Below, piece after piece: positions 1 through 64,000 of a DNA stretch of 64,000 nt (positions are counted from its first letter, which is position 1; each line of letters starts with the position of its first letter). This stretch comes from an uncultured Alphaproteobacteria bacterium. Lineage in GTDB: Bacteria; Pseudomonadota; Alphaproteobacteria; HIMB59; GCA-002718135. The notes beneath the pieces were generated by a model, which made no database searches, had not been told where the DNA came from, and worked only from the letters and a program-made list of their open reading frames with translations. Made by a program: the position numbers and the translations under genes. The stretch spans positions 36,474 to 100,473 of the forward strand of contig CACMKW010000003.1 of assembly GCA_902614395.1 (NCBI GenBank). Reading direction: 5' to 3'.

Positions 1-393
1 AAAATATGCTATGGCTGTTTTAATTGCTGTTTCAACAGCTGATGAACCACAAATGGTAAAGAATATTTTATTTAAATCTTCGGGTGTATGTTTTGAAACT
101 TTTCTAGCTAAATCAAATGAACCACCAAAACCTTGTTGAAATGGTTGAACATAATCTAATTGCTCTAATTGTTTTGATACTGCTTCTCTTATTTCTGGTC
201 TTGAATGACCCGCAGGACTACAAAATAATCCTGAGCTAGCATCAATTAATTTATTTCCATAATGATCAGTATAATAAACACCTTCTGCCTTAACCATTAA
301 TCTTGGACTATTTTTATAGTCTCTATTGGATGTAAATGGCATCCAATGCTCTTCTAATGAATTAGGTATTTCAGTTCTTTTTTCTAAATCCAT
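1..393 (-). CDS. class III (omega-amino acid:pyruvate type) aminotransferase, N-terminal fragment; gene runs off the window start
   Basis: My own translation of the minus strand from ATG at 393-391: MDLEKRTEIPNSLEEHWMPFTSNRDYKNSPRLMVKAEGVYYTDHYGNKLIDASSGLFCSPAGHSRPEIREAVSKQLEQLDY...ICGSSAVETAIKTAIAYF. The HWMPFT..NR block, the G.FC..AGH block and GS.AVETA.K are typical of beta-alanine/taurine:pyruvate transaminases. It is absent from the ORF track because it is truncated by the window edge. Confidence 0.7.
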   Translation of the reverse strand, partial: MDLEKRTEIPNSLEEHWMPFTSNRDYKNSPRLMVKAEGVYYTDHYGNKLIDASSGLFCSPAGHSRPEIREAVSKQLEQLDYVQPFQQGFGGSFDLARKVSKHTPEDLNKIFFTICGSSAVETAIKTAIAYF

Positions 394-438
394 TTTTTTC
401 CTTAATAATGATTGAGTATATGAAATTATTCATAAATC

Positions 439-453
439 AAAGAATAATTCTTT
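439..453. promoter_or_regulatory. perfect 7+1+7 palindrome AAAGAATaATTCTTT in the divergent aminotransferase/pta promoter gap; candidate operator
   Basis: Read directly from the sequence. It lies in the 118-nt gap between two divergent genes. It is AT-only apart from one G/C pair per arm, so a chance occurrence is plausible. Confidence 0.2.
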
Positions 454-511
454 CACAATAAAGAAATATCATAGGAAAAATTGTAGCAGTGGTATAGAGA
501 GAATACCAAAT

Positions 512-1411
512 ATGAGCACATTACCAGAAGATCTTAAAAGTAAAGCTTTAGAGACTCCTAACATACCCGCTGCTGTCGTATGCCCCAATCAAGAAAGCAT
601 CTTATCAGCTGTAATTGAAGGTAAAAATATGAACCTCATCGATCCAACATTGATTGGAAATAAAAGTTTAATTACCGAAACGGCAAAAAATTTCAGTTTG
701 GATATTTCAAATTTTAATATTGTAGAGGCTAAAGATGAAGAGGAAAGTGCTTCAGTTGCATGTCAAATGTCTAATGAAAATAAAAGTAAAATCATAATTA
801 AAGGGAACCTCCATACTGATATTTTAATGCGCTCTTATTTAAAAAAAGAATTTAATTTACTTGATGGTAGACGATTAAGTCATATTTGGCATATGAGTAC
901 ACCACAACTTGAAAAACCTCTTTTTATCACTGATGGTGCCCTAAATGTTTTACCAAGAGTTGATATAAAATTACAGATTCTCAAAAATGCTGTTCAGTTT
1001 TGTAATAAATTAAACATCAGCAAACCAAAAGTGGCAATTTTATCAGGTACAGAAGATCCAATTGAAAGTATGCCAAGTTCAGTCGATGCAAAAAAAGTTA
1101 TGGAACTTGCGTTTGAAGAAAAAATTAATGCATTTATTCATGGTCCGCTTGCTTTTGATAATGCGGTTTCTGAAGAAGCGGCTAAAATAAAAGGAATCAA
1201 TAATGATGTTGCTGGTGATGCTGATATATTATTAGTACCTAATTTAGAAACTGGAAATTCTTTATCTAAAATAATGGTTTATTTTATGAAGGCATGTGCG
1301 GCAGGAATAGTAATCGGTGGTAAAGTACCAGTTGTTGTTCCAAGTAGAGCTGATACTAAACATTCTAAACTTGCATCAATTATGGCAGCTGTTGTTGCTG
1401 CAAATAATTAA
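512..1411 (+). CDS. pta: phosphate acetyl/butyryl transferase, short PTA_PTB-family form
   Basis: Blocks IIKGNLHTD, ITDGALNV.P, KVAILSGTED, HGPLAFDNAVS, VAGDADILLVPNLETGNSLSK and C-terminal VVPSRADT match the Pta/Ptb family. It is the ~300 aa short form. Confidence 0.75.
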   Translation: MSTLPEDLKSKALETPNIPAAVVCPNQESILSAVIEGKNMNLIDPTLIGNKSLITETAKNFSLDISNFNIVEAKDEEESASVACQMSNENKSKIIIKGNLHTDILMRSYLKKEFNLLDGRRLSHIWHMSTPQLEKPLFITDGALNVLPRVDIKLQILKNAVQFCNKLNISKPKVAILSGTEDPIESMPSSVDAKKVMELAFEEKINAFIHGPLAFDNAVSEEAAKIKGINNDVAGDADILLVPNLETGNSLSKIMVYFMKACAAGIVIGGKVPVVVPSRADTKHSKLASIMAAVVAANN

Positions 1412-1434
1412 TTAACAAATAAATTTTAAGTCGA

Positions 1435-2292
1435 ATGCTTTTAAGACATTACTTTTTAATTTTAATAATCACTTTTTTATTTGGAAGTGCCTATCCAGTT
1501 CAGAAAGTTATTTTTAATGAAAATGTACCCCCATTATTAATGGGAAGTTTAAGAATGTTAGTGGTTTTTATATGCCTTTTACCTTTTTGGAGATTTAGAA
1601 TTCCTGAAAAAAAATACTGGCTACCACTTCTCTTTTTTTCAATCTCTATGGGTTTTTTAGCAAATGTCTTTATGACATTATCATTAAATGAAGCAAACAT
1701 AGTTTCTCCAATAATAATTGGTTCTCAACTGGCTGTACCATTTGCAATATTATTAAGCTCATTTTTTTTAAAAGAGAAAGTAAGTATTAAAAAATGGGTA
1801 CTAATATTTATTTCTTTTTTTGGCATCATTTTATTGGGCTTTGATCCATTAATAAGAAATGAAATTTTTGCATTATTCTTAATTACGTTAATGGCATTCT
1901 TCTATGCTAGTGCACAAGTATTTTCCAGGTACCTAAAAGATTTAGAAGTTACTCTCACAAATGCGTTAATGGGACTAGTTGGATTTGTATTACTAATTAT
2001 TTCATCATCAATTTTTGAAGGACAAACAATAAACGAAATAAAAAATATTAGTTTTCAGTCATGGTTATTAATATTGCATTCAGGTATCTTTGTTTCAATT
2101 GCTGCACACATGTCGATGTTTTATTTGTATAGGATGTATCCTGTTAATAGAGTATTTCCATTTTACGCTTTATTTCCTGTATTTGGCGTGTTGTTAACAT
2201 TTATAATTTTTTATGAAATACCAACTTTAATTACTTTTATTGGTGGTGTAATCGTAATCGTAGCAACTTATTTTATAAATAAAGAAAATTAA
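1435..2292 (+). CDS. DMT/EamA-family membrane transporter
   Basis: About 10 hydrophobic segments in two similar halves, 285 aa. It starts 24 nt after the pta stop on the same strand. Confidence 0.65.
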   Translation: MLLRHYFLILIITFLFGSAYPVQKVIFNENVPPLLMGSLRMLVVFICLLPFWRFRIPEKKYWLPLLFFSISMGFLANVFMTLSLNEANIVSPIIIGSQLAVPFAILLSSFFLKEKVSIKKWVLIFISFFGIILLGFDPLIRNEIFALFLITLMAFFYASAQVFSRYLKDLEVTLTNALMGLVGFVLLIISSSIFEGQTINEIKNISFQSWLLILHSGIFVSIAAHMSMFYLYRMYPVNRVFPFYALFPVFGVLLTFIIFYEIPTLITFIGGVIVIVATYFINKEN

Positions 2293-2299
2293 CTTTTGA

Positions 2300-3067
2300 T
2301 TATTTAGCTGTCCATCCTCCATCAATTACTAGTGATGAACCAGTCATCATTGATGCAGCATCTGAGGCAAGATACACTACAGCACTAGCAATATCACTTT
2401 CAGTAGCTACTTTTCCTAAAGGTATGTTTTCAATTACAGATTTTTTAAAACTTTTATCTTTAAAAAATTTTTTGACCATTGGGGTTTCCACAAATGTAGG
2501 GCAAACGGAATTAACTCTAATGTTGTGCTTAGCCAAATCAATAGCCATCCCTTTGGTGAGACCTTCAACACCAAACTTAGTCATATTGTAAACACTTCTA
2601 AGAGGAGCGCCTACTTTACCTAACTGAGAAGAGATATTTATTATTGATCCACCAATTTTTTTTCTATTTTTAGTTTTAAGCATAACTTTTGTAGCTAATT
2701 GAGCAATATCGAATGATGCTTTAATATTAAGATCAACCACTTCACTCATATCTTTTCTTTTAATTTTAGTAAAATATTCAGGTCTATTTGTGCCAGCATT
2801 ATTCACTAATATGTCTAATTTATTGATTTCAGAAAATATTTTTTTAATTTCTTTTAAATTAGTTACATCACACACATAATAACTACATTTCTTTTTGAGT
2901 TTTTTAATTTTGTCTTGAACAATTAAAAGATCTTTCTCTGTACGACTAAGAATAATTATATTTGCACCTGCTTCTGCTAATGCTATTGCACATGCTTTAC
3001 CAATGCCTTTACCTGATCCTGTAACAAGAGCAGTTTTGTTGTTTACAGTAAAATTTTTTAGAAACAT
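2300..3067 (-). CDS. short-chain dehydrogenase/reductase (classical SDR)
   Basis: Cofactor motif TGSGKGIGKA, NNAG, and catalytic S...YNMTK. 255 aa. It is the last gene of the minus-strand importer operon. Confidence 0.85.
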   Translation of the reverse strand: MFLKNFTVNNKTALVTGSGKGIGKACAIALAEAGANIIILSRTEKDLLIVQDKIKKLKKKCSYYVCDVTNLKEIKKIFSEINKLDILVNNAGTNRPEYFTKIKRKDMSEVVDLNIKASFDIAQLATKVMLKTKNRKKIGGSIINISSQLGKVGAPLRSVYNMTKFGVEGLTKGMAIDLAKHNIRVNSVCPTFVETPMVKKFFKDKSFKKSVIENIPLGKVATESDIASAVVYLASDAASMMTGSSLVIDGGWTAK

Positions 3068-3080
3068 TTATTATAATTGT

Positions 3081-3740
3081 TTACAATGAAAAAATAGATT
3101 GATCTAATAAATTCATTTTTTTGATGCACATTTGAAAATTATCTTCTAGGTGGTAATCACCTGGAAACCCAATACATTTAATTCCAGCGTTTACAGCAGA
3201 ATTACTACTTTCTTCAGTATCCTCTATTGCAAGACAATCTTCTGATTGTAAATTTAATTTATCTAACGTAACTTTATAAATTTCTGGATGTGGTTTTTCA
3301 TTTTTAACCAATGATTTATTACCAATGAATTCAAATTCTTCTTTTGAAATTTGACCTGAAAGACTTTCAAATACTGCATCGACATTATTTAAAGTTGTAG
3401 AAGTTGAGAAAGCAAGTTTAATATTATTATCTTTTGTATACTTAATTATTTCATCAACGCTCTTTCTTAATTTTTGTTTGTTCTGAATAATGAATGAGCT
3501 AAAGATTTCTGTTTTTCTATTTCTAATTTGTGAAGCGTTAACATTAGTATTATTTTTTTCAGCAAAATCTTCTACCCTTTTTGTCCCACCAGATTTTTTT
3601 AACAAAATTTTATAGTCTTGCTCATCCCAATACCAATCAAGTCCAGCTTCTTTAAAAGCTTCGTTAAATGAGTTACGTTGAATGTTAGAAGATTCAATTA
3701 GTGTCCCAATAGATCCAAATAGAAGTGCTTTATATTTCAT
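3081..3740 (-). CDS. HAD-superfamily (subfamily IA-like) protein with non-canonical motif I
   Basis: Motif II LAFSTST, motif III EKPHPEIY, motif IV IEDTEESSNSAVNAG. Motif I reads LLFGSIGTLIE where hhhDxDGT is expected. Confidence 0.65.
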   Translation of the reverse strand: MKYKALLFGSIGTLIESSNIQRNSFNEAFKEAGLDWYWDEQDYKILLKKSGGTKRVEDFAEKNNTNVNASQIRNRKTEIFSSFIIQNKQKLRKSVDEIIKYTKDNNIKLAFSTSTTLNNVDAVFESLSGQISKEEFEFIGNKSLVKNEKPHPEIYKVTLDKLNLQSEDCLAIEDTEESSNSAVNAGIKCIGFPGDYHLEDNFQMCIKKMNLLDQSIFSL

Positions 3741-3758
3741 AAGATTAGAAATTTATTA

Positions 3759-4640
3759 TTAACCTTTTACTGCTCCAGCAGTTAAACCACTTATTAATTG
3801 TCTTTGGAAAAACATAATTATCATAAAAAGTGGTGCTGTTGCTGAAACAACACTTGAGACTGCCCACATATAATTTCCACTATGTTCAATTGTACCCAAA
3901 TAAGCATTAATTTTAGGAACCATAGTATAATTCTGCTGATTTAAAAGAAGTGAAGTAACTGTAAAATCATTATAGGCTAACATCATACTGAATAAACCTG
4001 CTGTAACAACTCCAGGCCACATAACAGGCATTATAACAAATCGAAACGCTTGAAAATATGAACAGCCATCAATTAGTGCGCTTTCATCTAACTCTTTAGG
4101 AACTGTTTTAAAGAATGAATAAAGTAACCATAATGTAAAGGGTTGATTGATTGCGACTAAAACAATTATGGTAGTTGGAAGTATGCCCCAAACGTTCAAT
4201 TGGAAAAAGGGAAACAGATAACCTGAAACTAATGTAATGTGTGGCATCGCTCTAAAAATCAAGGCAGCTATTAAAATCCAAAAAGTATATTTATATGTCG
4301 ATCTAGACAAGGCATAAGCACCTAATGTTCCTAAAAATAAAGAGATCGTAACAACTGAAACAGTAATAATAATTGTATTCATTGTTGCTTTCCAAAATTC
4401 ACCTTCAGTCCAAGACTCTACATAAGCCTTGACTGTAGAAGTATCTCCTGTTTCAATTAAAGTATTAACTCCTGTGACTGCAAACATCCAATCAGCTCTT
4501 GAGAAAAAGTCGGCTTTTACTTTAAATGATCCCCAAAAAGTCCATATAAAAGGAAACACAGAAATAATTAACCAAGCAAGAATAAAAAAACTATTTATTA
4601 AAATTAGTTGTTTTGAGTATCTGTTAATTTTTGATTCCAT
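3759..4640 (-). CDS. carbohydrate-type ABC transporter permease (MalG/UgpE-like)
   Basis: Six hydrophobic segments and an EAA loop LDESALIDGCSYFQAFRFVIMP. Confidence 0.85.
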   Translation of the reverse strand: MESKINRYSKQLILINSFFILAWLIISVFPFIWTFWGSFKVKADFFSRADWMFAVTGVNTLIETGDTSTVKAYVESWTEGEFWKATMNTIIITVSVVTISLFLGTLGAYALSRSTYKYTFWILIAALIFRAMPHITLVSGYLFPFFQLNVWGILPTTIIVLVAINQPFTLWLLYSFFKTVPKELDESALIDGCSYFQAFRFVIMPVMWPGVVTAGLFSMMLAYNDFTVTSLLLNQQNYTMVPKINAYLGTIEHSGNYMWAVSSVVSATAPLFMIIMFFQRQLISGLTAGAVKG

Positions 4641-4641
4641 A

Positions 4642-5670
4642 TTATCTTTCTGTCCTAAATTCTCTCCATGTTCTTATAAGTACTGGTGTTAATAGAATTG
4701 CTACACCAATAATAGTTAACATAGATGTTGCTCCTGCAGACCCAAATAACATTTTGTTTTCACTTCTTAAGTCGTTATAAATCATCCAAGAAAGTGATTG
4801 AGCAACTCCTTCAGCAGCGAACCCAATTATTGGCTCAAGAACTCTGAAATTATCCATTAGACAAATTAATATAATAAATGTTGCTACCGGATAAAGATGT
4901 GGAATAACAATGTGTCTGACTCGTTCATATCTTGAGGCACCATCTATGATCGCTGCTTCAATTGGATCTTGAGGAACAGTTTGTAATGCAGCATAAAAAA
5001 CAACAAAAGCAAATGGTGTATTGTGCCAGATCCCGTAAATAATCAGAGTAATCCAAGTCAATTGACTTGAAGACTTCAGTGATAGATTTGGATCATCAAA
5101 TAAGAATTGAATGAATGAACCTAATATTCCTTTAGCATCTATCATCCAAAATAAAACGAGAGACCCAATCAATGGTGTTACAATCATAGGCAGTATAACA
5201 CCAAAAATGGTTGGGCCTTTTAAGCTTTTTGTAATTGTATTTACACTTAAAGCAACAATGAAACCTAAAACTACAACTGGTGGTGTAACGGCAAAACAAA
5301 ATGTAAGTGTAAATAAAAGTGCTTTGTAAAAAGGTAAATTGAGTAAAATATCTGTAAACTCAGCTATCGATGAGGAATTAGTCCAAGCTTCTTTAATTTC
5401 ATCAAAAGCCAAATGATTTCTATCGCCGTATGTTCCTAAACCATTAAATCTTCCAAGAGGTTGTTCTTCTTGTAATTTTGTAGTGGCCTCAATATCTACT
5501 TTAGTTTCTGTTTTACATCCAAATGGATCGCATTTTTCTACTTCCATTAAAATTTGTTCAGGTTCAATATGAAGAGATTGAAAAAAACTAGAAATAATTG
5601 GAAGGCCAATAAATAATAGCATTGCCAATCCACTTGGAAAGAAGAACCAAAAAAATGTTCTGTGGGGCAT
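4642..5670 (-). CDS. carbohydrate-type ABC transporter permease (MalF/UgpA-like)
   Basis: EAA loop IEAAIIDGASRYERVRHIVIP and a long loop after TM1. Its stop is 1 nt from the next permease start. Confidence 0.85.
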   Translation of the reverse strand: MPHRTFFWFFFPSGLAMLLFIGLPIISSFFQSLHIEPEQILMEVEKCDPFGCKTETKVDIEATTKLQEEQPLGRFNGLGTYGDRNHLAFDEIKEAWTNSSSIAEFTDILLNLPFYKALLFTLTFCFAVTPPVVVLGFIVALSVNTITKSLKGPTIFGVILPMIVTPLIGSLVLFWMIDAKGILGSFIQFLFDDPNLSLKSSSQLTWITLIIYGIWHNTPFAFVVFYAALQTVPQDPIEAAIIDGASRYERVRHIVIPHLYPVATFIILICLMDNFRVLEPIIGFAAEGVAQSLSWMIYNDLRSENKMLFGSAGATSMLTIIGVAILLTPVLIRTWREFRTER

Positions 5671-5682
5671 CTATTTCTTACT

Positions 5683-5714
5683 AAAAAAAAAGTGGAACAT
5701 AATAATGTTCCACT
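5683..5714 (-). terminator. intercistronic rho-independent hairpin (attenuator) between the SBP and permease genes
   Basis: On the minus strand: AGTGGAACAT-tatt-ATGTTCCACT followed by a run of 9 T. It lies 22 nt after the SBP stop and 12 nt before the permease start. Confidence 0.6.
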
Positions 5715-5736
5715 TTATCATAAATAATTATACGGT

Positions 5737-6972
5737 TTATAGAAAACCTTGCTCAGTAGCTTTTGCTACATAAGCAGCTTCTACATCCGCTAATGCTTTT
5801 TCAGCAGACTCATTTCCTTGAAGGAATTCAACAAGTTCCGTACTCAAAGCACCATGTAATAGACTCATGTATGGTAAGCTTGGGTAAGGTGTTGCACCTC
5901 TGTTAGCAGCATCAACAACTGGTCCTGCTGTATCTCCAGGCGAATAACCATCAATCAACCAAATTGTTGCATTTGGATTAGCATTTGCCATTTCTGTTGA
6001 AGTTGCTGCACCTAAAAGAGCTCTAAAAGATGCTTCTGCATTTTCATCAGAAGTATTTGTTGCAATTCCAAATCCATCCCACCATAGAGTTGTTGCTGGT
6101 TTACTTCCACCACCTACAGATGGAGAAGGAGCCAATCTAGTATCAGCTTTAATTGCTTGATCACCTTCATCATCTAACAATGAAGCTGCACCTGAATTCC
6201 AGATGTGCATTAATGCTACATTACCAGACTCCCATTCTTCTTTAACTGCATTTGTATCTTGAGTTAAGAAATCAGGGTTACTTACTTCAGTTAATCTTTT
6301 AAGCATGTTAAGAGCAGCTACACCTTTAGCGTTATTTACACTAACTTCAGCTGTTCCAGCTTTAAAGAAATCACCCCCGTGACCAAGGTACATGTTTACA
6401 AACTCTTGACCTAAGTTCCATCCAGATTTGAAAGCACCAGCATATGGGTTAGCCATTTTACCAGAAGCTTTAATTTTTTCTGCAGCTGCAATTACCTCTT
6501 CATATGTTGAAGGAACTGCAATACCTAAATCATTAAGAATACTTTCTCTGTACCAAAGATGTTGAGCATTAGCCATAAATGCTACTGCATAAATTTTACC
6601 ATCAATCACGATTTTTTGATTGTCTTGTAATGCACTTCCGTATTTAGCAACTAAATCATCAAGTGGACGAATTAAATTATCATTCATTAAAGTTGTAATT
6701 GAACCATTAGTTACAAGTTTAGCAGAGAATTCAGCTGGGTTAGCTGAAAGTGCTGCAACTTGTAATTTATTATGATCAACGGAATGTGTTACAGAAAAAT
6801 CTGCATCAGGTCCTGCACAACTTTTTACTTCATCCATGAAAATTCTGTATGTTGTAAATTCGTTTGCTAGAATCTTTATTGATCCATCTGTTACTCCACA
6901 AGGTGAGTGCCCACCGGCATATGCACTTGTGCTAACAAATGTGAACAATAGAGCTATTAATAGTTTTTTCAT
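5737..6972 (-). CDS. ABC transporter periplasmic substrate-binding protein, family 1 (sugar/polyol type)
   Basis: Signal peptide MKKLLIALLFTFVSTSAYA. 411 aa. It is the first gene of an operon with two sugar-type permeases. Confidence 0.8.
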   Translation of the reverse strand: MKKLLIALLFTFVSTSAYAGGHSPCGVTDGSIKILANEFTTYRIFMDEVKSCAGPDADFSVTHSVDHNKLQVAALSANPAEFSAKLVTNGSITTLMNDNLIRPLDDLVAKYGSALQDNQKIVIDGKIYAVAFMANAQHLWYRESILNDLGIAVPSTYEEVIAAAEKIKASGKMANPYAGAFKSGWNLGQEFVNMYLGHGGDFFKAGTAEVSVNNAKGVAALNMLKRLTEVSNPDFLTQDTNAVKEEWESGNVALMHIWNSGAASLLDDEGDQAIKADTRLAPSPSVGGGSKPATTLWWDGFGIATNTSDENAEASFRALLGAATSTEMANANPNATIWLIDGYSPGDTAGPVVDAANRGATPYPSLPYMSLLHGALSTELVEFLQGNESAEKALADVEAAYVAKATEQGFL

Positions 6973-6994
6973 ATATTTCCCCTTATTAATAAAG

Positions 6995-7007
6995 TGTGAA
7001 ATTCACA
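6995..7007. promoter_or_regulatory. palindrome TGTGAAaTTCACA upstream of the SBP operon; candidate operator
   Basis: Perfect 6+1+6 inverted repeat, 23 nt upstream of the SBP start codon at 6972. The half-site TGTGAA resembles LacI/GalR-type half-sites, but the spacing is odd. Confidence 0.3.
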
Positions 7008-7063
7008 TTTAAGTATAAATCCTTTATATTAGTATTAGAAAATAATGCAATAATATGAATTGA

Positions 7064-7081
7064 TATTCAAGATTTTGAATA
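7064..7081. promoter_or_regulatory. operator candidate TATTCA-N6-TGAATA (site 1 of a motif recurring in this island)
   Basis: TATTCAagatttTGAATA. The arms extend to 8 bp (ATATTCAA/TTGAATAT). It ends 20 nt before the LacI-family start codon. Confidence 0.5.
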
Positions 7082-7101
7082 TTGAAATGGGGGGATAATT
7101 C

Positions 7102-8100
7102 ATGAGTTTTAAAAAGACTGCGACATCACAGGACGTAGCAAAACTAGCAGGAGTATCCCAATCAGCTGTTTCTAGATGTTTTACAAAAGGTGCTAGCATT
7201 TCTAGTAGAACAAAATTGAGAGTCTTGGAAGCAGCTAGGAAATTAAAATATAAAGCACCTAATATAACTTCTAATTCAATATCTAATGATGATAGCGGAT
7301 TAGTTGCTGTCATTTTACCTTACGTTACAAGCAGATATTATCCAGAAGTTTTAATAGAGTTACATGAAGCACTAAGGAATGGAGGCTTTAGAATTTTATT
7401 AATTACAACTGATGATGGAGAGGAATTAGATGAAAAATTAATACAGCCATACTTAAAAGAAAAACTCATTGCAATAATATCAGCAACAAAACCTACTGAT
7501 AAATTTGTCGAAGATTGCAATCAAAAAAGAATACAATTTATTGCTTATAATAGAAGTTGGAATATACCAACGATAAGTTCTGTTGCATGTGATCATCGTA
7601 ACGGAGGAGAATTAGTTGCAGAATATTTTACAAAGAAAAATCATAAAAATATTGGCCTGATTGAAGGGCCAAAAGGATCTTTTGTAAGTGATGAGCGATG
7701 CAAAGGTTTTAAAAATTATCTTAAAAATAATAAAAAAATTAAATTAAATATTGAAAAAGGTTTTTTTACTTACGAAGGTGGATATCAAGCAACAGAAAAA
7801 ATTTTCAATAAAAAGATAAGTGCAATATTTTGTGCTGATGACACAATGGCATTCGGATGCTTAGATTATATTAAAAAAAATACTTCATTAAAAACACCTT
7901 CTCAATTAGAAATTATTGGTTATGACGATATATCAATGTCAGCTTGGGGATCATATAACCTTACAACTGTCAGACAACCTATTAGACAAATGTCAAAAAT
8001 AGCAACTCAATTAATAAATGAATATATTAAAGATCCAGATTTTGAACCTATAAATCATATTGTACAGGGAAGACTTATAAAAAGAAAAACTACAAAATAA
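7102..8100 (+). CDS. LacI-family transcriptional regulator
   Basis: N-terminal HTH TSQDVAKLAGVSQSAVSRCF and a periplasmic-binding-fold effector domain. 332 aa. G-rich SD-like run at 7089-7094. Confidence 0.85.
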   Translation: MSFKKTATSQDVAKLAGVSQSAVSRCFTKGASISSRTKLRVLEAARKLKYKAPNITSNSISNDDSGLVAVILPYVTSRYYPEVLIELHEALRNGGFRILLITTDDGEELDEKLIQPYLKEKLIAIISATKPTDKFVEDCNQKRIQFIAYNRSWNIPTISSVACDHRNGGELVAEYFTKKNHKNIGLIEGPKGSFVSDERCKGFKNYLKNNKKIKLNIEKGFFTYEGGYQATEKIFNKKISAIFCADDTMAFGCLDYIKKNTSLKTPSQLEIIGYDDISMSAWGSYNLTTVRQPIRQMSKIATQLINEYIKDPDFEPINHIVQGRLIKRKTTK

Positions 8101-8101
8101 T

Positions 8102-8521
8102 TTACTTAAATTTTAATCCCATCTGTTCGAAGACACCATGATTATCTACCATAACGTAATTATCTAAAAATTTTCCATCTTTAATGGTCCAAAAATCTGA
8201 AAATTGCATTTTGATAGATTTCCCTGTTGGCTCCACTCCAAGATATGTTCCACTATGTGTGCCTGTAAGAAATCCTGTTGCACTAATCCACTCACCTTCA
8301 GCAACCACAATATCATTTTTTACATGATAATCTGGAAATGCTTCATAAAAAGGTTTTAGAACTTTATATTTAAAATTTTCTATACCATGAATATCACCAA
8401 AACCTGGAGGACCGTGCCAAACCATATCATCATGCCAGTACTTATGTTGTGCTTCTAGATCTTGAGCATTAAGTGCATCATACATATCAGCTAATAATTT
8501 TTTACTTTCATCTAAAGTCAT
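8102..8521 (-). CDS. single-domain SnoaL-like / 'ester cyclase' NTF2-fold protein
   Basis: 139 aa with ...YWHDDMVWHGPPGFG...AFPDY...GTHSG.YLGVEPTGKS...FWTIKDGKFLDNYVMVDNHGVFEQMGL. Its start overlaps the upstream gene by 4 nt. Confidence 0.7.
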   Translation of the reverse strand: MTLDESKKLLADMYDALNAQDLEAQHKYWHDDMVWHGPPGFGDIHGIENFKYKVLKPFYEAFPDYHVKNDIVVAEGEWISATGFLTGTHSGTYLGVEPTGKSIKMQFSDFWTIKDGKFLDNYVMVDNHGVFEQMGLKFK

Positions 8522-9657
8522 TTTTTATCTCCTAAAATTTGCATTAGTATTGCAAGCTCATTAAAACCCGTCCACTCTTTAATAATTTTATTATTTTTAA
8601 TTTCCCATTGAGTGATTCCCCACAAATACACTTCTCTATTAGATGGTTGACCATATGAGCCATTCCCTTTATGCGTTCCTACTGCACCCCAACGAACCGA
8701 TACTAAATATCCGTCTTTTGTATTTCCCATCCAGTATAAATCTTCAATACTAAGTGCAAGATCAGGAAACGAAGCTAAAAGTGAAATTATAAATTTTCTT
8801 AATTGCAAAACTCCTTTAAATTTTCGACCAGTTGAACCTTCAAATTCTACCTTATTCGAGTATGCTTTATTTATTGCAGAAAAGTTTCGTCTATTCCAAA
8901 TTGTATCATAAACTGCATGAACAAATTCTCTTACATTTGTAATTTTATCTGGAATATCAAAACTAATTGGTTTTAATTTAGTAATATTTCTTGTTGGTTT
9001 AGAGTTTTTAAAATGAGGGGCATAGGGTCCTGCAATTCCTTCATCAACAAGTTGCTTGGCAACCTTATTTAAATCTAATCCGAGTTGTTTAATTAAACCT
9101 GCTGTATCGTAGACAACATTTTCGTAATAAATTTCATTATTTCTGGCTACACAATTCGCAATACAAAATAATCTTACTTTTTTACCAGTTGGTTTGGAAA
9201 ATTTGCTAAATCCAGTATTTGTTCCAGTAATAATTGTTCTATGCGAAGTATGAAAACTTGCATTTTCATCTCCTGCCCAAATAACTTCATCTGCAAATAA
9301 TCGAATATCTGGAAAAGCGTTGTTTGTATGTACAGTATCAGCTACAATTTTTTCAGATCCAGATTGTAAACCAAATTCATCCCAAACTCTGCAATCTTTA
9401 CTGTAGGTGTCATAAATGTAGCCAATATTTTTTTCTTCCCAGATTTGATACGTAATCCTTACAATATAATCGATTATATTTTTATACTGATTCTCAAACC
9501 CCTTCATCGATTGATGTTTAAGTTTTTTTGGTTTTGGATTTAATGATTTTGCTGTTCCTCCACCTCCATATGCTTTTAATGAAATATCATAACTCTTAGG
9601 CATATGATTATCATGAAGGGCTTCTGGTCTTTTATCTGTAATTTTATTAAATTTCAT
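8518..9657 (-). CDS. two-domain SnoaL-like protein, type A
   Basis: Two NTF2-like halves ending ...CVARNNEIYYENVVYDTAGLIKQLGL and ...WEIKNNKIIKEWTGFNELAILMQIL. It is a paralog of 11902-12894. An alternative start at 9507 (MKGFENQYKN) would align with the paralog's N-terminus MKGFDAQFKD. Confidence 0.65.
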   Translation of the reverse strand: MKFNKITDKRPEALHDNHMPKSYDISLKAYGGGGTAKSLNPKPKKLKHQSMKGFENQYKNIIDYIVRITYQIWEEKNIGYIYDTYSKDCRVWDEFGLQSGSEKIVADTVHTNNAFPDIRLFADEVIWAGDENASFHTSHRTIITGTNTGFSKFSKPTGKKVRLFCIANCVARNNEIYYENVVYDTAGLIKQLGLDLNKVAKQLVDEGIAGPYAPHFKNSKPTRNITKLKPISFDIPDKITNVREFVHAVYDTIWNRRNFSAINKAYSNKVEFEGSTGRKFKGVLQLRKFIISLLASFPDLALSIEDLYWMGNTKDGYLVSVRWGAVGTHKGNGSYGQPSNREVYLWGITQWEIKNNKIIKEWTGFNELAILMQILGDKK

Positions 9658-9690
9658 AATTTGTATTTGTAATGAGATACATTTAAAAAT

Positions 9691-9728
9691 ATTTCAAAGC
9701 AATGAAATTTTATTCAAAAAAATGAATA
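9691..9728. promoter_or_regulatory. two adjacent operator candidates (ATTTCA-N6-TGAAAT and TATTCA-N6-TGAATA)
   Basis: 9691-9708 ATTTCAaagcaaTGAAAT and 9711-9728 TATTCAaaaaaaTGAATA, in the divergent gap between the type A and type B SnoaL-like genes. Confidence 0.5.
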
Positions 9729-9764
9729 TTGTCTTTTTTAGTTTATTAATATAATCAAAATGAA

Positions 9765-10769
9765 ATGACTGATCTCCAAGCAGAAAAAAAATTAATATTA
9801 GATTATTCAAATGAGATAGATAGTTGCAACATTGATTCATTATCTGAAGTTATATCCAAATACGCATCAGAAGATTTTAGTATGAAATGTACCCACCCAT
9901 TCAACGAACTAGGTAGTATAGATCTTGTTGCTAATAATCTTTGGAAACCAATTAAAGATTCATTTTCACCTATACAACGTCGATTAGATATATTTTATGC
10001 TGGGATAAATTCGCTAGATAAAAATAAAGGGAAATGGATCTCCAGTATGGGTCATTTCATGGGTGTTTTCAATAAGCCGTTTGTAGGCCTTAAACCAAAT
10101 AATAAATCAATTTTATTAAGATTTGCAGAATTTTACAAAGTGGAAAATAACAAAATTACTGAAGGAGCTATTTTTTTAGATGTAATGAATTTAATGCAGC
10201 AACTAGGTCTTTCTATAATTCCTGAATCTACAGGTCTTGTTTGTGTAACACCTGGACCAATGAATCATAAAGGTTTAAAATTTGATATTTCTAATGAAAG
10301 TGAAAGTCAAAAAACATTAGATTTAATTCATAGAATGCGCGATCGACTTGTTAAAGGATCCAAAATGCAATCTTATAAAGAAGAATTAGAATTAGATTGG
10401 CATAATGACATGATTTGGTGGGGACCAGGAGGTATAGGAGCTTCTTATACTATTGATGGCTATCAAAAAGGTCACACAAAACCATTTCAAGATGGTTTAG
10501 AGTTTGTTCGTTTCAATGGACACATACTTAGTAGCTCTGAAGATGATCTTGGAGGTTGGTTTGGTTGGCCAAATTTAATTATGAAACCTAAAGGAGAATA
10601 TTTAGGATTAACAAATGCAAGTAATATTGAATCAGAAATGAGAGTTGTAGATTTATATCGAAGAGATGGAGATAAATTAGCTGAAAACTGGATCTTTATT
10701 GATCATTTACATTTTTTAAAAAAACTAGGAGTGGATCTTTTAGAAAGAGCAAAATTTTTAAATCAGTAA
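9765..10769 (+). CDS. two-domain SnoaL-like protein, type B
   Basis: Halves ending ...YKVENNKITEGAIFLDVMNLMQQLGL and ...YRRDGDKLAENWIFIDHLHFLKKLGV. Contains DMIWWGPGGIGAS. It is a paralog of 13969-15066. Confidence 0.65.
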   Translation: MTDLQAEKKLILDYSNEIDSCNIDSLSEVISKYASEDFSMKCTHPFNELGSIDLVANNLWKPIKDSFSPIQRRLDIFYAGINSLDKNKGKWISSMGHFMGVFNKPFVGLKPNNKSILLRFAEFYKVENNKITEGAIFLDVMNLMQQLGLSIIPESTGLVCVTPGPMNHKGLKFDISNESESQKTLDLIHRMRDRLVKGSKMQSYKEELELDWHNDMIWWGPGGIGASYTIDGYQKGHTKPFQDGLEFVRFNGHILSSSEDDLGGWFGWPNLIMKPKGEYLGLTNASNIESEMRVVDLYRRDGDKLAENWIFIDHLHFLKKLGVDLLERAKFLNQ

Positions 10770-11897
10770 TTAGATAACTTTTGAGGCAAGTTTAGTACCT
10801 TCAACTAATGCATGAAGCTTTTCATAACAAATTTTTTCATCAATTTTTCCAAAACCAGCAAATGTACTAAAACCACAATCTGTCCCTGCCATTAATTGAT
10901 CTTTTGGAATTACTGTAGAAAACTGAATTAATCTATCTGCTACAACTTCTGGATGTTCAACAAAATTAGATGTTGAATCAATTACGCCAGGTACTAAGAC
11001 TTTATCTTTTGGTAACTTTATATCTTGAAAAACTTTCCATTCATGTGCGTGCCTAGGATTAGAAGACTCAATTAGAAAGTATTTTATCTTTGATTTCAAA
11101 ATTATAGGTAATATTTTCTCTAGAGCAATATCGTGTGTGTGGGGTCCTTCATAATTGCCCCAACATATATGCATTCTAGTTTGTTCAATATCAACATTAG
11201 ATAATGCTGAGTTCAGACATTCAATTTGTAGTTCTGCACGTTTAATAAATTCATCCTCAGATAAATTTTTAAAATTCATGTGTCTTGCTAAAGCAAGGTC
11301 TGGGCAATCTAGCTGAACATGAATATTTGATTTTGTTATAACCTCATATTCTTTAGCCATAATATTAGATAATTTATCCAAATATTCATCTTCAGTACTA
11401 TAAAATTTATTTGGCATAAAAACATTTATGACGCCAGGTGATGCTGAGTTCATAAATGCATGTCGGTGATTTAGTTTATCAAGTGAATTTTTAAAGTTAT
11501 TTATATCCTGTAGAAGAGAAGTTTCATCTTTTACTTTTAATTCGTTTGTGCAACATGGCCTGGTATAAGTTGGTGTGCCACCACTTTTAGCAATCTTTTC
11601 TTTATATTCTGGAAAATCGTCAAGGTCAGCAGGTGCTCTTCTTTCGCTTTCACCTGAGAACCCATCAATTCTGTCTTTAATATATGTAGCGTAGCTAATT
11701 TTACTCATCTCCCCATCACTGACAAAATCAATTCCAACATCAAGTTGTCTCTTCACAACACTTTCCACGTTATTTTTTAATACTTCATCAAAACTACTTT
11801 TACTAAATTTCTCTCCTTTATCTTTTGCAAATAAAAAATCTGAAAGTTCTTTTGATCTAGGAAGGCTTCCAACATGTGTTGTCAAAATATTAGACAT
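10770..11897 (-). CDS. stand-alone MetE-like (cobalamin-independent methionine synthase catalytic-domain family) Zn-dependent methyltransferase
   Basis: N-terminus MSNILTTHVGSLPR. Candidate Zn ligands MHICWGN (H.C), LIESSNPRH (E) and AGTDCGFS (C) are in the order expected for MetE. 375 aa, so only the catalytic barrel is present. Confidence 0.7.
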   Translation of the reverse strand: MSNILTTHVGSLPRSKELSDFLFAKDKGEKFSKSSFDEVLKNNVESVVKRQLDVGIDFVSDGEMSKISYATYIKDRIDGFSGESERRAPADLDDFPEYKEKIAKSGGTPTYTRPCCTNELKVKDETSLLQDINNFKNSLDKLNHRHAFMNSASPGVINVFMPNKFYSTEDEYLDKLSNIMAKEYEVITKSNIHVQLDCPDLALARHMNFKNLSEDEFIKRAELQIECLNSALSNVDIEQTRMHICWGNYEGPHTHDIALEKILPIILKSKIKYFLIESSNPRHAHEWKVFQDIKLPKDKVLVPGVIDSTSNFVEHPEVVADRLIQFSTVIPKDQLMAGTDCGFSTFAGFGKIDEKICYEKLHALVEGTKLASKVI

Positions 11898-11901
11898 TAA
11901 A

Positions 11902-12894
11902 TTAACCTGTTTTTAATAAAATCTGTTTCCAGATCATAGTTTCATCATAGAGAACCCATTCATTTTTAATACCTCTTTCTCCAAATTCAACATGATTAAT
12001 ACCCATTATATAAATTTTCGAATTAGAGGCTTTCCCAAAAAGACCATCCCCTTCATGTTTGCCTACCATAGACCAACGAACTGAAGCTTTTTTAGGTTCA
12101 TATTTTTCTTCAGTAAAAGCAATGTGCTCGACTGAGAACAATGCGTTAGGAAAAGCATCTCTTAATTGTTTCCAAAATTTTATTACCTCATCTCTACCAT
12201 AGTGAGTATTTCCCCCTGGTTGAAATTGCTGTATGGCTCTGTCATAATTATCATTTATTGTTTTGTCTAAATTAATGTTCATAATAGAACTTAAGATATT
12301 TGCATATAATTCTCCAAAGTTACCAGATGCTAATACAGGAGATTTATAAATTGATTTAACAGGTGTATTTTCATCAAAGGGTTTACTAGCTTTTTCAGGA
12401 CCGCCTTCATCTTTAATTAGATTGCTTGCAAATTTCTTGGGGTCAATTCCAATTTGTCTCACAATTGCTCCTTGATCTCTCACAAGCCACTCATCATAAA
12501 CTTGATTATTCATGCATGCACAATCAGCAATAGTTCGGTAATATAGTTTTTTTCCTGTCGCTTTCCCATACATCCCATCAACAGAATGAGTAGAGGTTGA
12601 TAAAATGCGATGTGATGAAAAATATCCCTCATCATCATTTCCTGTCCAAATTACATCTTCACCTAAAAGTGTTCTGTCGGGAAATAGTTTTTTACTAGCA
12701 TAGGTACTTTCAATTACTGGGTCTGCACCATAAATTACTCCAGATGGAGATCTTGTAGGTGTGGGGAGGCTTACATTTGGAATATCAGCATAATAATCTC
12801 TTATTGCTTCAACATCATTGTTTTCCCAAATTTGATATGTGATCTTTAAAATATAATCAGGAAAATCTTTGAATTGTGCATCAAATCCTTTCAT
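11902..12894 (-). CDS. two-domain SnoaL-like protein, type A
   Basis: MKGFDAQFKDFPDYILKITYQIWE..., with halves ending ...CMNNQVYDEWLVRDQGAIVRQIGI and ...FGERGIKNEWVLYDETMIWKQIL. Confidence 0.65.
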   Translation of the reverse strand: MKGFDAQFKDFPDYILKITYQIWENNDVEAIRDYYADIPNVSLPTPTRSPSGVIYGADPVIESTYASKKLFPDRTLLGEDVIWTGNDDEGYFSSHRILSTSTHSVDGMYGKATGKKLYYRTIADCACMNNQVYDEWLVRDQGAIVRQIGIDPKKFASNLIKDEGGPEKASKPFDENTPVKSIYKSPVLASGNFGELYANILSSIMNINLDKTINDNYDRAIQQFQPGGNTHYGRDEVIKFWKQLRDAFPNALFSVEHIAFTEEKYEPKKASVRWSMVGKHEGDGLFGKASNSKIYIMGINHVEFGERGIKNEWVLYDETMIWKQILLKTG

Positions 12895-12905
12895 TTAATT
12901 AATAT

Positions 12906-13877
12906 TTAATTAGTTTGCCGTATTATAAATAAATTACCATCATGATCACTTATCTGCCTGATTGAACGTAGTGAATTTTTTGGTACTGAAAAGGTATCTT
13001 TTTCTTTAATTACTACTTTATCTCCATCACAATCTATTTCCCATTCGCCAGATAAACAATGATACACTTCTGATTTCTCTAGTTTGTATTCATGTATATG
13101 AGCACTCTTGCCGTTCAGAAGTGAAAGGCTAAAACCTGTTGAATGCGGTATATTTGGTGTAAAAGATTTATCATGAATTTGAAACTGATCAATATAGTTA
13201 ATAATTTTATTAGATTGATAGTGATCATCATCAACAAAGTATTTATCTTTATCATTAAATCGAATAACAAATTTTTCTATGTCTTCTGAAGAGTAATGAT
13301 CGAAACTCTCTAATTCATTATCTTTTAGTGGTTGAATAATTTTAGTCTCATCTGTTATTTTCTGTTTCTCTGTGTCGATTAAAGAATTATCATGCATTAA
13401 TACCATGCCAGATTCTTTTGCATCTTTTAAAAGTTTAGGCGTCCAAGTAATAACACCTGGATCATTTTCACCTAACACAACAAACATTAGCGCCTCTTCA
13501 TCACTTACATTTTGAAAACCTCTGAACATGTTTGTAGGAAAAGAAGCAATATCACCTTTTTTTAGGATTACTTCTCCCTCTGTGCCATCAACACCCCAGT
13601 AAAAACGCCAAGCACCTGAATGAATGATAAAAACTTCTGCAGTTGTATGACTATGTAAACCAGAACCATTCATTGGAGCAGCGCTTACCGCACCAATATT
13701 AAATCCATGTTCTTCAGCTATTTTAACGTTTTGTTTAGCATCTTCACTGACACCAGGGCCTATTACTGAATAATTTTTTCTATCTTGATGACCTTTTAAT
13801 TTTCCCTCAACAAATGGAATATTACTAGGAATAAGTTCATCGAATTTTGCTAATCTAGATGTAATATTAATTGACAT
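12906..13877 (-). CDS. bicupin protein
   Basis: N-terminal cupin motif 1 GSGLHSHTTAEVFIIHSG (HxH...E). Motif 2 is GDIASFPTNMFRGFQN, with Arg where the His is expected. The C-terminal cupin has HIHEY...E...H. Confidence 0.65.
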   Translation of the reverse strand: MSINITSRLAKFDELIPSNIPFVEGKLKGHQDRKNYSVIGPGVSEDAKQNVKIAEEHGFNIGAVSAAPMNGSGLHSHTTAEVFIIHSGAWRFYWGVDGTEGEVILKKGDIASFPTNMFRGFQNVSDEEALMFVVLGENDPGVITWTPKLLKDAKESGMVLMHDNSLIDTEKQKITDETKIIQPLKDNELESFDHYSSEDIEKFVIRFNDKDKYFVDDDHYQSNKIINYIDQFQIHDKSFTPNIPHSTGFSLSLLNGKSAHIHEYKLEKSEVYHCLSGEWEIDCDGDKVVIKEKDTFSVPKNSLRSIRQISDHDGNLFIIRQTN

Positions 13878-13892
13878 ATTGTTATGATCTTT

Positions 13893-13930
13893 TATTCATT
13901 TTTTTTGAATATTATTCAAAATAATGAATA
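13893..13930. promoter_or_regulatory. two adjacent operator candidates (TATTCA-N7-TGAATA and TATTCA-N6-TGAATA)
   Basis: 13893-13911 TATTCAtttttttTGAATA and 13913-13930 TATTCAaaataaTGAATA, in the divergent gap between the bicupin operon and the type B/HisD-like operon. Confidence 0.5.
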
Positions 13931-13968
13931 AATCAATTATTATTTAACAATAGTGTTATTAAATTATT

Positions 13969-15066
13969 ATGGCAAATAAAATACAAAACTTTGATACAGG
14001 TGAAAAAGCTAACTCAAACATAATTCATTTAGATCTTGATCCAAAAATAAATATCGAAAACAAAATATATTTTAAATATTTATTAAATAAAATTGCTGAA
14101 TGTTCTATTGAAGATTTAGAAGATAATCTTGAAAATTTATATCATGTAGATGCAGAGCTTAATGGCTTTCATCCAGTTAATGAAATTAAGGGAATTGAAG
14201 AAATAAAAAATAAATATTTAATACCTTTAAAGAAAGCATTTCCTGATCTTGAAAGAAGAAATAATCTAGTTATTGGTGGAGCATTCAGAGATAAAGTATT
14301 TGTTTCATTTGTTAGTCATTTAACTGGAACATTTTCAAATGAATGGTTGGGCGTTAAACCAACAAACAAAACAATTCATCTTCGAACATGTGAAGCACAT
14401 CAAATAACTAATAACAAAATAATAAAATCCTACACATTGATTGATACTGTAGATTTTATTCGTCAGGCTGGTCATTGGCCCATTAATAAATCGCTTGGTG
14501 TAGAGGGTATGTGGCCTTCCCCAATCACAGGTGATGGAGAAAATAATCAAAATTTAGATAAGGAATTATCTCTTCAATCTTTAAATCAAGATTTAACTAT
14601 GCAAAGAAGTTTGAATATTAAACCCGAGACTGAACCAGGTCTTACAAAAGATCAAATAAGAGAAAAATTAATTAATCATCCTCAACAAGATTATTGGCAT
14701 CCAAAAATGATGTGGTATGGGCCAAGTGGCATAGGCACAGCTAGAGGTTTAGATGGTTTTGTTGATCATCACCAACTCCCATTTAGACTTACATTCAAGG
14801 ATAGAGATTATTGGAAAATTGGTCATTACATTGAAATTGGGGATGGAAATTATTCAATGACTGGAGGATGGCATAGTATCCAATGTGTCCATGGATCTAG
14901 TGATTGGCTAGGGTATGAACCAACTCATAAAAAAATAACAATGAGAGTAATGGATTTTTATTTACATCATGAAGGACTTATAAGGGAAAATTGGGTACCA
15001 ATTGATATAGCACACATACTCGATCAAATAGGTATTGATATCTTTAAATTAATTCATAAAAAATAA
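13969..15066 (+). CDS. two-domain SnoaL-like protein, type B
   Basis: Halves ending ...[25 protein letters not shown] and ...[26 protein letters not shown]. Contains [12 protein letters not shown]. Confidence 0.65.
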
Positions 15067-15068
15067 TT

Positions 15069-16391
15069 ATGGCAATTGAATATTTAAAAAAAGGATTAGA
15101 TGAAAAACAAAGAATTGAAGATAATGATAAAGTAAAAAAAATTGTTGAGGAAACATTAAGTAAAATTGAGTCAGAAGGTGATAAACACATTAGAGAGTTA
15201 TCTCAAAAATTTGATAACTATTCACCAGATAGTTTTAGGTTAAATGAAGATCAAATTAATCAATTAATCAGTGAAGTATCTGATGATGATAAAGAAGATA
15301 TTAAATTTGCTCAGAAACAAGTGCGCACATTTGCTGAAGCACAACTAAAAACTTTAAGTGAATTAGAAGTAGAAACGCACCCAGGTGTTATTCTAGGTCA
15401 TAAGAATATACCTGTACAAGCAGTAGGTTGCTATGTTCCAGCCGGTAAATTTCCAATGGTGGCTTCTGCACATATGTCAGTTGTTACTGCCTCTGTTGCT
15501 GGTGTACCAAGAATTGTAGCCACAACTCCACCTTTTAAAGGTAAACCAAATCCAGCAGTTGTAACAGCAATGAAAATGGGCGGTGCTCACGAAATTTATG
15601 TCTTAGGAGGAATGCAAGGAGTTGGCGCAATGGCTATTGGTACAGAAACTATTAAACCAGTTGATATGCTTGTTGGACCTGGCAATGCATTTGTTGCTGA
15701 AGCGAAAAGACAATTGTATGGTAGAGTTGGTATCGATTTATTTGCTGGTCCAACCGAAACAATGGTTATTGCTGATGAAACTGTTGATGGTGAAATATGT
15801 GCAACTGATTTATTAGGACAAGCTGAACATGGATATAATTCTCCTGCTATAATGATAACAAACTCAAGAAAACTTGCAGAAGATACATTTAAAGAGATTG
15901 ATAGAATTTTAGAAATATTACCTACTAAAGAAACAGCAAGTACAAGCTGGAAAGATTACGGGGAAATTATTTTGTGTGACACCTATGAGGAGATGTTATC
16001 TAAAGCAAATGAAATAGCATCAGAACACGTACAAGTAATGACAAAAAAAGATGATTGGTTTTTAGAAAATATGACATCTTATGGAGCTCTTTTTTTGGGA
16101 GCTAGAACTAATGTTGCTAATGGTGATAAAGTAATAGGCACCAATCATACTCTTCCTACTAAAAAAGCTGGAAAATACACTGGTGGTTTATGGGTTGGTA
16201 AATTTATTAAAACTCACACCTATCAAAAAATTATGACAGATGAAGCAGCTAAACTTATTGGAGAATATGGATCAAGACTATCTTACCTTGAGGGATTTAT
16301 TGGTCACGCAGAACAATGCAATGTTAGAGTGAGAAGATATGGTGGCTTAAATGTAGAGTATGGAAAACCTGCATCAAAAATTAAAAATTAA
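15069..16391 (+). CDS. histidinol-dehydrogenase-family NAD-dependent 4-electron alcohol dehydrogenase (paralog; substrate unknown)
   Basis: HisD blocks [50 protein letters not shown] and EGFIGHAEQ. It starts 2 nt after the SnoaL-like type B gene and is not in a his-operon context. Confidence 0.8.
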
Positions 16392-16393
16392 AA

Positions 16394-18265
16394 TTAAATT
16401 ATATTATTAACTTTCAAGAAATCTAAAACTTCATCAGCTAATTCTTCAGGATTTTTTAAAAGTGTTTTCAATTTAATTTCTGGATCAGAAGGTGCCTCAT
16501 AATCAGAATCTATTCCTGTAAAATTTTTTAATATTCCTGATCTAGCTTTTTTATATAATCCTTTTGGATCTCGACTCTCACATTCTTCCAATGGTGTATC
16601 CACAAAAATTTCAACAAACTCATTATCTTTAAATAAATCTCTTGCCATTTTTCTTTCTGATTTAAAAGGGGATATAAATGAAACTAAAGTAATTAATCCA
16701 GCATCAGTCATTAATTTTGCAACTTCTGAAACCCTCCTTATATTTTCTACCCTATCTTCATCTGTAAATCCTAAGTCTTTGTTAAGACCATGTCTGATAT
16801 TATCACCATCTAATAAATATGTTCTTTTATTTAGATCATGTAATTTTTGTTCTAAAATATTAGCAATAGTAGATTTACCTGATCCTGAAAGACCAGTGAA
16901 CCATAATACGCAAGGTTTTTGAGAATTCATTTTTGATCTCTTCACTTTGTCAACAGACATTTCATGCCATGAAATATTACTTGCTCTTCTTAGTTCATAA
17001 TCAATAACCCCAGCACCAACAGTTAAATTATTAAATTGATCAATGATTACAAAACTTCCAAGTTGATTATTGTCTTTGTATGATTGAATAAATGTTTTTC
17101 TACTCAACGCAATTTTGCAATAACCAATATCGTTTAATTTCAAAGACTTTGAGGCAATTTTTTCATACGAATTAATATTTATTTTGTGAACTAAATCAGT
17201 AATTTTTCCTGTTATGTATGAGTTTGTAAATCTAAATATATAATTTCTTTCAGGTAACATCTTATCTTTATTCATCCAAATAATATGAGCTGCAAACTGA
17301 TCTGTAATTTTAATATTATCTAAATTACTTGTAATTAAATCACCTCTAGAAATATCAATTTCTTTATCCAAAGTAAGAGTAACAGCTTGCCCGTTCGTAG
17401 CATTTTTCATACTTCCTTCTGGAGCAATAATTTGATTTATTTTTGCGACTTCACTTGAAGTTGTAATATAAATTTTATCATTAATATTAATGGAACCAGA
17501 AACTACTGTTCCACTATATCCTCTAAAATTAGAAGTAGATCTATTAACCCATTGAACTGGCATACAGAAATTATCATTTTTATTATCTTTAGTTAATTTT
17601 AAATTTTCTAATGTATTTATTAAAGTTTCTTTTTTATACCATGGCATATTCTTAGAAACCCTAAAAACATTATCTCCTTTTAGAGCAGACATTGGAATAT
17701 AATCTTTTGAAGTGAAGTCAAAATTTGTTGAAATTATTTCAAATTTTTTTGTTATTTTTGAAAAAATATCTTCATCATAATTTACAAGATCCATTTTATT
17801 GATTGCTATTACAATATGTCTAATTCCTAAAAGTGATAAAATGAAAGTGTGCCGTTTTGTTTGATCTAATATACCTTTAGTTGAATCAATTAGTACAATC
17901 CCTACATCAGAATTTGATGCTCCTGTTGCCATGTTTCTTGTATATTCTTCATGACCTGGCGTATCAGCAATAATAAACTTACATTTTTGTGTTTCAAAAT
18001 ATCGATAAGCTACGTCAATTGTTATTCCTTGCTCCCTTTCAGCTTGCAAACCATCAATTAATAATGCAAGGTCAATATCTTTCCCCTGAGTTCCATATTT
18101 TTCACTTTCATATTCAGCTTGCGAAATCTGATCATGAAAAATACTTTTTGAATCAAATAGCAATCTCCCAATTAATGTTGATTTACCATCATCGACGGAT
18201 CCACATGTAAGAATTTTAACCTGATTTTTTGTATTCTGTTTTTTAAAAAAGGTATTTATATCCAT
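16394..18265 (-). CDS. cysNC: bifunctional sulfate adenylyltransferase subunit 1 (GTPase) / adenylylsulfate kinase
   Basis: G1 [10 protein letters not shown]3 DTPGHEEY, G4 NKMD. The C-terminal APS-kinase P-loop is GLSGSGKST. 623 aa. Confidence 0.9.
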
Positions 18266-19164
18266 TAAAAATAACCTTCTCGTTTTTTTATTTCCATAGA
18301 TCCAATTTGATCTGTATCAATAAGTCTACCTTGCCTCTCTGAATTATTGGATTCAAGTAATTCTATTATTATTTCTTCAATACTAGCAGCATTTGATTCA
18401 ATAGCAGCAGTTAATGGATAACATCCTAAAGTTCTAAATCTGACTAATTTTGTTTCTATCTTTTCTTCTTCTTTAATTTTTAATCTATCATCATCTACCA
18501 TTATGAGCATGTTATCTCTTAATATTACCGGTCTTTTTTTTGCTAGATAGAGAGGAACAATTGGAATATTTTCTTCATAAATATATTGCCAAATGTCAAG
18601 TTCTGTCCAATTTGAGAGTGGAAATACTCTTACACTCTCATTATTACCTATTTTTGTATTGAAAAGATTCCACAATTCAGGTCTCTGATTTTTAGGATCC
18701 CAACGATGATTTTCATCTCTAAAAGAAAAAACTCTTTCTTTAGCTCTAGATTTTTCTTCATCCCTTCTTGCACCACCAAATGCAGCGTCAAATTTAAATT
18801 TACTTAAAGCTTGTTTTAAAGACTGCGTTTTCATTATGTCTGTATGTGTTTTTGATCCATGAGATATTGGACCGATATTTTTTTTAAGACCTTCTTGATT
18901 TATATGAACAATTAAATTCAAGTTATATTTTTTAGAAACTTCATCTCTGAATTTTATCATTTCTTTGAATTTCCACGTTGTATCTACATGTAAAAGTTTA
19001 AATGGGATTTTATTTGGCGAAAAAGCTTTCATTGTTAAGTGAAGCATAACTGATGAATCTTTCCCTATTGAATAAAGCATAACAGGGTTTGAAAACTCTG
19101 CTGCAACCTCTCTAATAATATGAATACTTTCAGATTCTAATTTTTTAAGATGATTATGTTTCAT
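18265..19164 (-). CDS. cysD: sulfate adenylyltransferase subunit 2
   Basis: CysD-type blocks [33 protein letters not shown] and [11 protein letters not shown]. Its stop overlaps the cysNC start by 1 nt (TAATG). Confidence 0.9.
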
Positions 19165-19169
19165 TTATT

Positions 19170-19967
19170 TTATAACAAAGCATCATGAGCATATGCAAAA
19201 AAATGTGGATTAAGAATATCTTCCTTTTTATTATATACTAAATCTTTATTATCTATAGTTTTAAGTTTTCCACCTGCTTCTAATAAAATTATATGACCAG
19301 CAGCAATATCCCATTCAGAAGTTGGTCCAAATCTTGGATAAATATCAGCTTTACCTTCAGCGATCTCGCAAAATTTGAGTGAGCTTCCCTTTTCTATTAT
19401 TTCAAAGTTAGTAAATTTTTTTTTGACCCAATTGTCAAAAGCAATGTTTGAATGTGACCTACTACCTATAACTCTAATTTTTTTATTATTTGTATATTTT
19501 ACTGAAATTTTTTCTGAATTTTTAAAAGTATTAAGATTGTTTTTCGTATAAATTTTATAAGAACCATTATTTTTTTTAGAAAAAAATAAACTTCCAAAAG
19601 CTGGTGCATAAATAATACCTAAGACTGGTTGATTATATTCAATAAGCGCGATGTTAATTGTGAATTCATCATTTTTTTTTATAAATTCTTTTGTACCATC
19701 TAGAGGATCAATTAACCAATATGTTTCCCAATTTTTTCTTGTATCCCATTCAATAAATTCTTCCTCACTTAATATTGGCACATTTGGAGTAATTTTAGAA
19801 ATACTACTAAGTAATATTTTATTAGAATCTAAATCTGCTTTAGTTAATGGAGATTCATCTTCTTTATAAATAATCTCAGTGTCAAGTTCATAAAAGTCTA
19901 GAACCCTATTTCCTGCAGTTATAGCTGCATTACACAATTGTAGTAATATATTTTTATTTATTTTCAT
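19170..19967 (-). CDS. cysQ: 3'(2'),5'-bisphosphate nucleotidase (PAP phosphatase)
   Basis: Inositol-monophosphatase fold motifs LSEEE, WLIDPLDGTKEF and WDIAAGHIIL. It is the first gene of the cysQ-cysD-cysNC run. Confidence 0.8.
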   Translation of the reverse strand: MKINKNILLQLCNAAITAGNRVLDFYELDTEIIYKEDESPLTKADLDSNKILLSSISKITPNVPILSEEEFIEWDTRKNWETYWLIDPLDGTKEFIKKNDEFTINIALIEYNQPVLGIIYAPAFGSLFFSKKNNGSYKIYTKNNLNTFKNSEKISVKYTNNKKIRVIGSRSHSNIAFDNWVKKKFTNFEIIEKGSSLKFCEIAEGKADIYPRFGPTSEWDIAAGHIILLEAGGKLKTIDNKDLVYNKKEDILNPHFFAYAHDALL

Positions 19968-20042
19968 GGTTTACTTATTCATTTAAACAAATTGTGATTA
20001 TATTATTAAAATGATAATTTCATTAATTATTAATTTTAAAAT

Positions 20043-23000
20043 ATGACAGATATTGCCGTAAATACATTATTTGAAATTGATCAAGTAGTATCGTTTGATG
20101 AAACAATAATTGTAGATAATTTGATAAAATATCTTGAGCCAAATTATGTTGATAAAAGAAAAGATATTAAAGCGAGAGCTGTACAAATCGTAAATGAATC
20201 TAGAAAATCAATAGGAATAATAAAAAGTCCAATTGAAAACTTACTTCAAGAATATCAATTAAATAGTGAAGAAGGAACTGTACTGCTTTGTTTGGCTGAA
20301 GCACTTTTAAGAATACCCGATCAAAAAACTATTGATAGATTATTAGAAGATAAGTTTACATCGACTGATTGGAAAAAGCATACTGGTTTCGATAAAGGTC
20401 TTTTTGTTAACGCATCATCTTGGGCATTCTTCTTAACGGGAAATATTTTAAAAAGAAATAAATTAGATGAAAATAAATTAGAAGAAAATTACAAAAGTTT
20501 TATTAAAAAAAACTCTGAACCAGTATTTAGGACTGTTGTAAGAAAAGCTGTAATGGTTTTAGCAAAACAGTTTGTATTTAAAGCAAAGATGGATGAAGCA
20601 GTAAAATTTACTAATTCAGAAAAATATAAAAGAAATTTATTTTCATTTGATATGCTTGGAGAAGGAGCAAGAACTGATGAAGACGCGCATAAGTATTATT
20701 TAGAATATTTAAAAAGTATAGAGTTTACAGGAAAAAAACTACTAAATAATTTAGACCCTACGCTTTCAAATGGAGTTTCTGTTAAACTTTCAGCATTACA
20801 TCCAAGATATGAAAGACATAAATTTGATCATCTTAAAAAAGAACTCTTACCAAAGTTAATTGAATTAGGACTATTGGCAAAAAAATATAATATTCAATTA
20901 TGTATAGATGCGGAAGAAGATAATAGATTAATATTATCGTTAAAAATTTTTGAATTATTGATTAATGATGAAAGACTAAAAAATTGGAATGGGCTTGGTC
21001 TAGCTTTACAAGCTTATCAAAAAAGAGCATTCTATATTATTGATTGGTTGAATAATTTAGCTAATAAAAATAATAAAGTGATACCAGTACGTTTAGTTAA
21101 AGGAGCGTATTGGGATAGTGAAATAAAATATGCGCAAGTATCTGGTTTTGATGACTATTCAGTTTTTACAAGGAAACCTCTAACTGATTTGTCTTGGATG
21201 GCTTGTGCTATAAAATTAATTAAATATCAAAAAAATATTTTTCCTGCTTTTGCTACACATAACGCTTATTCTATTGCTTTTATTGAAGAAATAGCAAGAG
21301 GTTGTAAATTTGAATTTCAACGAATTCATGGAATGGCTGATATCTTACATAATTATTTTAATAAAAATTCAAATCTAGAAAAAACTAAATGTAGAATTTA
21401 TGCTCCAGTTGGTGATTATGAAGATCTGCTTCCATATCTGATGAGACGATTATTAGAAAATGGAGCAAACACATCCTTTGTTAACAAACTGAATGACAAA
21501 AATTTTAAAGTAGAAGAATTTGTTATTGATCCTATTGAAATAATTAAAAAATATAATGAATATAGAAATCCATATATTCCTAAACCCAAAGATATTTTTT
21601 TACCAGTTCGAAAAAATTCTAAAGGCATAAATCTAGAAAGTGAAAATACTATTTTAGATATAAAAAAAATATTTGATGAAAACAAAAAACAATATTTAGC
21701 CAATTCAATAATAAATGGAGATGAAAAAACCACAAATAATGAGGTAAATATTTTTTCACCATTTTTAAAAGATGAGATGATTGGAAAAGTAACTTTTGCT
21801 AATAATTTATTGGTTAATGAAGCAATTGAAACAGCTAATGACTATCTAAAAAATTGGAAATCAGTAAGTATTGAGGATAAATGCAAAATCATAGATAGAT
21901 TTGTTAATTTATTAGAAGTTAACAAAAATGAACTAATAAGAATTTGTGTAGAGGAAGCTGGAAAAACAATAAAAGATGCTATCGACGATTTAAGAGAGGC
22001 AATAGATTTCTGTTATTATTATTCTAATCAATCTAAAAAAATATTTTTGGAGGATGAAATTTTAATTGGACCAACAGGTGAAAAAAATATTTTAAAATAT
22101 GAGAGTAAAGGTGTATTGTTTTGTATTAGTCCATGGAATTTTCCAATAGCAATATTTACAGGACAAATAATTGCTGCACTCTTAACAGGAAATACTGTTA
22201 TTGCTAAACCTGCTGAACAAACTTCAATTATTGCATACAAATTAATCAAAATATTATTTGAAGCCGGACTTCCTACAGAGGCTTTGCAATTAATATTAGG
22301 AGATGGAGAAAGTATTGGTGATGAAGCTCTTAAAAATAAACACATAAAAGGAGTTTTGTTTACAGGTTCTTCTGAAACAGCGAATAAGATTCAACATAAT
22401 CTTAACCAAAGAAAAGAAATAATATCTTTAACTGCTGAAACAGGAGGCCAGAATTTTATGATTGTGGACTCATCTGCGTTAACAGAACAAGTTGTTGATG
22501 ATGTAATAGAATCAGCGTTTAATTCTGCCGGGCAAAGATGTTCTGCACTTAGAGTTCTTGCAATTCAGGATGAAGTTTACGACAAAACTATAAGCATGTT
22601 AATTGGTGCAACCAAAAAATTAAAAGTAGGTTTACCTTATTTATTAGGTACAGATATTGGGCCTTTAATTGATATTGAAGCTAAAAAGAGAATATTAAAA
22701 CACTTAAATAGATTTAAAGAAAAAATTTTATTTAACTCTGAATTAGATAAAAATTTAGACGGGTTTTTTGTTCAACCTACAATAATTGAAATAAATGATT
22801 TAAAAGAAATTGATGAAGAAGTTTTTGGACCTATTCTTCATATCGTAAGATATTCTTCTGATAAAATTGATAACTTAGTAGATGAAATAAATAATTTAAA
22901 TTATGGATTAACTTTAGGAATACATAGTAGAATTGACAGTACGATAAATTTTATTTCAAATAATGTTAATGTAGGAAATATTTATATAAATAGAAACATT

Positions 23001-23177
23001 ACTGGAGCTGTGGTAGGATCACAACCATTTGGAGGGAGAGGATTGTCAGGAACAGGTCCGAAAGCTGGAGGACCAAATTATTTGCTTAATCTGTTAAATG
23101 AAAAAACATTATCAAATGATATTACAGCGTCAGGTGGAAATACTTCTTTATTAATGCTATCGGATGAAAATGATTAA
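20043..23177 (+). CDS. putA: bifunctional proline dehydrogenase / 1-pyrroline-5-carboxylate dehydrogenase
   Basis: The PRODH half has SFDMLGEGART and RLVKGAYWDSE. The ALDH half has FTGSSETA, TAETGGQN and the catalytic Cys in AGQRCSALRV. 1044 aa. Confidence 0.9.
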   Translation: MTDIAVNTLFEIDQVVSFDETIIVDNLIKYLEPNYVDKRKDIKARAVQIVNESRKSIGIIKSPIENLLQEYQLNSEEGTVLLCLAEALLRIPDQKTIDRLLEDKFTSTDWKKHTGFDKGLFVNASSWAFFLTGNILKRNKLDENKLEENYKSFIKKNSEPVFRTVVRKAVMVLAKQFVFKAKMDEAVKFTNSEKYKRNLFSFDMLGEGARTDEDAHKYYLEYLKSIEFTGKKLLNNLDPTLSNGVSVKLSALHPRYERHKFDHLKKELLPKLIELGLLAKKYNIQLCIDAEEDNRLILSLKIFELLINDERLKNWNGLGLALQAYQKRAFYIIDWLNNLANKNNKVIPVRLVKGAYWDSEIKYAQVSGFDDYSVFTRKPLTDLSWMACAIKLIKYQKNIFPAFATHNAYSIAFIEEIARGCKFEFQRIHGMADILHNYFNKNSNLEKTKCRIYAPVGDYEDLLPYLMRRLLENGANTSFVNKLNDKNFKVEEFVIDPIEIIKKYNEYRNPYIPKPKDIFLPVRKNSKGINLESENTILDIKKIFDENKKQYLANSIINGDEKTTNNEVNIFSPFLKDEMIGKVTFANNLLVNEAIETANDYLKNWKSVSIEDKCKIIDRFVNLLEVNKNELIRICVEEAGKTIKDAIDDLREAIDFCYYYSNQSKKIFLEDEILIGPTGEKNILKYESKGVLFCISPWNFPIAIFTGQIIAALLTGNTVIAKPAEQTSIIAYKLIKILFEAGLPTEALQLILGDGESIGDEALKNKHIKGVLFTGSSETANKIQHNLNQRKEIISLTAETGGQNFMIVDSSALTEQVVDDVIESAFNSAGQRCSALRVLAIQDEVYDKTISMLIGATKKLKVGLPYLLGTDIGPLIDIEAKKRILKHLNRFKEKILFNSELDKNLDGFFVQPTIIEINDLKEIDEEVFGPILHIVRYSSDKIDNLVDEINNLNYGLTLGIHSRIDSTINFISNNVNVGNIYINRNITGAVVGSQPFGGRGLSGTGPKAGGPNYLLNLLNEKTLSNDITASGGNTSLLMLSDEND

Positions 23178-24273
23178 AATAAAATCAATTGAAGTTTTTA
23201 AAATAGATCTTCCACTTAAAGAAGGAAATTATAGTTGGTCTCATGGTAATTCAGTAAACTCTTTTGATTCAACAATTGTAAAAATAAATACCAATATTGG
23301 AATTAGTGGACTTGGAGAAGTTTGTACGCTTGGTCCTGCGTATTTACCTGCTTATGCTGAAGGTGTAAGAACGGGCATAAAGCAGATTGGTAAATACCTA
23401 ATCAATAAAGATCCAACAGATCTACAAGAAATTAATTTAGAAATGGATAAAAACTTAAAGGGTCACAACTATGTTAAATCACCAATTGATATTGCTTGCT
23501 GGGATATAACATCAAAAGTAATGCAAGTCCCATTATGGAAATTACTTGGAGGAAAATTTGGTAAAAGCGTAGATCTATACCGAGCAATTTCTCAAGAGTC
23601 CCCTAAAGCAATGACAAAGAAAGTTATTAAATATCAAGAAGAGGGATATAAAAAATTTCAACTTAAAGTTGGTGGGGACCCAATAGAGGATATTGAAAGA
23701 ATTAAATTAATTAGATCGAAATTAAAGAATAATGAGATATTAGTTGCTGATGCTAATACTGGTTGGCTGATGCATGATGCGCTTAAAGTAGTCAAAGAAA
23801 CTAATCATTTAAATATTTATATTGAACAACCTTGCTTAACTTATGAGGAAAATTTAATTGTTAGGGATAAATGCAGTAACCCATTTATTTTGGATGAAAA
23901 TATTGATTCTATAAGTGCTTTTTTAAGAGCTTATAAAGATAAAGCTATGGATATAATTAATATAAAAATAAGTAAACTTGGCGGAATTACAAAAAGTAAA
24001 TTATTAAGAGACTTATGTATTGAGTTAGGAGTTGGAATGACTATTGAAGACTCATGGGGTGGTGATATTGCAACATCAGCAATTGCACATTTAGCTCATA
24101 GTACACCTTCGAAATATCTTTTTTCATCAACTGATTTTAATAGTTATAACACATTGAGCTATTCTAAGGGTTCCCCACAAAGAAAAAAAGGTAAATTTGA
24201 GGCATCAAATAATATTGGTCTTGGAATTGAAATTAATTCAAAAAAAATAAAAAATCCAGTTTTTAAAATTTAA
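23164..24273 (+). CDS. enolase-superfamily enzyme, MLE subgroup (racemase/epimerase-like; substrate unknown)
   Basis: FQLKVGG, metal-ligand blocks VADANTGW / IEQP / ILDEN, and DIINIKISKLGGIT, which resembles the dipeptide-epimerase second-Lys block. Its start overlaps the putA stop by 14 nt. Confidence 0.75.
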   Translation: MKMIKIKSIEVFKIDLPLKEGNYSWSHGNSVNSFDSTIVKINTNIGISGLGEVCTLGPAYLPAYAEGVRTGIKQIGKYLINKDPTDLQEINLEMDKNLKGHNYVKSPIDIACWDITSKVMQVPLWKLLGGKFGKSVDLYRAISQESPKAMTKKVIKYQEEGYKKFQLKVGGDPIEDIERIKLIRSKLKNNEILVADANTGWLMHDALKVVKETNHLNIYIEQPCLTYEENLIVRDKCSNPFILDENIDSISAFLRAYKDKAMDIINIKISKLGGITKSKLLRDLCIELGVGMTIEDSWGGDIATSAIAHLAHSTPSKYLFSSTDFNSYNTLSYSKGSPQRKKGKFEASNNIGLGIEINSKKIKNPVFKI

Positions 24274-24274
24274 A

Positions 24275-25933
24275 CTACTTGTATTTATAAAATTTTTTTG
24301 CTTGATCTAAAGTGATGTATTCATTCAGTAAATCTTCTTCAATCAAAGACTTGTCTCTAAGTTCTGGCTTACCACACCCTCCTCCATTACCAGTATGAAT
24401 TCTCACGACATCTTCTGGTTCAAGAGTTAATCCAGTTACAACAGAATATTTTTCTAGATCTCCATTTTTACGAATTACCTCAATATAATTAGATCCACCT
24501 TCATTACCCCCATCTAATGCCCATGGTAAACTTTTAGACCTTGTATAAGCTACTGATACCCAGGCATTTTTTGATCTAACTCTGTAATCCATTACTATTC
24601 CTTTGCCACCTCTAAATTTACCTTCACCACCATCCTCGTCAGTAAGTCTCATTTGATCTACATAAACACCATGTCTAGCTTCAGATATTTCTGCGGGGGT
24701 ATTAAAAGTATCACCGTGAAAAGCAGAAAAGTTTGCACTACAGCCATCACTTACGCTACTTGCTCCCCAACCACCAACTTGTGGTTCTATAATGATAAAG
24801 GTAGCTCCAGTATCCGGATGTTGGCCACCCATAAATGTACCACATATAGAAGCAAAACTTCCAGCAGATGATTTATTTGGATTTAGATGGGAAATAGTTT
24901 TCCAAATTAAATCATAGGATCTAATATCTGTTTCGTAGTATATACCTTGAGCAGCTGGTCTTACTGGATTAAACATAGATCCTTCATCACATAAAACTTT
25001 TAAAGGTCTAAACGTTCCAGCATTACAAATGAAATCACTTGAAGTGATCCCTTTAAATGCCATTTGCGCAGATACTACTGTTCCATCATATGAAGCATTA
25101 TTTGGTCCATCATCTTGCTCTGGATTATTTCTTAAATCTACAATAAATTCTTTATCGTTAATAGTAACATCAACTTGAATTTTTCTGCCATCATCAAGTA
25201 AATCTTCTCCATGATAAGTTCCATGAGGAAGACTTGATAACGCATCCAAAGAAGTTCTTTCACCATAATCCATAAATTGTTGAACAGAATTTTTAAATAT
25301 TTCTGTTCCATATTTATTTGCAATATCCTTAATTCTTTTTTCCCCTACTCTTATTGAAGCTATAGCTGCCCACATATCTCCAAGTGTGTATTGTGGTACT
25401 CTACTATTAGCAGTTATAATATCTATTACTGATTGGATAGGTTTCCCATTTTCAATCATTTTGATTACTGGAAGTTGTAAACCTTCTTGGAATATTTCTT
25501 TTGCATCAGCTGAAATACCTCCAGGAGCCATCCCTCCTAAATCAGGCCAATGAGCAATATTTGCCGTCCATGCTATTCTTTCTCCTTGTGAAAAAACTGG
25601 CATAACAACAATAACATCATTTAAATGAGTTACTCCTCCATTGTAAGGATCATTAGTAGCAAAAACATCACCTTCTTTTATTTGATTTGAATCATATTTT
25701 TTTATAACAGCTTGCACTGCTTTATCACACATTGCAATGAATGCAGGTATACCAGCACCAGAAGCAGCTATGTTACCGTTAGAATCTGTTACGGCTGTTC
25801 CAAAATCAAGAACTTCATAAATAATTGAGCTCATTGCAGTTTTTCTCATAGCTACAAACATTTCATCGCAAGCAGCTTGTAGTGAACTTTGAATAATCTC
25901 AGTCGTTATTGGATCATTTTTTATACTATTCAC
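24275..25933 (-). CDS. hyuB: hydantoinase B / oxoprolinase-family subunit (HyuB1)
   Basis: DPITTEIIQSSLQAACDEM..., YEVLDFGTAV, C-terminal GGCGKP. Its start overlaps the hyuA1 stop by 8 nt. Confidence 0.85.
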   Translation of the reverse strand: MNSIKNDPITTEIIQSSLQAACDEMFVAMRKTAMSSIIYEVLDFGTAVTDSNGNIAASGAGIPAFIAMCDKAVQAVIKKYDSNQIKEGDVFATNDPYNGGVTHLNDVIVVMPVFSQGERIAWTANIAHWPDLGGMAPGGISADAKEIFQEGLQLPVIKMIENGKPIQSVIDIITANSRVPQYTLGDMWAAIASIRVGEKRIKDIANKYGTEIFKNSVQQFMDYGERTSLDALSSLPHGTYHGEDLLDDGRKIQVDVTINDKEFIVDLRNNPEQDDGPNNASYDGTVVSAQMAFKGITSSDFICNAGTFRPLKVLCDEGSMFNPVRPAAQGIYYETDIRSYDLIWKTISHLNPNKSSAGSFASICGTFMGGQHPDTGATFIIIEPQVGGWGASSVSDGCSANFSAFHGDTFNTPAEISEARHGVYVDQMRLTDEDGGEGKFRGGKGIVMDYRVRSKNAWVSVAYTRSKSLPWALDGGNEGGSNYIEVIRKNGDLEKYSVVTGLTLEPEDVVRIHTGNGGGCGKPELRDKSLIEEDLLNEYITLDQAKKFYKYK

Positions 25934-28004
25934 GATTTTCTACTCCTATTGAGATGTGTAAATTTGCAAACTTATCTACTTTACATTTTTGTTTAGGAAA
26001 AATTACAACCGTAGTGCTTGGATCTTCAACTATTGCTGGGCCAGTAAATTCCATTCCAGGTTCTAGAAGATCGAAATTATAAATATTTGATTTATGCACT
26101 CCCATTTCATCAAAATCTACTTCTCTTGTCTCTTTTATAGTATCTTCAACTTTTATATTTGTAATTTTTCTCTCTTGTAACTCAGGCTTTTCAATTTTGG
26201 CAAAAGCTACAAGGTGAAATTGAATCATATCTACTTGGTTTTCTAATTTATAAGTAAATTCTTTTTCATATTGAGTATGAAAATCATCAATAATTTTCTT
26301 TATTGAATCTTCATCAAATTTTGAATTTGTAATTGGAATTTCAACAGAATGGTCTTGACCCAAGTATCTAAAACTTCCAAATCTTTTAAATGATATTAAT
26401 TCTTTAGAAATATTTTCTTTTTTATAACTTTCTTCTGCTTGTTTTTCCATTTCACTAAAAGTTTTATTCAAAATATCAATTGCTTGGTCATTCATAGTAG
26501 TAAGTTTAGTAAGAATATAATCTCTTCTCAAATCGCTCATCAACATGCCCCAAGCAGAAAAAACAGAAGAATTAACTGGTATTATCACTTTTGGAATATT
26601 TAATTCCTTTGCTAACGATGTAGCATGCATTCCACCACCACCTCCAAAAGCTACAAGACTAAAATCTCTTGGATCGTATCCCTTATTAACAGATACAAGT
26701 TTAAGTGCATTTATCATATTATTATTAGCAATACGTATGATGCCACGTGCAGTTTCTTCATTAGTAAATTTTAAATTTTTAGAAAGAGGTGCTATTGTTT
26801 TACTTACAGCATCCATATCAGCCTTAATTTCTCCACCGCAGAAATAATTCTGATTAATCCTATTTGTAATCAAATTTGCATCAGTTGTAGTAATAGATGT
26901 GCCACCTTTCCCATATGATACTGGGCCTGGATCAGCTCCTGCACTTTGTGGACCAACATGTAATTTATCATAATTATCTACCCATGCTATACTTCCTCCC
27001 CCATTGCCGATTTCAACTATGTCAACAACTGGAAGCATAACTGGATATCCTGCAGATTGTCTATTTTTTTCTATCCAATAGTTTGTGTTAATTTTTACAT
27101 TACCATTTTCTATGAGTGAACACTTAGCTGTAGTACCACCAACATCTAAGGTAATTAAATTATTTTCTTTAATTAATTTTCCTAACTCTGCTGCACCTAA
27201 CACTCCACTAGTAGGTCCAGATTCTATCATTGTCAAAGGGATAGCTTTTGTTGACTCAAAAGTGTCAATACCCCCATTAGATTGCATAACATAAGGGTTG
27301 CCACTAAAGTTAGCAGCTATTAATTTATCATTAAGTTTGTCCAAGTAACTTCTTGCAATGGGTTTAACATATGCACATAAAGCAGTTGTATTAGTCCTTT
27401 CGTACTCTCTCCATTCTCTTGTAATTTGGTGGGAGGCAACAATGTCAATTTCTGCCCACTTACTTTTTATATAATCAATTACTTTTTGTTCATGCAGTGA
27501 ATTAGCGTATCCATGAATTAAGCATACAGCAATAGATTGCACATCATGTTTTTTGAATTTTTCAATTATTTTATCCAAACCTGATAAATCAAGAGGAGTT
27601 AATTCTTTTCCTAAGAAATCAATTCTACCAGGAACCTCTGCTCTTAAATACCTAGGAACGAAGGGTTTTGGTTTTTGATATCTGAGATTAAAGAAGTCAG
27701 GTCTATCTCCTCTTGCTATTTCTAGACTATCCCTAAAACCTTTAGTAGTAACTAATCCTGTTAATACACCTTTTCTTTCAGTTATCGAATTAATAACTAC
27801 TGTTGTTCCATGGGCGAAAAAAGTAGATTTAGCAATATCTACATTTCCTTTCTCAATTGCATCAAAAACTCCCTTTTCATAACTACTAGGAGTAGTGTCG
27901 CTTTTTGCAGTTTTTATAGAAAGTGCTTTTCCAGATTTTTCATCAATTTCAAAATATACTAAATCGGTAAAAGTACCGCCCACATCTGTTGCTACTCTTA
28001 ACAT
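25926..28004 (-). CDS. hyuA: hydantoinase A / oxoprolinase-family ATPase subunit (HyuA1)
   Basis: N-terminal ATDVGGTFTDLV, second phosphate-binding block LDVGGTTAK, GNGGGSIAW, FGGGGGMHA. 692 aa. Confidence 0.85.
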   Translation of the reverse strand: MLRVATDVGGTFTDLVYFEIDEKSGKALSIKTAKSDTTPSSYEKGVFDAIEKGNVDIAKSTFFAHGTTVVINSITERKGVLTGLVTTKGFRDSLEIARGDRPDFFNLRYQKPKPFVPRYLRAEVPGRIDFLGKELTPLDLSGLDKIIEKFKKHDVQSIAVCLIHGYANSLHEQKVIDYIKSKWAEIDIVASHQITREWREYERTNTTALCAYVKPIARSYLDKLNDKLIAANFSGNPYVMQSNGGIDTFESTKAIPLTMIESGPTSGVLGAAELGKLIKENNLITLDVGGTTAKCSLIENGNVKINTNYWIEKNRQSAGYPVMLPVVDIVEIGNGGGSIAWVDNYDKLHVGPQSAGADPGPVSYGKGGTSITTTDANLITNRINQNYFCGGEIKADMDAVSKTIAPLSKNLKFTNEETARGIIRIANNNMINALKLVSVNKGYDPRDFSLVAFGGGGGMHATSLAKELNIPKVIIPVNSSVFSAWGMLMSDLRRDYILTKLTTMNDQAIDILNKTFSEMEKQAEESYKKENISKELISFKRFGSFRYLGQDHSVEIPITNSKFDEDSIKKIIDDFHTQYEKEFTYKLENQVDMIQFHLVAFAKIEKPELQERKITNIKVEDTIKETREVDFDEMGVHKSNIYNFDLLEPGMEFTGPAIVEDPSTTVVIFPKQKCKVDKFANLHISIGVENRE

Positions 28005-28007
28005 TTA

Positions 28008-29723
28008 TTATAATTTAACATCTGGGTAGTATTTATTTACATATTCTTTAGATAAATAACCCTGTTTTACATCATCAATAATTTTGCTATGATCTCTTTC
28101 TTTTGGATCTCCATATCCGCCACCACCTCCACATTGAAGTAATATTTTGTTACCTTTTTTAATTGGAACTCTAGTAGCTTTTGGAACTTCTCTATTTGTC
28201 TTTCCATCTTCCATTAAAAAACAATTATTCGGCAGAGCTTCAAGACCGCCGTTTAAACCCCAAGGAGGTAGTTTACTTCTTTCACAAACTGTGGTTGCAA
28301 AAGAATCCTCTAACATTTCAAATTCAAAGTTAACTCCCAAACCTCCTCTATTTTTTCCAGCTCCACAACTGTCTTGAATTAATTCAACTTTATTTATTAA
28401 CCAAGGGTTTCTATTTTCCCAAACCTCTGCTGGAGCAAATCTAGTTGCTGATTCTGCATGATGAAGACATGTTGCTCCATCTCCAAAATGACTTGCACCT
28501 TGACCAACTGGATGAGGAGCCCCATCTGCCCAAGGCTCACCAGTTTCTTCTCGTATGCCCCACCAGACAATACCATTTATACAACCTCCACTACTTGCTG
28601 GAACATTTTCAGGGAACTTTGTTCCAAGAGCTCTATAAAAAACTTCTATTGCTTGTAAAGCAGGCCAACCATATAAAAAACATGGGGCAGGAGAAATAGG
28701 ATGGAACAGCGTTCCAGGTTTAGTGATAACCTCTATTGGTCTAAAAAAACCTTCGTTAGGTGGCTCATTACTTCCGGCTAACATACTCATAGATACACGA
28801 GCTGTTGATACAGTTGAAGGTAAAGGACAGTTTATAGGTCCATTTTGTTGAGGTGGTGCATTTGACATATCTAAAATTACTTTTTCATCCTCAATAATTA
28901 CTTTCAAATCAAATGGTACTGTACCTTCTTCAACACCATTACTATCCATTTGTCCTGATCCAACATACTCACCATTAGGAATTTTCTTTAAGTAGTTTCT
29001 AACTATCATTTCACCGGCATCAAAGATTGCTTCAGTAGTATCTCTAAATTTTTTTAAACCATATTTTGCGACAATCTTCTTTAATGCTCTTTCACCAGCT
29101 CTTACTCCAATTGCTTGAGCGTTAATATCACCTGCAACAGAGTTAGGAACTCGTGTATTAGCAATACACATTTTGTAAATGTCCTCAACTAATTCACCTT
29201 TATTATAAAGTTTAACACCTGGGTAAACGGTTCCCTCTTGAAAAACATCAACTGTATCTGTTGAATATGGTTCTTTTCCAGCTATATCAAGCCAATGTGC
29301 TTTAATTGCGGTGTATGCTATTAATTCTCCATCAAAAAAAACTGGCATAACTAATGCAGCATCTTGTGGGTGTGAACCAGTACCATAAGGTGAGTTATAT
29401 ATAATTATATCACCTTCATTGAGTTTGGACTCTCCTCCAACTCCTTTAACTGCTTCCTCAATACAAAAATTTAAGGTTCCCATAAACAATGGTAAGCTTG
29501 GTGCCTGAGCTAAAAGTCTCATGTGATTGTCATAAATAGCACCAGCAAAATCTAATACATCGTAAATTACAGGAGACATTGCAGTTCTGCATAGCGCTCT
29601 TTTCATTTGTTCAGCAGCAGAATTTAATGAGTTTCTTACTATCTGGGTTGTAATTGGATCAACCTCTGCTTTATTTGATTTTCTATCTACGCCACATTTA
29701 TAATGATGAAGTTCACTACTCAT
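28008..29723 (-). CDS. hyuB: hydantoinase B / oxoprolinase-family subunit (HyuB2)
   Basis: DPITTQIVRNSLNSAAEQMKRAL, AIKAHWLDIAGKEPYSTDTVDVFQEGTVYPG, C-terminal CGGGGGYGDP. It is a close paralog of 31885-33597. Confidence 0.85.
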   Translation of the reverse strand: MSSELHHYKCGVDRKSNKAEVDPITTQIVRNSLNSAAEQMKRALCRTAMSPVIYDVLDFAGAIYDNHMRLLAQAPSLPLFMGTLNFCIEEAVKGVGGESKLNEGDIIIYNSPYGTGSHPQDAALVMPVFFDGELIAYTAIKAHWLDIAGKEPYSTDTVDVFQEGTVYPGVKLYNKGELVEDIYKMCIANTRVPNSVAGDINAQAIGVRAGERALKKIVAKYGLKKFRDTTEAIFDAGEMIVRNYLKKIPNGEYVGSGQMDSNGVEEGTVPFDLKVIIEDEKVILDMSNAPPQQNGPINCPLPSTVSTARVSMSMLAGSNEPPNEGFFRPIEVITKPGTLFHPISPAPCFLYGWPALQAIEVFYRALGTKFPENVPASSGGCINGIVWWGIREETGEPWADGAPHPVGQGASHFGDGATCLHHAESATRFAPAEVWENRNPWLINKVELIQDSCGAGKNRGGLGVNFEFEMLEDSFATTVCERSKLPPWGLNGGLEALPNNCFLMEDGKTNREVPKATRVPIKKGNKILLQCGGGGGYGDPKERDHSKIIDDVKQGYLSKEYVNKYYPDVKL

Positions 29724-29727
29724 TAAA

Positions 29728-31764
29728 TTAATTCTCCTTATTATTAAGAATTAGGTTTCCTAATCCATCTGTATTAATATTATAATTTTCATCAACATAA
29801 GTAACTGCTGTACTTTCCAAAATTATCATAGGTCCTGACATTCCAGATTTTATTTCGTTTCTAGGAATAATTTTAAATTCTAAATTTTTATCAGCATTAA
29901 ATGAAAAACAACTAATTGTACTTGAAGATATTTCTATATTATCTTCTTCTATTTTTCCTGACTCTGATTTTCTAGGTAGATTAACGCGTATTGATGCTCT
30001 AGTAGATACGACCTCAACTACAGTATCTAATTTACTTCCAAAAGTTTTTTCATATTCTTTCATAAAGTTTTGTTTTAACGTTTCAGAATCTAAATTTATT
30101 TTTCCATCTGAATGATCATCAATTTTAAGAGTAATTGTATGTTCTTGACCCATCCATCTCATGTCAAGAGCAACTTCTTTTATTTTTTCATTAGCTGTAA
30201 AATCTATTTTTTGTCTTTCCTCTAATTCTTTGAATAAATTTTCTAAAATGGTGTTACACTCAGTTAATGCATCATCTGATAGACGTAGAATTTTAGTTTT
30301 GGCATTCATCTGTAGCAAATCTGCTCCTAAAAGTCCCCAAGCAGAAAAATTACCAGAGTAAGGAGGTATAATTATTTCTTTTATTTCAAGTTCTTCAGCT
30401 ATTAAATTAGACATTAAAGGACCGGCGCCTCCAAAAGCTAAAAGTTTTAACTCTCTAGGATCAATACCTTGTTCAATTGTAATCTCTCTAATCGCATCAG
30501 CCATATTGGCACTACTTATTTTTAGAATACCTTTTGCAGTATCAAAAGCTGATAAATTAATTTTTGAACCAACAGAATTCAGGGCGTCTTCCGCTAGTTT
30601 TTTATTTAATTGTAATCCTGATGCTAGTTTACCTTCACCAAGCATTCCTAAATAAAAAGCAGCATCAGTAGTTGTTGGTTGTTTTCCACCTCTTTCATAA
30701 CATGCTGGACCCGGAACAGCCCCAGCACTTTGAGGTCCTGATCTAAGCAAACCTCCATCATCCAAGTAGGCAATTGATCCACCACCAGCACCAATTGAAC
30801 GAACATCTACCCAAGGAGATTGGAGAGGTAAACCAACTATTTTTCCTTCAAATTGTATTTGTGGTCTTCCATCTAAAATTAAACAAGTATCAAAACTTGT
30901 ACCGCCAACATCTGCAGTAACCATATTTGTATTTTTAAGCTTCCTTGATAATTCTCCTGCACCCTCTGCTCCTGCAACTGGACCTGACATAATTGTCTCA
31001 AAAGGTCTTTCACTTGCTTCATCAAAGGTCATTGAACCACTTCCAGATCGAGTTAAAAGAAACGAACCTTTAAAACCAATGTCATTAAGACTATTTTTTA
31101 AAGTATCTAAATAATTTGACATTCTAGCTTTTACGAAAGCATCTATTATTGTGGTTGTTGTTCTTTCGTATTCCCTATATTCACCTGAAACCAAAGACGA
31201 TAATGAAATTTCACCTTTAAAACCATTTTCTATTAAAGTTTTTTTAGCAAGTAATTCATGCTCTTTATTGGAATAAGCATTCATAAAAGCTATAGCAACA
31301 CTGTTAACACCTTCATCAATAAAATGTTTACAAGACTCTTTAACATCATTTATGTTTAGATTAGTGTGAACCTTCCCATTTGCAAATAACCTCTCTTCAA
31401 TTTCTAGTCTTAAATAACGTGGAACTAATGGCGGTGGTGGTTGCCAAAATAAATTGTACATTTCATCCCTATCGCCCCTTCTAATCTCAATAATGTCTCT
31501 AAAACCTTTTGTGCAAAGTAATCCTACTTTTGATCCCTTTCTTTCTAATAAAGCATTTAAACCAACAGTAGTACCATGTAAGAAAAAATCAATATTACTT
31601 AACTGTTCCTTATTTAAATTTCTTTTAACTACTTCAATAACTGCTTTTTCAGGATCTGCTGGAGTCGTTGGTATTTTATCAATTATTACTTTGTTATCAT
31701 TTTCATCATAAACAATAAAATCAGTAAATGTACCACCTATATCTACTCCTATTCTTGATGACAT
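29728..31764 (-). CDS. hyuA: hydantoinase A / oxoprolinase-family ATPase subunit (HyuA2)
   Basis: GVDIGGTFTDFI, ADVGGTSFD, GAGGGSIAY, FGGAGPL. 678 aa. Confidence 0.85.
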   Translation of the reverse strand: MSSRIGVDIGGTFTDFIVYDENDNKVIIDKIPTTPADPEKAVIEVVKRNLNKEQLSNIDFFLHGTTVGLNALLERKGSKVGLLCTKGFRDIIEIRRGDRDEMYNLFWQPPPPLVPRYLRLEIEERLFANGKVHTNLNINDVKESCKHFIDEGVNSVAIAFMNAYSNKEHELLAKKTLIENGFKGEISLSSLVSGEYREYERTTTTIIDAFVKARMSNYLDTLKNSLNDIGFKGSFLLTRSGSGSMTFDEASERPFETIMSGPVAGAEGAGELSRKLKNTNMVTADVGGTSFDTCLILDGRPQIQFEGKIVGLPLQSPWVDVRSIGAGGGSIAYLDDGGLLRSGPQSAGAVPGPACYERGGKQPTTTDAAFYLGMLGEGKLASGLQLNKKLAEDALNSVGSKINLSAFDTAKGILKISSANMADAIREITIEQGIDPRELKLLAFGGAGPLMSNLIAEELEIKEIIIPPYSGNFSAWGLLGADLLQMNAKTKILRLSDDALTECNTILENLFKELEERQKIDFTANEKIKEVALDMRWMGQEHTITLKIDDHSDGKINLDSETLKQNFMKEYEKTFGSKLDTVVEVVSTRASIRVNLPRKSESGKIEEDNIEISSSTISCFSFNADKNLEFKIIPRNEIKSGMSGPMIILESTAVTYVDENYNINTDGLGNLILNNKEN

Positions 31765-31884
31765 AATAGAAAGTAAGCTATCAGATGCTATTTAGAATTC
31801 AAGAATAATTAACAGACAATATTATTAATTTTGAAAATTTTTTTATTAAAAGTAGAATAAAATCATTATTATCGAAATATAGTT

Positions 31885-33597
31885 ATGAGTATTGATATTT
31901 TTCAATCTAAGGAATTAAAAAAAAATAAAAAAATTAAAACTGATCCAATAACTTCTGAAATAATTAGAAATAGTCTCAATTCAGCAGCAGAGCAAATGAA
32001 AAAGGCTTTAGTAAGATCAGCTTTTTCACCCATCATTTATGAGGTTCTTGATTTTGCTAGTGCAATTTACGATAAAAATTATTGTATGCTTTCACAGTCA
32101 CCAAGTTTACCTGGTTTCATGGGGACACTAAGTTTTTGTGTAGAGCAAGCAGTTAAAGAAGTTGGGGGAGAAGAAAATATCTTTGATGGAGATATAATTA
32201 TATATAATAATCCATATGGTTCAGGTTCTCATTCACAGGATGCTGCACTAGTTAAGCCAGTTTTTATAGAAAACAAACTAATAGGATATACAGCAATTAA
32301 AGCTCACTGGCTTGATACAGGAGGTAAAGAACCTTATTCAACAGATACAGTAGATGTTTTTCAAGAAGGAACGATTTACCCTGGGCTTAAGCTTTATAAA
32401 AAAGGAGAATTAGAAGAAGATATTTTTAAATTAATCAAAGCCAATTCAAGAGTACCTAAAGCTATTGAGGGTGATTTAAATGCTCAACTAAATGGAATAA
32501 TTGCAGGAGCAAATGCTTTAAAAAGAATTGTAAATAAATTTGGTTACGAATTATTTTATGCATCTGTCTTAGAAATATATGAACATGGTGAAAAATTGGT
32601 TAGAAAAAGTTTACAAAAAATTCCTGATGGTACATATTCTGGTTTTGGTCAGATGGATAGTAATGGCGTCGATGAAGGTGTTGTGAAATTCAAAATATCT
32701 ATTGAAGTAAAAGGTTCAGATTTAATTCTAGATTTTACAGATGCACCAGATCAACAAAATGGACCAATCAATTGTCCTCTACCATCAACTGTTTCTAAAG
32801 CCCGTGTTGCATTTAGTATGATGGCAGGAAATGGGGAGCAGCCAAATGAAGGTTTTTTTAGACCATTAATTGTTAAAACAAAAAAAGGAACTATGTTTAA
32901 TCCGGTTTCTCCTGCTCCTTGTTTTTTAAATGGATGGCCTGGTTTACAAGTAATTGAAGTTATTTACAGAATTCTATCTGAAAAATTACCTGAAGCATTT
33001 CCTGCAAGTAGTGGTGGGTGTTTAGCTGCAGCAGTTTGGTGGGGCAAAAGAGAAAAAGATGGTGAACCTTGGGCAGACGGAGCTCCTCATCCTGTAGGCC
33101 AAGGTGGTTTTTACAATGGCGATGGGGTTACTTCAATGCATCACAATTCAGCTGGCACTAGAATTTCTCCGACAGAAATTTGGGAGTCAAAAAATCCTTG
33201 GCTAATAAATAAAATAGAATTAGCTAAAGACTCTTGTGGCGCAGGTGAATTTAGAGGTGGTTTAGGTTTAGATTTAGAATTCGAAATGATTGAAGAAACA
33301 TTTATTACGACTGTTGTTGAAAGAACAAAGAATCCTCCATGGGGTATAAAAGATGGGAAAGCTGGAAGAGCAAATAACGTACAAGTAATTAAAAAAAATG
33401 GAGATAAATTTTTTATGCCAAAGAAATCAGGATATAAATTAGATAAAGGTGATAAGATAATTTTTTTAACTGGTGGCGGTGGTGGGTATGGAAATCCCGA
33501 GTTTCGAAAAATAGAAAAAATTGAGTATGACTTAAAACAAGAATATTTATCTAAAAAATACGTCGAAGAAAACTTTAAACATTTCAAATTTAATTAA
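31885..33597 (+). CDS. hyuB: hydantoinase B / oxoprolinase-family subunit without adjacent A subunit (HyuB3)
   Basis: DPITSEIIRNSLNSAAEQMKKAL, AIKAHWLDTGGKEPYSTDTVDVFQEGTIYPG, TGGGGGYGNP. It is divergent from hyuA2 and precedes the ABC importer genes on the same strand, with a 114-nt gap. Confidence 0.85.
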   Translation: MSIDIFQSKELKKNKKIKTDPITSEIIRNSLNSAAEQMKKALVRSAFSPIIYEVLDFASAIYDKNYCMLSQSPSLPGFMGTLSFCVEQAVKEVGGEENIFDGDIIIYNNPYGSGSHSQDAALVKPVFIENKLIGYTAIKAHWLDTGGKEPYSTDTVDVFQEGTIYPGLKLYKKGELEEDIFKLIKANSRVPKAIEGDLNAQLNGIIAGANALKRIVNKFGYELFYASVLEIYEHGEKLVRKSLQKIPDGTYSGFGQMDSNGVDEGVVKFKISIEVKGSDLILDFTDAPDQQNGPINCPLPSTVSKARVAFSMMAGNGEQPNEGFFRPLIVKTKKGTMFNPVSPAPCFLNGWPGLQVIEVIYRILSEKLPEAFPASSGGCLAAAVWWGKREKDGEPWADGAPHPVGQGGFYNGDGVTSMHHNSAGTRISPTEIWESKNPWLINKIELAKDSCGAGEFRGGLGLDLEFEMIEETFITTVVERTKNPPWGIKDGKAGRANNVQVIKKNGDKFFMPKKSGYKLDKGDKIIFLTGGGGGYGNPEFRKIEKIEYDLKQEYLSKKYVEENFKHFKFN

Positions 33598-33699
33598 ATA
33601 ATCAAAAAAATATAGCAATTTTTTCATATATACGTTCAATATTATACAATTGAATTCTTTTTTAATTCCTCTAAGATTTATCAATATTTAATTTTTTTT

Positions 33700-33706
33700 A
33701 GGAGGA
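33700..33706 (+). promoter_or_regulatory. strong Shine-Dalgarno (AGGAGGA) for the family-5 SBP gene
   Basis: AGGAGGA lies 5 nt upstream of the ATG at 33712. Such a strong SD is unusual among the genes in this window. Confidence 0.5.
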
Positions 33707-33711
33707 ATAAA

Positions 33712-35310
33712 ATGAAAAAAATTAGTTTTTTTAAAACAATTTTATTATCCCTAATAATATCTGTATTATCTTTTTCATTTGTAAGTGCAAAAACGGTAAT
33801 CAGAACTGACGAAGCAGCAATTGGAGAAGCTGATCCAGCTAAATTCTCTGATAACATAGATTCTGTAATTATATTTAATGTCTATGACGCTCTCGTTGAT
33901 GAAGGGAAAAATGGAAGTGGACTTAAACCATTACTTTCAACTGGTTGGGAATATCCAGATCCAAACACATTGAATGTATCTTTAAAAAGTGGTGTAAAAT
34001 TTCATAGTGGAAATACACTTGATGCTGACGATGTAGTTTATTCATTTAATAGATTAATGGATATGGGTCAGGGTTTTTCATTCCTTTTTGGTTCAGTTGA
34101 AAGTGTTACTGCTTTAGATGCAAGTACAGTTCAGTTTAAAACAACAGAACCATTTGCGCCACTAGTTGCAAGTTTAATGAGATTGGCGATTGTTGATAAA
34201 GATGATGTTCAAGCTAATACTGTTGACGGTAATTATGGTGATAATGGCGATTACGGTGAAGCATATCTATTATCAACTTCTGCTGGAACTGGTGCTTATA
34301 AATTAAGTGAACACGATCCAAACGTTAAAACTGTATTAGTTAAAAATGATGATTATTTTCAAGGTCATAATGCAAAGGCACCAGATGAAGTAATTATTAA
34401 ATACAGTGTTGAAGCAGCTACAATTAAAGCACTTTTACTCAGAGGTGAACATGAGATCTCAAGTATGTGGCTTCCAAATGAAGTTCTTGCTGCACTTTCA
34501 AAAGAAGATAGTGTCGATTTAGTAAAAATTAATCGTCCAGGATCTTGGATGAACAAGCTAAATAATAGAAGAGCGCCATTTGATGATGTTCATTGCCGAA
34601 GAGCAATACAATTAGCTTATGACTATGATGCTCTTTATCAATCTTTCGCAATTACTGATGATTTAGTTGCTGGTCAAAAAGCAAGTGGAGCTTTAATTGC
34701 TGGAGTTTTAGGATACGATCCTAACAAAGCTCCAATTGAAAGAGATATTGAGAAGGCTAAAGCTGAACAAGCAAAATGTAAATATAATCCTTCTGATTAT
34801 ACACTGGATTTAGCTTGGATTGCTGAAGTTCCATATGAAGAGCCATGGGCTTTACAATTACAAGCTAATGCCATGGAACTAGGGTATGATGCTACAGTAA
34901 CTGGTTTGCCTTGGGCTAAATTTACTGAACAAGTATCAAGTTGGGAAAATACTCCGCATGCAACTGTAGTTTCAGTTCTTGCGAATGTACCAGATCCTGA
35001 CGCACTAATGTACGCTCAGTTCCACTCTTCAAGAGGTGGTACGTGGATGTCAGCTGAATGGGCTAATGATCCAGAGCTTGATGCACTATTAGAAAAAGGA
35101 AGAACTGAAACAAATGAAGCTGAAAGAATAAAAATTTATCAAGCTGCCAATCAGGTAATGATTGATAATGCTATTACTTTATTCATAACAGACTTTGTTG
35201 GGTTTCAACCAATATCTAAGAATGTATCAAATTCAGATACAATTAGTACACAACAACAGTATGGTACAATGGGTAGAAACTTGTCATTTAGAGAAATGGC
35301 AGTAAATTAA
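33712..35310 (+). CDS. ABC transporter substrate-binding protein, family 5 (peptide/nickel/opine type)
   Basis: Signal peptide MKKISFFKTILLSLIISVLSFSFVSA. 532 aa. It is followed by DppBCDF-type genes. Confidence 0.85.
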   Translation: MKKISFFKTILLSLIISVLSFSFVSAKTVIRTDEAAIGEADPAKFSDNIDSVIIFNVYDALVDEGKNGSGLKPLLSTGWEYPDPNTLNVSLKSGVKFHSGNTLDADDVVYSFNRLMDMGQGFSFLFGSVESVTALDASTVQFKTTEPFAPLVASLMRLAIVDKDDVQANTVDGNYGDNGDYGEAYLLSTSAGTGAYKLSEHDPNVKTVLVKNDDYFQGHNAKAPDEVIIKYSVEAATIKALLLRGEHEISSMWLPNEVLAALSKEDSVDLVKINRPGSWMNKLNNRRAPFDDVHCRRAIQLAYDYDALYQSFAITDDLVAGQKASGALIAGVLGYDPNKAPIERDIEKAKAEQAKCKYNPSDYTLDLAWIAEVPYEEPWALQLQANAMELGYDATVTGLPWAKFTEQVSSWENTPHATVVSVLANVPDPDALMYAQFHSSRGGTWMSAEWANDPELDALLEKGRTETNEAERIKIYQAANQVMIDNAITLFITDFVGFQPISKNVSNSDTISTQQQYGTMGRNLSFREMAVN

Positions 35311-35317
35311 ATTTGAT

Positions 35318-35346
35318 GGCCGGTCTATAAAGACCGGCCTTTTTTT
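35318..35346 (+). terminator. rho-independent terminator/attenuator after the SBP gene
   Basis: GGCCGGTCT-ataa-AGACCGGCC followed by TTTTTTT. This GC-rich 9-bp stem stands out in AT-rich DNA. It lies 7 nt after the SBP stop and 14 nt before the permease start. Confidence 0.8.
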
Positions 35347-35360
35347 GTAAATCTATAAAA

Positions 35361-36377
35361 TTGAACACTCTACAATATTTTTTAAGAAGAATTTTTGTTT
35401 CGATTATTGTATTTTTCGGTGTCTCGATTGTAATTTTTTGTCTTGCAAGACTGATACCTGGAGATCCAGCTAGGATAGCACTTGGACCATTTGCTACTGA
35501 TGAAATGGTTGAACAATTAAGAGAAACTTTACACTTAAATGAATCAATTTTTATACAATATGGAATTTTTATTGAAAAATTATTTCAAGGTGATTTAGGG
35601 ATTTCTACTTATACTAAAAGACCAGTATTAGTAGATATTGTTTCTTATTTTCCAGCTACGTTTGAATTGGTATTAATGTCTGGCTTATTAATGATTCTCA
35701 TCGGAATGCCTCTTGGAATTCTTTCTGGAAAATTTAAGAATAGTATTATTGATAATGTTGCAAGATTAATTTCACTTTTAGGAGTTGTAACTCCAAGTTT
35801 TCTTTGGGCAATAATACTAATGTTAATTTTTGCATTTTGGTTTCCAATTTTACCAGTTTCTGAAAGGATGAATGAAGCTTTAGATCCTCCAACACTTGTG
35901 ACTGGTTTGCTTTTGGTAGATTCTCTTCTTGAGGGCAATTTCAAAGTTTTTGGTGATGCTTTTTTACATCTAATTTTACCAGGTCTAGCTATAGCACTAC
36001 CTGCTATTGGTAATGTCGCTAGATTAACTAGAACTAATTTAAGTGATGTTTATGAAAAACAATATATTGAGTTTGCAAAATCATACTCTTTTAGTGAGTA
36101 TAGAATTGCAACTAAGTATGCATTAAAACCAGCCTCAATACCTACTGTTACAATAATCGGTTTAGATTTTGCTTTTATGTTAGGAAATGCATTTTTAGTT
36201 GAAACTGTTTTTGTTTGGCCTGGTATGGCCAAATATGGTGTTGAAGTTATATTGGCTAAAGATCTTAATGGTATAATTGCAACAGCATTAGTTATTACAA
36301 CATTCTTTCTAATTATTAATATGATTGTTGATTTTGTGGTATTACTCTTAAACCCTAGAATAACTACTAAGGATTGA
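35361..36377 (+). CDS. ABC transporter permease (DppB/OppB-like)
   Basis: Six TM segments and the N-terminus RRIFVSIIVFFGVSIVIFCLARLIPGDPA typical of the family. The ORF track starts it at a TTG codon. Confidence 0.85.
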   Translation: MNTLQYFLRRIFVSIIVFFGVSIVIFCLARLIPGDPARIALGPFATDEMVEQLRETLHLNESIFIQYGIFIEKLFQGDLGISTYTKRPVLVDIVSYFPATFELVLMSGLLMILIGMPLGILSGKFKNSIIDNVARLISLLGVVTPSFLWAIILMLIFAFWFPILPVSERMNEALDPPTLVTGLLLVDSLLEGNFKVFGDAFLHLILPGLAIALPAIGNVARLTRTNLSDVYEKQYIEFAKSYSFSEYRIATKYALKPASIPTVTIIGLDFAFMLGNAFLVETVFVWPGMAKYGVEVILAKDLNGIIATALVITTFFLIINMIVDFVVLLLNPRITTKD

Positions 36378-36378
36378 T

Positions 36379-37227
36379 ATGAATTTTTTTAAATCAAAAT
36401 ATTTTTATAAATTTAGTAGAAATCCTTTATCTGTAGTTGGTCTTGTAATTGTCACAACTATTGTAATTTTAGCAATATTTGCTCCGTTTATAACACCTTT
36501 TCCAGAACATGTTGGGCCATTTACAGATTTTGCAAACAAATCCAAGCCACCAAGTTCTACATATATTTTTGGTACAGATAAAATTGGAAGAGATATTTTT
36601 ACAAGAGTAATTTTTGGTTACAGAATTTCTTTAACACTAGGAATTGTAGTTCTTGCGATTGCTGTCCCAATTGGAGTTACAATGGGATTATGCGCAGGAT
36701 ATGTTGGTAAAAAAACTGAAATGATTTTAATGAGAATCACAGATGTTTTTTTAGCAATCCCCGCTTTAGTTTTAGCACTATCTATTATAGGTCTTTTAGA
36801 CAGACCCAATCTATTTTATACAATGATAGCTGTATCGATGGCATGGTGGCCATGGTACACAAGATTGATTTATAATATTACTCGTTCAGTAAAAACTGAG
36901 GGTTATATTGCAGCGGCTGAAATCATGGGCGCATCTAAATTGCATATTATGTTTAGAGAAATTTTACCTAATTGCCTTCCTTCACTACTTACAAAGATAA
37001 CTCTTGATTTAGGTTTTGTAATTCTTGTTGGATCTTCATTAAGTTTTTTGGGATTAGGTGCTCAACCCCCTACTCCTGACCTTGGTACAATGGTGGCAAA
37101 AGGAGCTTCAGTTCTACCTGACACTTGGTGGTTTTCGTTGTTTCCTGGTTTTGCAATTTTAATTGTAGTACTTGGTTTTAACTTAGTTGGAGACGGTCTG
37201 AAAGATATGTTTGATGTTGATGTCTAA
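36379..37227 (+). CDS. ABC transporter permease (DppC/OppC-like)
   Basis: TM topology and the block YIAAAEIMGASKLHIMFREILPN (EAA loop). Confidence 0.85.
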   Translation: MNFFKSKYFYKFSRNPLSVVGLVIVTTIVILAIFAPFITPFPEHVGPFTDFANKSKPPSSTYIFGTDKIGRDIFTRVIFGYRISLTLGIVVLAIAVPIGVTMGLCAGYVGKKTEMILMRITDVFLAIPALVLALSIIGLLDRPNLFYTMIAVSMAWWPWYTRLIYNITRSVKTEGYIAAAEIMGASKLHIMFREILPNCLPSLLTKITLDLGFVILVGSSLSFLGLGAQPPTPDLGTMVAKGASVLPDTWWFSLFPGFAILIVVLGFNLVGDGLKDMFDVDV

Positions 37228-38083
37228 TAAATTATTATCAATCAAAAATTTAGAGCTATCTTTTAAAATGTATGAAGGTACGCTAAATGTTCTAAAAAAA
37301 ATTAATTTAGAGTTGGAAAAAGGTGAAAAAGTAGCCTTAGTTGGAGAATCAGGTTCAGGTAAATCAGTAACAACTAAATTAATTTTAGGATTACTAAATC
37401 AAAAAAATGTTTTTAAAAATGGTAATATTATTTTCAAAGATAGAGAACTAATCAATTTATCCCAAAGAGAATTTAAAAAAATAAGAGGAAATAATATTTC
37501 TATAATATTTCAAGATCCAATCGCTGCATTAAATCCAGTATTTAAAATTAAAGAACAATTTTTTGAAGTAAATTGTAATGGTGGAAAAATTAGTAAAAAA
37601 GACTCATTTGATAAAGCATGTGAAGCGTTACTTAAGGTCTCAATAAGAGATCCTGAAAGAGTAATGGAGTCATATCCTTTTCAGCTAAGTGGTGGAATGG
37701 CTCAAAGAGTAGTGATTACAATGGCAATGATAAATAATCCTGACTTACTTTTAGCAGATGAGCCCAGTACTGCTTTAGATGTCACTGTGCAAAATCAGGC
37801 ATTAGATTTAATGGATGATTTAACAAAGGTAACGAATACAGCTGTACTTTTAATTACTCATAACATGGGAGTTGTTAGAAGATTTGCAGAGAAAGTCTAT
37901 GTCATTTACAGAGGTGTTATTGTAGAAGAAGGAACTAAGTCTCAAGTATTTAAAAATCCAGGTCATCCCTATACTGAAGCATTGTTACAATCTATTCCAA
38001 AATTAAATGGCACTAGTATACCAATTCACAATGATAATGCTCCTAACTACGCTGAAATTCCAAAATTTACACATCCAAAATGA
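37211..38083 (+). CDS. ABC transporter ATP-binding protein (DppD/OppD-like)
   Basis: Walker A GESGSGKS, signature LSGGMAQR, Walker B LLLADEPSTALD. Confidence 0.9.
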   Translation: MMLMSNKLLSIKNLELSFKMYEGTLNVLKKINLELEKGEKVALVGESGSGKSVTTKLILGLLNQKNVFKNGNIIFKDRELINLSQREFKKIRGNNISIIFQDPIAALNPVFKIKEQFFEVNCNGGKISKKDSFDKACEALLKVSIRDPERVMESYPFQLSGGMAQRVVITMAMINNPDLLLADEPSTALDVTVQNQALDLMDDLTKVTNTAVLLITHNMGVVRRFAEKVYVIYRGVIVEEGTKSQVFKNPGHPYTEALLQSIPKLNGTSIPIHNDNAPNYAEIPKFTHPK

Positions 38084-38853
38084 TTAAGATACAAGATATT
38101 TCAAAGCAATTTACAATTAAAAATAATATAGTGAAAGCACTATCAAATATAAACTTAGAAATATTAGAGAGAGATTGTTTTGCAATTGTTGGAGAGTCAG
38201 GTTCTGGCAAAACAACATTAGCTAATATTATATTAGGTATCTATCAACAAGATGAGGGGGAAGTTTTATTTGAAAATAAAATACTAATTAAAAACAGAAG
38301 TCTTCAACTTAGGAAACTAATCCAGTTTGTTCAGCAAAATCCAATGTCGACATTAAATCCCAAAAAAACTATCTACAGCACGATAGCCTTGCCATTACAG
38401 ATTCATAAAATTGTAGAAAATAATAAATACAAAGAAAAAGTTGAAGAACTCTTATCTTTTGTTGGTTTAGAAAGCAATTTTATGGATAGATATCCGGATA
38501 CATTATCTGGAGGGCAGAAACAAAGAGTTGCAATCGCAAGAGCTTTAGCAACAGAACCAAAAGTTATAATTCTTGATGAGCCAACCTCAGCTTTGGACGT
38601 TATTGTTCAATCAAAAGTATTAAATTTGTTATTAGACATAAAAAAGAAATTTGACCTTACATACATTTTTATTACCCATGATTTAAGTGTTGTAAAAAAT
38701 ATTGCTAATAAAGTAGTTGTAATGAATAAAGGTGAAATTGAAGAAACTGGAGAAACAATAGAAATTTTCCAAAACCCAAAAAGTGAATACACAAAAACTC
38801 TTATAAGAGCTATACCAACCGTAACTGATGAAGAAGATGCAACAAAACCATAA
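38080..38853 (+). CDS. ABC transporter ATP-binding protein (DppF/OppF-like)
   Basis: Walker A GESGSGKT, signature LSGGQKQR, Walker B IILDEPTSALD. It overlaps the previous gene by 4 nt. Confidence 0.9.
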   Translation: MIKIQDISKQFTIKNNIVKALSNINLEILERDCFAIVGESGSGKTTLANIILGIYQQDEGEVLFENKILIKNRSLQLRKLIQFVQQNPMSTLNPKKTIYSTIALPLQIHKIVENNKYKEKVEELLSFVGLESNFMDRYPDTLSGGQKQRVAIARALATEPKVIILDEPTSALDVIVQSKVLNLLLDIKKKFDLTYIFITHDLSVVKNIANKVVVMNKGEIEETGETIEIFQNPKSEYTKTLIRAIPTVTDEEDATKP

Positions 38854-39340
38854 TAAAATTTTAGTAGAATTAATAAATAAAACAAATTCTCAAAATTCTA
38901 AAAAATTTTTCAAAGAATTAGATTTAAAAGTTAAAAAGATTATAGGGCATAAATTATTTACACTGATGGTTGTAGATAAATCATTGAAGTATGTTGAAAG
39001 AGTATACTCTAGCAACATTAAAGCATATCCTCTTCTTGGCACAAAACCAATTCCTAAAAATGAGTGGACAAAAAAAGTTGTTTTGAATAAAAAAAATTTT
39101 CTTGGAAAAGATATGAAGACAATAAAAAAATTATTTTTTGATCATGAAGTGATATCAAGCCTAGGTTGTGGATCTATAATCAATATTCCTGTTATCAATA
39201 ATAACATAATATTAGGAACAATGAATATACTACATAAAGAGTTTTATTATAATTCAGATACTGTAAAGCTTGCTAAACCTTTTGCTAGTTTACTATCTGG
39301 ATATTTTTTATTTCATCAGCAAAATATGAAAACTAAATAA
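38828..39340 (+). CDS. small GAF-like domain protein (hypothetical)
   Basis: 170 aa. The pattern RVYSSN..AYPLLGTKP....W...V......FLG.........F.DHEVISSLGCGSIINIPV....ILGTMNILH resembles single-domain GAF proteins. The call is from memory of the family, with no search run. Confidence 0.4.
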   Translation: MKKMQQNHNKILVELINKTNSQNSKKFFKELDLKVKKIIGHKLFTLMVVDKSLKYVERVYSSNIKAYPLLGTKPIPKNEWTKKVVLNKKNFLGKDMKTIKKLFFDHEVISSLGCGSIINIPVINNNIILGTMNILHKEFYYNSDTVKLAKPFASLLSGYFLFHQQNMKTK

Positions 39341-40430
39341 TTCTTAATTCTTTAGAAAAGGTAGTTAAGCTTTTACATCCATCATTTGTAATTAAAACAT
39401 CATCTTCAATTCTAACACCAAGATCTCCTTGTTTATAAAGACCGGGTTCAATAGTGATTACCATGCCCTCCTCAAGAAGCTCATTATTTTTTCTCATAAT
39501 ATATGGATCTTCATGTACATCTAGTCCAAGACCATGTCCGGTTTTGTGAACAATATAATCTTTATAACCAGAATCTTCTAGAGAATTGAGTACACTGTCA
39601 TCTAAATTATGCATAGTTAAATTAGGTTTTGAAATACTTAATCCCAATTTATTTGCTTTCAAAACTGCATCATAAAAATTTTTTTGCTCATCTGAAGCAG
39701 AACCAACAAAAAAAGTTCTCGTTATATCTGAATTATAACCATTCACTACTGCTCCAAAATCGAAAAGGAGACAATCACCATCTTTTAAAAAATAATCATT
39801 ACTTGAATGACCATGAGGAAGTGCTGAGTTAGCACCTGCCAAAACAATAGGATCAAATGCAATACCTTCAGCACCATTTTCATAAAGTTGTTGGAGTAGA
39901 AAATTTTTAATTTCTATTTCCGACTTTCCTATTTCTACATAGTTAATAGTATTAGCTAACGTTGTTTCTGCAATTTTGATAGCTTTTTGTAAATTTTCTA
40001 CATCATCACTATTTTTACGTAATCGTATATTACTTATTATTCTTTGAGCATTACTGATATTTAAATCTTTATTTGCGTTTTTTATAGCTTCATATTCAAA
40101 AACCCTCATCCTTTGGCCCTCAACACCTAAAGATTTACAATTTTTAATTTTTTCAAATGCTTTATTAAATGCATCTTGATATCCATCACTATCTTGCCAT
40201 TGAAAAATTTCAGCATCAATATTCAGTTTTCTAAAACTATCAACTTCTAGTACTGGAAGTATTGCTAGAGGTTTTTGATTTTTGGAAATAATTAACGCTG
40301 TTGGTCTTTCCATCAAGTGAAAATCGCCACCAGTTAAATACCTAAAGTTTGAACCTGGAATAATTACGAATGCATCTAGATTATTTTCAATAAGCTGATG
40401 TTGTAATTTTTCTAATTTATCAATAAACAT
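39333..40430 (-). CDS. M24B-family Xaa-Pro dipeptidase/aminopeptidase (creatinase/prolidase fold)
   Basis: Metal-ligand blocks DFGAVVNGYNSDITRT, HKTGHGLGLDVHE, ITIEPG and VRIEDDV. An N-terminal creatinase-like domain is present. 365 aa. Confidence 0.8.
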   Translation of the reverse strand: MFIDKLEKLQHQLIENNLDAFVIIPGSNFRYLTGGDFHLMERPTALIISKNQKPLAILPVLEVDSFRKLNIDAEIFQWQDSDGYQDAFNKAFEKIKNCKSLGVEGQRMRVFEYEAIKNANKDLNISNAQRIISNIRLRKNSDDVENLQKAIKIAETTLANTINYVEIGKSEIEIKNFLLQQLYENGAEGIAFDPIVLAGANSALPHGHSSNDYFLKDGDCLLFDFGAVVNGYNSDITRTFFVGSASDEQKNFYDAVLKANKLGLSISKPNLTMHNLDDSVLNSLEDSGYKDYIVHKTGHGLGLDVHEDPYIMRKNNELLEEGMVITIEPGLYKQGDLGVRIEDDVLITNDGCKSLTTFSKELRII

Positions 40431-40485
40431 ATTAAGTTTTATTTAACCAATTTAATTTAAATTTAAACTAAATTTTAAATATAAA

Positions 40486-41394
40486 TTAAAAAATATAGTA
40501 CAAATAAGAAACATAGATAGATAAACCTAAAATTCCATATATTCGTCCAATTTTTTTCATTGAGAGCATAAAGATTAGAACTATTGAAGTAATAGCAACC
40601 ATAATTAATAAATCTTGTTTTAAGAATATTTCCGGTAATGAAAAATTACCAAACAAAGAACTAATACCTAGAACACCAAGAACATTATAAATATTTGATC
40701 CTAAAATATTCCCTAGAGCAAAATCAACTTTCTTTTTAATTGCAGATAAAATTCCAACAACTAATTCAGGGAGTGATGTGCCAAATGCAATTAATGATAA
40801 TCCTATAACTGCCTCAGAAACATTATATTTTTTTGCTATTTCAATTGCTGAACTAACTAATAAATCTGAGCCAAAAACTAAAAAAATAATACCTAGTACA
40901 ATTAATATTAATGAAATTATCGTTGAGTAATCATTTTTATCTATTTCTGTATTATCTATTTCTCCTTTTTTCATTTGAATGTACATTAAATAAATAAGAG
41001 TAAGAATAGCTACTATTCCAAAAATATAATTGAAATAAAAAAACGTCATAAAAATTAAAACAATGCCTAAGAAGATATTGATCCATGCTTGATTAATTTG
41101 ATTCTTATTTATGTTTACAATTGGAAAAATTATTGTCGTAGCAGCCATAACAAGTACTAGATTTGCAATATTACTCCCAACTACTGCACCTAAAGCAAGG
41201 TCAGAATAATTATTTAGGACTGCATTAATGCTACTTGCCAACTCAGGCAATGACGTACCCCCAGCTACAATTACAACTCCAATAGCAAATAATGAAATAT
41301 TTATTTTTTTTCCAAAACTAATTGAACCCCTAATAACGATTTCTGCACCTAATACTAAGAGACCCAAACCTATTATTGCGAGAAAAATATCCAT
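40486..41394 (-). CDS. CaCA-family sodium/calcium exchanger (YrbG-like)
   Basis: Two alpha-repeats with GTSLPEL (twice) and GSNI.N (twice). About 10 TM, 302 aa. Confidence 0.75.
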   Translation of the reverse strand: MDIFLAIIGLGLLVLGAEIVIRGSISFGKKINISLFAIGVVIVAGGTSLPELASSINAVLNNYSDLALGAVVGSNIANLVLVMAATTIIFPIVNINKNQINQAWINIFLGIVLIFMTFFYFNYIFGIVAILTLIYLMYIQMKKGEIDNTEIDKNDYSTIISLILIVLGIIFLVFGSDLLVSSAIEIAKKYNVSEAVIGLSLIAFGTSLPELVVGILSAIKKKVDFALGNILGSNIYNVLGVLGISSLFGNFSLPEIFLKQDLLIMVAITSIVLIFMLSMKKIGRIYGILGLSIYVSYLYYIF

Positions 41395-41465
41395 TAATAA
41401 TTTTAATTATTTTAGTTAGTTATATGTTTAATTTAATTAGTATATAATAAAAAAAATTCTTAATA

Positions 41466-43070
41466 ATGAATGAACAATTTGATTATATTATAATTGGTGC
41501 TGGGACAGCTGGTTGTATTTTAGCAAATAGACTCACAGAAAACAAAAAAATTAGAGTTTTATTAATTGAAGCCGGTGGTAAGGATATAAATCCTTGGATA
41601 CATATTCCTGGAGGATATTTCAAAACAATGCATAACCCAAATACGGATTGGTGTTTTACTACTGAAGAGGAAGAATTTTGTAATAATAGAAAAATGCTTA
41701 TTCCAAGAGGAAAAACGCTAGGTGGCAGTTCGTCAATAAATGGTATGCTGTATATTAGAGGTCATGCTAATGACTATAATTACTGGAGACAATTAGGAAA
41801 TATTGGTTGGTCTTGGGATGATGTATTGCCTTATTTTAAAAAATCAGAAAATTATAAAATCTCTAAAAGTGATTTTCATGGGGACAGTGGTCCTATCAAA
41901 GTAGAACAAATTAGATCAAAATTTAAATTATTAGATTTATTTTTAGATGCTGCGGAAGAATTTGGTTACAAAAAAAATTCTGATTTTAATGATGGTGATA
42001 ATGAAGGTATGGGATATTTCCCAATGACAATTGATAGAGGTTTTAGATGTAGTTCTGCTGTAGGTTTTTTAAATCCTGTAAAAAATAGAAAAAATTTAAA
42101 AATCATTACAAATGCACATGTAAAAAATTTAACCTTTGAAAACTTTAAAGTAAAAAATGTAAATGTCTGGAGAGGTAATGAAGAATTTATTTATTCTGTA
42201 AATAGAGAAGTATTATTATGTGCAGGTACTATAGGTTCCCCTCACATACTTCAAACATCAGGTGTTGGACCAGGAGAATTATTAAATAAGAATAATATTA
42301 ATATCGTTAGAGAAATTAATGGTGTTGGAAAAAATTTGACTGATCATTTAATGTTAAGACCTGTATACAAAATTAAAAATCTAGAAACATTAAATGATAT
42401 ATATCACAGTTTTACAAAAAAATTTTTAACTGGATTAAATTATTTTATTTACAGAAAAGGCCCATTAACAGTTGGAGCTAGCTATTTGTGTGGTTTCATT
42501 AAAAGTGACTCTTATTTAGAAAATCCTAATTTACAGTTTCATATTTCACCTGCTAGTACAGATTTATTAGGTAAAGCTGAACTACATAAATTTCCAGCTT
42601 TTACACCTACGATTACAAATGTTCGCCCAACAAGTAGAGGAACTATAGAAATCAAATCTTCTGATACAAGAATTTATCCAAAAATAAAAATGAACTATCT
42701 GTCTACTTACGAAGATAGAGAGATTGCAGCGAAATCAATTAAGATAGTTAGAAAAATAGTTTTAGAGTCAAAGGCATACAATAAATATCAACCAAAAGAA
42801 TACAGGCCTGGAATAGAATTTAAAGATAATGAATCGTTAGCAAGAGAAGCAGGTAAATTTGCAAATACTATTTTTCATCCAGTTAGCACATGTAGGATGG
42901 GTAATGATGAAAACTCAGTTGTAAATGATCATCTCAAAGTAAAAGGTATACACAACTTAAGAGTAGTTGATGCATCTGTGATGCCTACTATTACATCTGG
43001 AAATACTAACGCGCCAACAATGATGATTGCTGAAAAAGGTTCTGATCTAATAATTAAAGATCAAAAATGA
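41466..43070 (+). CDS. GMC-family FAD oxidoreductase (choline/alcohol dehydrogenase-like)
   Basis: FAD fingerprint IIIGAGTAGC, GMC signature GGSSSINGMLYIRG, C-terminal HPVSTCRMG...NTNAPTMMIAEK. Confidence 0.85.
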   Translation: MNEQFDYIIIGAGTAGCILANRLTENKKIRVLLIEAGGKDINPWIHIPGGYFKTMHNPNTDWCFTTEEEEFCNNRKMLIPRGKTLGGSSSINGMLYIRGHANDYNYWRQLGNIGWSWDDVLPYFKKSENYKISKSDFHGDSGPIKVEQIRSKFKLLDLFLDAAEEFGYKKNSDFNDGDNEGMGYFPMTIDRGFRCSSAVGFLNPVKNRKNLKIITNAHVKNLTFENFKVKNVNVWRGNEEFIYSVNREVLLCAGTIGSPHILQTSGVGPGELLNKNNINIVREINGVGKNLTDHLMLRPVYKIKNLETLNDIYHSFTKKFLTGLNYFIYRKGPLTVGASYLCGFIKSDSYLENPNLQFHISPASTDLLGKAELHKFPAFTPTITNVRPTSRGTIEIKSSDTRIYPKIKMNYLSTYEDREIAAKSIKIVRKIVLESKAYNKYQPKEYRPGIEFKDNESLAREAGKFANTIFHPVSTCRMGNDENSVVNDHLKVKGIHNLRVVDASVMPTITSGNTNAPTMMIAEKGSDLIIKDQK

Positions 43071-44840
43071 TTATTGAACTACTGTATCTTTAGGATCAAT
43101 TCCAGCTACTTCTACTGGAGCTTTCATTGCGTCTCTTCTAAAAGGTTCACCTAATTCTTGGTTAAGCATCACTTCAATGAAGGTTGTTATTCCTTGCATC
43201 TGATCCTTACAAGATTGTTGTAAAGCCTCTGTTAGTTCCTCTTGAGAATTGACTTTAATGCCCTTAAAACCACAAGCCTCTGCTATTTTTGCATAGCTTA
43301 ATTTAGGATCAAGTTCAGTTCCAACAAAATTGTTATTATACCAAAGTGTAGTATTTCTTTTCTCCGCTCCCCATTGATAATTTCTAAAAATTATCATTGT
43401 AATATTTGGCCATCCATCTCTATTGCAAGAAGTCATTTCACTCATACTAATTCCAAATGCGCCATCACCTGCAAAGCCTACAACTGGTGTATCAGGACAG
43501 CCTATTTTTGCTCCAATTACAGATGGAAAACCATAACCACATGGTCCAAATAAACCAGGTGCTAAATACTTTCTACCATTCTCAAATGTTGGGTAAGCGT
43601 TACCAATTGCACAATTATTTCCTATATCACTTGATATAATTGCATCTTCAGGTAAACCTGCTTGAATAGCTCTCCAAGCCATTCTTGGTGACATTTTCTC
43701 TGGTTCTCTATCTCGTGAGTCTTTATTCCAAGATGTGCCAGGATCATCTTCTTCATGATCAAGGCCAGTTAATGTTTGTAGCCAAGCTGACTTTGTCTTA
43801 TGAATCAACTCTTCTCGTTCTTTTCGATCTTGATCACCTGCATTTGTAGCAAGATTTTCTAAAATTTGCTTCGCAACAAGTTTTGCGTCTCCACAAATAC
43901 CAACACTAATTTTTTTAGTTAAACCAATACGATCAGAATTGATATCAACTTGAATGACATCTGCATTTTTTGGCCAATAATCTATTCCATAACCTGGTAA
44001 AGTTGAGAAAGGATTTAATCTTGTACCAAGTGCGAGAACTACATCTGCCTTGGAAATTATTTCCATTGCTGCTTTAGATCCATTGTATCCTAAAGGACCA
44101 ACCGCAAGAGGATGTTTGCCCGGAAAACTATCATTATGTTGATATCCACAAGCAACTGGAGCGCTTAATTTTTCTGCAAGTTTTTTACAATCATCTATAG
44201 CGTCAGCTAAAATTACTCCAGCACCAGATAAAATAACAGGGAATTTTGCATTAGATAAAAGATTTGCGGCTTCCTTAATTGCTTCAATTCCACCAGAAGG
44301 TCTTTCAAATTTTATAATTGGTGGTAGATCAATATCAACAACTTGAGTCCAAAAATCTCTTGGTATATTTAATTGAGCAGGAGCAGATCCTTTAATAGCT
44401 TTTGAAATAACTCTATTTAAAACTTCTGCTACTCTAGCTGGATCTCTTACCTCTTCTTGATAACACACCATATCTTTAAATAAGTTCATTTGCTCAACTT
44501 CTTGGAAGCCTCCTTGACCAATAGTTTTGTTAGCTGCTTGTGGAGTAACTAAGAGCATTGGAGTATGATTCCAAAAAGCAGTTTTTATAGGTGTAACTAA
44601 GCCAGTTATACCAGGTCCATTTTGCGCAATACACATTGCGATTTTACCAGTTGATCTAGTATATCCATCAGCCATAATTCCACCGTTTGACTCATGAGCA
44701 ACATCCCAAAATGTTATTCCAGCTTTAGGAAAAAGATCAGATATTGGCATAAATGCAGATCCAATTATTCCAAAAGCGTGTTGAATACCGTGTTTCTGTA
44801 AAACTTTTACGAAAGCTTCTTCTGTTGTCATTTTTGCCAT
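43071..44840 (-). CDS. xsc: sulfoacetaldehyde acetyltransferase (ThDP-dependent)
   Basis: MTTEEAFVKVLQKHGIQHAFGIIGSA, TPQAANKTIGQGGFQEVEQM, NIPRDFWTQV, LGYNGSKAAMEIISKADVVLALGTRLNPFSTLPGYGIDYWP, ThDP motif GDGAFGISM...N, C-terminal GEPFRRDAMK. These blocks match characterised Xsc proteins as I recall them, and do not match acetolactate synthase. Confidence 0.85.
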   Translation of the reverse strand: MAKMTTEEAFVKVLQKHGIQHAFGIIGSAFMPISDLFPKAGITFWDVAHESNGGIMADGYTRSTGKIAMCIAQNGPGITGLVTPIKTAFWNHTPMLLVTPQAANKTIGQGGFQEVEQMNLFKDMVCYQEEVRDPARVAEVLNRVISKAIKGSAPAQLNIPRDFWTQVVDIDLPPIIKFERPSGGIEAIKEAANLLSNAKFPVILSGAGVILADAIDDCKKLAEKLSAPVACGYQHNDSFPGKHPLAVGPLGYNGSKAAMEIISKADVVLALGTRLNPFSTLPGYGIDYWPKNADVIQVDINSDRIGLTKKISVGICGDAKLVAKQILENLATNAGDQDRKEREELIHKTKSAWLQTLTGLDHEEDDPGTSWNKDSRDREPEKMSPRMAWRAIQAGLPEDAIISSDIGNNCAIGNAYPTFENGRKYLAPGLFGPCGYGFPSVIGAKIGCPDTPVVGFAGDGAFGISMSEMTSCNRDGWPNITMIIFRNYQWGAEKRNTTLWYNNNFVGTELDPKLSYAKIAEACGFKGIKVNSQEELTEALQQSCKDQMQGITTFIEVMLNQELGEPFRRDAMKAPVEVAGIDPKDTVVQ

Positions 44841-44973
44841 AATAAAACCCTTAATATATTATTCTTACCTACATTAAATTAATTTTTAAATGAACTACAA
44901 TAATCTTGTTAGTTATTTATTAATTTTATAAAATTCCTATTTAAAGAAAAATTAATTAATTACGATTGATAAA

Positions 44974-46806
44974 ATGACGCTTCTTGGACAAGAGATTATT
45001 AAGGCTACATCTAAAACTTTACCAAATCAACCTGGTGTTTACCAAATGCAGGATGATAAAGGTAATATTTTATATATTGGAAAAGCAAAAGTATTATCAA
45101 ATAGGGTAAAGAATTATCTATCTCTAAATAACCTAACCAGAAGAATTCAAAGAATGGTTAGTCTAACTAAATCAATGAACTTTTTTGTTACAAATACAGA
45201 ATTAGAAGCAATCATCCTTGAATGTAATTTAATTAAAAAACATAAGCCAAGATTTAATGTGCTTTTAAGAGATGATAAATCATTCCCTTATATATTTATT
45301 TCTTCAGAACATGATTTTCCTAGAATTGAAAAACATCGTGGTCCACAAACGAAAAAGGGAAGATATTATGGACCATTTGCAAGTCCAGATGCAGTAAATA
45401 GAACTATTAATACAATACAACGAATATTTCTATTAAGATCATGCACAGATAAAGAGGTTAATGCAGGAAATAAATTGTGCTTTAATTATTATCTTAAAAG
45501 ATGTTCTGGTCCTTGCGGAGGAAAAATTACAAAAGAAGCCTATTCAAAATTAATAGAGGCAGCAGACGATTTTCTAAGTAGTGGTAACTCTCAAAAAATA
45601 CAAAAAAATTTTACAGATCAAATGTACAAGGCTTCAAAAATAAATAATTTTGAATTAGCAGCATCTCTAAGAGATAGACTTAAAGCTTTAAAACATATTG
45701 AACAAAATAATTCAATTAAGATTAAAGATATTAAAAATGCTGACATTTTTGCAATAACGTCAAATGAAGGTAAAACATGCATTTATGGAAGTTTTTTTAG
45801 AAATAATACTTCTTATGGTGGTAAAGCTTTCTACCCAGATCATGATAACTTATTGGATCACGAGGAAATAATGTTAGGTTTCTTAAATATATTTTATGCA
45901 GAAAAAGATATTCCTGAAAAAATTATTACTAATATAACTATTGATAAAAATAATAATTCACAAATTTTAGGAAAAAATTTTGATAAAACAAAATTCATTA
46001 AACCATTAAAAGGACCAAAAAAAAATTTACTTAAATTTGCAGAAAAAAATTCTAAAATAAATTTAGATATTAAATTAAATAAACTTAAATCTTTTGATAA
46101 TTTTAATTCAGAAATTAAAAAAATATTTAAACTCAAAGATGAAATTATAAAAATAGAAGCTTACGATAACAGCCATACATTTGGAAAATATCCTATAGGT
46201 GTAATGGTTACCTATAATCAAAATGGATTTATAAAATCAAATTATAGAAAATTTAATATTCGATTTGATCTTGAAGAAAACAAAAATAAAGTTGATGATT
46301 ATTATATGATGAAAGAAATGCTTACTAGGAGATTTAGTAACTCAAAATTTCAAGACGAATTAGATTTGCCAAGTTTGTTGCTTATTGATGGAGGAAAAGG
46401 ACAATATAATTCTGCAAAAAAAGTTTTAGATAGTTTAAAAATAGATATACCAATTATCTCTATGGCAAAAGGTGAGGAAAGAGATGCAGGTAGAGAAATT
46501 CTAATACATGATAAATTTACATATAGATTAAATGAAAATAATCCACTTCTTCATTTTTTGCAAAATATTAGAGATGAGGTTCATAGATTTGCAATAACAA
46601 CTCATCGATCAAAGAGAGCAAAGATGAGCGTCAAATCTGTATTTGATGATATAGAAGGAGTAGGTCCTGAAAGAAAGAAAATTTTAAAAAAACACTTTGG
46701 CACAGTGGAGAAATTAAAATTAGCTAGTTTAGATGAATTAAAAGAGGTTAAATCTATACCTGAGTCAATTCTAACAAAAATTTATGAATATTTTCATAGC
46801 GTTTAA
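44974..46806 (+). CDS. uvrC: excinuclease ABC subunit C
   Basis: GIY-YIG N-terminus GVYQMQDDKGNILYIGKA, with central UvrC and C-terminal HhH regions. 610 aa. Confidence 0.95.
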   Translation: MTLLGQEIIKATSKTLPNQPGVYQMQDDKGNILYIGKAKVLSNRVKNYLSLNNLTRRIQRMVSLTKSMNFFVTNTELEAIILECNLIKKHKPRFNVLLRDDKSFPYIFISSEHDFPRIEKHRGPQTKKGRYYGPFASPDAVNRTINTIQRIFLLRSCTDKEVNAGNKLCFNYYLKRCSGPCGGKITKEAYSKLIEAADDFLSSGNSQKIQKNFTDQMYKASKINNFELAASLRDRLKALKHIEQNNSIKIKDIKNADIFAITSNEGKTCIYGSFFRNNTSYGGKAFYPDHDNLLDHEEIMLGFLNIFYAEKDIPEKIITNITIDKNNNSQILGKNFDKTKFIKPLKGPKKNLLKFAEKNSKINLDIKLNKLKSFDNFNSEIKKIFKLKDEIIKIEAYDNSHTFGKYPIGVMVTYNQNGFIKSNYRKFNIRFDLEENKNKVDDYYMMKEMLTRRFSNSKFQDELDLPSLLLIDGGKGQYNSAKKVLDSLKIDIPIISMAKGEERDAGREILIHDKFTYRLNENNPLLHFLQNIRDEVHRFAITTHRSKRAKMSVKSVFDDIEGVGPERKKILKKHFGTVEKLKLASLDELKEVKSIPESILTKIYEYFHSV

Positions 46807-46833
46807 AAAATTCTTCATCTACAAAGAATACAA

Positions 46834-47376
46834 ATGAATATATCAAATATTCTAACAATAATTAGAATAGCTATAATTCCAATTATAGTTCTTTGTATAT
46901 ATCTTACGAATCCATATTTTGGTTGGATAGCCTTTATATTATTTTGTTTAGCTGGAATAACAGATTACTTTGATGGTTATTTAGCTAGACTAAGAAATGA
47001 AGTGACAAACTTTGGAACATTTTTAGATCCAATTGCAGATAAATTATTAGTAGCGGCAGTTATTCTTATTTTAACTTCTAAGGGTGTAATAAAAGACTGG
47101 GATACTATTCCAGCCCTAATAATATTATTAAGAGAAATAACAGTATCAGGTTTAAGAGAATACTTAGCTGGGATAAAAATTAGTATACCGGTTTCAAGAA
47201 TTGCAAAAGCAAAAACCTTCCTTCAACTAGCTGCACTTGGATTACTTATATTATCTGAGAGTAATCTTAATTTATTATTTATTATTTATTTAGGTAAGAC
47301 TTTTCTGTGGATTGCTGGAATTCTAACTCTCTATACTGCCTATGATTATATTAAAGGATCAATAAAACATTTTTAA
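46834..47376 (+). CDS. pgsA: CDP-diacylglycerol--glycerol-3-phosphate 3-phosphatidyltransferase
   Basis: CDP-alcohol phosphatidyltransferase motif DYFDGYLAR...GTFLDPIADK. 180 aa membrane protein. Confidence 0.85.
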   Translation: MNISNILTIIRIAIIPIIVLCIYLTNPYFGWIAFILFCLAGITDYFDGYLARLRNEVTNFGTFLDPIADKLLVAAVILILTSKGVIKDWDTIPALIILLREITVSGLREYLAGIKISIPVSRIAKAKTFLQLAALGLLILSESNLNLLFIIYLGKTFLWIAGILTLYTAYDYIKGSIKHF

Positions 47377-47377
47377 A

Positions 47378-47623
47378 ATGAGAATTCGATATTTTGCTTG
47401 GATTAAGGATATAACAAATAAAGATGACGACGTAATTGATATAAATCACCCTAAAACTATACAAGAATTAAAAAAATATTTAGAAAATTTGTATCCTGAG
47501 CTAAGAAAACATTTTTTACAAGACGTTTTAAGATTTGCAGTTAATCAGGAATATGTTTCAGAAAATTTGAGTTTAAATCCAATTGATGAAATTGCAATAT
47601 TTCCACCAGTTAGCGGTGGGTGA
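47378..47623 (+). CDS. moaD: molybdopterin synthase sulfur-carrier subunit
   Basis: 81 aa with C-terminal PPVSGG. It overlaps moaE by 4 nt. Confidence 0.8.
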   Translation: MRIRYFAWIKDITNKDDDVIDINHPKTIQELKKYLENLYPELRKHFLQDVLRFAVNQEYVSENLSLNPIDEIAIFPPVSGG

Positions 47624-48039
47624 TGATAAAAATACAAAAAAAAAATTTTAATTTAGAAGAAGAAATAGATAAAATTAAAAATAAACATTCAGACATAGGG
47701 GCACAAACTTCTTTTGTTGGTTATGTAAGAGATTTAAACAATAATAAAGATGTTAAATATTTAAATTTAGAAGTTTACGAAGAAATGGCATTTAAAGAGT
47801 TGTCAAAAATTGAAAATAATGCATTAAAAAAATGGAGCTTAATTGATACTTTAATCATCCATAGATATGGAAAACTAAATGTTAACGAAAAAATAGTTTT
47901 AGTTAGTTGTTTTTCACAACATAGAAAAGATAGTTTTAATGCTTGTGAGTTTATTATGGATTATTTAAAGAAAGATGCACCATTCTGGAAAAATGAATTT
48001 TATTATAAAGATGATGAATGGTTAGAAAATTCTAAATAG
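47620..48039 (+). CDS. moaE: molybdopterin synthase catalytic subunit
   Basis: GAQTSFVGYVRD, HRYG.L, APFWKNE. 139 aa. Confidence 0.85.
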   Translation: MMIKIQKKNFNLEEEIDKIKNKHSDIGAQTSFVGYVRDLNNNKDVKYLNLEVYEEMAFKELSKIENNALKKWSLIDTLIIHRYGKLNVNEKIVLVSCFSQHRKDSFNACEFIMDYLKKDAPFWKNEFYYKDDEWLENSK

Positions 48040-48943
48040 AATTTTTAACCATATCACTAAAATCATTCATAAATTTGAAAGTAGTTGTATTATCTCCTGT
48101 ATTATATTTAAAATCATCAATTGATCTAATAGGAGTAATTTCAGCAGCTGTTCCCGTTAAAAAAGCCTCATCATAATTTCCTATTTCATCAGGCATTATA
48201 TGTTTTTCTGTTATTTTAAATCCTTGATTAGATGCCATTTCAATGACCGTTTGACGTGTAATCCCGTTAAGAAAACAGTCTGGAATAGGAGTATGAATAT
48301 TACTATCTTTAATAAAAAAAATATTTGCTCCTGTACCTTCAGCAACATAACCTCGATAATCTAACATCAAAGCATCGTGATAACCTTTATTTTCTGCAAA
48401 TTCTTTTGACAAAGTACAAATGATATAAGGTCCAGAAGCTTTTGCTTCATATGGAGCTGTATTCGGTGCAGGTCTTTTCCAAGGTGATGTAATTAATTTT
48501 AAACCAGCTTTTTGATCTTCAATTTTAAAATAAGTTGCCCAGTCATCCCAAACAGCAATCGCTACGTTTATATTTGATTTAGTTGTTGATAATCCCATCT
48601 GATCTCCACCTCTCCAAGCAAGTGGTCTAACATAACAATTTTTGTAATTCATTTTATCAATGAGATCATATTTTGCTTTATTAATTTGATCATGTGTGAA
48701 AGGAATTTCCATTCCAATTATTTCAGCAGATTTAAAAAACCTTTTAGTATGTTGCTCTGATTTAAAAATCTTTCCATTATAAGCTCTCTCACCTTCAAAA
48801 ACAGCGCTTGCATAATGAAGTCCTTGAGAGATTATATGAGAATTTGCATCCTGCCATGGTATTATTTTACCATTCATCCAGATCCATCCATCTCTATTTT
48901 CAAATGATTTAAGCATATCCTTTATTAACTTTTTTAATGACAA
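48032..48943 (-). CDS. ilvE: branched-chain amino acid aminotransferase (fold type IV)
   Basis: FEGERAY, EGTGANIFF, NGITRQ, LTGTAAEITPI. The ORF-track start is TTG, and an internal ATG (MLKSFENRDGWIWMNG) is also possible. Confidence 0.85.
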   Translation of the reverse strand: MSLKKLIKDMLKSFENRDGWIWMNGKIIPWQDANSHIISQGLHYASAVFEGERAYNGKIFKSEQHTKRFFKSAEIIGMEIPFTHDQINKAKYDLIDKMNYKNCYVRPLAWRGGDQMGLSTTKSNINVAIAVWDDWATYFKIEDQKAGLKLITSPWKRPAPNTAPYEAKASGPYIICTLSKEFAENKGYHDALMLDYRGYVAEGTGANIFFIKDSNIHTPIPDCFLNGITRQTVIEMASNQGFKITEKHIMPDEIGNYDEAFLTGTAAEITPIRSIDDFKYNTGDNTTTFKFMNDFSDMVKNSI

Positions 48944-48974
48944 TTGACTATCAGTGATGCATAATTAAGTCAAT

Positions 48975-49460
48975 ATGGCTGACCTAAATAAGTTGTTAAC
49001 ACCACTGTTTTTAAACGAAGGTGAGATAAGAAAGATTATAGAGCTATTATTTTTTTCATATAGAGACTTTACAGAAGGCCCTGATAAAATTTTAGAGAAG
49101 ATAAATTTCGGTAGAGCACATCATAGAGTAATATATTTTGTTGGTAAGCAAAAAAATCTTACAATAAAAGAACTTTTGTCCATATTAAAAATTACTAAAC
49201 AAAGTCTATCAAGAGTATTAAATCAACTTGTTAAGGAGAAATATATTATTTTATCAGTAGGAGATGATAAACGAACAAAGAAACTGATTTTATCAAAAAA
49301 AGGTCAAGAACTAGAAAAAAATTTATCAGAAATTCAAATAAAGAAAATCAGAAAAGTTTTATTAAACTTTAATGAAATAGACATAAATGGTTTTAAAAAA
49401 ATTCTTTATGAGATGGTTGAAGATTCAAATAAAAAAAAGTTTGATGAAATAAATAATTAA
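48975..49460 (+). CDS. MarR-family transcriptional regulator
   Basis: Winged-helix segment LTIKELLSILKITKQSLSRVLNQLVKEKYI...DDKRTKKLILSKKG. 161 aa. Confidence 0.6.
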   Translation: MADLNKLLTPLFLNEGEIRKIIELLFFSYRDFTEGPDKILEKINFGRAHHRVIYFVGKQKNLTIKELLSILKITKQSLSRVLNQLVKEKYIILSVGDDKRTKKLILSKKGQELEKNLSEIQIKKIRKVLLNFNEIDINGFKKILYEMVEDSNKKKFDEINN

Positions 49461-49461
49461 T

Positions 49462-50142
49462 ATGAAAAAAAATATTTTGATTGTCGATGATGATAAAAGA
49501 CTAAGAGAATTACTAAAAGACTATTTAAGAGAAAAAAGTTTAGAAATTTATCTTAGTGAGGATTATGATGAAGCCAAAGATATTTTATCAATTGCTATAT
49601 TTGATTTGATTATTCTTGACAGAATGATGCCAAGTGGTGATGGCATTAAGTTAATTGATCATATAAAACAGTTTTCTAATACGCCAATAATAATGCTTAC
49701 AGCAATGGGTGAAGATAAGGATAAAATTGATGGATTAAAAATTGGTGCTGATGATTATCTATCAAAACCATTTGAACCAGAAGAATTATTTTTAAGAATT
49801 AAAAAATTACTAGATTTATTTGGAAACCTTAAGGTTAAAAAAGTAAAGATTACATTTGGTGAATTTACTTTTGATACATCAAATTTCAAACTACAAAAAA
49901 AAGATAAATCAATTTATTTAACTGAAGGTGAGAATAATTTACTTATGAAGCTGATTAATAAAAGAAACAATATTGTGCTAAGGGAAGAATTAGCAGATCA
50001 AGAATTTGATGAAACAGAACTAAGAAAAGTTGATGTTCAAGTTACACGTTTGAGGCAAAAAATTGAAATAAATGCAAAACAACCTCAGTATATTAAAACC
50101 ATAAGAGGAAAAGGATATAAATTAATTTGTAATGAAATTTAA
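49462..50142 (+). CDS. OmpR-family response regulator
   Basis: Receiver domain (IVDDD, LIILDRMMP, LTA, K in YLSKPF) and a winged-helix output domain (VQVTRLRQKIE, TIRGKGYKL). Confidence 0.9.
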   Translation: MKKNILIVDDDKRLRELLKDYLREKSLEIYLSEDYDEAKDILSIAIFDLIILDRMMPSGDGIKLIDHIKQFSNTPIIMLTAMGEDKDKIDGLKIGADDYLSKPFEPEELFLRIKKLLDLFGNLKVKKVKITFGEFTFDTSNFKLQKKDKSIYLTEGENNLLMKLINKRNNIVLREELADQEFDETELRKVDVQVTRLRQKIEINAKQPQYIKTIRGKGYKLICNEI

Positions 50143-51434
50143 TGATTAAAAAAATAATACCTACTACCTTAATTGGAAGATCAATAATTATAATTTTCGT
50201 CCCTATAATTATTATAGTTTTACTTACTTCATTTGTATTTTACCAAACATCATGGAGTATTATTTCTAAGAGATTAACTGAATCTGTAGCTGCAGATATC
50301 AATGTTTTAGTTAAATTAATTGATAGTGATCTTACTAATAATGCACTTAATGTAGCGAATCAGGATTTCAAAATGAAAATAAATATCGTTAAAGATAAAG
50401 AATTATTATCTTCAAAATTAAATCTAAACTCAGGCATATTATCTAAAAGATTAAATCAATCCTTAAGTAATTTAAAAAAAAAATTTGATTATGATTTATC
50501 TAATCTTGAAGAAGGTGTTCTAATATATATTCAAATTGATAAAGATATTTTAGAAATTATTGTAGATAAGGATAGACTGTACAGTGAATCTGCTTTTGTG
50601 TTTCTTCTATGGATGATATTTGCCTCTATAATTCTTTTTTTTATGTCTTATTTTTTAATGAGCAGACAATTAAGGCCTCTTAAAAGGTTGGCTATAATTG
50701 CCGAAACCTTTGGAAGAGGTTTAGATGCACCAGATATTAAGACTGCAGGAGCATATGAAATAAGACAAACGGCTAATGCTTTTAATCAGATGAGAACAAG
50801 AATTAAAAGATTTTTAAAACAAAGAACAGAAATGCTTGCAGGAGTTAGTCATGACCTTAGAACACCATTAACAAGAATGAAACTTCAAATTTCATTGATG
50901 AAAGATGAAAAGGCAAAATCTGAACTCGAAGCAGATGTTAATGAAATGACGTCAATGTTGGATAGCTATGTTAGTTTTGTAAAAACAGAATCACCTGAAC
51001 CAATTGAAAATATTGTTATAAATGAATTAATTTCTGATATTATTAAGACAGTTGACAAAAATAATATTGACTTAGTTTTAAATGAAAAGACCATAATTCA
51101 ATCATCAGGAAGACAAATTCAGCTTAAAAGAGCATTCAATAATATAATTGATAATTCACAAAGATATGCAAAAAAAATTGAGATAAATCTCTATAAAAAT
51201 GAAAAAGATTGTGTGATTGAATTCAATGATGATGGTGAGGGTATACCAAGAGATAAATATGAAGATGTATTTAAACCATTTTTTACTTTAGATCCCTCTA
51301 GGAATAAACTCAAAGGAGAAAGCGGTTTAGGATTAACTATTACAAGGGATATTATTAGATCACATGGAGGTGATGTTAAATTATCTGAATCAAATCTAGG
51401 AGGTCTTCAACTTAAAGTTTTACTTCCTCTTTGA
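50142..51434 (+). CDS. EnvZ-like sensor histidine kinase
   Basis: Two TM segments, a HAMP region, H-box VSHDLRTPLT, N-box NNIIDNSQRYA, G-boxes DDGEGIP and GLGLTI. Confidence 0.9.
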   Translation: MIKKIIPTTLIGRSIIIIFVPIIIIVLLTSFVFYQTSWSIISKRLTESVAADINVLVKLIDSDLTNNALNVANQDFKMKINIVKDKELLSSKLNLNSGILSKRLNQSLSNLKKKFDYDLSNLEEGVLIYIQIDKDILEIIVDKDRLYSESAFVFLLWMIFASIILFFMSYFLMSRQLRPLKRLAIIAETFGRGLDAPDIKTAGAYEIRQTANAFNQMRTRIKRFLKQRTEMLAGVSHDLRTPLTRMKLQISLMKDEKAKSELEADVNEMTSMLDSYVSFVKTESPEPIENIVINELISDIIKTVDKNNIDLVLNEKTIIQSSGRQIQLKRAFNNIIDNSQRYAKKIEINLYKNEKDCVIEFNDDGEGIPRDKYEDVFKPFFTLDPSRNKLKGESGLGLTITRDIIRSHGGDVKLSESNLGGLQLKVLLPL

Positions 51435-51436
51435 TT

Positions 51437-51784
51437 TTAAAATAGTTTACCCCCATTATTTACTGGTCTATCTGGAGACAATAAAACTGGTTCATTTTCT
51501 AAATCTGGCACACCAAGAACTAATACTTCTGAAATAATTTTACCAATTTGTTTAGGTTCAAAGTTTACAACAGCAATAACTTGCTTATTAATTAATTCAT
51601 TACTTTTATAATATTTTTGTAATTGTGCAGAAGTTTTTTTTATACCAATTTTTTCACCAAAATCTATTTTCAAAATTATGGATGGTTTTTTAAGTTCATT
51701 ATATTCATAGGCTTCAATTACTGTTCCTATTCTTATATCTACATTTTCAAATTCATTGTAATTTATAATATTATAAGAGCTCAT
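51437..51784 (-). CDS. tRNA-binding (CsaA/EMAP-type OB-fold) protein
   Basis: VDIRIGTVIEA...ILKIDFGEKIG.KK.SAQL..YY....LI.K.V.AVVNFEPKQIG...SEVLVLG pattern. 115 aa. Confidence 0.65.
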   Translation of the reverse strand: MSSYNIINYNEFENVDIRIGTVIEAYEYNELKKPSIILKIDFGEKIGIKKTSAQLQKYYKSNELINKQVIAVVNFEPKQIGKIISEVLVLGVPDLENEPVLLSPDRPVNNGGKLF

Positions 51785-52317
51785 GAAAATTTTATAAATT
51801 TTTCAATATTGTTTAAATATTTATCTAAGACACTCATTGTTTTTTCTAAACTTTCATTTTCATCATTAAACCAAGTAAATAGAGTTATATAATAAAGCGC
51901 AAAAATAATTTTTATCTTTATAACACCTTGAATACCACTAGGATTAATATTTGCAAAAGTAGCAATTAAAATTTTGCTCTCAATTAGTTTAGGAATAAGT
52001 TTTAATACTCCTTGTGGTTTAGAAATAAAATAACTAATTATATTTTTTACAGAAGCTCTATATTCATTCAATATATCATAACGTGCCATCATAATTTCAA
52101 ATAACATATCTCTCTGTGATGACTTTTCTATATTAACAAGATTTTTTTTTAATTGAAAATCAAAGAAGTCATTAATATTTAAGACTAAATCAATTTTATT
52201 ATTAATATTTGTCACTTTACTATTAGATAAAATATTTTTAAGATTAATGTCTATTAATTTTTTTTTCTCTAAATATTGTAAAGTCTTTTTTGCTAGAGAT
52301 ATTTTATTTTGATTCAC
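51781..52317 (-). CDS. COQ9 / rpsU-divergently-transcribed family protein (putative)
   Basis: The C-terminal segment ALYYITLFTWFNDENESLEKTMSVLDKYLNNIEKF resembles the family's conserved ...W..D.S.....T...LD..L pattern. This is recalled from memory and weak. Confidence 0.4.
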   Translation of the reverse strand: MNQNKISLAKKTLQYLEKKKLIDINLKNILSNSKVTNINNKIDLVLNINDFFDFQLKKNLVNIEKSSQRDMLFEIMMARYDILNEYRASVKNIISYFISKPQGVLKLIPKLIESKILIATFANINPSGIQGVIKIKIIFALYYITLFTWFNDENESLEKTMSVLDKYLNNIEKFIKFS

Positions 52318-53129
52318 TTACTTTCACCTTGTTGTTTTGCTCTTTTGTATGCTGCCTTAAAAACTTGATTAAAAATATTATCAACCTTATTTATTTTCAT
52401 TTTCTTGATTCCTGCTTCGGTTGTACCTCCTTTAGTTGCAACAGTTTCAACCATTTTTTCAGCAGAAATATTATTAGAGTTTAATAGATTTATAGAACCT
52501 CTAAAAGTTTCATTAATTAAAATTTTAGCTGTGTTTTTGGAAAAACCCAAATAAATTGCAGATTTTTCCATAATATCAATTAACTGAAATATGAAACCTG
52601 GACCACTTCCTGATACAGCAGTTGCTTTGTCTATAAAAGTTTCACTATTAAAAAAAAGAGTTTTGCCACTCAGAGAGAACAATTTATCAATCTCATTAAT
52701 TTCTTTTTTATTAATAGATTTATTTGCATAGATGCAATGAACTCCCTCTCCTATTAATGCGGGCATATTTGGCATCACTCTTACAGTTTTGTTTATATTT
52801 AATAAATTATTTTTAAATATTTCTGTTTTTTTGCCAGCTATTACACTTATTGCTATAGATTTTTTGTTAAAATTTACATTTTTTAATTCTTTAAAGACAT
52901 TTGTTAATTCAAGAGGTCGCGTTGCAAATATTATAAAATCAAAATTATTTTGATCGTTTATATCGTTAAATGATTTAAAAAATTTTATTTTCTTATTTCT
53001 ATTTCTTTTTTTAAGAATTGCATATTTTTTTTTATCTATAACACTGATGGTGTAATTCTTGGAGTTAGACCATCCAGACATTAGAGATCCGCCCATGTGA
53101 CCACATCCGATTAATAAGATATTTTTCAT
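52314..53129 (-). CDS. proC: pyrroline-5-carboxylate reductase
   Basis: N-terminal Rossmann LIGCGHMGGSL. C-terminal ATKGGTTEAG. 271 aa. Confidence 0.85.
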   Translation of the reverse strand: MKNILLIGCGHMGGSLMSGWSNSKNYTISVIDKKKYAILKKRNRNKKIKFFKSFNDINDQNNFDFIIFATRPLELTNVFKELKNVNFNKKSIAISVIAGKKTEIFKNNLLNINKTVRVMPNMPALIGEGVHCIYANKSINKKEINEIDKLFSLSGKTLFFNSETFIDKATAVSGSGPGFIFQLIDIMEKSAIYLGFSKNTAKILINETFRGSINLLNSNNISAEKMVETVATKGGTTEAGIKKMKINKVDNIFNQVFKAAYKRAKQQGESK

Positions 53130-53161
53130 CTATCTATAATATAGCAGTTTTAAAATAAAAT

Positions 53162-53650
53162 TTAAGCTCTACCAATAACTTCAAAATTAGAGAATTTTAT
53201 AGCTTCTTTAGGCGGAATATCATCAAAGAGAACTTGCTGAAAACTTGGATAAAATTTTTCACATTCATAAATTCCAATATCAACAAGATCTTCAAATTTT
53301 TTGTGCAATGTTTCTGTTGAATTATTTGATAATAAAGTATGTCTAAAAGCTGGGATACCATTTTTACTTGTTATATCAAAATGCCCAATCCATAAATTCT
53401 CATTTATAAGTCCTAGTAGTTCGTACGCCTTATTAATTTTAGTTTGAGGAAACTTAATATCAAAAGTTATTGAAAAACTTAGCGCGTTAATATTTTCAGA
53501 CCATGTAAAATATAATCTGTAAGCGCACCAATGGGATGCTATCTCAGCAACCAATTCATGATCGGCAGCTCTACTAAAGTTCCATTTTTTTTGATGAATA
53601 ACATCTTCAATGATATCTATGGGATTTAACAATATATTCTCATTTTCCAT
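53162..53650 (-). CDS. YbjN-domain protein (putative)
   Basis: 162 aa. Size, composition and position upstream of proC match the usual alphaproteobacterial YbjN-proC arrangement as I recall it. Confidence 0.45.
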   Translation of the reverse strand: MENENILLNPIDIIEDVIHQKKWNFSRAADHELVAEIASHWCAYRLYFTWSENINALSFSITFDIKFPQTKINKAYELLGLINENLWIGHFDITSKNGIPAFRHTLLSNNSTETLHKKFEDLVDIGIYECEKFYPSFQQVLFDDIPPKEAIKFSNFEVIGRA

Positions 53651-53758
53651 ACACTATATAGTCATGGCACATATAATTAGTACTATATCTTGATTACTAG
53701 ATTGGAGTCGTATTTTGCAAGGCAAAATCTATGAAAAATGTGAATTAGTTGAGGATTC

Positions 53759-54049
53759 CTACCTTTTTGATTTCTTTTTAACAGTTTTTTTCTTTTTGAC
53801 TGTTTTTTTCTTAGATTTAACTGATCTTAAAGGTGTCTTTTTTAATTTTTCATTTTCCATTATAACTTTTTGCACCATTTTTTTCAGTGCATCGAATTCA
53901 TCTTTTTTAACGAGGTTCATTTTTTTTATTATTTTGTTAACTCGTAAAGATACAATTGTTTCAATTTCCTCTTTGACACCCGAAAAAGTGCTCATAGCAT
54001 CAACTGCAAATTTTGATAAATCGGAAAGTATTTTGTTTCTATCAACCAT
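53759..54049 (-). CDS. ubiK: UbiK/BMFP-family accessory factor with Lys-rich tail
   Basis: MVDRNKILSDLSKFAVDAMSTFSGVKEEIE...MNLVKKDEFDALKKMV..L..E...L is the typical family pattern. I prefer it over the antisense ORF at 53715-54056, which is F/L/T-rich low-complexity. Confidence 0.6.
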   Translation of the reverse strand: MVDRNKILSDLSKFAVDAMSTFSGVKEEIETIVSLRVNKIIKKMNLVKKDEFDALKKMVQKVIMENEKLKKTPLRSVKSKKKTVKKKKTVKKKSKR

Positions 54050-54072
54050 GTTATAATATTAAATATAGATAA

Positions 54073-54864
54073 ATGAATTTTATTCAACCATCAATAGATC
54101 CTGTCATCTTATCAATGGGTTTCATTGAAATAAGATGGTATAGCTTAGCATATATCTTGGGATTTCTATTAGGAATTTATATTATTAAAAGATTAAACGC
54201 AATTTATGGAAATCAATACAGTGATAAAAATATAGATAGCTTTCTTATTTGGGCAGTATTAGGTGTAATTATTGGAGGACGAACAGGTTATGTTATTTTT
54301 TATCAACTTAATGAATTTTTAACTAATCCTTTTTATCTATTTGAAATTTGGAATGGAGGAATGTCATTTCATGGTGGGTTGATGGGTATAATAATAAGCA
54401 CTTTAATTTTCGCAAAAATTAATAGAAAAAGTTTTTTCTATCTATCTGATTTAGTTTCAATCGTTGCTCCTATTGGATTATTCTTTGGTAGAATTGCAAA
54501 CTTTATTAATACAGAGCTCATAGGTAGACCAACTGATTTTTATATATCAGTTATTTATCCATCAATAGATAATATACCAAGACATCCTTCTCAAATATAT
54601 GAAGCTTTTCTTGAGGGAATTGTTTTATTTCTTATATTATTAATCTATTTTTATAAGATAAAAAAATACAAAATTTACGGAGTAATTAGTGGTCTATTTT
54701 TAATATTTTATTCCACATTTAGATTTTTAATTGAATACGTCAGAGAACCAGATTTGCACCTAGGATTATTTTTTAATTTTATTTCAATGGGTCAAATACT
54801 ATGTATACCTTTTTTTATTTTTGGAATATTGATAATTCAAAATGTTAAGCAAAAGAAAAATTAA
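54073..54864 (+). CDS. lgt: prolipoprotein diacylglyceryl transferase
   Basis: IRWYSLAYILGF, GGMSFHGGL, GRIANFINTELIGRPT, HPSQIYEA. Confidence 0.9.
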   Translation: MNFIQPSIDPVILSMGFIEIRWYSLAYILGFLLGIYIIKRLNAIYGNQYSDKNIDSFLIWAVLGVIIGGRTGYVIFYQLNEFLTNPFYLFEIWNGGMSFHGGLMGIIISTLIFAKINRKSFFYLSDLVSIVAPIGLFFGRIANFINTELIGRPTDFYISVIYPSIDNIPRHPSQIYEAFLEGIVLFLILLIYFYKIKKYKIYGVISGLFLIFYSTFRFLIEYVREPDLHLGLFFNFISMGQILCIPFFIFGILIIQNVKQKKN

Positions 54865-55894
54865 TAAAATAAAACTTCTTAACAATAAAAAAGATTTTCG
54901 TTTAGATAAATTTATAGAATCGGCTCTTTTCGCACATAATGGTTATTACTTAAGAAAAAAACCTATAGGAAGAAAATTTGACTTTGTTACATCTCCAGAA
55001 ATTTCACAAATGTTTGGAGAAATTATTGGTGTGTATTTAGTTTATCATTGGAAAGAAAAAATTGACTCAAAATTTAACTTAATTGAATTAGGCCCAGGAA
55101 ATGGAACCTTATTTAAAGATATCGAAAGAACTGCTCAGATACTTCCAAATTTTTTTGAAAATGCTGATGTTAATTTAATAGAAATAAATAAAGAATTAAG
55201 AAAAATACAAGAAAAGAATTTAAATTATTTTAGACAATCAAAAATTAGATGGTCTGAAGCTTTAAATTTCAGATCTAAACTACCTTCAATAATATATTCA
55301 AATGAATTTTTTGACTGTTTTCCAGTAAGACAGTTTTTAAATGATAATAATTATTGGTTTGAAAGATATGTAAAATTTAATGAAAAGGAAGATAAATATT
55401 ATTCTGTAAATAAAAGAGTAATTAGTAAAAAAGTATTAGACAATTTAAGTAAATACAAAAAACAAAAAATTTATGAAGTTTCTTATTCAAGAAATAAATA
55501 TTTTGATCAAATTTGTAAATATCTAAAAAAAAATAGAGGTATATGTATTTTAATCGACTATGGATATAATAAGAAAATAAAAAACTTTACTTTACAAGCA
55601 ATATATAATCATAAAAAAACCAATATATTTGAAAATATAGGGCAACAAGACATTTCAAGCCATGTAAATTTCAATGAATTAATTGAAATCGCAAAACAAA
55701 ACAAATTGAAAATAAATGAATTTATTTCACAAAGAGATTTTTTAATAAAATATGGAATACTAGAACGAAAGAAAAAATTACTAACTAAAAATACAAATTT
55801 AAATAAAAATTTATTAGATGAAGAAGTGGATAGATTAATTAATGTTGATAAGATGGGAAACTTATTTAAATGTCTTGTTGTTTCTAACTTATGA
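54842..55894 (+). CDS. SAM-dependent methyltransferase, DUF185 / NDUFAF7 (MidA)-like
   Basis: TSPEISQMFGE, ELGPGNGTL, SNEFFDCFPVRQF, QDISSHVNF. Confidence 0.8.
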   Translation: MLSKRKINKIKLLNNKKDFRLDKFIESALFAHNGYYLRKKPIGRKFDFVTSPEISQMFGEIIGVYLVYHWKEKIDSKFNLIELGPGNGTLFKDIERTAQILPNFFENADVNLIEINKELRKIQEKNLNYFRQSKIRWSEALNFRSKLPSIIYSNEFFDCFPVRQFLNDNNYWFERYVKFNEKEDKYYSVNKRVISKKVLDNLSKYKKQKIYEVSYSRNKYFDQICKYLKKNRGICILIDYGYNKKIKNFTLQAIYNHKKTNIFENIGQQDISSHVNFNELIEIAKQNKLKINEFISQRDFLIKYGILERKKKLLTKNTNLNKNLLDEEVDRLINVDKMGNLFKCLVVSNL

Positions 55895-56655
55895 TTACTA
55901 AAAATTATTTTACACATAAAAACATTAAGTCTTTTGTTAAAGCTGGTTTTTTTACTAGAAATGGTGGAGTATCAAAAAAAGAAAACTATTCATTAAACTG
56001 TAGCTTTAACAACAAAGATACAAAGGTAAATGTAAATAAAAATATTGATATCTGTTTAAAAAATTTAAAGATCAAAAAAAAAATTAAATTTATTAGTCAA
56101 ATACACTCAAACAAGATTATAGAAATTAATAAAAAAAATATAGGTAATAAATATTCTGGAGATGGATTGATCACAAGCAATAAGCAAATAGCTTTAGGCA
56201 TTTTAACTGCAGATTGCTGTCCAATTTTTATTTTTGATAAAAATAGAAAATATATTTGTGCTCTTCATTCAGGTTGGAAAGGTGCATTAAAAAATATAGC
56301 TGCTAAAAGTATAGGATATTTTGTTAAACAAAAAATAATTAAAAAAAATATTGTGGTTCTTATTGGTCCTTGTTTGAGCTTTAAAAACTTTGAAGTATCA
56401 AAAGACTTTAAAAGTAAGTTTATAAGCAAAAATAAAAAATACTCTATTTTCTTCAAATACAAAAATAAAGAAAAAGATTTATTTAATCTAAGAAGATTGA
56501 TTAATTATCAATTTAAGGAATTGAGTATTAAAAATATATATAATATTAATAAAGATACCTTCTCAAATAAGAGAGTTTTTTTTAGCCATCGAAGGGAATC
56601 ACAAAAATTCAGAGATACTGGAAGAATGCTCAATATCATTGCATTTAATGATTAA
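55891..56655 (+). CDS. YfiH/PgeF (laccase-domain, DUF152) family protein
   Basis: QIHSNK, DGLIT, LTADCCPIF, LHSGWKG, IGPCLS, FFSHRR. Confidence 0.8.
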   Translation: MITKNYFTHKNIKSFVKAGFFTRNGGVSKKENYSLNCSFNNKDTKVNVNKNIDICLKNLKIKKKIKFISQIHSNKIIEINKKNIGNKYSGDGLITSNKQIALGILTADCCPIFIFDKNRKYICALHSGWKGALKNIAAKSIGYFVKQKIIKKNIVVLIGPCLSFKNFEVSKDFKSKFISKNKKYSIFFKYKNKEKDLFNLRRLINYQFKELSIKNIYNINKDTFSNKRVFFSHRRESQKFRDTGRMLNIIAFND

Positions 56656-56702
56656 TTTTGGTTGATCTATTATTATTCTAATATAGTAATTAATTTGATT
56701 AT

Positions 56703-57638
56703 ATGAAAATAATCGCCTGTAATAGTAGCAAATCCCTAGCAGAAAAAATTTCTAAACATATTGATGTGCCGTTAGCAGATGCCTCTGTTAGAACTTTTAA
56801 TGATAGAGAAATATTTGTGGAAATAAATGAAAATATTAGAGGTGAAGATGTGTTTATTATTCAATCCACATCACATCCGGCTAATGACCATTTAATGGAA
56901 CTCTTAATTACAATAGATGCTGCTAGAAGAGGATCAGCAAAAAGGATTACTGCTGTTATCCCATATTATGGATATGCAAGACAAGATAGAAAGACAGGGC
57001 CTAGAACACCAATCACTGCCAAACTTGTAGCAAATTTAATTACATCCGCGGGCGCTGATAGAGTTTTAACAATGGATTTACATGCAGGTCAAATTCAAGG
57101 TTTTTTTGACATTCCTTTAGATAATATTTTTTCTGTAAGGCCGATAATCGATGATGTTAAAGAAAAATTTAATGGAAACAAAGATTTAGTTGTTGCTTCA
57201 CCTGATGTTGGTGGTGTTGTTAGAGCCAGAGCTTTTGCTAAAAGATTAGAAGCTGGACTGGCAATTGCCGATAAAAGAAGAGAAAAAGCTGGTGAGTCTG
57301 AAGTAATGAATATCATAGGAGATGTAAAAGATAAAACTTGTATCTTACTAGATGATATAGCTGATTCTGCAGGCACGTTATGCAACGCTGCTGAAGCTCT
57401 GAGTAAAAATGGAGCTAAAGAAATTTATTCTTATATTGTTCATGGTGTACTATCTGGGAATGCACTAAAAAAGATTGAAAATTCAAGCATAAAAGAATTG
57501 GTATTAACAGATACAATAGAGCCTTCTAAAGAGGTAAAAAGCACAAAAAACATTAGACATATTAGTATTGCTCCTTTAATGGGTGATGCGATTAAAAGGA
57601 TTAACACTGATACTTCAGTGTCTGCCCTTTTCGATTAA
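56703..57638 (+). CDS. prs: ribose-phosphate pyrophosphokinase
   Basis: [49 protein letters not shown]. Confidence 0.95.
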
Positions 57639-57649
57639 AATATTTTTTT

Positions 57650-58327
57650 ATGAGTGATTTTAAAGCAATTGAAAGAAATAAAGATATTGGTTCAAACCAC
57701 AGTCTTTTAATAAGAGGATTAGTACCTGGTATTATATATGGTAAAGGAACTGAGCCTAAGAAAATTGCTCTAGAAGATAAAATACTCAAAAAATTAATGG
57801 GTACTGGTTCTTTTTATTCTACAATTATCGATCTTGATGTCGATGGAAAGAAAGAAAAAATACTTCCTAAACAATTACAATATCACCCTGTAAGTGATCG
57901 ACTTATACATTTTGATTTTCTAAGAGTACAAGAAAATACAAAAGTAAACGTTGAAATTCCTGTTGAATTTTTAAATCAAGATAAATGTCCTGGTTTGAAA
58001 AAAGGTGGAGTTTTAAATACTGTTAGAAGACTTGTTGAACTAACATGTAATGCAAATAATATACCTAGCAAACTAGAATTTGATTTAATTGAAAGTGAAA
58101 TAGGTGATGCAGTAAAAATTAGTAATATTCAACTACCAGAGGGAGTTGCTCCAACTATTTCAGATAGAGATTTCGTAATAGCTACTTTAGTTCCGCCAAC
58201 TGTAGAAGTTGAAACTAAAACTGAAGAAACAACTGAAGAAGGTGCAGCAGAAGGTGGTGAAGAGAAATCAGAGGAAAAGAAGGAAGAATCTTCTGATAAT
58301 AAAGAAGAAAATAAAGAATCTAAGTAA
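57650..58327 (+). CDS. rplY: 50S ribosomal protein L25 / general stress protein Ctc
   Basis: RGLVPGIIYGKG, QYHPVSDRLIHFDFLRV, plus an acidic C-terminal tail. It lies between prs and pth, the usual gene order. Confidence 0.9.
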   Translation: MSDFKAIERNKDIGSNHSLLIRGLVPGIIYGKGTEPKKIALEDKILKKLMGTGSFYSTIIDLDVDGKKEKILPKQLQYHPVSDRLIHFDFLRVQENTKVNVEIPVEFLNQDKCPGLKKGGVLNTVRRLVELTCNANNIPSKLEFDLIESEIGDAVKISNIQLPEGVAPTISDRDFVIATLVPPTVEVETKTEETTEEGAAEGGEEKSEEKKEESSDNKEENKESK

Positions 58328-58348
58328 CTTTACTTTATATTTCATTAT

Positions 58349-58909
58349 ATGTTTTTAATTTGTGGACTTGGAAACCCAGGTGTAAATTATAATAATACCA
58401 GACATAATGTAGGTTTCCATTTAGCGGATAATATAATCTCACATTTTAATTTGGATAAAATCAAAGAAGATAAAAAAAAAGAATTATATGCAGGTGTAAT
58501 TAATAATCAAAAAATCTTTGTGTTAAAACCTCTTACATTCATGAATTTATCTGGAAAAGCTGTTTCAGAAATTGTGAATTTTTATAAAATAAAATTAGAC
58601 CATACTTTTGTTATACATGATGACCTTGATTTAGAATTATCAAAAGTAAAAATAAAACAAGGTGGTGGAAACGGAGGTCATAATGGATTGGAAAGTCTTG
58701 ACCAATTTATAGGGGAAAATTATTTTAGAATCCGTATTGGAATTGATCATCCTGGGCATAAAGATTTAGTTTCAAGTTATGTTTTAAATAAATTTTCAAA
58801 ATCAGAAGAAGAAATAATAAATAAAAAAATTGATAAAATGGTTAAAAATATAGAATTAATTTTTTCAGATATTCCTCTATTTTTAACAAAAATAAGTGAG
58901 CAAAATTAA
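58349..58909 (+). CDS. pth: peptidyl-tRNA hydrolase
   Basis: GLGNPG..Y..TRHNVGF, GGHNGL, RIGIDHPG. Confidence 0.9.
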   Translation: MFLICGLGNPGVNYNNTRHNVGFHLADNIISHFNLDKIKEDKKKELYAGVINNQKIFVLKPLTFMNLSGKAVSEIVNFYKIKLDHTFVIHDDLDLELSKVKIKQGGGNGGHNGLESLDQFIGENYFRIRIGIDHPGHKDLVSSYVLNKFSKSEEEIINKKIDKMVKNIELIFSDIPLFLTKISEQN

Positions 58910-58911
58910 TT

Positions 58912-60012
58912 ATGGGATTTAAGTGTGGGATAGTTGGATTACCAAATGTTGGTAAATCCACTTTATTCAATGCACTTACCCAATCAAATAAAGCGGAAGC
59001 TGCAAATTATCCATTTGCAACTATAGAACCAAATATAGGAAGAGTTGCAGTGCCCGATGACAGATTAGACAAACTATCGATCATTGGAAAGAGTGAAAAA
59101 ATAATTCCTTCTTTTATGGATTTTGTTGATATTGCAGGATTAGTAAAAGGAGCCTCACAAGGAGAAGGTTTAGGAAATAAATTTTTAGGACATGTAAGAG
59201 AAGTTGACGCGATAGCACATGTTGTTAGATGCTTTGAAGATACTAACATTACTCATGTATCATCAAAAATTGATCCACTAGATGATATTGAAACAATAAA
59301 TTTAGAATTACAATTGGCTGATCTTGAAAGCTTAAATAATAAAAAGACTAGTTTAGAAAAAAAATTAAAAGCAAATGATAAAGAAGCTAAAGATCAATTC
59401 GACATAATTAATAAAATCTTACAAATGCTAGATGCTAATAGTATCTTAAAAATTGATGAATTCGCTAGTAATGAAGTTGACTTTGTAAATAGTCTTAACT
59501 TAATTAGTCTAAAGCCTACTATGTACATATGTAATGTAGATGAAGAATCTATTCACACTGGAAACGAATTATCAAAAAAAGTCATCGAGTTTGCTAAAAA
59601 AAATAATCATTCTGTAGTTTTAATCTCTGCATCAATAGAAGCACAAATAGCAGAATTAGATAATGAAGAAGAAAAACTTGAATTTCTAAAAGAACTTAAT
59701 TTAGATCAAACAACATTGAATAAGGTTATAAAATCAGGATATGAACTTTTAGGTTTGATAAACTATTTTACATGTGGTCCAAAAGAAACAAGATCATGGA
59801 CAATAAAAAAAGAAACACTTGCACCTCAAGCTGCTGGAAAAATTCACACTGATTTTGAAAAAGGATTTATTAGAGCAGAGACTATTTCTTATGAAGACTA
59901 TATAGAAAATAATGGCGATGCTGGAAGTAGAGATTCGGGAAAGCTAAGACAAGAAGGTAAAGATTATATCGTCAAAGATGGTGATGTAATGAACTTTTTA
60001 TTTAATGTCTAA
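58912..60012 (+). CDS. ychF: redox-regulated ATPase YchF
   Basis: GIVGLPNVGKSTLFNALT, DIAGLVKGASQGEGLGNKFL, C-terminal TGS/YchF block FTCGPKETRSWTI...GKIHTDFEKGFIRAE. Confidence 0.95.
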   Translation: MGFKCGIVGLPNVGKSTLFNALTQSNKAEAANYPFATIEPNIGRVAVPDDRLDKLSIIGKSEKIIPSFMDFVDIAGLVKGASQGEGLGNKFLGHVREVDAIAHVVRCFEDTNITHVSSKIDPLDDIETINLELQLADLESLNNKKTSLEKKLKANDKEAKDQFDIINKILQMLDANSILKIDEFASNEVDFVNSLNLISLKPTMYICNVDEESIHTGNELSKKVIEFAKKNNHSVVLISASIEAQIAELDNEEEKLEFLKELNLDQTTLNKVIKSGYELLGLINYFTCGPKETRSWTIKKETLAPQAAGKIHTDFEKGFIRAETISYEDYIENNGDAGSRDSGKLRQEGKDYIVKDGDVMNFLFNV

Positions 60013-60758
60013 GTGACGTCTCTCCAAAGTCTGTTTTTTGCTAAGTACACAATTGTTCCTAGAATAATAAAGAATAATATTACTTTGATTCCTAAATTTT
60101 TTCTTTCTTCCATTTCTGGTTCAGCAGCCCAGTGAAGAAAATGTGTTACATCAGCCGATAACTGTTCTGCATTATTATCAGTGCCATCATCATAATCTAC
60201 ACTTCCATCGGCTATAGGTGCTGGCATAGCTATTTGATTTCCAGCCATCCATTTATTGTACCACATTCCATTACCGACCTCCATTCCCTTTGGAGGTTCA
60301 ACATAACCTAGAAGAAGGTTATAAATATAATCAACTCCATATTTTCTAGCTTTTGTAATTACACTCAAATCTGGAGGATAAGCTCCATTATTATTTGCTC
60401 TTGCTTCGTTATCATTGGCATATGGATTAACAAATCTATCTGCTGGTCTAGCCGGTCTTTCAAACATTTCACCATCATCATTTGGACCGTCTAATACAGT
60501 ATATTCAGAAGCAATTACTTTTACTTGAGCCTCAGAAAAACCAACATCAATAAGATCTCTGTAATATAGCAGTTTCATTGAATGACATCCTGCACATACT
60601 TCTCTATAAACTTTATAGCCCCTTTGAATTGCGGCTCTATCAAAAGTTCCCGTTACACCTTTAAAAGACCAATCATGTTTTGGCATTTTTTCAGTACTCA
60701 TTTCTGCAGCAAATAAATTTGAAGAGAATAATAGAAAAATAATAAGTAATAGGCGCAT
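60009..60758 (-). CDS. petC: cytochrome c1 (bc1 complex)
   Basis: Signal peptide, heme site CAGCHS, C-terminal TM anchor. It follows petB directly. Confidence 0.85.
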   Translation of the reverse strand: MRLLLIIFLLFSSNLFAAEMSTEKMPKHDWSFKGVTGTFDRAAIQRGYKVYREVCAGCHSMKLLYYRDLIDVGFSEAQVKVIASEYTVLDGPNDDGEMFERPARPADRFVNPYANDNEARANNNGAYPPDLSVITKARKYGVDYIYNLLLGYVEPPKGMEVGNGMWYNKWMAGNQIAMPAPIADGSVDYDDGTDNNAEQLSADVTHFLHWAAEPEMEERKNLGIKVILFFIILGTIVYLAKNRLWRDVT

Positions 60759-62050
60759 TATAGATTTGTATCTTTTTGCATTGCTGGTGAAGGAATTCCT
60801 TTTTCTCCTCCACCAATATTAGGAGCTATATTTTTAGCATATACATCACTAATACTGAGCGGTAGCTTACTTGGCTTCTCTATCCAACCAACAAAAGGTG
60901 TAATGATAAAGAAAAAACCAAAGTAGTAAAGTAAACCTACTCTAGCAATTAAAAGATATAAACCTTCAGCAGGAAGCATACCAACGTAGCCTAATGCAAA
61001 GAAGTTAACAAAAAAGCCCATCATAAACCACTTATATATAGGTCTATAATTACAGCTTCTCACTTTTGATCTATCAAGCCAAGGTAGAACAAAGAGAATT
61101 ACTATCGCACCAAACATTAGGAGAACCCCTCCTAATTTATCAGGTACTGCTCTTAAAATTGCATAAAAAGGTGCAAGATACCAGTTTGGAACAATGTGAG
61201 CTGGAGTAACAAGTGGATCTGCTGGAATATAATTATCTACTTCAGCCATAAGATTTGGTCCAAAGAATATTACTGCAGAAATAGCAACACCAAAAGCACA
61301 CATAGCTACTGTATCTTTAATTAACATATATGGAAAAAAGTTTACTGAGTCATTGTTAGTTTTAATATCAATCCCATCAGGGTTATTTGAACCATGAACA
61401 TGGACTGCTGCAACATGTAATCCTACGACACCAAAAATAACAAATGGTAAAACATAATGAAGAGCAAAGAAACGGTTTAAAGTAGCATTTCCAACATTGT
61501 AATCACCAAGAAGCCATGTCTTTAATCCCTCACCAATAAATGGAATTGCACTAAATAAATTTGTTATAACTGTAGCTCCCCAATAAGACATTTGTCCCCA
61601 CGGTAATGTGTAACCAAGAAAAGAAGTTGCCATCATTAATAAAAATATAAATACACCTAAAATCCAATTAAGCTCTCTTGGATATTTGTAAGAACCAAAA
61701 TACATTGCTCTTACTATATGAATGTAAACTATGATGAAGAAAAAGGCTGCACCATTGGAATGGATGTATCGCATTAACCAACCGTAATTGACATCTCGCA
61801 TTATTCTTTCAACACTATCAAATGCCATATCAGTATGTGGTGTGTAATTCATTGCAAGAAAAATTCCGCTTACTATCATTGTAACAAGCGTGATTGTTGC
61901 TAATGCACCAAAACTCCAAAAATAATTACAATTTTTAGGCATTGGATAATCACCGTATTCTTTTTTGAAGTAAGAAATAATTGGTAAACGAAACTCTATC
62001 CAATTAAGGACGGGATTTTTAAATTGATGTACTTTTCGATTCTTATCCAT
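60758..62050 (-). CDS. petB: cytochrome b (bc1 complex)
   Basis: WSFGALA, RYIHSNGAAFFF, PWGQMSYWGATVITN, conserved His pairs. 430 aa. Confidence 0.95.
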   Translation of the reverse strand: MDKNRKVHQFKNPVLNWIEFRLPIISYFKKEYGDYPMPKNCNYFWSFGALATITLVTMIVSGIFLAMNYTPHTDMAFDSVERIMRDVNYGWLMRYIHSNGAAFFFIIVYIHIVRAMYFGSYKYPRELNWILGVFIFLLMMATSFLGYTLPWGQMSYWGATVITNLFSAIPFIGEGLKTWLLGDYNVGNATLNRFFALHYVLPFVIFGVVGLHVAAVHVHGSNNPDGIDIKTNNDSVNFFPYMLIKDTVAMCAFGVAISAVIFFGPNLMAEVDNYIPADPLVTPAHIVPNWYLAPFYAILRAVPDKLGGVLLMFGAIVILFVLPWLDRSKVRSCNYRPIYKWFMMGFFVNFFALGYVGMLPAEGLYLLIARVGLLYYFGFFFIITPFVGWIEKPSKLPLSISDVYAKNIAPNIGGGEKGIPSPAMQKDTNL

Positions 62051-62051
62051 G

Positions 62052-62579
62052 TTATCCTATCTTTATAGTATTATCATTTAAAAAGGTATAGGGCGGAACG
62101 TCCAAGTTTTTGGGAGCTGGCCCCTTTCTTATCCTACCTGATGTATCGTAATGTGAACCATGACATGGGCAGTACCAACCATCGTACTCACCTTTCATAT
62201 CAGAAACCTTCTGACCAAGTGGAACACAACCTAAGTGTGTACATACTCCCACTAAAACTAACCATTCTTCTTTTTGTACTCTATCTGCATCATCTTGTGG
62301 ATCTCTTAGGTCAGAAGCTTGAACCATTTTAGCTGCATCAATCTCATCTTTTGTTCTTTTTTTTATGAAAACAGGTTTTCCACGCCACTTTATTGTTATA
62401 CTTTGACCCTCTTCAATAGCACTAATATCTACTTCGGTTGATCCTGCAGCTAATGTGTCTTCTGCTGGACTCATACTTTTTAGAAAAGGCCATATAAAAG
62501 CAGCTGTTCCAACAGCACCAAGCGTTACTGTACTAAGTTGTAGGAAATCTCTTCTCTTATTTTTGGGTTTTTTAGCCAT
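62052..62579 (-). CDS. petA: ubiquinol-cytochrome c reductase Rieske Fe-S subunit
   Basis: Tat-like N-terminus KRRDFL. Rieske boxes CTHLGC and CPCHGS. Confidence 0.95.
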
Positions 62580-62674
62580 TTATTGTGAATTTCTTATATC
62601 TTAATTACTCAAAAAAATACTTTTTAAATATGTGCCAGCGTGACGCAAGTAAGAAAATAATATAGTAAAAAAAC

Positions 62675-63121
62675 ATGAGAATTGCTCTATTTGAACCCGA
62701 TATACCACAGAATGCAGGAAACATATTTAGACTAGGTGCCTGTCTTGGAATACCAGTAGATATAATAGAGCCAGCTGGCTTTGTGATTGATGATAAGAGA
62801 TTAAAAAGAGCATCAATGGATTACTATGATTATCTAGAATTAAAAAAACATTTAAGTTGGGAAAAATTTTATGAGTGGTCAAAAGATAATTCATATCGAC
62901 TCGTTCTTCTAACAACAAAAAGTAAAAAAAGTTATTTCGATTATAAATTTCAATCAAATGATATTATTTTATTTGGCAGAGAAAGTGCAGGAGCACCTGA
63001 TTTTGTCCATAGCTCTGTCGATGAAAGATTAACAATACCAATGGTAAAGGGGCCTAGGTCGATTAATCTTAGTAGTTCAGTTGCTATTGTAGCTGGTGAA
63101 ATGTTACGTCAATTAACTTAA
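62675..63121 (+). CDS. trmL: SpoU-class tRNA (cytidine/uridine-2'-O)-methyltransferase TrmL-like
   Basis: 148 aa. LFEPDIPQNAGNI.R, LFGRESAG, SINLSSSVAIV. Confidence 0.8.
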   Translation: MRIALFEPDIPQNAGNIFRLGACLGIPVDIIEPAGFVIDDKRLKRASMDYYDYLELKKHLSWEKFYEWSKDNSYRLVLLTTKSKKSYFDYKFQSNDIILFGRESAGAPDFVHSSVDERLTIPMVKGPRSINLSSSVAIVAGEMLRQLT

Positions 63122-63975
63122 GCTAAGCGTCCCATCTTTCCTTCTTGATAGTCCATCATGGCTTGCTTGATTTCTCCTTCAGAATTTGCCACAAAAGGAC
63201 CATAACGTGCTACAGGTTCTTTAAGCGGCTTACCTGCTAAAACTAGGTAGGATCCTTTTTCTGATATTGACGTGAGTTGAATCTCATCACTTGACTGATC
63301 AAAATAAATCATATCACCTTTATTAGCGATTTTATCTTGCTCATTAAATTGTAATTGACCATCGATAATATAGATCATAAGATTTTGTTCTTTATCAACA
63401 TTAAACTTTGTCATATCTGGTTTTGAAAATTGAATATCAAATATTGATACAGGTGAATATGTTTGAACTTTGGATTTGGTTCCATTTATTTCACCCACAA
63501 GAACTTTAATTTCTATATTTGCATTTTCAGATACTGTTGGAATAGTGTTTCTTTTAATATGTTGATACCAAGGTTTAACTTTTTTATTTTTTTGTGGAAG
63601 GTTTACCCAAATTTGTAATCCTTGCATGACACCTCCACTCTTCTTAAATTTTTCTGTTACTAATTCAGAGTGAATTAAACCTGAACCAGTTGTCATCCAT
63701 TGAACATCACCAGTTTCAATTTCTGCTTGTCCACCAAATGAGTCTCTATGCTCTACTTCACCACCAAGCATGTAAGTAATTGCTTCAAATCCACAATGAG
63801 GATGGGCTGGTACACCAGTTGCCCCTCCTGGCTCATAATTAATTGGGCCAAAATGATCAAAAAGAAGAAATGGATCATTTTCTCTCATACCAGGGACAGG
63901 GAAAGCTCTCGTTACAGGTATCCCATCACCCTCGAAAGTCTTCATACATTGTTTAATTTCTAATGCTTTTCTCAT
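63118..63975 (-). CDS. pirin-family protein
   Basis: HPHCGFEAITYMLGGEVEHRDS, QWMTTGSGLIHSE, GPFVANS...I.QA..DY. 285 aa. Confidence 0.85.
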   Translation of the reverse strand: MRKALEIKQCMKTFEGDGIPVTRAFPVPGMRENDPFLLFDHFGPINYEPGGATGVPAHPHCGFEAITYMLGGEVEHRDSFGGQAEIETGDVQWMTTGSGLIHSELVTEKFKKSGGVMQGLQIWVNLPQKNKKVKPWYQHIKRNTIPTVSENANIEIKVLVGEINGTKSKVQTYSPVSIFDIQFSKPDMTKFNVDKEQNLMIYIIDGQLQFNEQDKIANKGDMIYFDQSSDEIQLTSISEKGSYLVLAGKPLKEPVARYGPFVANSEGEIKQAMMDYQEGKMGRLA

Positions 63976-64000
63976 TTGTATTTTAAATTATTATAAAAAA

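Follow-up and report, generated by a model that had tools for sequence, protein, structure and literature searches.

Transcription factors of the LacI family are autoregulated in 72% of cases, and some of them have obligatory double sites at a spacing of 21–22 bp (PMC4052901). For RafR and ScrR, such double-operator spacing was read as indicating that two dimers bind cooperatively (PMC4052901). A central CG is the consensus pair in 1173 of 1303 motifs of the family, and 78 of the 1303 have no conserved CG (PMC4052901). Family members that have lost the Ala/Leu of the hinge have also lost this CG from their operators (PMC2329647).

We compared these systems with an island of genes in a 64,000-nucleotide stretch of alphaproteobacterial DNA (the window). 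The island comprises the following units, assigned by Pfam domains:

2300–6972, minus strand: presumed regulated operon 1, with the importer binding-protein gene SBP (5737–6972), two permease genes, a HAD-like gene and an SDR gene
7102–8100, plus strand: LacI-family regulator, 332 aa (PF00356 with Peripla_BP_1/3/4)
8102–9657, minus strand: presumed regulated operon of SnoaL-like genes 8518–9657 and 8102–8521
9765–10769, plus strand: presumed regulated SnoaL-like gene
10770–13877, minus strand: presumed regulated operon of bicupin, SnoaL-like and MetE-like genes, found in all island types
13969–16391, plus strand: presumed regulated operon of a SnoaL-like gene and a HisD-like dehydrogenase gene

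A first-pass annotation had counted five transcription units here; there are six, i.e., three divergent pairs. The divergent gaps of these pairs (gap 1, 6973–7101; gap 2, 9658–9764; gap 3, 13878–13968) contain all three exact matches to TATTCA-N6-TGAATA in the window, at 7064–7081, 9711–9728 and 13913–13930. Shuffled sequences gave a mean of 0.02 exact matches and none of 100 shuffles reached three. The first-pass claim of three exact sites in three divergent gaps was confirmed. Using the shorter arms ATTCA-Nx-TGAAT, we found the same three sites at x = 6 and one site at x = 7 (13894), together with N2 at 55296 and N3 at 63663, both far from the island; spacers of 4, 5 or 8–13 nt were absent from the window. 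When two mismatches were allowed, the pattern was not enriched (16 observed vs. 16.0 expected); therefore, only its near-exact form is informative.

The palindrome occurs as a tandem pair in all three gaps, with the starts of the two copies 20 bp apart. Each gap thus holds four alternating half-sites, h1 to h4 (ATTCA / TGAAT / ATTCA / TGAAT); successive steps measure 11, 9 and 11 bp in gaps 1 and 2 and 12, 8 and 11 bp in gap 3. The array can be written as ATTCA-N6/7-TGAAT-N3/4-ATTCA-N6-TGAAT, with TG(A/C)AT as the half-site word. About one helical turn separates neighboring half-sites, and all of them therefore lie on one DNA face. Sites were scored with a 17.7-bit position weight matrix (PWM) from 46 distinct orthologous sites, using 13 bits as the hit threshold:

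7044–7061: gap 1 distal copy AATGCAataataTGAATT; h1 at 7045–7049, h2 at 7056–7060; 16.4 bits; kept in all Type I loci, with TTGCAT..TGAAT in Types II and III
7064–7081: gap 1 proximal copy TATTCAagatttTGAATA, exact and conserved; h3 at 7065–7069, h4 at 7076–7080; 19.8 bits; 8-bp arms at 7063–7082
7056–7069: gap 1 inner dyad TGAATTGATATTCA
9691–9708: gap 2 distal copy ATTTCAaagcaaTGAAAT, degenerate; h1 at 9692–9696, h2 at 9703–9707; 13.0 bits; kept in Type I loci, with AATTCAatttaaTGAATT in the most divergent lineage
9711–9728: gap 2 proximal copy TATTCAaaaaaaTGAATA, exact and conserved; h3 at 9712–9716, h4 at 9723–9727; 20.5 bits
9703–9716: gap 2 inner dyad TGAAATTTTATTCA
13893–13911: gap 3 distal copy TATTCAtttttttTGAATA, TATTCA-N7-TGAATA; h1 at 13894–13898, h2 at 13906–13910; N7 in 33 of 33 distinct orthologous sequences
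13913–13930: gap 3 proximal copy TATTCAaaataaTGAATA, exact; h3 at 13914–13918, h4 at 13925–13929; 22.3 bits; 95% of half-site columns invariant
13906–13918: gap 3 inner dyad TGAATATTATTCA, 13 bp

The degenerate second copies at 9691–9708 and 13893–13911 (N7) had been described as such in the first-pass annotation, and its account of the first site, with arms of 8 bp that end 20 nt upstream of the LacI start codon, was accurate. It had restricted second copies to the latter two gaps and thereby missed the one at 7044–7061. Its statement that the motif is missing from the other sizeable gaps held, as no other intergenic gap of the window contains a PWM hit of at least 13 bits. The sole further hit in the window (41616–41635, 17.4 bits) lies within the reading frame 41466–43070, and it is within chance because shuffles yield 0.64 hits of at least 14 bits per window.

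The junction of the two copies brings h2 and h3 together as an inner dyad. In gaps 1 and 2, this dyad is an inverted repeat with TGNAA-type half-sites facing the center of a core of about 14 bp, of which gap 3 has a 13-bp version; the geometry is that of the CRE consensus TGNAARCGNWWWCA (PMC2329647). The gap 1 dyad equals the canonical operator of the regulator's subfamily, TGAATTCGAATTCA, at 11 of 14 positions and lacks its central CG. In the window, the inner dyads are centered on TGAT, TTTT and ATT; other lineages have AATT, AAAT and TAAT at the center. Neither these centers nor the N6 spacers contain a CG. By these comparisons, TATTCA-N6-TGAATA is an everted pairing of half-sites, and the apparent counterpart of a canonical operator is the inner TGAAT-N4-ATTCA. 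Which pair would serve a single dimer can be argued both ways. The flanks vary symmetrically within N6 copies (AATTCA..TGAATT, ATTTCA..TGAAAT, TATTCA..TGAATA), which favors TATTCA-N6-TGAATA as the putative single-dimer unit, whereas homology with the operators of distant relatives, described below, favors the inner pair. Three features set the arrays apart from a standard LacI operator, namely the missing central CG, the odd 13-bp length of the inner dyad in gap 3 and the unpartnered outer half-sites.

Conservation of the arrays was assessed in 76 SAR11 single-cell genomes (76 loci, 1.42 Mb), in which the LacI orthologues are 68–100% identical. At four-fold degenerate sites, identity between lineages is mostly 0.3–0.5, i.e., saturated. 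Against this background, 95% of half-site columns are invariant, compared with 76% of columns in whole operators and 18% in other intergenic DNA; the arrays are strongly conserved. Over the 1.42 Mb, 260 PWM hits of at least 13 bits fall in the three gaps and approximately 20 elsewhere, of which approximately 15 represent a single site that some lineages have inherited within their LacI gene; the one hit upstream of cysQ is not conserved. In each of the three island types, the SBP|LacI and bicupin|SnoaL gaps retain their arrays, and so does the SnoaL|SnoaL gap in every island that has the SnoaL module; this module (8102–9657) and its operator pair occur in Type I islands only. Operon 1 stays with the LacI gene in the 76 loci. 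The arrays persist even where the importer binding protein is just 40–47% identical, and one stands directly 5' of the LacI gene in three of three island types despite differing importer proteins.

We estimate a probability of roughly 0.8 that the palindromes serve as arrays of operators for the LacI-family repressor encoded at 7102–8100. This protein has an N-terminal LacI-type helix-turn-helix followed by an effector core resembling periplasmic binding proteins, and its structural relatives in the PDB include full-length matches to CcpA, RbsR, PurR and LacI (E = 5.5e-29 and weaker); no NCBIfam equivalog scored above cut-off for it. Arrays stand before the LacI gene as well as before co-localized operons in the other divergent gaps. 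Among the orthologues, helix-turn-helix residues 8–50 are nearly invariant, the recognition helix AGVSQSAVSRCF is entirely so, and residues 52–66 are hypervariable. In this hinge segment, and only in the SAR11 proteins, a variable linker with a one-residue insertion replaces PNAIARGL; it reads APNITSNSISNDD in the window and PQTFLQDSQNIED and PQSFSTNSLSLDE in orthologues. The SAR11 proteins therefore lack the conserved hinge helix (PNxxARxL) that supplies the Leu inserted at the CG step. The first-pass annotation had qualified its proposal by pointing out that the motif lacks a central CG. An explanation for this lack is that the hinge helix was lost in the SAR11 clade alone, and loss of the hinge Ala/Leu accompanies loss of the CG (PMC2329647).

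The next LacI relatives, which are 33–41% identical, retain AGVSQSAVSRCF and the canonical PNAIARGL hinge. Six of them adjoin HisD-like, SDR, bicupin and SnoaL genes, and their host DNA belongs to Gammaproteobacteria with 41–51% G+C. TGMATTCGAATKCA operators stand in the promoter gaps of relatives that are 33–37% identical and share the recognition helix. At the six loci, the intergenic DNA (8.7 kb) contains 10 matches to TGMATTCGAATKCA with at most two mismatches, and the coding DNA (69.6 kb) contains one. TGMATTCGAATKCA is made of the same half-site words as the SAR11 arrays, TGAAT and TGCAT. As far as its sequence tells, the inner SAR11 pair TGAAT-N4-ATTCA is the TGMATTCGAATKCA operator of the relatives without the central CG. 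The first-pass annotation had named the LacI-family protein as the simplest single regulator for both the SnoaL-like genes and the importer/HAD/SDR operon. This predicted co-regulation is supported by the retained arrays, by the invariant helix-turn-helix, by the recognition helix, gene neighbors and TGMATTCGAATKCA operators of the relatives, and by the hinge loss that would explain the missing CG.

We also considered that a regulator whose gene lies outside the island, such as an ArgR-type hexamer or a MetR/LysR-type tetramer, binds the arrays and that the LacI-family protein uses another site, e.g., TGTGAAaTTCACA at 6995–7007. The ARG box has the core TGAAT-N4-ATTCA, with tandem sites on one DNA face, and an ARG operator consists of two complete 18-bp boxes (wnTGAATwwwwATTCAnw) 2–3 bp apart, bound by a hexamer. 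The MetR/LysR-type tetramer site is TGAA-N5-TTCA. The inner dyad fits the ARG-box core and gap 3 fits the MetR spacing; moreover, the arrays lack the LacI-typical CG, and TGTGAAaTTCACA is LacI/GalR-like in appearance and conserved in Type I loci. However, Type II and III islands have no TGTGAAaTTCACA, even though their LacI helix-turn-helix is identical, and each gap has one complete TGAAT-N4-ATTCA rather than two 18-bp boxes, the partner positions of the outer half-sites not being conserved. In addition, none of the 76 islands contains a second regulator gene, and the same half-site words flank the distant LacI relatives of Gammaproteobacteria, in which the recognition helix is the same. A regulator encoded elsewhere is therefore unlikely.

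Since gaps of 91–129 nt must each fit two promoters, the arrays overlap or abut core promoters. A promoter consensus scan gave matches that were neither better nor more numerous than in shuffles; the following promoter-like features are thus candidates:

7002–7030, plus strand: candidate LacI promoter TTCACA-17-TATATT (10/12 consensus), 5' of the operators, both hexamers conserved in Type I loci
7050–7079, minus strand: candidate SBP promoter TTCAAA-18-TATTAT (9/12 positions), within the operator pair
9750–9755: conserved TATAAT, just 9 nt before the start codon of the gene at 9765–10769
13915–13943, plus strand: possible promoter TTCAAA-17-TATTAT of the SnoaL/HisD operon, with its -35 in h3 and h4 in the spacer; a -10-like TAWTAT occurs at this position (±1 nt) in all island types

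If 7002–7030 is the LacI promoter, the array would lie at about +7 to +44. Instead of being sites for a specific regulator, the repeats themselves might belong to compact bidirectional promoters as promoter or DNA-shape elements, with TTGAAT/TTCAAA as -35-like hexamers on both strands and A/T tracts. The gaps are indeed tiny and A/T-rich, and in gaps 1 and 3 the scan picks out the TTCAAA within h3 and h4 as a -35 hexamer. Strict dyad symmetry, four half-sites and 95% invariant columns nevertheless exceed the needs of two -35 boxes. The scan result above, the lack of the word in the window's other divergent gaps and the CG-centered palindromes that the relatives build from the same half-sites also weigh against promoter elements, which we regard as quite improbable.

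Four marine metatranscriptomes contain transcripts of every island gene, those of operon 1 at high levels; no contig crosses gap 2 in any of the four. By contig depth, which is a poor measure, SBP mRNA is 10–100 times as abundant in situ as the LacI or SnoaL mRNAs; the operons are therefore unequally expressed, which speaks against their common control by the LacI-family repressor, although a terminator-like hairpin follows the SBP gene. In another reading, the palindromes would work at the RNA level and not as DNA sites, forming hairpins in 5' leaders that influence stability or translation. Any transcribed palindrome can fold, and the leader of the LacI mRNA would include the gap 1 array if 7002–7030 is a real promoter. 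However, the stems would comprise 5–6 A/U-rich pairs, folding of the SBP leader region does not surpass that of shuffles (z = -1.55), the arrays in gaps 2 and 3 are upstream of likely -10 boxes, and Rfam has no match in any gap. A role as RNA hairpins is thus very improbable.

Returning to the LacI-family repressor, we infer that the island forms a local regulon in which the repressor also controls its own gene and the operator design has been loosened. In the absence of effector, two repressor dimers with four helix-turn-helix domains would occupy an array and bar RNA polymerase from both promoters; the repressor's own promoter would be blocked as well, making the LacI gene autoregulated. An imported compound or a breakdown intermediate would then bind the sugar-binding-protein-like core and release the DNA. 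The inner TGAAT-N4-ATTCA may derive from the CG-centered canonical operator TGMATTCGAATKCA; in the SAR11 clade, the CG-reading hinge helix would have become a variable linker, the CG would have been lost and two outer half-sites gained. Tentatively, and with a little less than even confidence, we suggest that the SAR11 repressor gave up the clamp of hinge helix and central CG and reads a four-half-site array with two dimers whose heads are freely tethered, possibly through an everted N6 pairing used by no characterized family member, and that hinge decay, CG loss and outer half-site gain co-evolved in one lineage whose ancestral state is visible in the relatives.

The regulon usefully groups approximately 14 genes that would act together, including the ABC importer, five multi-domain SnoaL-like proteins and the bicupin, MetE-like and HisD-like proteins. 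The mRNA of the importer binding protein is very abundant in seawater. The gene neighborhoods of the relatives show that the same regulator subfamily apparently guards the same enzyme set in Gammaproteobacteria, and this shared set points to a widespread breakdown pathway for some marine compound, which the repressor's effector could reveal. Relatives with hinge and CG operator, and SAR11 proteins with neither and extra half-sites instead, form a natural before-and-after pair that could serve the study of operator design and hinge co-evolution in the LacI family.

The proposed repressor–operator switch of this island for nutrient import and breakdown is itself of an ordinary kind; the arrangement of its sites is unusual and the DNA-clamping hinge is lost. 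As predicted for the SAR11 system, RafR (Enterobacteriales) and ScrR (Burkholderiales) control local regulons that include their own genes, and in both a divergent promoter gap holds two palindromes separated by about two helical turns (PMC4052901). The SAR11 arrays differ from these in their 20-bp rather than 21–22-bp spacing, in the absence of a central CG and in the canonical-type dyad that the two copies share over their junction. CytR of E. coli tolerates varied half-site spacings and orientations and, unlike the SAR11 protein, needs CRP as a partner. CytR and the EbgR-like members without the hinge Ala/Leu resemble the SAR11 repressor in combining a weak or flexible hinge with operators that lack the central CG (PMC2329647). 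EbgR-like operators differ in being palindromes of odd length centered on a single C or G, and neither CytR nor the EbgR-like members have been described with four alternating half-sites. ArgR, whose fold differs from that of the LacI family, has ARG boxes that share the tandem, same-face core with the SAR11 arrays; the latter consist of one complete box and two outer half-sites, and they track the LacI gene. The gammaproteobacterial relatives (e.g., Agarilytica rhodophyticola CP020038, locus L199) have the identical recognition helix, operators in which TGAAT/TGCAT words face the dyad center of a 14-bp core, and the same placement, in HisD-like, SDR, bicupin and SnoaL promoter gaps and before the regulator's own operon. 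Their operators retain the central CG (TTCGAA), their hinge still reads PNAIARGL, and their sites are single or widely spaced (78–172 bp in locus L204), whereas SAR11 has neither CG nor conserved hinge and two extra outer half-sites at steps of about 10 bp.

The window is A/T-rich (25–34% G+C) and matched single-cell genomes of SAR11 (Pelagibacterales), the LacI-family protein being 100% identical in the closest locus. The first-pass annotation had described five transcription units between 2300 and 16391; we counted six, arranged as three divergent pairs.

Divergent gene pairs of the island (window coordinates)
6973-7101, gap 1: minus strand, importer binding protein (SBP), two permeases, HAD-like and SDR genes; plus strand, LacI-family regulator (LacI, 7102-8100)
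9658-9764, gap 2: minus strand, two SnoaL-like genes; plus strand, one SnoaL-like gene
13878-13968, gap 3: minus strand, bicupin, SnoaL-like and MetE-like genes; plus strand, SnoaL-like and HisD-like genes

Three exact copies of TATTCA-N6-TGAATA, one in each divergent gap, had been reported from the sequence alone, and the count was borne out: the window contains three exact matches, one per gap, versus a mean of 0.02 in shuffled sequence, and none of 100 shuffles reached three. When two mismatches were allowed, the motif was not enriched in the window. The core ATTCA-Nx-TGAAT occurred with x = 6 at these three sites, with x = 7 at 13894, twice as unrelated sites with a short spacer (55296 and 63663), and with no other x. 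In gaps 2 and 3, the second copy was as first described. Gap 1 also holds an upstream second copy, AATGCAataataTGAATT at 7044-7061, which had been overlooked. Because gap 1 too has a second copy, all three gaps contain four half-sites (h1–h4) in alternating orientation.

Starts of half-sites h1 (ATTCA), h2 (TGAAT), h3 (ATTCA) and h4 (TGAAT)
Gap 1: 7045, 7056, 7065, 7076 (steps of 11, 9 and 11 bp)
Gap 2: 9692, 9703, 9712, 9723 (steps of 11, 9 and 11 bp)
Gap 3: 13894, 13906, 13914, 13925 (steps of 12, 8 and 11 bp)

The distance from h1 to h3 is 20 bp and that from h1 to h4 is 31 bp in all three gaps, which places all four half-sites on the same side of the helix. Candidate flanking half-sites (h0 and h5) showed no conservation at the expected positions. 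As no conserved partner lies outward of h1 or h4, the array consists of exactly four half-sites. An Rfam search of the gaps returned no family match.

Conservation was assessed in 76 SAR11 loci from a contig scan, in which the LacI orthologues are 68–100% identical. The loci fall into three island types. Type I has the layout of the window, and Types II and III lack the gap 2 SnoaL pair and have importer binding proteins only 40–47% identical to that of the window. The four-half-site array was kept in the SBP–LacI and bicupin–SnoaL gaps of all types and in gap 2 of Type I. At four-fold degenerate codon positions, identity between lineages was mostly 0.3–0.5, i.e., saturated. An alignment of 33 distinct gap 3 sequences was invariant in 76% of the columns within operators and in 95% of those within half-sites, versus 18% of other intergenic columns. 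Half-site invariance at saturated silent divergence is a clear footprint of selection, and the phylogenetic footprinting proposed in the first-pass annotation showed the arrays to be conserved. Loci L038-L070 (Types II and III) pair the same regulator and operators with the importers whose binding proteins are only 40–47% identical to that of the window, and many lineages have an extra SnoaL-like gene within the importer operon. In gap 1 of Type III (e.g., locus L057), a different long palindrome, ACGTATAAAAAACAATTTTTTTACGCGTA, lies near the SBP start.

With a 17.7-bit matrix built from 46 distinct orthologous sites, we then scanned the window (64 kb) and the 76 related loci (1.42 Mb), using a hit threshold of 13 bits. 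Five copies in the window scored 22.3, 20.5, 19.8, 16.4 and 13.0 bits; the N7 copy falls outside the scoring of the matrix. No other intergenic gap of the window held a site of 13 bits or more, in agreement with the earlier statement that the motif was not seen in the other sizeable gaps. The one further site, at 41616 (17.4 bits), is intragenic and no more than chance would give. Across the 1.42 Mb, the three gaps accounted for 260 matches and other positions for about 20, and roughly 15 of the latter represent a single inherited site within the LacI gene of some lineages. This intragenic operator-like site (AAATTCAACTTATTGCATTT, ~420 nt into the gene; 14.7–18.1 bits; L057:10416, L033:10428 and orthologues) is inherited in Type III and some Type I lineages and is absent from the window. 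A site upstream of cysQ in SAR11 locus L032 was not conserved in orthologues and was treated as chance. A metagenome search with ATKCA-N6-TGMAT-N4-ATKCA-N6-TGMAT was uninformative on specificity, as the pattern was poorly designed and ATGCAT satellites (10-bp period) dominated its matches; three island sites (L140, L155 and L180) were among the matches listed, and the other listed matches had no nearby LacI gene.

In the LacI orthologues, the helix-turn-helix (residues 8–50) is nearly invariant and the expected hinge-helix stretch (about residues 52–66) is hypervariable. Among 1.8 billion cluster representatives searched, the SAR11 proteins formed one isolated cluster, the next relatives being only 35–41% identical. 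Almost all relatives retain the recognition helix AGVSQSAVSR(C/A/T)F and the canonical hinge GY(R/Q)PNAIARSL (hinge segment of one relative, PNAIARGLITRRSN). We examined the surroundings of six relatives, including those of Agarilytica rhodophyticola and a Pseudomonadales MAG. All six adjoin HisD-like, SDR, SnoaL-like, bicupin, HpcH-aldolase and alpha/beta-hydrolase genes, indicating that the link between regulator and enzymes is old; the ABC importer is replaced by a sodium symporter or a TonB receptor. The promoter gaps of the relatives contain TGMATTCGAATKCA; intergenic sequence (8.7 kb) held ten occurrences of it with at most two mismatches, and coding sequence (69.6 kb) held one. The operator at L204, one of these distant loci, TGAATTCGAATGCA, combines TGAAT and TGCAT, the same two variants as the SAR11 half-sites. 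Because the half-site words lie next to relatives with the shared recognition helix, the SAR11 arrays are tied to the LacI protein. The attribution of the motif to this protein in the first-pass annotation is thus supported by the shared recognition helix and half-site words and by the conserved arrays before the LacI gene, and we predict LacI to be the regulator of the arrays with a probability of about 0.8.

In Gammaproteobacteria (L198-L205, the loci of distant relatives), as at 2300-16391 in the window, LacI proteins of the subfamily that carries recognition helix AGVSQSAVSRCF thus adjoin a gene set of this kind, including multi-SnoaL genes. Many of these loci also contain Amidohydrolase_2 and serine dehydratase genes, and one Pseudomonadales relative (L203:10288-12684) has bacterial microcompartment shell genes (BMC, EutN/CcmL and CsoS1D-like) and an aldehyde dehydrogenase gene beside the SnoaL gene of the cluster. 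The shared gene set suggests that a single pathway for degrading an uncharacterised compound is widespread. No publication on a LacI operator of Pelagibacter turned up in the library searched; the lacI in a report on homarine catabolism (PMC13236597) is a plasmid part and irrelevant here.

In the palindrome first noted, the two partners (h1 and h2, or h3 and h4) stand tail to tail. In the operators of the relatives, TGAAT points toward a central CG, and in SAR11 it is the inner pair h2–h3 that has this orientation and the 14-bp core; one example, TGAATTGATATTCA, matches TGAATTCGAATTCA at 11 of 14 positions. The register TATTCAA-N4-TTGAATA, aligned to the family consensus TGNAA, was dropped because TGAAT points to the dyad centre in the relatives' operators. 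This homology favours the inner pair as the putative unit bound by one dimer. On the other hand, symmetric variation of the bases at the flanks of each N6 copy (AATTCA..TGAATT, ATTTCA..TGAAAT and TATTCA..TGAATA) favours the N6 copy as the candidate unit.

The hinge-helix leucine of LacI-family proteins inserts at the central CG of the operator. Loss of the conserved hinge in the SAR11 proteins is consistent with the missing CG, and family members without the hinge Ala/Leu have operators without CG (PMC2329647). The loss cannot be put down to A/T richness alone, as a relative on a 36% G+C contig retains both the hinge and TGAATACGCATTCA.

Promoter-like elements in the gaps
7002-7030, gap 1, upstream of the array: TTCACA-17-TATATT, consensus match
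7079-7050, gap 1, other strand, inside the array: TTCAAA-18-TATTAT, consensus match
9750-9755, gap 2, about 20 nt after the array: conserved TATAAT
13915-13943, gap 3, overlapping h3 and h4: TTCAAA-17-TATTAT, consensus match, -10 conserved as TAWTAT across all three island types

Promoter consensus matches in the gaps were no better than those in shuffles; therefore, the positions are only plausible. With the 7002-7030 candidate upstream of the array, the array would sit in the LacI leader. Only Type I islands conserve the perfect palindrome TGTGAAaTTCACA (6995-7007), located 23 nt upstream of the SBP start codon. The -35-like TTCACA of the candidate LacI promoter forms the right arm of this palindrome. 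The palindrome also supplies the left half of a weak third site resembling an operator, ATTCAcatttaAGTAT (7002-7017); in the L024 and L030-L032 lineages, this site matches in full (ATTCACATTTATGAAT). Conserved -10-like boxes at 9750-9765 and 13956-13969 lie only about 7–10 nt before the plus-strand SnoaL start codons, which suggests that these mRNAs are leaderless or nearly so. Under the proposed mechanism, the arrays would overlap or abut the core promoters, and two dimers could fill each four-half-site array. By the usual logic of the family, the repressor would occlude both promoters of each divergent pair, and an effector would release it.

All island genes were present in four marine metatranscriptomes, i.e., the island is transcribed. 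Word depths were about 1000–5000 for the SBP gene, 3–20 for LacI, 10–100 for the gap 2 SnoaL genes, 30–300 for the bicupin gene, 20–130 for the HisD-like gene and zero for gap 2 itself, although depth on these assembled contigs is a poor measure of expression. The SBP gene (5737-6972) thus had 10–100 times the word depth of other island genes. No start site could be placed from these contigs; the high-depth SBP contigs end at 6957–6985 for assembly reasons. Directly after the SBP stop codon and before the permease genes lies a strong terminator-like hairpin (5665-5760, minus strand; -24.2 kcal/mol, z = -4.55), AAAGUGGAACAU-UAUU-AUGUUCCACUUU followed by a U run, which may account for part of the excess of SBP mRNA over the rest of the operon. 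An L20_leader match overlapping the hairpin was weak and sub-threshold.

In a survey of the family, 72% of regulators were autoregulated, some groups had obligatory double sites 21–22 bp apart, and of 1303 motifs, 1173 contained CG and 78 had another or degenerate centre (PMC4052901). The SAR11 island most probably forms a LacI-family regulon that is local and autoregulated, a known kind of system, with repressor binding predicted. Within this kind, as judged from the sequence, it is set apart by its unusual operator design, accompanied by a decayed hinge.

Follow-up and report, generated by a model that had tools for sequence, protein, structure and literature searches.

A 64-kb window (64,000 nucleotides, the whole stretch of DNA that was analysed) from a SAR11-type marine bacterium contains an island that comprises an importer, a repressor, five proteins of the NTF2/SnoaL fold, and four partner enzymes, and that very probably represents a repressor-controlled catabolic regulon. 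The best explanation, to which we assign about an even chance, is a LacI-repressed catabolic regulon for a single imported small molecule that is polar and non-phosphorylated, or for a closely related family of such molecules; the compound is probably cyclic. The initial annotation had proposed a multi-step conversion matching no described pathway. This is supported, as our literature and PDB searches found no ortholog with an assigned pathway and neither a paper nor a solved structure that assigns a function to these proteins. The island is kept from SAR11 to rhizobia, Vibrio, and Deinococcus. Its features are:

2300-3067, minus strand: SDR oxidoreductase, last gene of the importer operon (Pfam adh_short_C2, 203 bits)
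3081-3740, minus strand: HAD-IA hydrolase, beta-phosphoglucomutase family (Pfam HAD_2; TIGR02009 77 bits, below cutoff)
3759-4640, minus strand: CUT1-type ABC permease 2 (BPD_transp_1), always 3' of permease 1 in related loci
4642-5670, minus strand: CUT1-type ABC permease 1 (BPD_transp_1)
5689-5716, minus strand: intrinsic-terminator-like hairpin (12-bp stem and T run) between the SBP and permease genes
5737-6972, minus strand: periplasmic solute-binding protein (SBP), CUT1 family (SBP_bac_1, Pfam 70.7 bits)
7064-7081, unstranded: operator O1, TATTCAAGATTTTGAATA, SBP-LacI gap, position conserved among LacI-bearing relatives
7102-8100, plus strand: LacI-family repressor (Pfam LacI HTH and Peripla_BP_1/3/4)
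8102-8521, minus strand: S1, single-domain SnoaL/NTF2 protein, B-like (PF07366, 88.6 bits), overlapping the A1 stop by 4 nt
8518-9657, minus strand: A1, type A double NTF2 protein (PF07366, 87.6 bits) with a conserved 50-aa N-terminal extension
9711-9728, unstranded: operator O2, TATTCAAAAAAATGAATA, A1-B1 gap
9765-10769, plus strand: B1, type B double NTF2 protein (PF07366, 52.5 bits; pairwise alignment, motifs)
10770-11897, minus strand: MetE-like Zn protein, "methionine synthase II family" (Meth_synt_2, Pfam 51.5 bits), without the folate-binding half
11902-12894, minus strand: A2, type A double NTF2 protein of the core module (PF07366, 51.4 bits; AlphaFold model, Foldseek)
12906-13877, minus strand: bicupin (Cupin_2 in two stretches; fold comparison)
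13893-13911, unstranded: operator O3, TATTCATTTTTTTTGAATA, bicupin-B2 gap
13913-13930, unstranded: operator O4, TATTCAAAATAATGAATA, bicupin-B2 gap
13969-15066, plus strand: B2, type B double NTF2 protein of the core module (PF07366, 67.4 bits; alignment, synteny)
15069-16391, plus strand: HisD/HpsN-family NAD-dependent 4-electron alcohol-to-acid dehydrogenase (Histidinol_dh, 443.9 bits; G-K-F-P-M loop)

The initial annotation had described eight ORFs, five of them with nine SnoaL domains in total. All eight coordinates are correct, and Pfam recovered one SnoaL stretch in S1 and two each in A1, B1, A2, and B2, with every PF07366 score above the gathering score; profile searches place all five ORFs in the NTF2-like superfamily. 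The partner families it had named (Meth_synt_2, Cupin_2 in two stretches, and Histidinol_dh) were also found on the respective ORFs, and the nine C-terminal tails and the type A and type B motifs occur verbatim in the sequence. Its A/B typing of the two-domain proteins holds as well, with A1 and A2 as type A and B1 and B2 as type B; the single-domain S1 goes with type B. End to end, A1 and A2 are 33% identical (E 2e-53); for B1 and B2 the value is 27% (E 3e-38), while S1 is 31% identical to each half of B2 and 60% to its Phaeobacter ortholog. Since none of the other ORFs in the window contains a SnoaL-like domain, the clustering is not due to chance. The A2 family has 7207 clusters at 90% identity, or 162 at 50% identity (E <= 1e-30). 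The AlphaFold model of A2 (pLDDT 95) consists of two NTF2 domains, residues 11-147 and 193-329, and its closest two-domain folds in Foldseek are the polyether epoxide hydrolases Lsd19 and MonBI-MonBII.

Among the partner enzymes, the MetE-like protein scores far below the cutoffs of all NCBIfam methionine synthase models (nearest 103.7 bits versus 406). Its motifs H-I-C, E-S-S-N-P-R-H, D-C-G-F, and G-S-L-P-R, which cover the Zn ligands and the homocysteine site, are invariant from SAR11 to Ruegeria and Pelagibius. In the bicupin, whose nearest folds are oxalate decarboxylase, quercetin 2,3-dioxygenase, and salicylate 1,2-dioxygenase, the N-terminal domain has an invariant H75-x-H77-x3-E81 and carries R119 where a fourth histidine is usual. 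The dehydrogenase had been called HisD-like, which is accurate at the family level; its finer placement is a third subfamily beside HisD and HpsN that lacks the defining histidine of HpsN. It keeps the catalytic S-E-H and G-D-K motifs and is 71% identical to the Ensifer cluster ortholog and 49% to a genuine HpsN-type gene of Pelagibacter HIMB1506. The G-K-F-P-M loop recurs in cluster orthologs of other SAR11 lineages and Ruegeria, and the final histidine of the HpsN motif is likewise absent from the Pelagibius and Deinococcus cluster orthologs. Some SAR11 carry another subfamily (G-R-Y-N-N) in the slot next to B2.

The dedicated importer that had been noted beside the island is a CUT1-type ABC system according to Pfam. 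The best PDB match of its SBP, a trehalose/maltose-binding protein, reaches 46 bits only. The SDR obtained just generic SDR or glucose 1-dehydrogenase-like NCBIfam matches below cutoff; in L001, Ensifer, Pelagibius, Ruegeria, and Pantoea, an SDR is the neighbour of the HisD-like gene. Linkage of the HAD-IA gene to the cluster is limited to SAR11 loci.

The gaps 9658-9764 and 13878-13968 are divergent promoter regions, in agreement with the divergent A/B layout described before. A LacI gene is adjacent, and the shared operator that had been postulated corresponds to a palindrome of 18-19 bp, TATTCA-N6/7-TGAATA, common to the divergent gaps. All four copies in the window lie inside three such gaps, one of which is shared by LacI and the importer operon. 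Among 81 related loci, the palindrome was present in 43 of 43 with the LacI gene and missing in each of the 33 complete loci that lack this gene; the half-sites are conserved and the spacers vary. The three marked gaps drive five units (SBP-permease-permease-HAD-SDR, A1-S1, B1, bicupin-A2-MetE-like, and B2-HisD-like) plus LacI. The island genes are transcribed in seawater: in four marine metatranscriptomes the cluster has a depth of 10-150 and the SBP gene one of 560-3470, compared with 0-3 for the neighbouring cysNC/D/Q. The hairpin at 5689-5716, the top terminator-like site within 2000-17000, coincides with a drop in depth from the SBP gene to the permeases (30-80), and likely is an attenuator.

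Gene neighbourhoods in related genomes showed the genes to be co-localised, not scattered. The cluster, or part of it on short contigs, is retained in all 81 SAR11-type loci (80 from a scan of GTDB species genomes, which contained at least 558 related stretches, plus L001). The gene set recurs in Ensifer, Pelagibius, Ruegeria, Vibrio, Deinococcus, S. medicae, Phaeobacter, Pantoea, Labrenzia, and Novosphingobium, and on three more long contigs. Carriers come from the surface ocean, sea ice, a red alga, high altitude (Deinococcus), and leaves (Pantoea). Minimal versions in Vibrio, Phaeobacter, and L093 consist of the NTF2 proteins and an importer only. Versions outside SAR11 often add a hydrolase resembling PcaD, an aldolase of the HpaI or RraA type, and an amidase: the alpha/beta hydrolase is nearest to PcaD (E 1e-26 to 2e-30) and the aldolase to HpaI (E 1e-43), an RraA-like protein also occurs, and the amidase accompanies the bicupin, alpha/beta hydrolase, aldolase, one or two HisD-like proteins, and an SDR in S. 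medicae, Pantoea, Novosphingobium, and L094. The importer may be of the ABC or MFS type or a TonB receptor plus MFS, whereas the enzymes are constant; such swapping of the importer with retention of the enzymes is the pattern expected for a catabolic pathway. The window contains neither this hydrolase nor this aldolase, nor an ABC ATPase gene, and thus the pathway as drawn below is incomplete in this genome.

A local duplication of an A/B unit, as had been suggested, is contradicted by the sequence identities. A1 is 59% identical to a Phaeobacter piscinae protein encoded next to an ABC importer but only 33% to A2, which in turn is about 50% identical to Ensifer and Ruegeria proteins. Because A1 and A2 are closer to outside orthologs than to each other, the paralogs predate SAR11. 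Judged by these comparisons, the island is a junction of two ancient paralogous modules, a core (B2, bicupin, A2, MetE-like, and importer) and an accessory B1-A1-S1 module. Each is also found without the other: Phaeobacter has B1-A1-S1 with an importer, and many SAR11 have B2-bicupin-A2-MetE-like. As for the putative A/B hetero-oligomers that had been suggested, Labrenzia, S. medicae, and Novosphingobium possess A1-like genes but no B gene. Nor did two copies recruit different partners here, as HisD-like, SDR, bicupin, and MetE-like genes accompany A2-type genes across phyla.

We tentatively propose the following enzyme roles, which rest on low-identity family membership because neither the island enzymes nor their orthologs have been assayed. 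After uptake by the CUT1 ABC system, the cofactor-free S1, A1, B1, A2, and B2 would catalyse the first substrate-specific steps, presumably hydrolysis or isomerisation at C-N or C-O bonds of an enone-type ring; epoxides, enones, and beta-hydroxyketones undergo similar reactions with other NTF2 enzymes. The MetE-like Zn enzyme may transfer a substrate methyl group to homocysteine or another thiol, and the HisD-like enzyme would oxidise -C(OH or NH2)-CH2OH to the carboxylate with two NAD+. The bicupin might open or rearrange the ring at its metal centre, with the adjacent arginine binding a carboxylate. Given the missing fourth histidine of known cupin dioxygenases, it could be an isomerase or non-redox enzyme instead. 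In the relatives, the route would then end in pyruvate and a C4 acid by way of an enol-lactone hydrolase akin to PcaD and an aldolase of the HpaI or RraA type.

By chemical fit and habitat, mycosporine-like amino acids or gadusol-type cyclohexenones are our leading guess for the substrate, although we consider even this guess unlikely to be right. In this scheme, release of the amino acids would fall to the NTF2 proteins and removal of the 2-O-methyl group to the MetE-like enzyme; the HisD-like enzyme would oxidise the C5 hydroxymethyl group, and the bicupin would cleave the cyclic reductone to 4-carboxy-4-hydroxy-2-oxoadipate. Against this, sugars are the usual cargo and ligands of CUT1 importers and LacI regulators, the G-R-Y-N-N subfamily in the slot next to B2 is more in keeping with a substrate part that varies than with an invariant hydroxymethyl group on the ring, mycosporine consumption is not obvious for the plant-associated carriers Ensifer, Sinorhizobium, and Mesorhizobium, and our literature search found no link between mycosporines and NTF2 proteins. 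The importer and regulator, together with the HAD sugar-phosphatase-like gene and the SDR, would suit an O-methylated sugar, cyclitol, or other polyol, a doubtful alternative in which the NTF2 proteins are isomerases, mutarotases, or dehydratases on SDR-made keto-sugars, the MetE-like protein removes the methyl group, and the bicupin isomerises sugar acids like KduI or KdgF. KduI and KdgF are established cupin isomerases of sugar acids, HpcH-type aldolases cleave 2-keto-3-deoxy sugar acids, and the Deinococcus aldolase also matches GarL and rhamnonate aldolase. However, a kinase, a glycoside hydrolase, and an enolase/IlvD-type dehydratase are absent from every version, the hydrolase is nearer to the enol-lactonase PcaD than to sugar lactonases, an amidase recurs in several versions, and we know of no precedent for NTF2 enzymes in sugar catabolism.

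That amidase, in the bicupin/hydrolase/amidase-signature/aldolase/HisD-like/SDR set of S. medicae, Pantoea, Novosphingobium, and L094, would suit an N-heterocycle or other amide-yielding ring with a hydroxymethyl group, such as a vitamin-B6-like pyridine, degraded in nicotinate-pathway style by side-chain oxidation, dioxygenase ring opening, and ester and amide hydrolysis. This is very improbable, as SAR11 versions lack the amidase, the minimal versions have NTF2 proteins and importer alone, and the oxygenases of the known B6 and nicotinate pathways are flavin or non-cupin enzymes. Degradation of an organosulfonate or sulfo-sugar (DHPS, sulfoquinovosyl glycerol, or similar), with the HisD-like enzyme as an HpsN-type DHPS-3-dehydrogenase and the CUT1 system as a SmoF-like importer, is improbable too. 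The dehydrogenase is indeed nearer to the HpsN structures 8v35 (400 bits) and 8wwe (358 bits) than to the best HisD (256 bits), the SBP weakly resembles SmoF (32 bits), which binds sulfoquinovosyl glycerol, the core cluster of Pelagibacter HIMB1506 and nBUS_29 has a genuine HpsN-type gene (G-R-Y-A-H) as its neighbour, PAPS-synthesis genes flank the island here, and weak DHPS activity has been reported for SAR11 HpsN homologs (PMC11131964). Yet the motif G-R-Y-A/S-H, which defines HpsN and contains the sulfonate-binding His126 (PMC11382572), is replaced by G-K-F-P-M, and desulfonating enzymes (SuyAB, Xsc, CuyA, SQ monooxygenase), a sulfoquinovosidase, and a sulfite exporter are absent from the approximately 15 cluster versions inspected; linkage to cysNC/D/Q is limited to this lineage and their transcripts are scarce. 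The automatic annotation "ester cyclase; polyketide metabolic process" would imply synthesis of a small polyketide-like natural product. These Pfam/GO labels on orthologs and the structural similarity to polyketide cyclases are the only support for this exceedingly improbable reading: PKS, NRPS, acyl carrier protein, and exporter are all absent, SBP-dependent import and a LacI repressor form an integral part of the cluster across the lineages, and the island lies in streamlined genomes of ~1.3 Mb.

Among known systems, Lsd19 and MonBI-MonBII, the best full-length Foldseek matches to A2 (3rga, E 9.6e-8; 9kw6, E 1.5e-7), likewise have two NTF2 domains per chain or complex, each a cofactor-free acid/base catalyst, but they share 9-11% sequence identity with it and arrange their domains differently (TM 0.33-0.40). 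They are biosynthetic and encoded in PKS clusters, whereas the island encodes four or five paralogs together with importer and repressor. The "ester cyclases" SnoaL, AknH, and IdmH share PF07366 with all five proteins and match single domains structurally (TM 0.7-0.8), but the NCBIfam model for SnoaL methyl-ester cyclases reaches 32 bits where the cutoff is 200, and the island has no polyketide context. In a hand alignment with the SnoaL sequence, S1 presumably lacks the catalytic His and Asp positions. The non-SAR11 versions resemble the lower pathways of aromatic ring cleavage (PcaD; HpaI and LigK/RraA-type aldolases; cupin dioxygenases such as quercetinase) in that the bicupin, whose fold is nearest to those of oxalate decarboxylase and quercetinase, is followed by a hydrolase similar to PcaD and an aldolase similar to HpaI or RraA; all aromatic-pathway family scores are far below cutoffs, however, and the importer and regulator are of the sugar, not the aromatic-acid type. 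The hps regulon for DHPS (HpsR, HpsKLM, HpsN/O/P) of Ruegeria pomeroyi and Cupriavidus (PMC4334477, PMC11382572) shares a LacI-family regulator, an importer, a HisD-family dehydrogenase, and an SDR, but its importer is TRAP instead of ABC, it lacks counterparts of the NTF2, bicupin, and MetE-like proteins, and the island lacks desulfonation genes and the HpsN signature histidine. Finally, the MetE-like protein keeps the C-terminal Zn/homocysteine barrel of MetE and "core-MetE", with the H-x-C, E, and C ligands, G-S-x-P-R, and D-G-E; in contrast to MetE it has half the length, is devoid of the folate-binding domain, and is encoded in a catabolic operon between A2 and B1 or LacI.

The island comprising importer, LacI regulator, SnoaL/NTF2 genes and partner enzymes is real, transcribed in seawater and widely conserved, and the description of it in the initial annotation holds as a whole. 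The window is gene-dense with a G+C content of ~30%, and its nearest relatives in a scan of species genomes, single-cell genomes under the names 'uncultured Alphaproteobacteria' and Pelagibacteraceae, mark it as SAR11-type. All ORFs that had been named are present where they had been placed, as follows.

Genes of the island (window positions; strand where assigned)
2300-3067, minus strand: SDR, importer operon
3081-3740, minus strand: HAD hydrolase, importer operon
3759-4640, minus strand: probable CUT1-type permease (BPD_transp_1)
4642-5670, minus strand: probable CUT1-type permease (BPD_transp_1)
5737-6972, minus strand: solute-binding protein, SBP (SBP_bac_1)
7102-8100, + strand: LacI-family regulator (HTH_LacI and periplasmic-binding-protein-like domain)
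8102-8521: S1, SnoaL PF07366, one stretch
8518-9657: A1, SnoaL PF07366, two stretches
9765-10769: B1, SnoaL PF07366, two stretches
10770-11897: MetE-like protein (Pfam Meth_synt_2)
11902-12894: A2, SnoaL PF07366, two stretches
12906-13877: bicupin (Pfam Cupin_2, two stretches)
13969-15066: B2, SnoaL PF07366, two stretches
15069-16391: HisD-like dehydrogenase (Pfam Histidinol_dh)

The claim of nine SnoaL/NTF2 domains in five ORFs agrees with Pfam, where PF07366 exceeds its gathering score once in the single-domain protein S1 and twice in each of the four double-domain proteins. With 51-89 bits against a cutoff of 28.4, all five belong to the NTF2-like superfamily, and no further SnoaL-like ORF was found in the 64 kb window. 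The nine C-terminal tails and the motifs by which types A and B had been distinguished occur verbatim in the sequences. S1 reaches 32.2 bits with NF033407, the model for SnoaL-type methyl-ester cyclases (cutoff 200 bits), and falls outside that group; A1, B1, A2 and B2 gave no match to this model. Of the catalytic Gln/His/His/Asp set of SnoaL, the His and Asp positions appear not to be kept in S1 in an alignment by hand, which we take as a lead only. PDB sequence searches with A2, B2, the bicupin, the MetE-like protein and the SBP returned only weak matches of 15-46 bits, and full-text literature searches found no paper on these genes.

In pairwise comparison S1 resembles both halves of the B proteins, A1 and A2 share 33% identity over their full length, and B1 and B2 share 27%. 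The initial annotation had read these pairs as a local duplication of an A-B unit. This reading did not stand: the paralogs have their closer relatives in other orders and not in their respective partners within the window, which speaks against a recent local duplication, and we rejected it. As A1 is 59% identical to a Phaeobacter protein and A2 ~50% to proteins of Ensifer and Ruegeria, the A1/A2 and B1/B2 splits are ancient.

A dedicated importer had also been proposed, and Pfam points to a probable CUT1-type operon to the left of the island on the minus strand, with an SBP_bac_1 solute-binding protein and two BPD_transp_1 permeases. A gene for a MalK/UgpC-type ATPase to serve these permeases was not found anywhere in the 64 kb window, whose only Walker-A ABC ATPases are those of an Opp/Dpp system; versions of the cluster outside SAR11 encode their own ABC ATPase. 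Identity with the SAR11 glucose system SAR11_0769 (PMC11485210) was rejected, as no solved solute-binding protein scored above 46 bits in the PDB searched, where that system may be missing. In the related single-cell genome L001 two ORFs of 192 and 199 aa stand in place of one SBP gene (15590-16718); a frameshift, a decayed gene or a mistake of assembly could account for this.

The three divergent gaps of the island (6973-7101, 9658-9764 and 13878-13968) all carry the palindrome TATTCA-N6/7-TGAATA, which occurs in four copies (at 7064, 9711, 13893 and 13913) and nowhere else in the 64 kb. Among 81 related loci it is present in 43 of the 43 that have a LacI gene and in none of the 33 complete loci that lack one, the five apparent exceptions being contigs that end before the LacI position. 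In the LacI-bearing loci it lies in the corresponding gaps; its half-sites are conserved, and its spacers vary. Because the palindrome is confined to these gaps and co-varies with the LacI gene, there is strong evidence that one repressor controls the units starting in all three, and the palindromes are putative operators; the suspected shared operator is thus supported. Both the domains of the regulator and the palindromes in the promoter gaps conform, at the level of sequence, to a LacI-family repressor/operator system.

Whether the cluster is expressed, a point raised in the initial annotation, can be answered from metatranscriptomes. In twenty public runs among those listed, 32-49% of the 31-mers of the region are present; 14 of the twenty are labelled as metatranscriptomic RNA-Seq, and six are of unstated kind. 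Contig depth, a crude measure of expression, ranged in four runs from 560 to 3470 over the SBP gene, from 30 to 80 over the permeases and from 10 to 150 over 8.0-16.4 kb, against 0-3 over the adjoining cysNC, cysD and cysQ. There is clear transcription of the cluster in situ, and SBP mRNA is among the deepest of the region. A 12-bp hairpin followed by a T run (5689-5716, minus strand) lies after the SBP gene, and the drop in depth past it is consistent with attenuation.

The adjoining genes (16394-19967, minus strand) encode a fused CysN/CysC (GTPase and APS kinase), CysD and a CysQ-like phosphatase, a PAPS-synthesis set. A functional link between them and the island was dropped, since the linkage is lineage-specific and almost no expression of them is seen in the samples that do show expression of the cluster. 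Beyond them lies an apparent second catabolic region (20043-38853).

Genes of the apparent second catabolic region (window positions)
20043-23177: PutA
23164-24273: enolase-superfamily (MR/MLE) gene
24275-33597: five hydantoinase/oxoprolinase A and B genes
33712-38853: Opp/Dpp-type ABC importer

A pattern scan of 185,579 species genomes yielded at least 558 relatives of type A, of which the best 80 loci, together with L001, were compared for gene architecture. The conserved SAR11 core consists of B2, bicupin, A2, MetE-like protein, in part LacI, SBP, two permeases and HAD, usually accompanied by the SDR and a HisD-family gene. B1-A1-S1 forms an insert between the MetE-like gene and LacI/SBP that is missing in many lineages, among them the cultured Pelagibacter HIMB1506, HIMB1611 and nBUS_29. 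Two other SAR11 lineages without this insert carry a third type B paralog of 357 aa, 30-32% identical to B2, in the importer operon, either after the SDR (L032, 18109-19182) or between the second permease and HAD (L054, 17190-18263). In MarineAlpha5_Bin5 (L030, 12123-14371), B1 and A1 are 95% and 90% identical to those of the window, and S1, A2 and the bicupin 70-72%; this mosaic suggests a recent exchange of a B1-A1 segment between lineages.

Contexts outside SAR11 were reached by searching with a high-GC homolog. The cluster of Ensifer adhaerens encodes LacI, a B-like protein, a MalK-type ATPase, SBP, permeases, a single-domain SnoaL protein, HisD-like, SDR, A2-like, bicupin, an alpha/beta hydrolase and an RraA-like protein, and Pelagibius and Ruegeria conchae add a MetE-like gene to this set. 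The cluster genes thus recur together from SAR11 to Ensifer, Ruegeria and Pelagibius, and the co-localisation anticipated for other genomes was found. Phaeobacter piscinae has only B1-, A1- and S1-like genes with importer and LacI, and Vibrio pelagius has only four double-NTF2 genes and an ABC importer, adjoining sarcosine oxidase genes. The window joins two modules, each of which also functions on its own elsewhere. The hetero-oligomers that the initial annotation suggested from the A/B pairing need qualification, as A1-like genes lack a B partner in three genera. On the Vibrio plasmid (L086, 1-3713) the neighbouring genes encode a heterotetrameric sarcosine oxidase, a possible hint that the substrate bears an N-methyl group or an N-substituted glycine. 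The versions in Deinococcus, S. medicae, Pantoea, Labrenzia, Novosphingobium and three further long contigs (L093-L095) are variants that carry an amidase, a C-N hydrolase or a second HisD-like gene; in some of these an HpcH-type aldolase replaces RraA, and in some an MFS or TonB-dependent importer replaces the ABC system. One of the long contigs (L094, 3.1 Mb) carries a 204-aa SAM-methyltransferase-like gene (11976-12590) between the bicupin and MetE-like genes. The genes that follow encode an alpha/beta hydrolase, an amidase, another HisD-like protein and a TctABC transporter.

The dehydrogenase scores 443.9 bits with Pfam Histidinol_dh, and its S-E-H and G-D-K motifs align with the catalytic pair E318/H319 and the Zn-site residues D352/K353 of CpHpsN, which places it in the HpsN/HisD family. 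Its best solved relatives are structures of HpsN, the DHPS-3-dehydrogenase (8v35, 400 bits; 8wwe, 358 bits), with HisD at 256 bits or less. HpsN has a loop G-R-Y-A/S-H, in which His126 binds the sulfonate, and HisD has G-S-A-P-L (PMC11382572). When aligned to 8v35, the window protein instead has G-K-F-P-M, which recurs in the cluster orthologs of other SAR11 lineages, MarineAlpha5 and Ruegeria (G-K-Y-P-L in Pelagibius). This loop led us to reject HpsN; HisD proper was rejected on the loop, the operon shared with B2 and the greater similarity to HpsN than to any HisD structure. TIGR00069 would name the protein hisD (428.7 bits, cutoff 243.8), and this automatic annotation is misleading. The enzyme shares 71% identity between this SAR11 and Ensifer and only 49% with a Pelagibacter HpsN-type gene, and it thus represents a third, highly conserved subfamily beside HisD and HpsN. 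We expect its reaction to be the oxidation of a -C(OH/NH2)-CH2OH group to the acid, with a substrate that is neither DHPS nor histidinol. Only Pelagibacter HIMB1506 and nBUS_29 have a genuine HpsN-type gene with G-R-Y-A-H next to the core cluster (L065, 6255-7535; L080, 5590-6876), where it converges on B2, and the cluster-type HisD-like gene is not present in these two loci. In three SAR11 loci (~13.2 kb in each), the neighbour of B2 belongs to another HisD subfamily (loop G-R-Y-N-N, 46-47% identity), and HAD (55-58%) and SDR (72-74%) are divergent as well; the remaining cluster is 92-98% identical in L011 and mostly 91-96% in L020 (B2 68%, importer 79-86%), and L056 is divergent throughout (40-74%).

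With 375 aa, the MetE-like protein has half the length of MetE proper, which is defined by two barrels, ~750 aa, a folate-binding N-terminal half and its equivalog score. It stays far below every methionine-synthase cutoff (TIGR01371, 36.9 versus 930 bits; PRK04326, 103.7 versus 406). The zinc barrel of Meth_synt_2 is recognisable from H-I-C-W-G, E-S-S-N-P-R-H and D-C-G-F, all invariant in eight sequences from SAR11 to Ruegeria and Pelagibius; G-S-L-P-R and D-G-E are likewise invariant from SAR11 to Ruegeria. By analogy with MetE we take His-x-Cys, Glu and Cys to be the zinc ligands, and the motifs indicate a probable Zn-activated thiol acceptor. The bicupin fold is evident from two Cupin_2 stretches, an AF2 model (pTM 0.80) and Foldseek matches to bicupins (E ~1e-15), the closest being oxalate decarboxylase, quercetin 2,3-dioxygenase and salicylate 1,2-dioxygenase. 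H75, H77 and E81 are invariant. The 3-His or 3-His-1-Glu set of cupin dioxygenases (quercetinase, ARD, gentisate type) includes a motif-2 His, in place of which an invariant Arg (R119) is found, likewise Arg in the C-terminal domain. With an invariant Arg instead of the fourth His in either domain, the bicupin may plausibly have a redox role; the active-site Arg suggests a carboxylate substrate. The nearest match of the relatives' alpha/beta hydrolase is 3-oxoadipate enol-lactonase (PcaD), and that of their HpcH-type aldolase is HpaI. Their RraA-like protein is weakly similar to 4-carboxy-4-hydroxy-2-oxoadipate aldolase and found no PDB match at E <= 1e-5. Genes for the hydrolase and aldolase were not found in the window.

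The conserved unit combines a repressor/operator regulon, an importer with an over-expressed SBP, five cytoplasmic NTF2-fold proteins and three partner enzymes, and its persistence across phyla while the importer type varies is the hallmark of a catabolic pathway. The NTF2 proteins would carry out the early, substrate-specific and cofactor-free steps, which alone should yield something useful, because the minimal clusters hold just NTF2 proteins and an importer. The MetE-like enzyme would remove a methyl group onto a thiol, the bicupin would open or rearrange a ring, the HisD-like enzyme would produce a carboxylate, and the PcaD-like hydrolase and aldolase, where present, would deliver pyruvate.

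Natural-product biosynthesis is ruled out by the genomic context. Degradation of a sulfonate is weakened by the missing HpsN histidine and the absence of a desulfonation gene. A methyl-sugar or cyclitol as substrate fits in part, in that importer and regulator agree with it, but the amidase, the PcaD-like hydrolase and the lack of kinases and dehydratases do not. An N-heterocycle would likewise fit in part, suiting the cluster versions with an amidase but not the minimal ones. Every component is compatible with one compound class, the candidate substrate: the mycosporine-like amino acids and gadusol-type cyclohexenones. These UV sunscreens of phytoplankton are released into surface seawater. 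That the island is the first known degradation pathway for them is a long shot, argued from chemistry, and neither a supporting nor a contradicting paper was found in the literature on mycosporine catabolism or on mycosporines and NTF2 proteins.

If mycosporines were the substrate, the NTF2-fold proteins would be hydrolases of a new class, acting on enaminone and imine C-N bonds to release glycine, serine, threonine or ammonia, and the MetE-like enzyme would move the ring O-methyl to homocysteine. In the mycosporine ring the 2-O-methyl is part of a vinylogous ester, and C5 bears OH and CH2OH. Cleavage of the demethylated and oxidised ring between C2 and C3 would give exactly 4-carboxy-4-hydroxy-2-oxoadipate, the substrate of RraA/LigK-type aldolases, and the HisD-like enzyme and the bicupin would convert the remaining ring to this compound and hence to pyruvate and oxaloacetate. 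Such a pathway would supply methionine to a bacterium unable to reduce sulfate.

Many lineages of streamlined SAR11 spend 8-14 kb on the island and transcribe it at sea. Because such genomes retain and transcribe it, with deep SBP mRNA, the substrate is likely a quantitatively relevant part of labile dissolved organic matter that today's models of carbon use by SAR11 leave out. Roseobacters, rhizobia, Vibrio, Pantoea and Deinococcus carry this enzyme set too, and operator and culturable carriers open the question to direct testing. A single ortholog, once solved, would give an annotation to a protein family with several thousand sequence clusters at 90% identity, which now bears the wrong labels 'ester cyclase / polyketide metabolic process' or 'hisD', and would establish a new reaction of short MetE-like proteins and the first role of fused double NTF2 enzymes in primary metabolism. 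The AlphaFold model of A2 (64 homologs, pLDDT 95) has two NTF2 domains with the typical alpha+beta cone fold, and fold searches confirmed the folds without narrowing the chemistry. Taken singly, the domains of A2 resemble IdmH, SnoaL-like cyclases, AclR/SnoaL2 and limonene epoxide hydrolases, and the best structural precedents for the full-length protein are Lsd19 and MonBI-MonBII, the fused or paired NTF2 epoxide hydrolases of polyethers.
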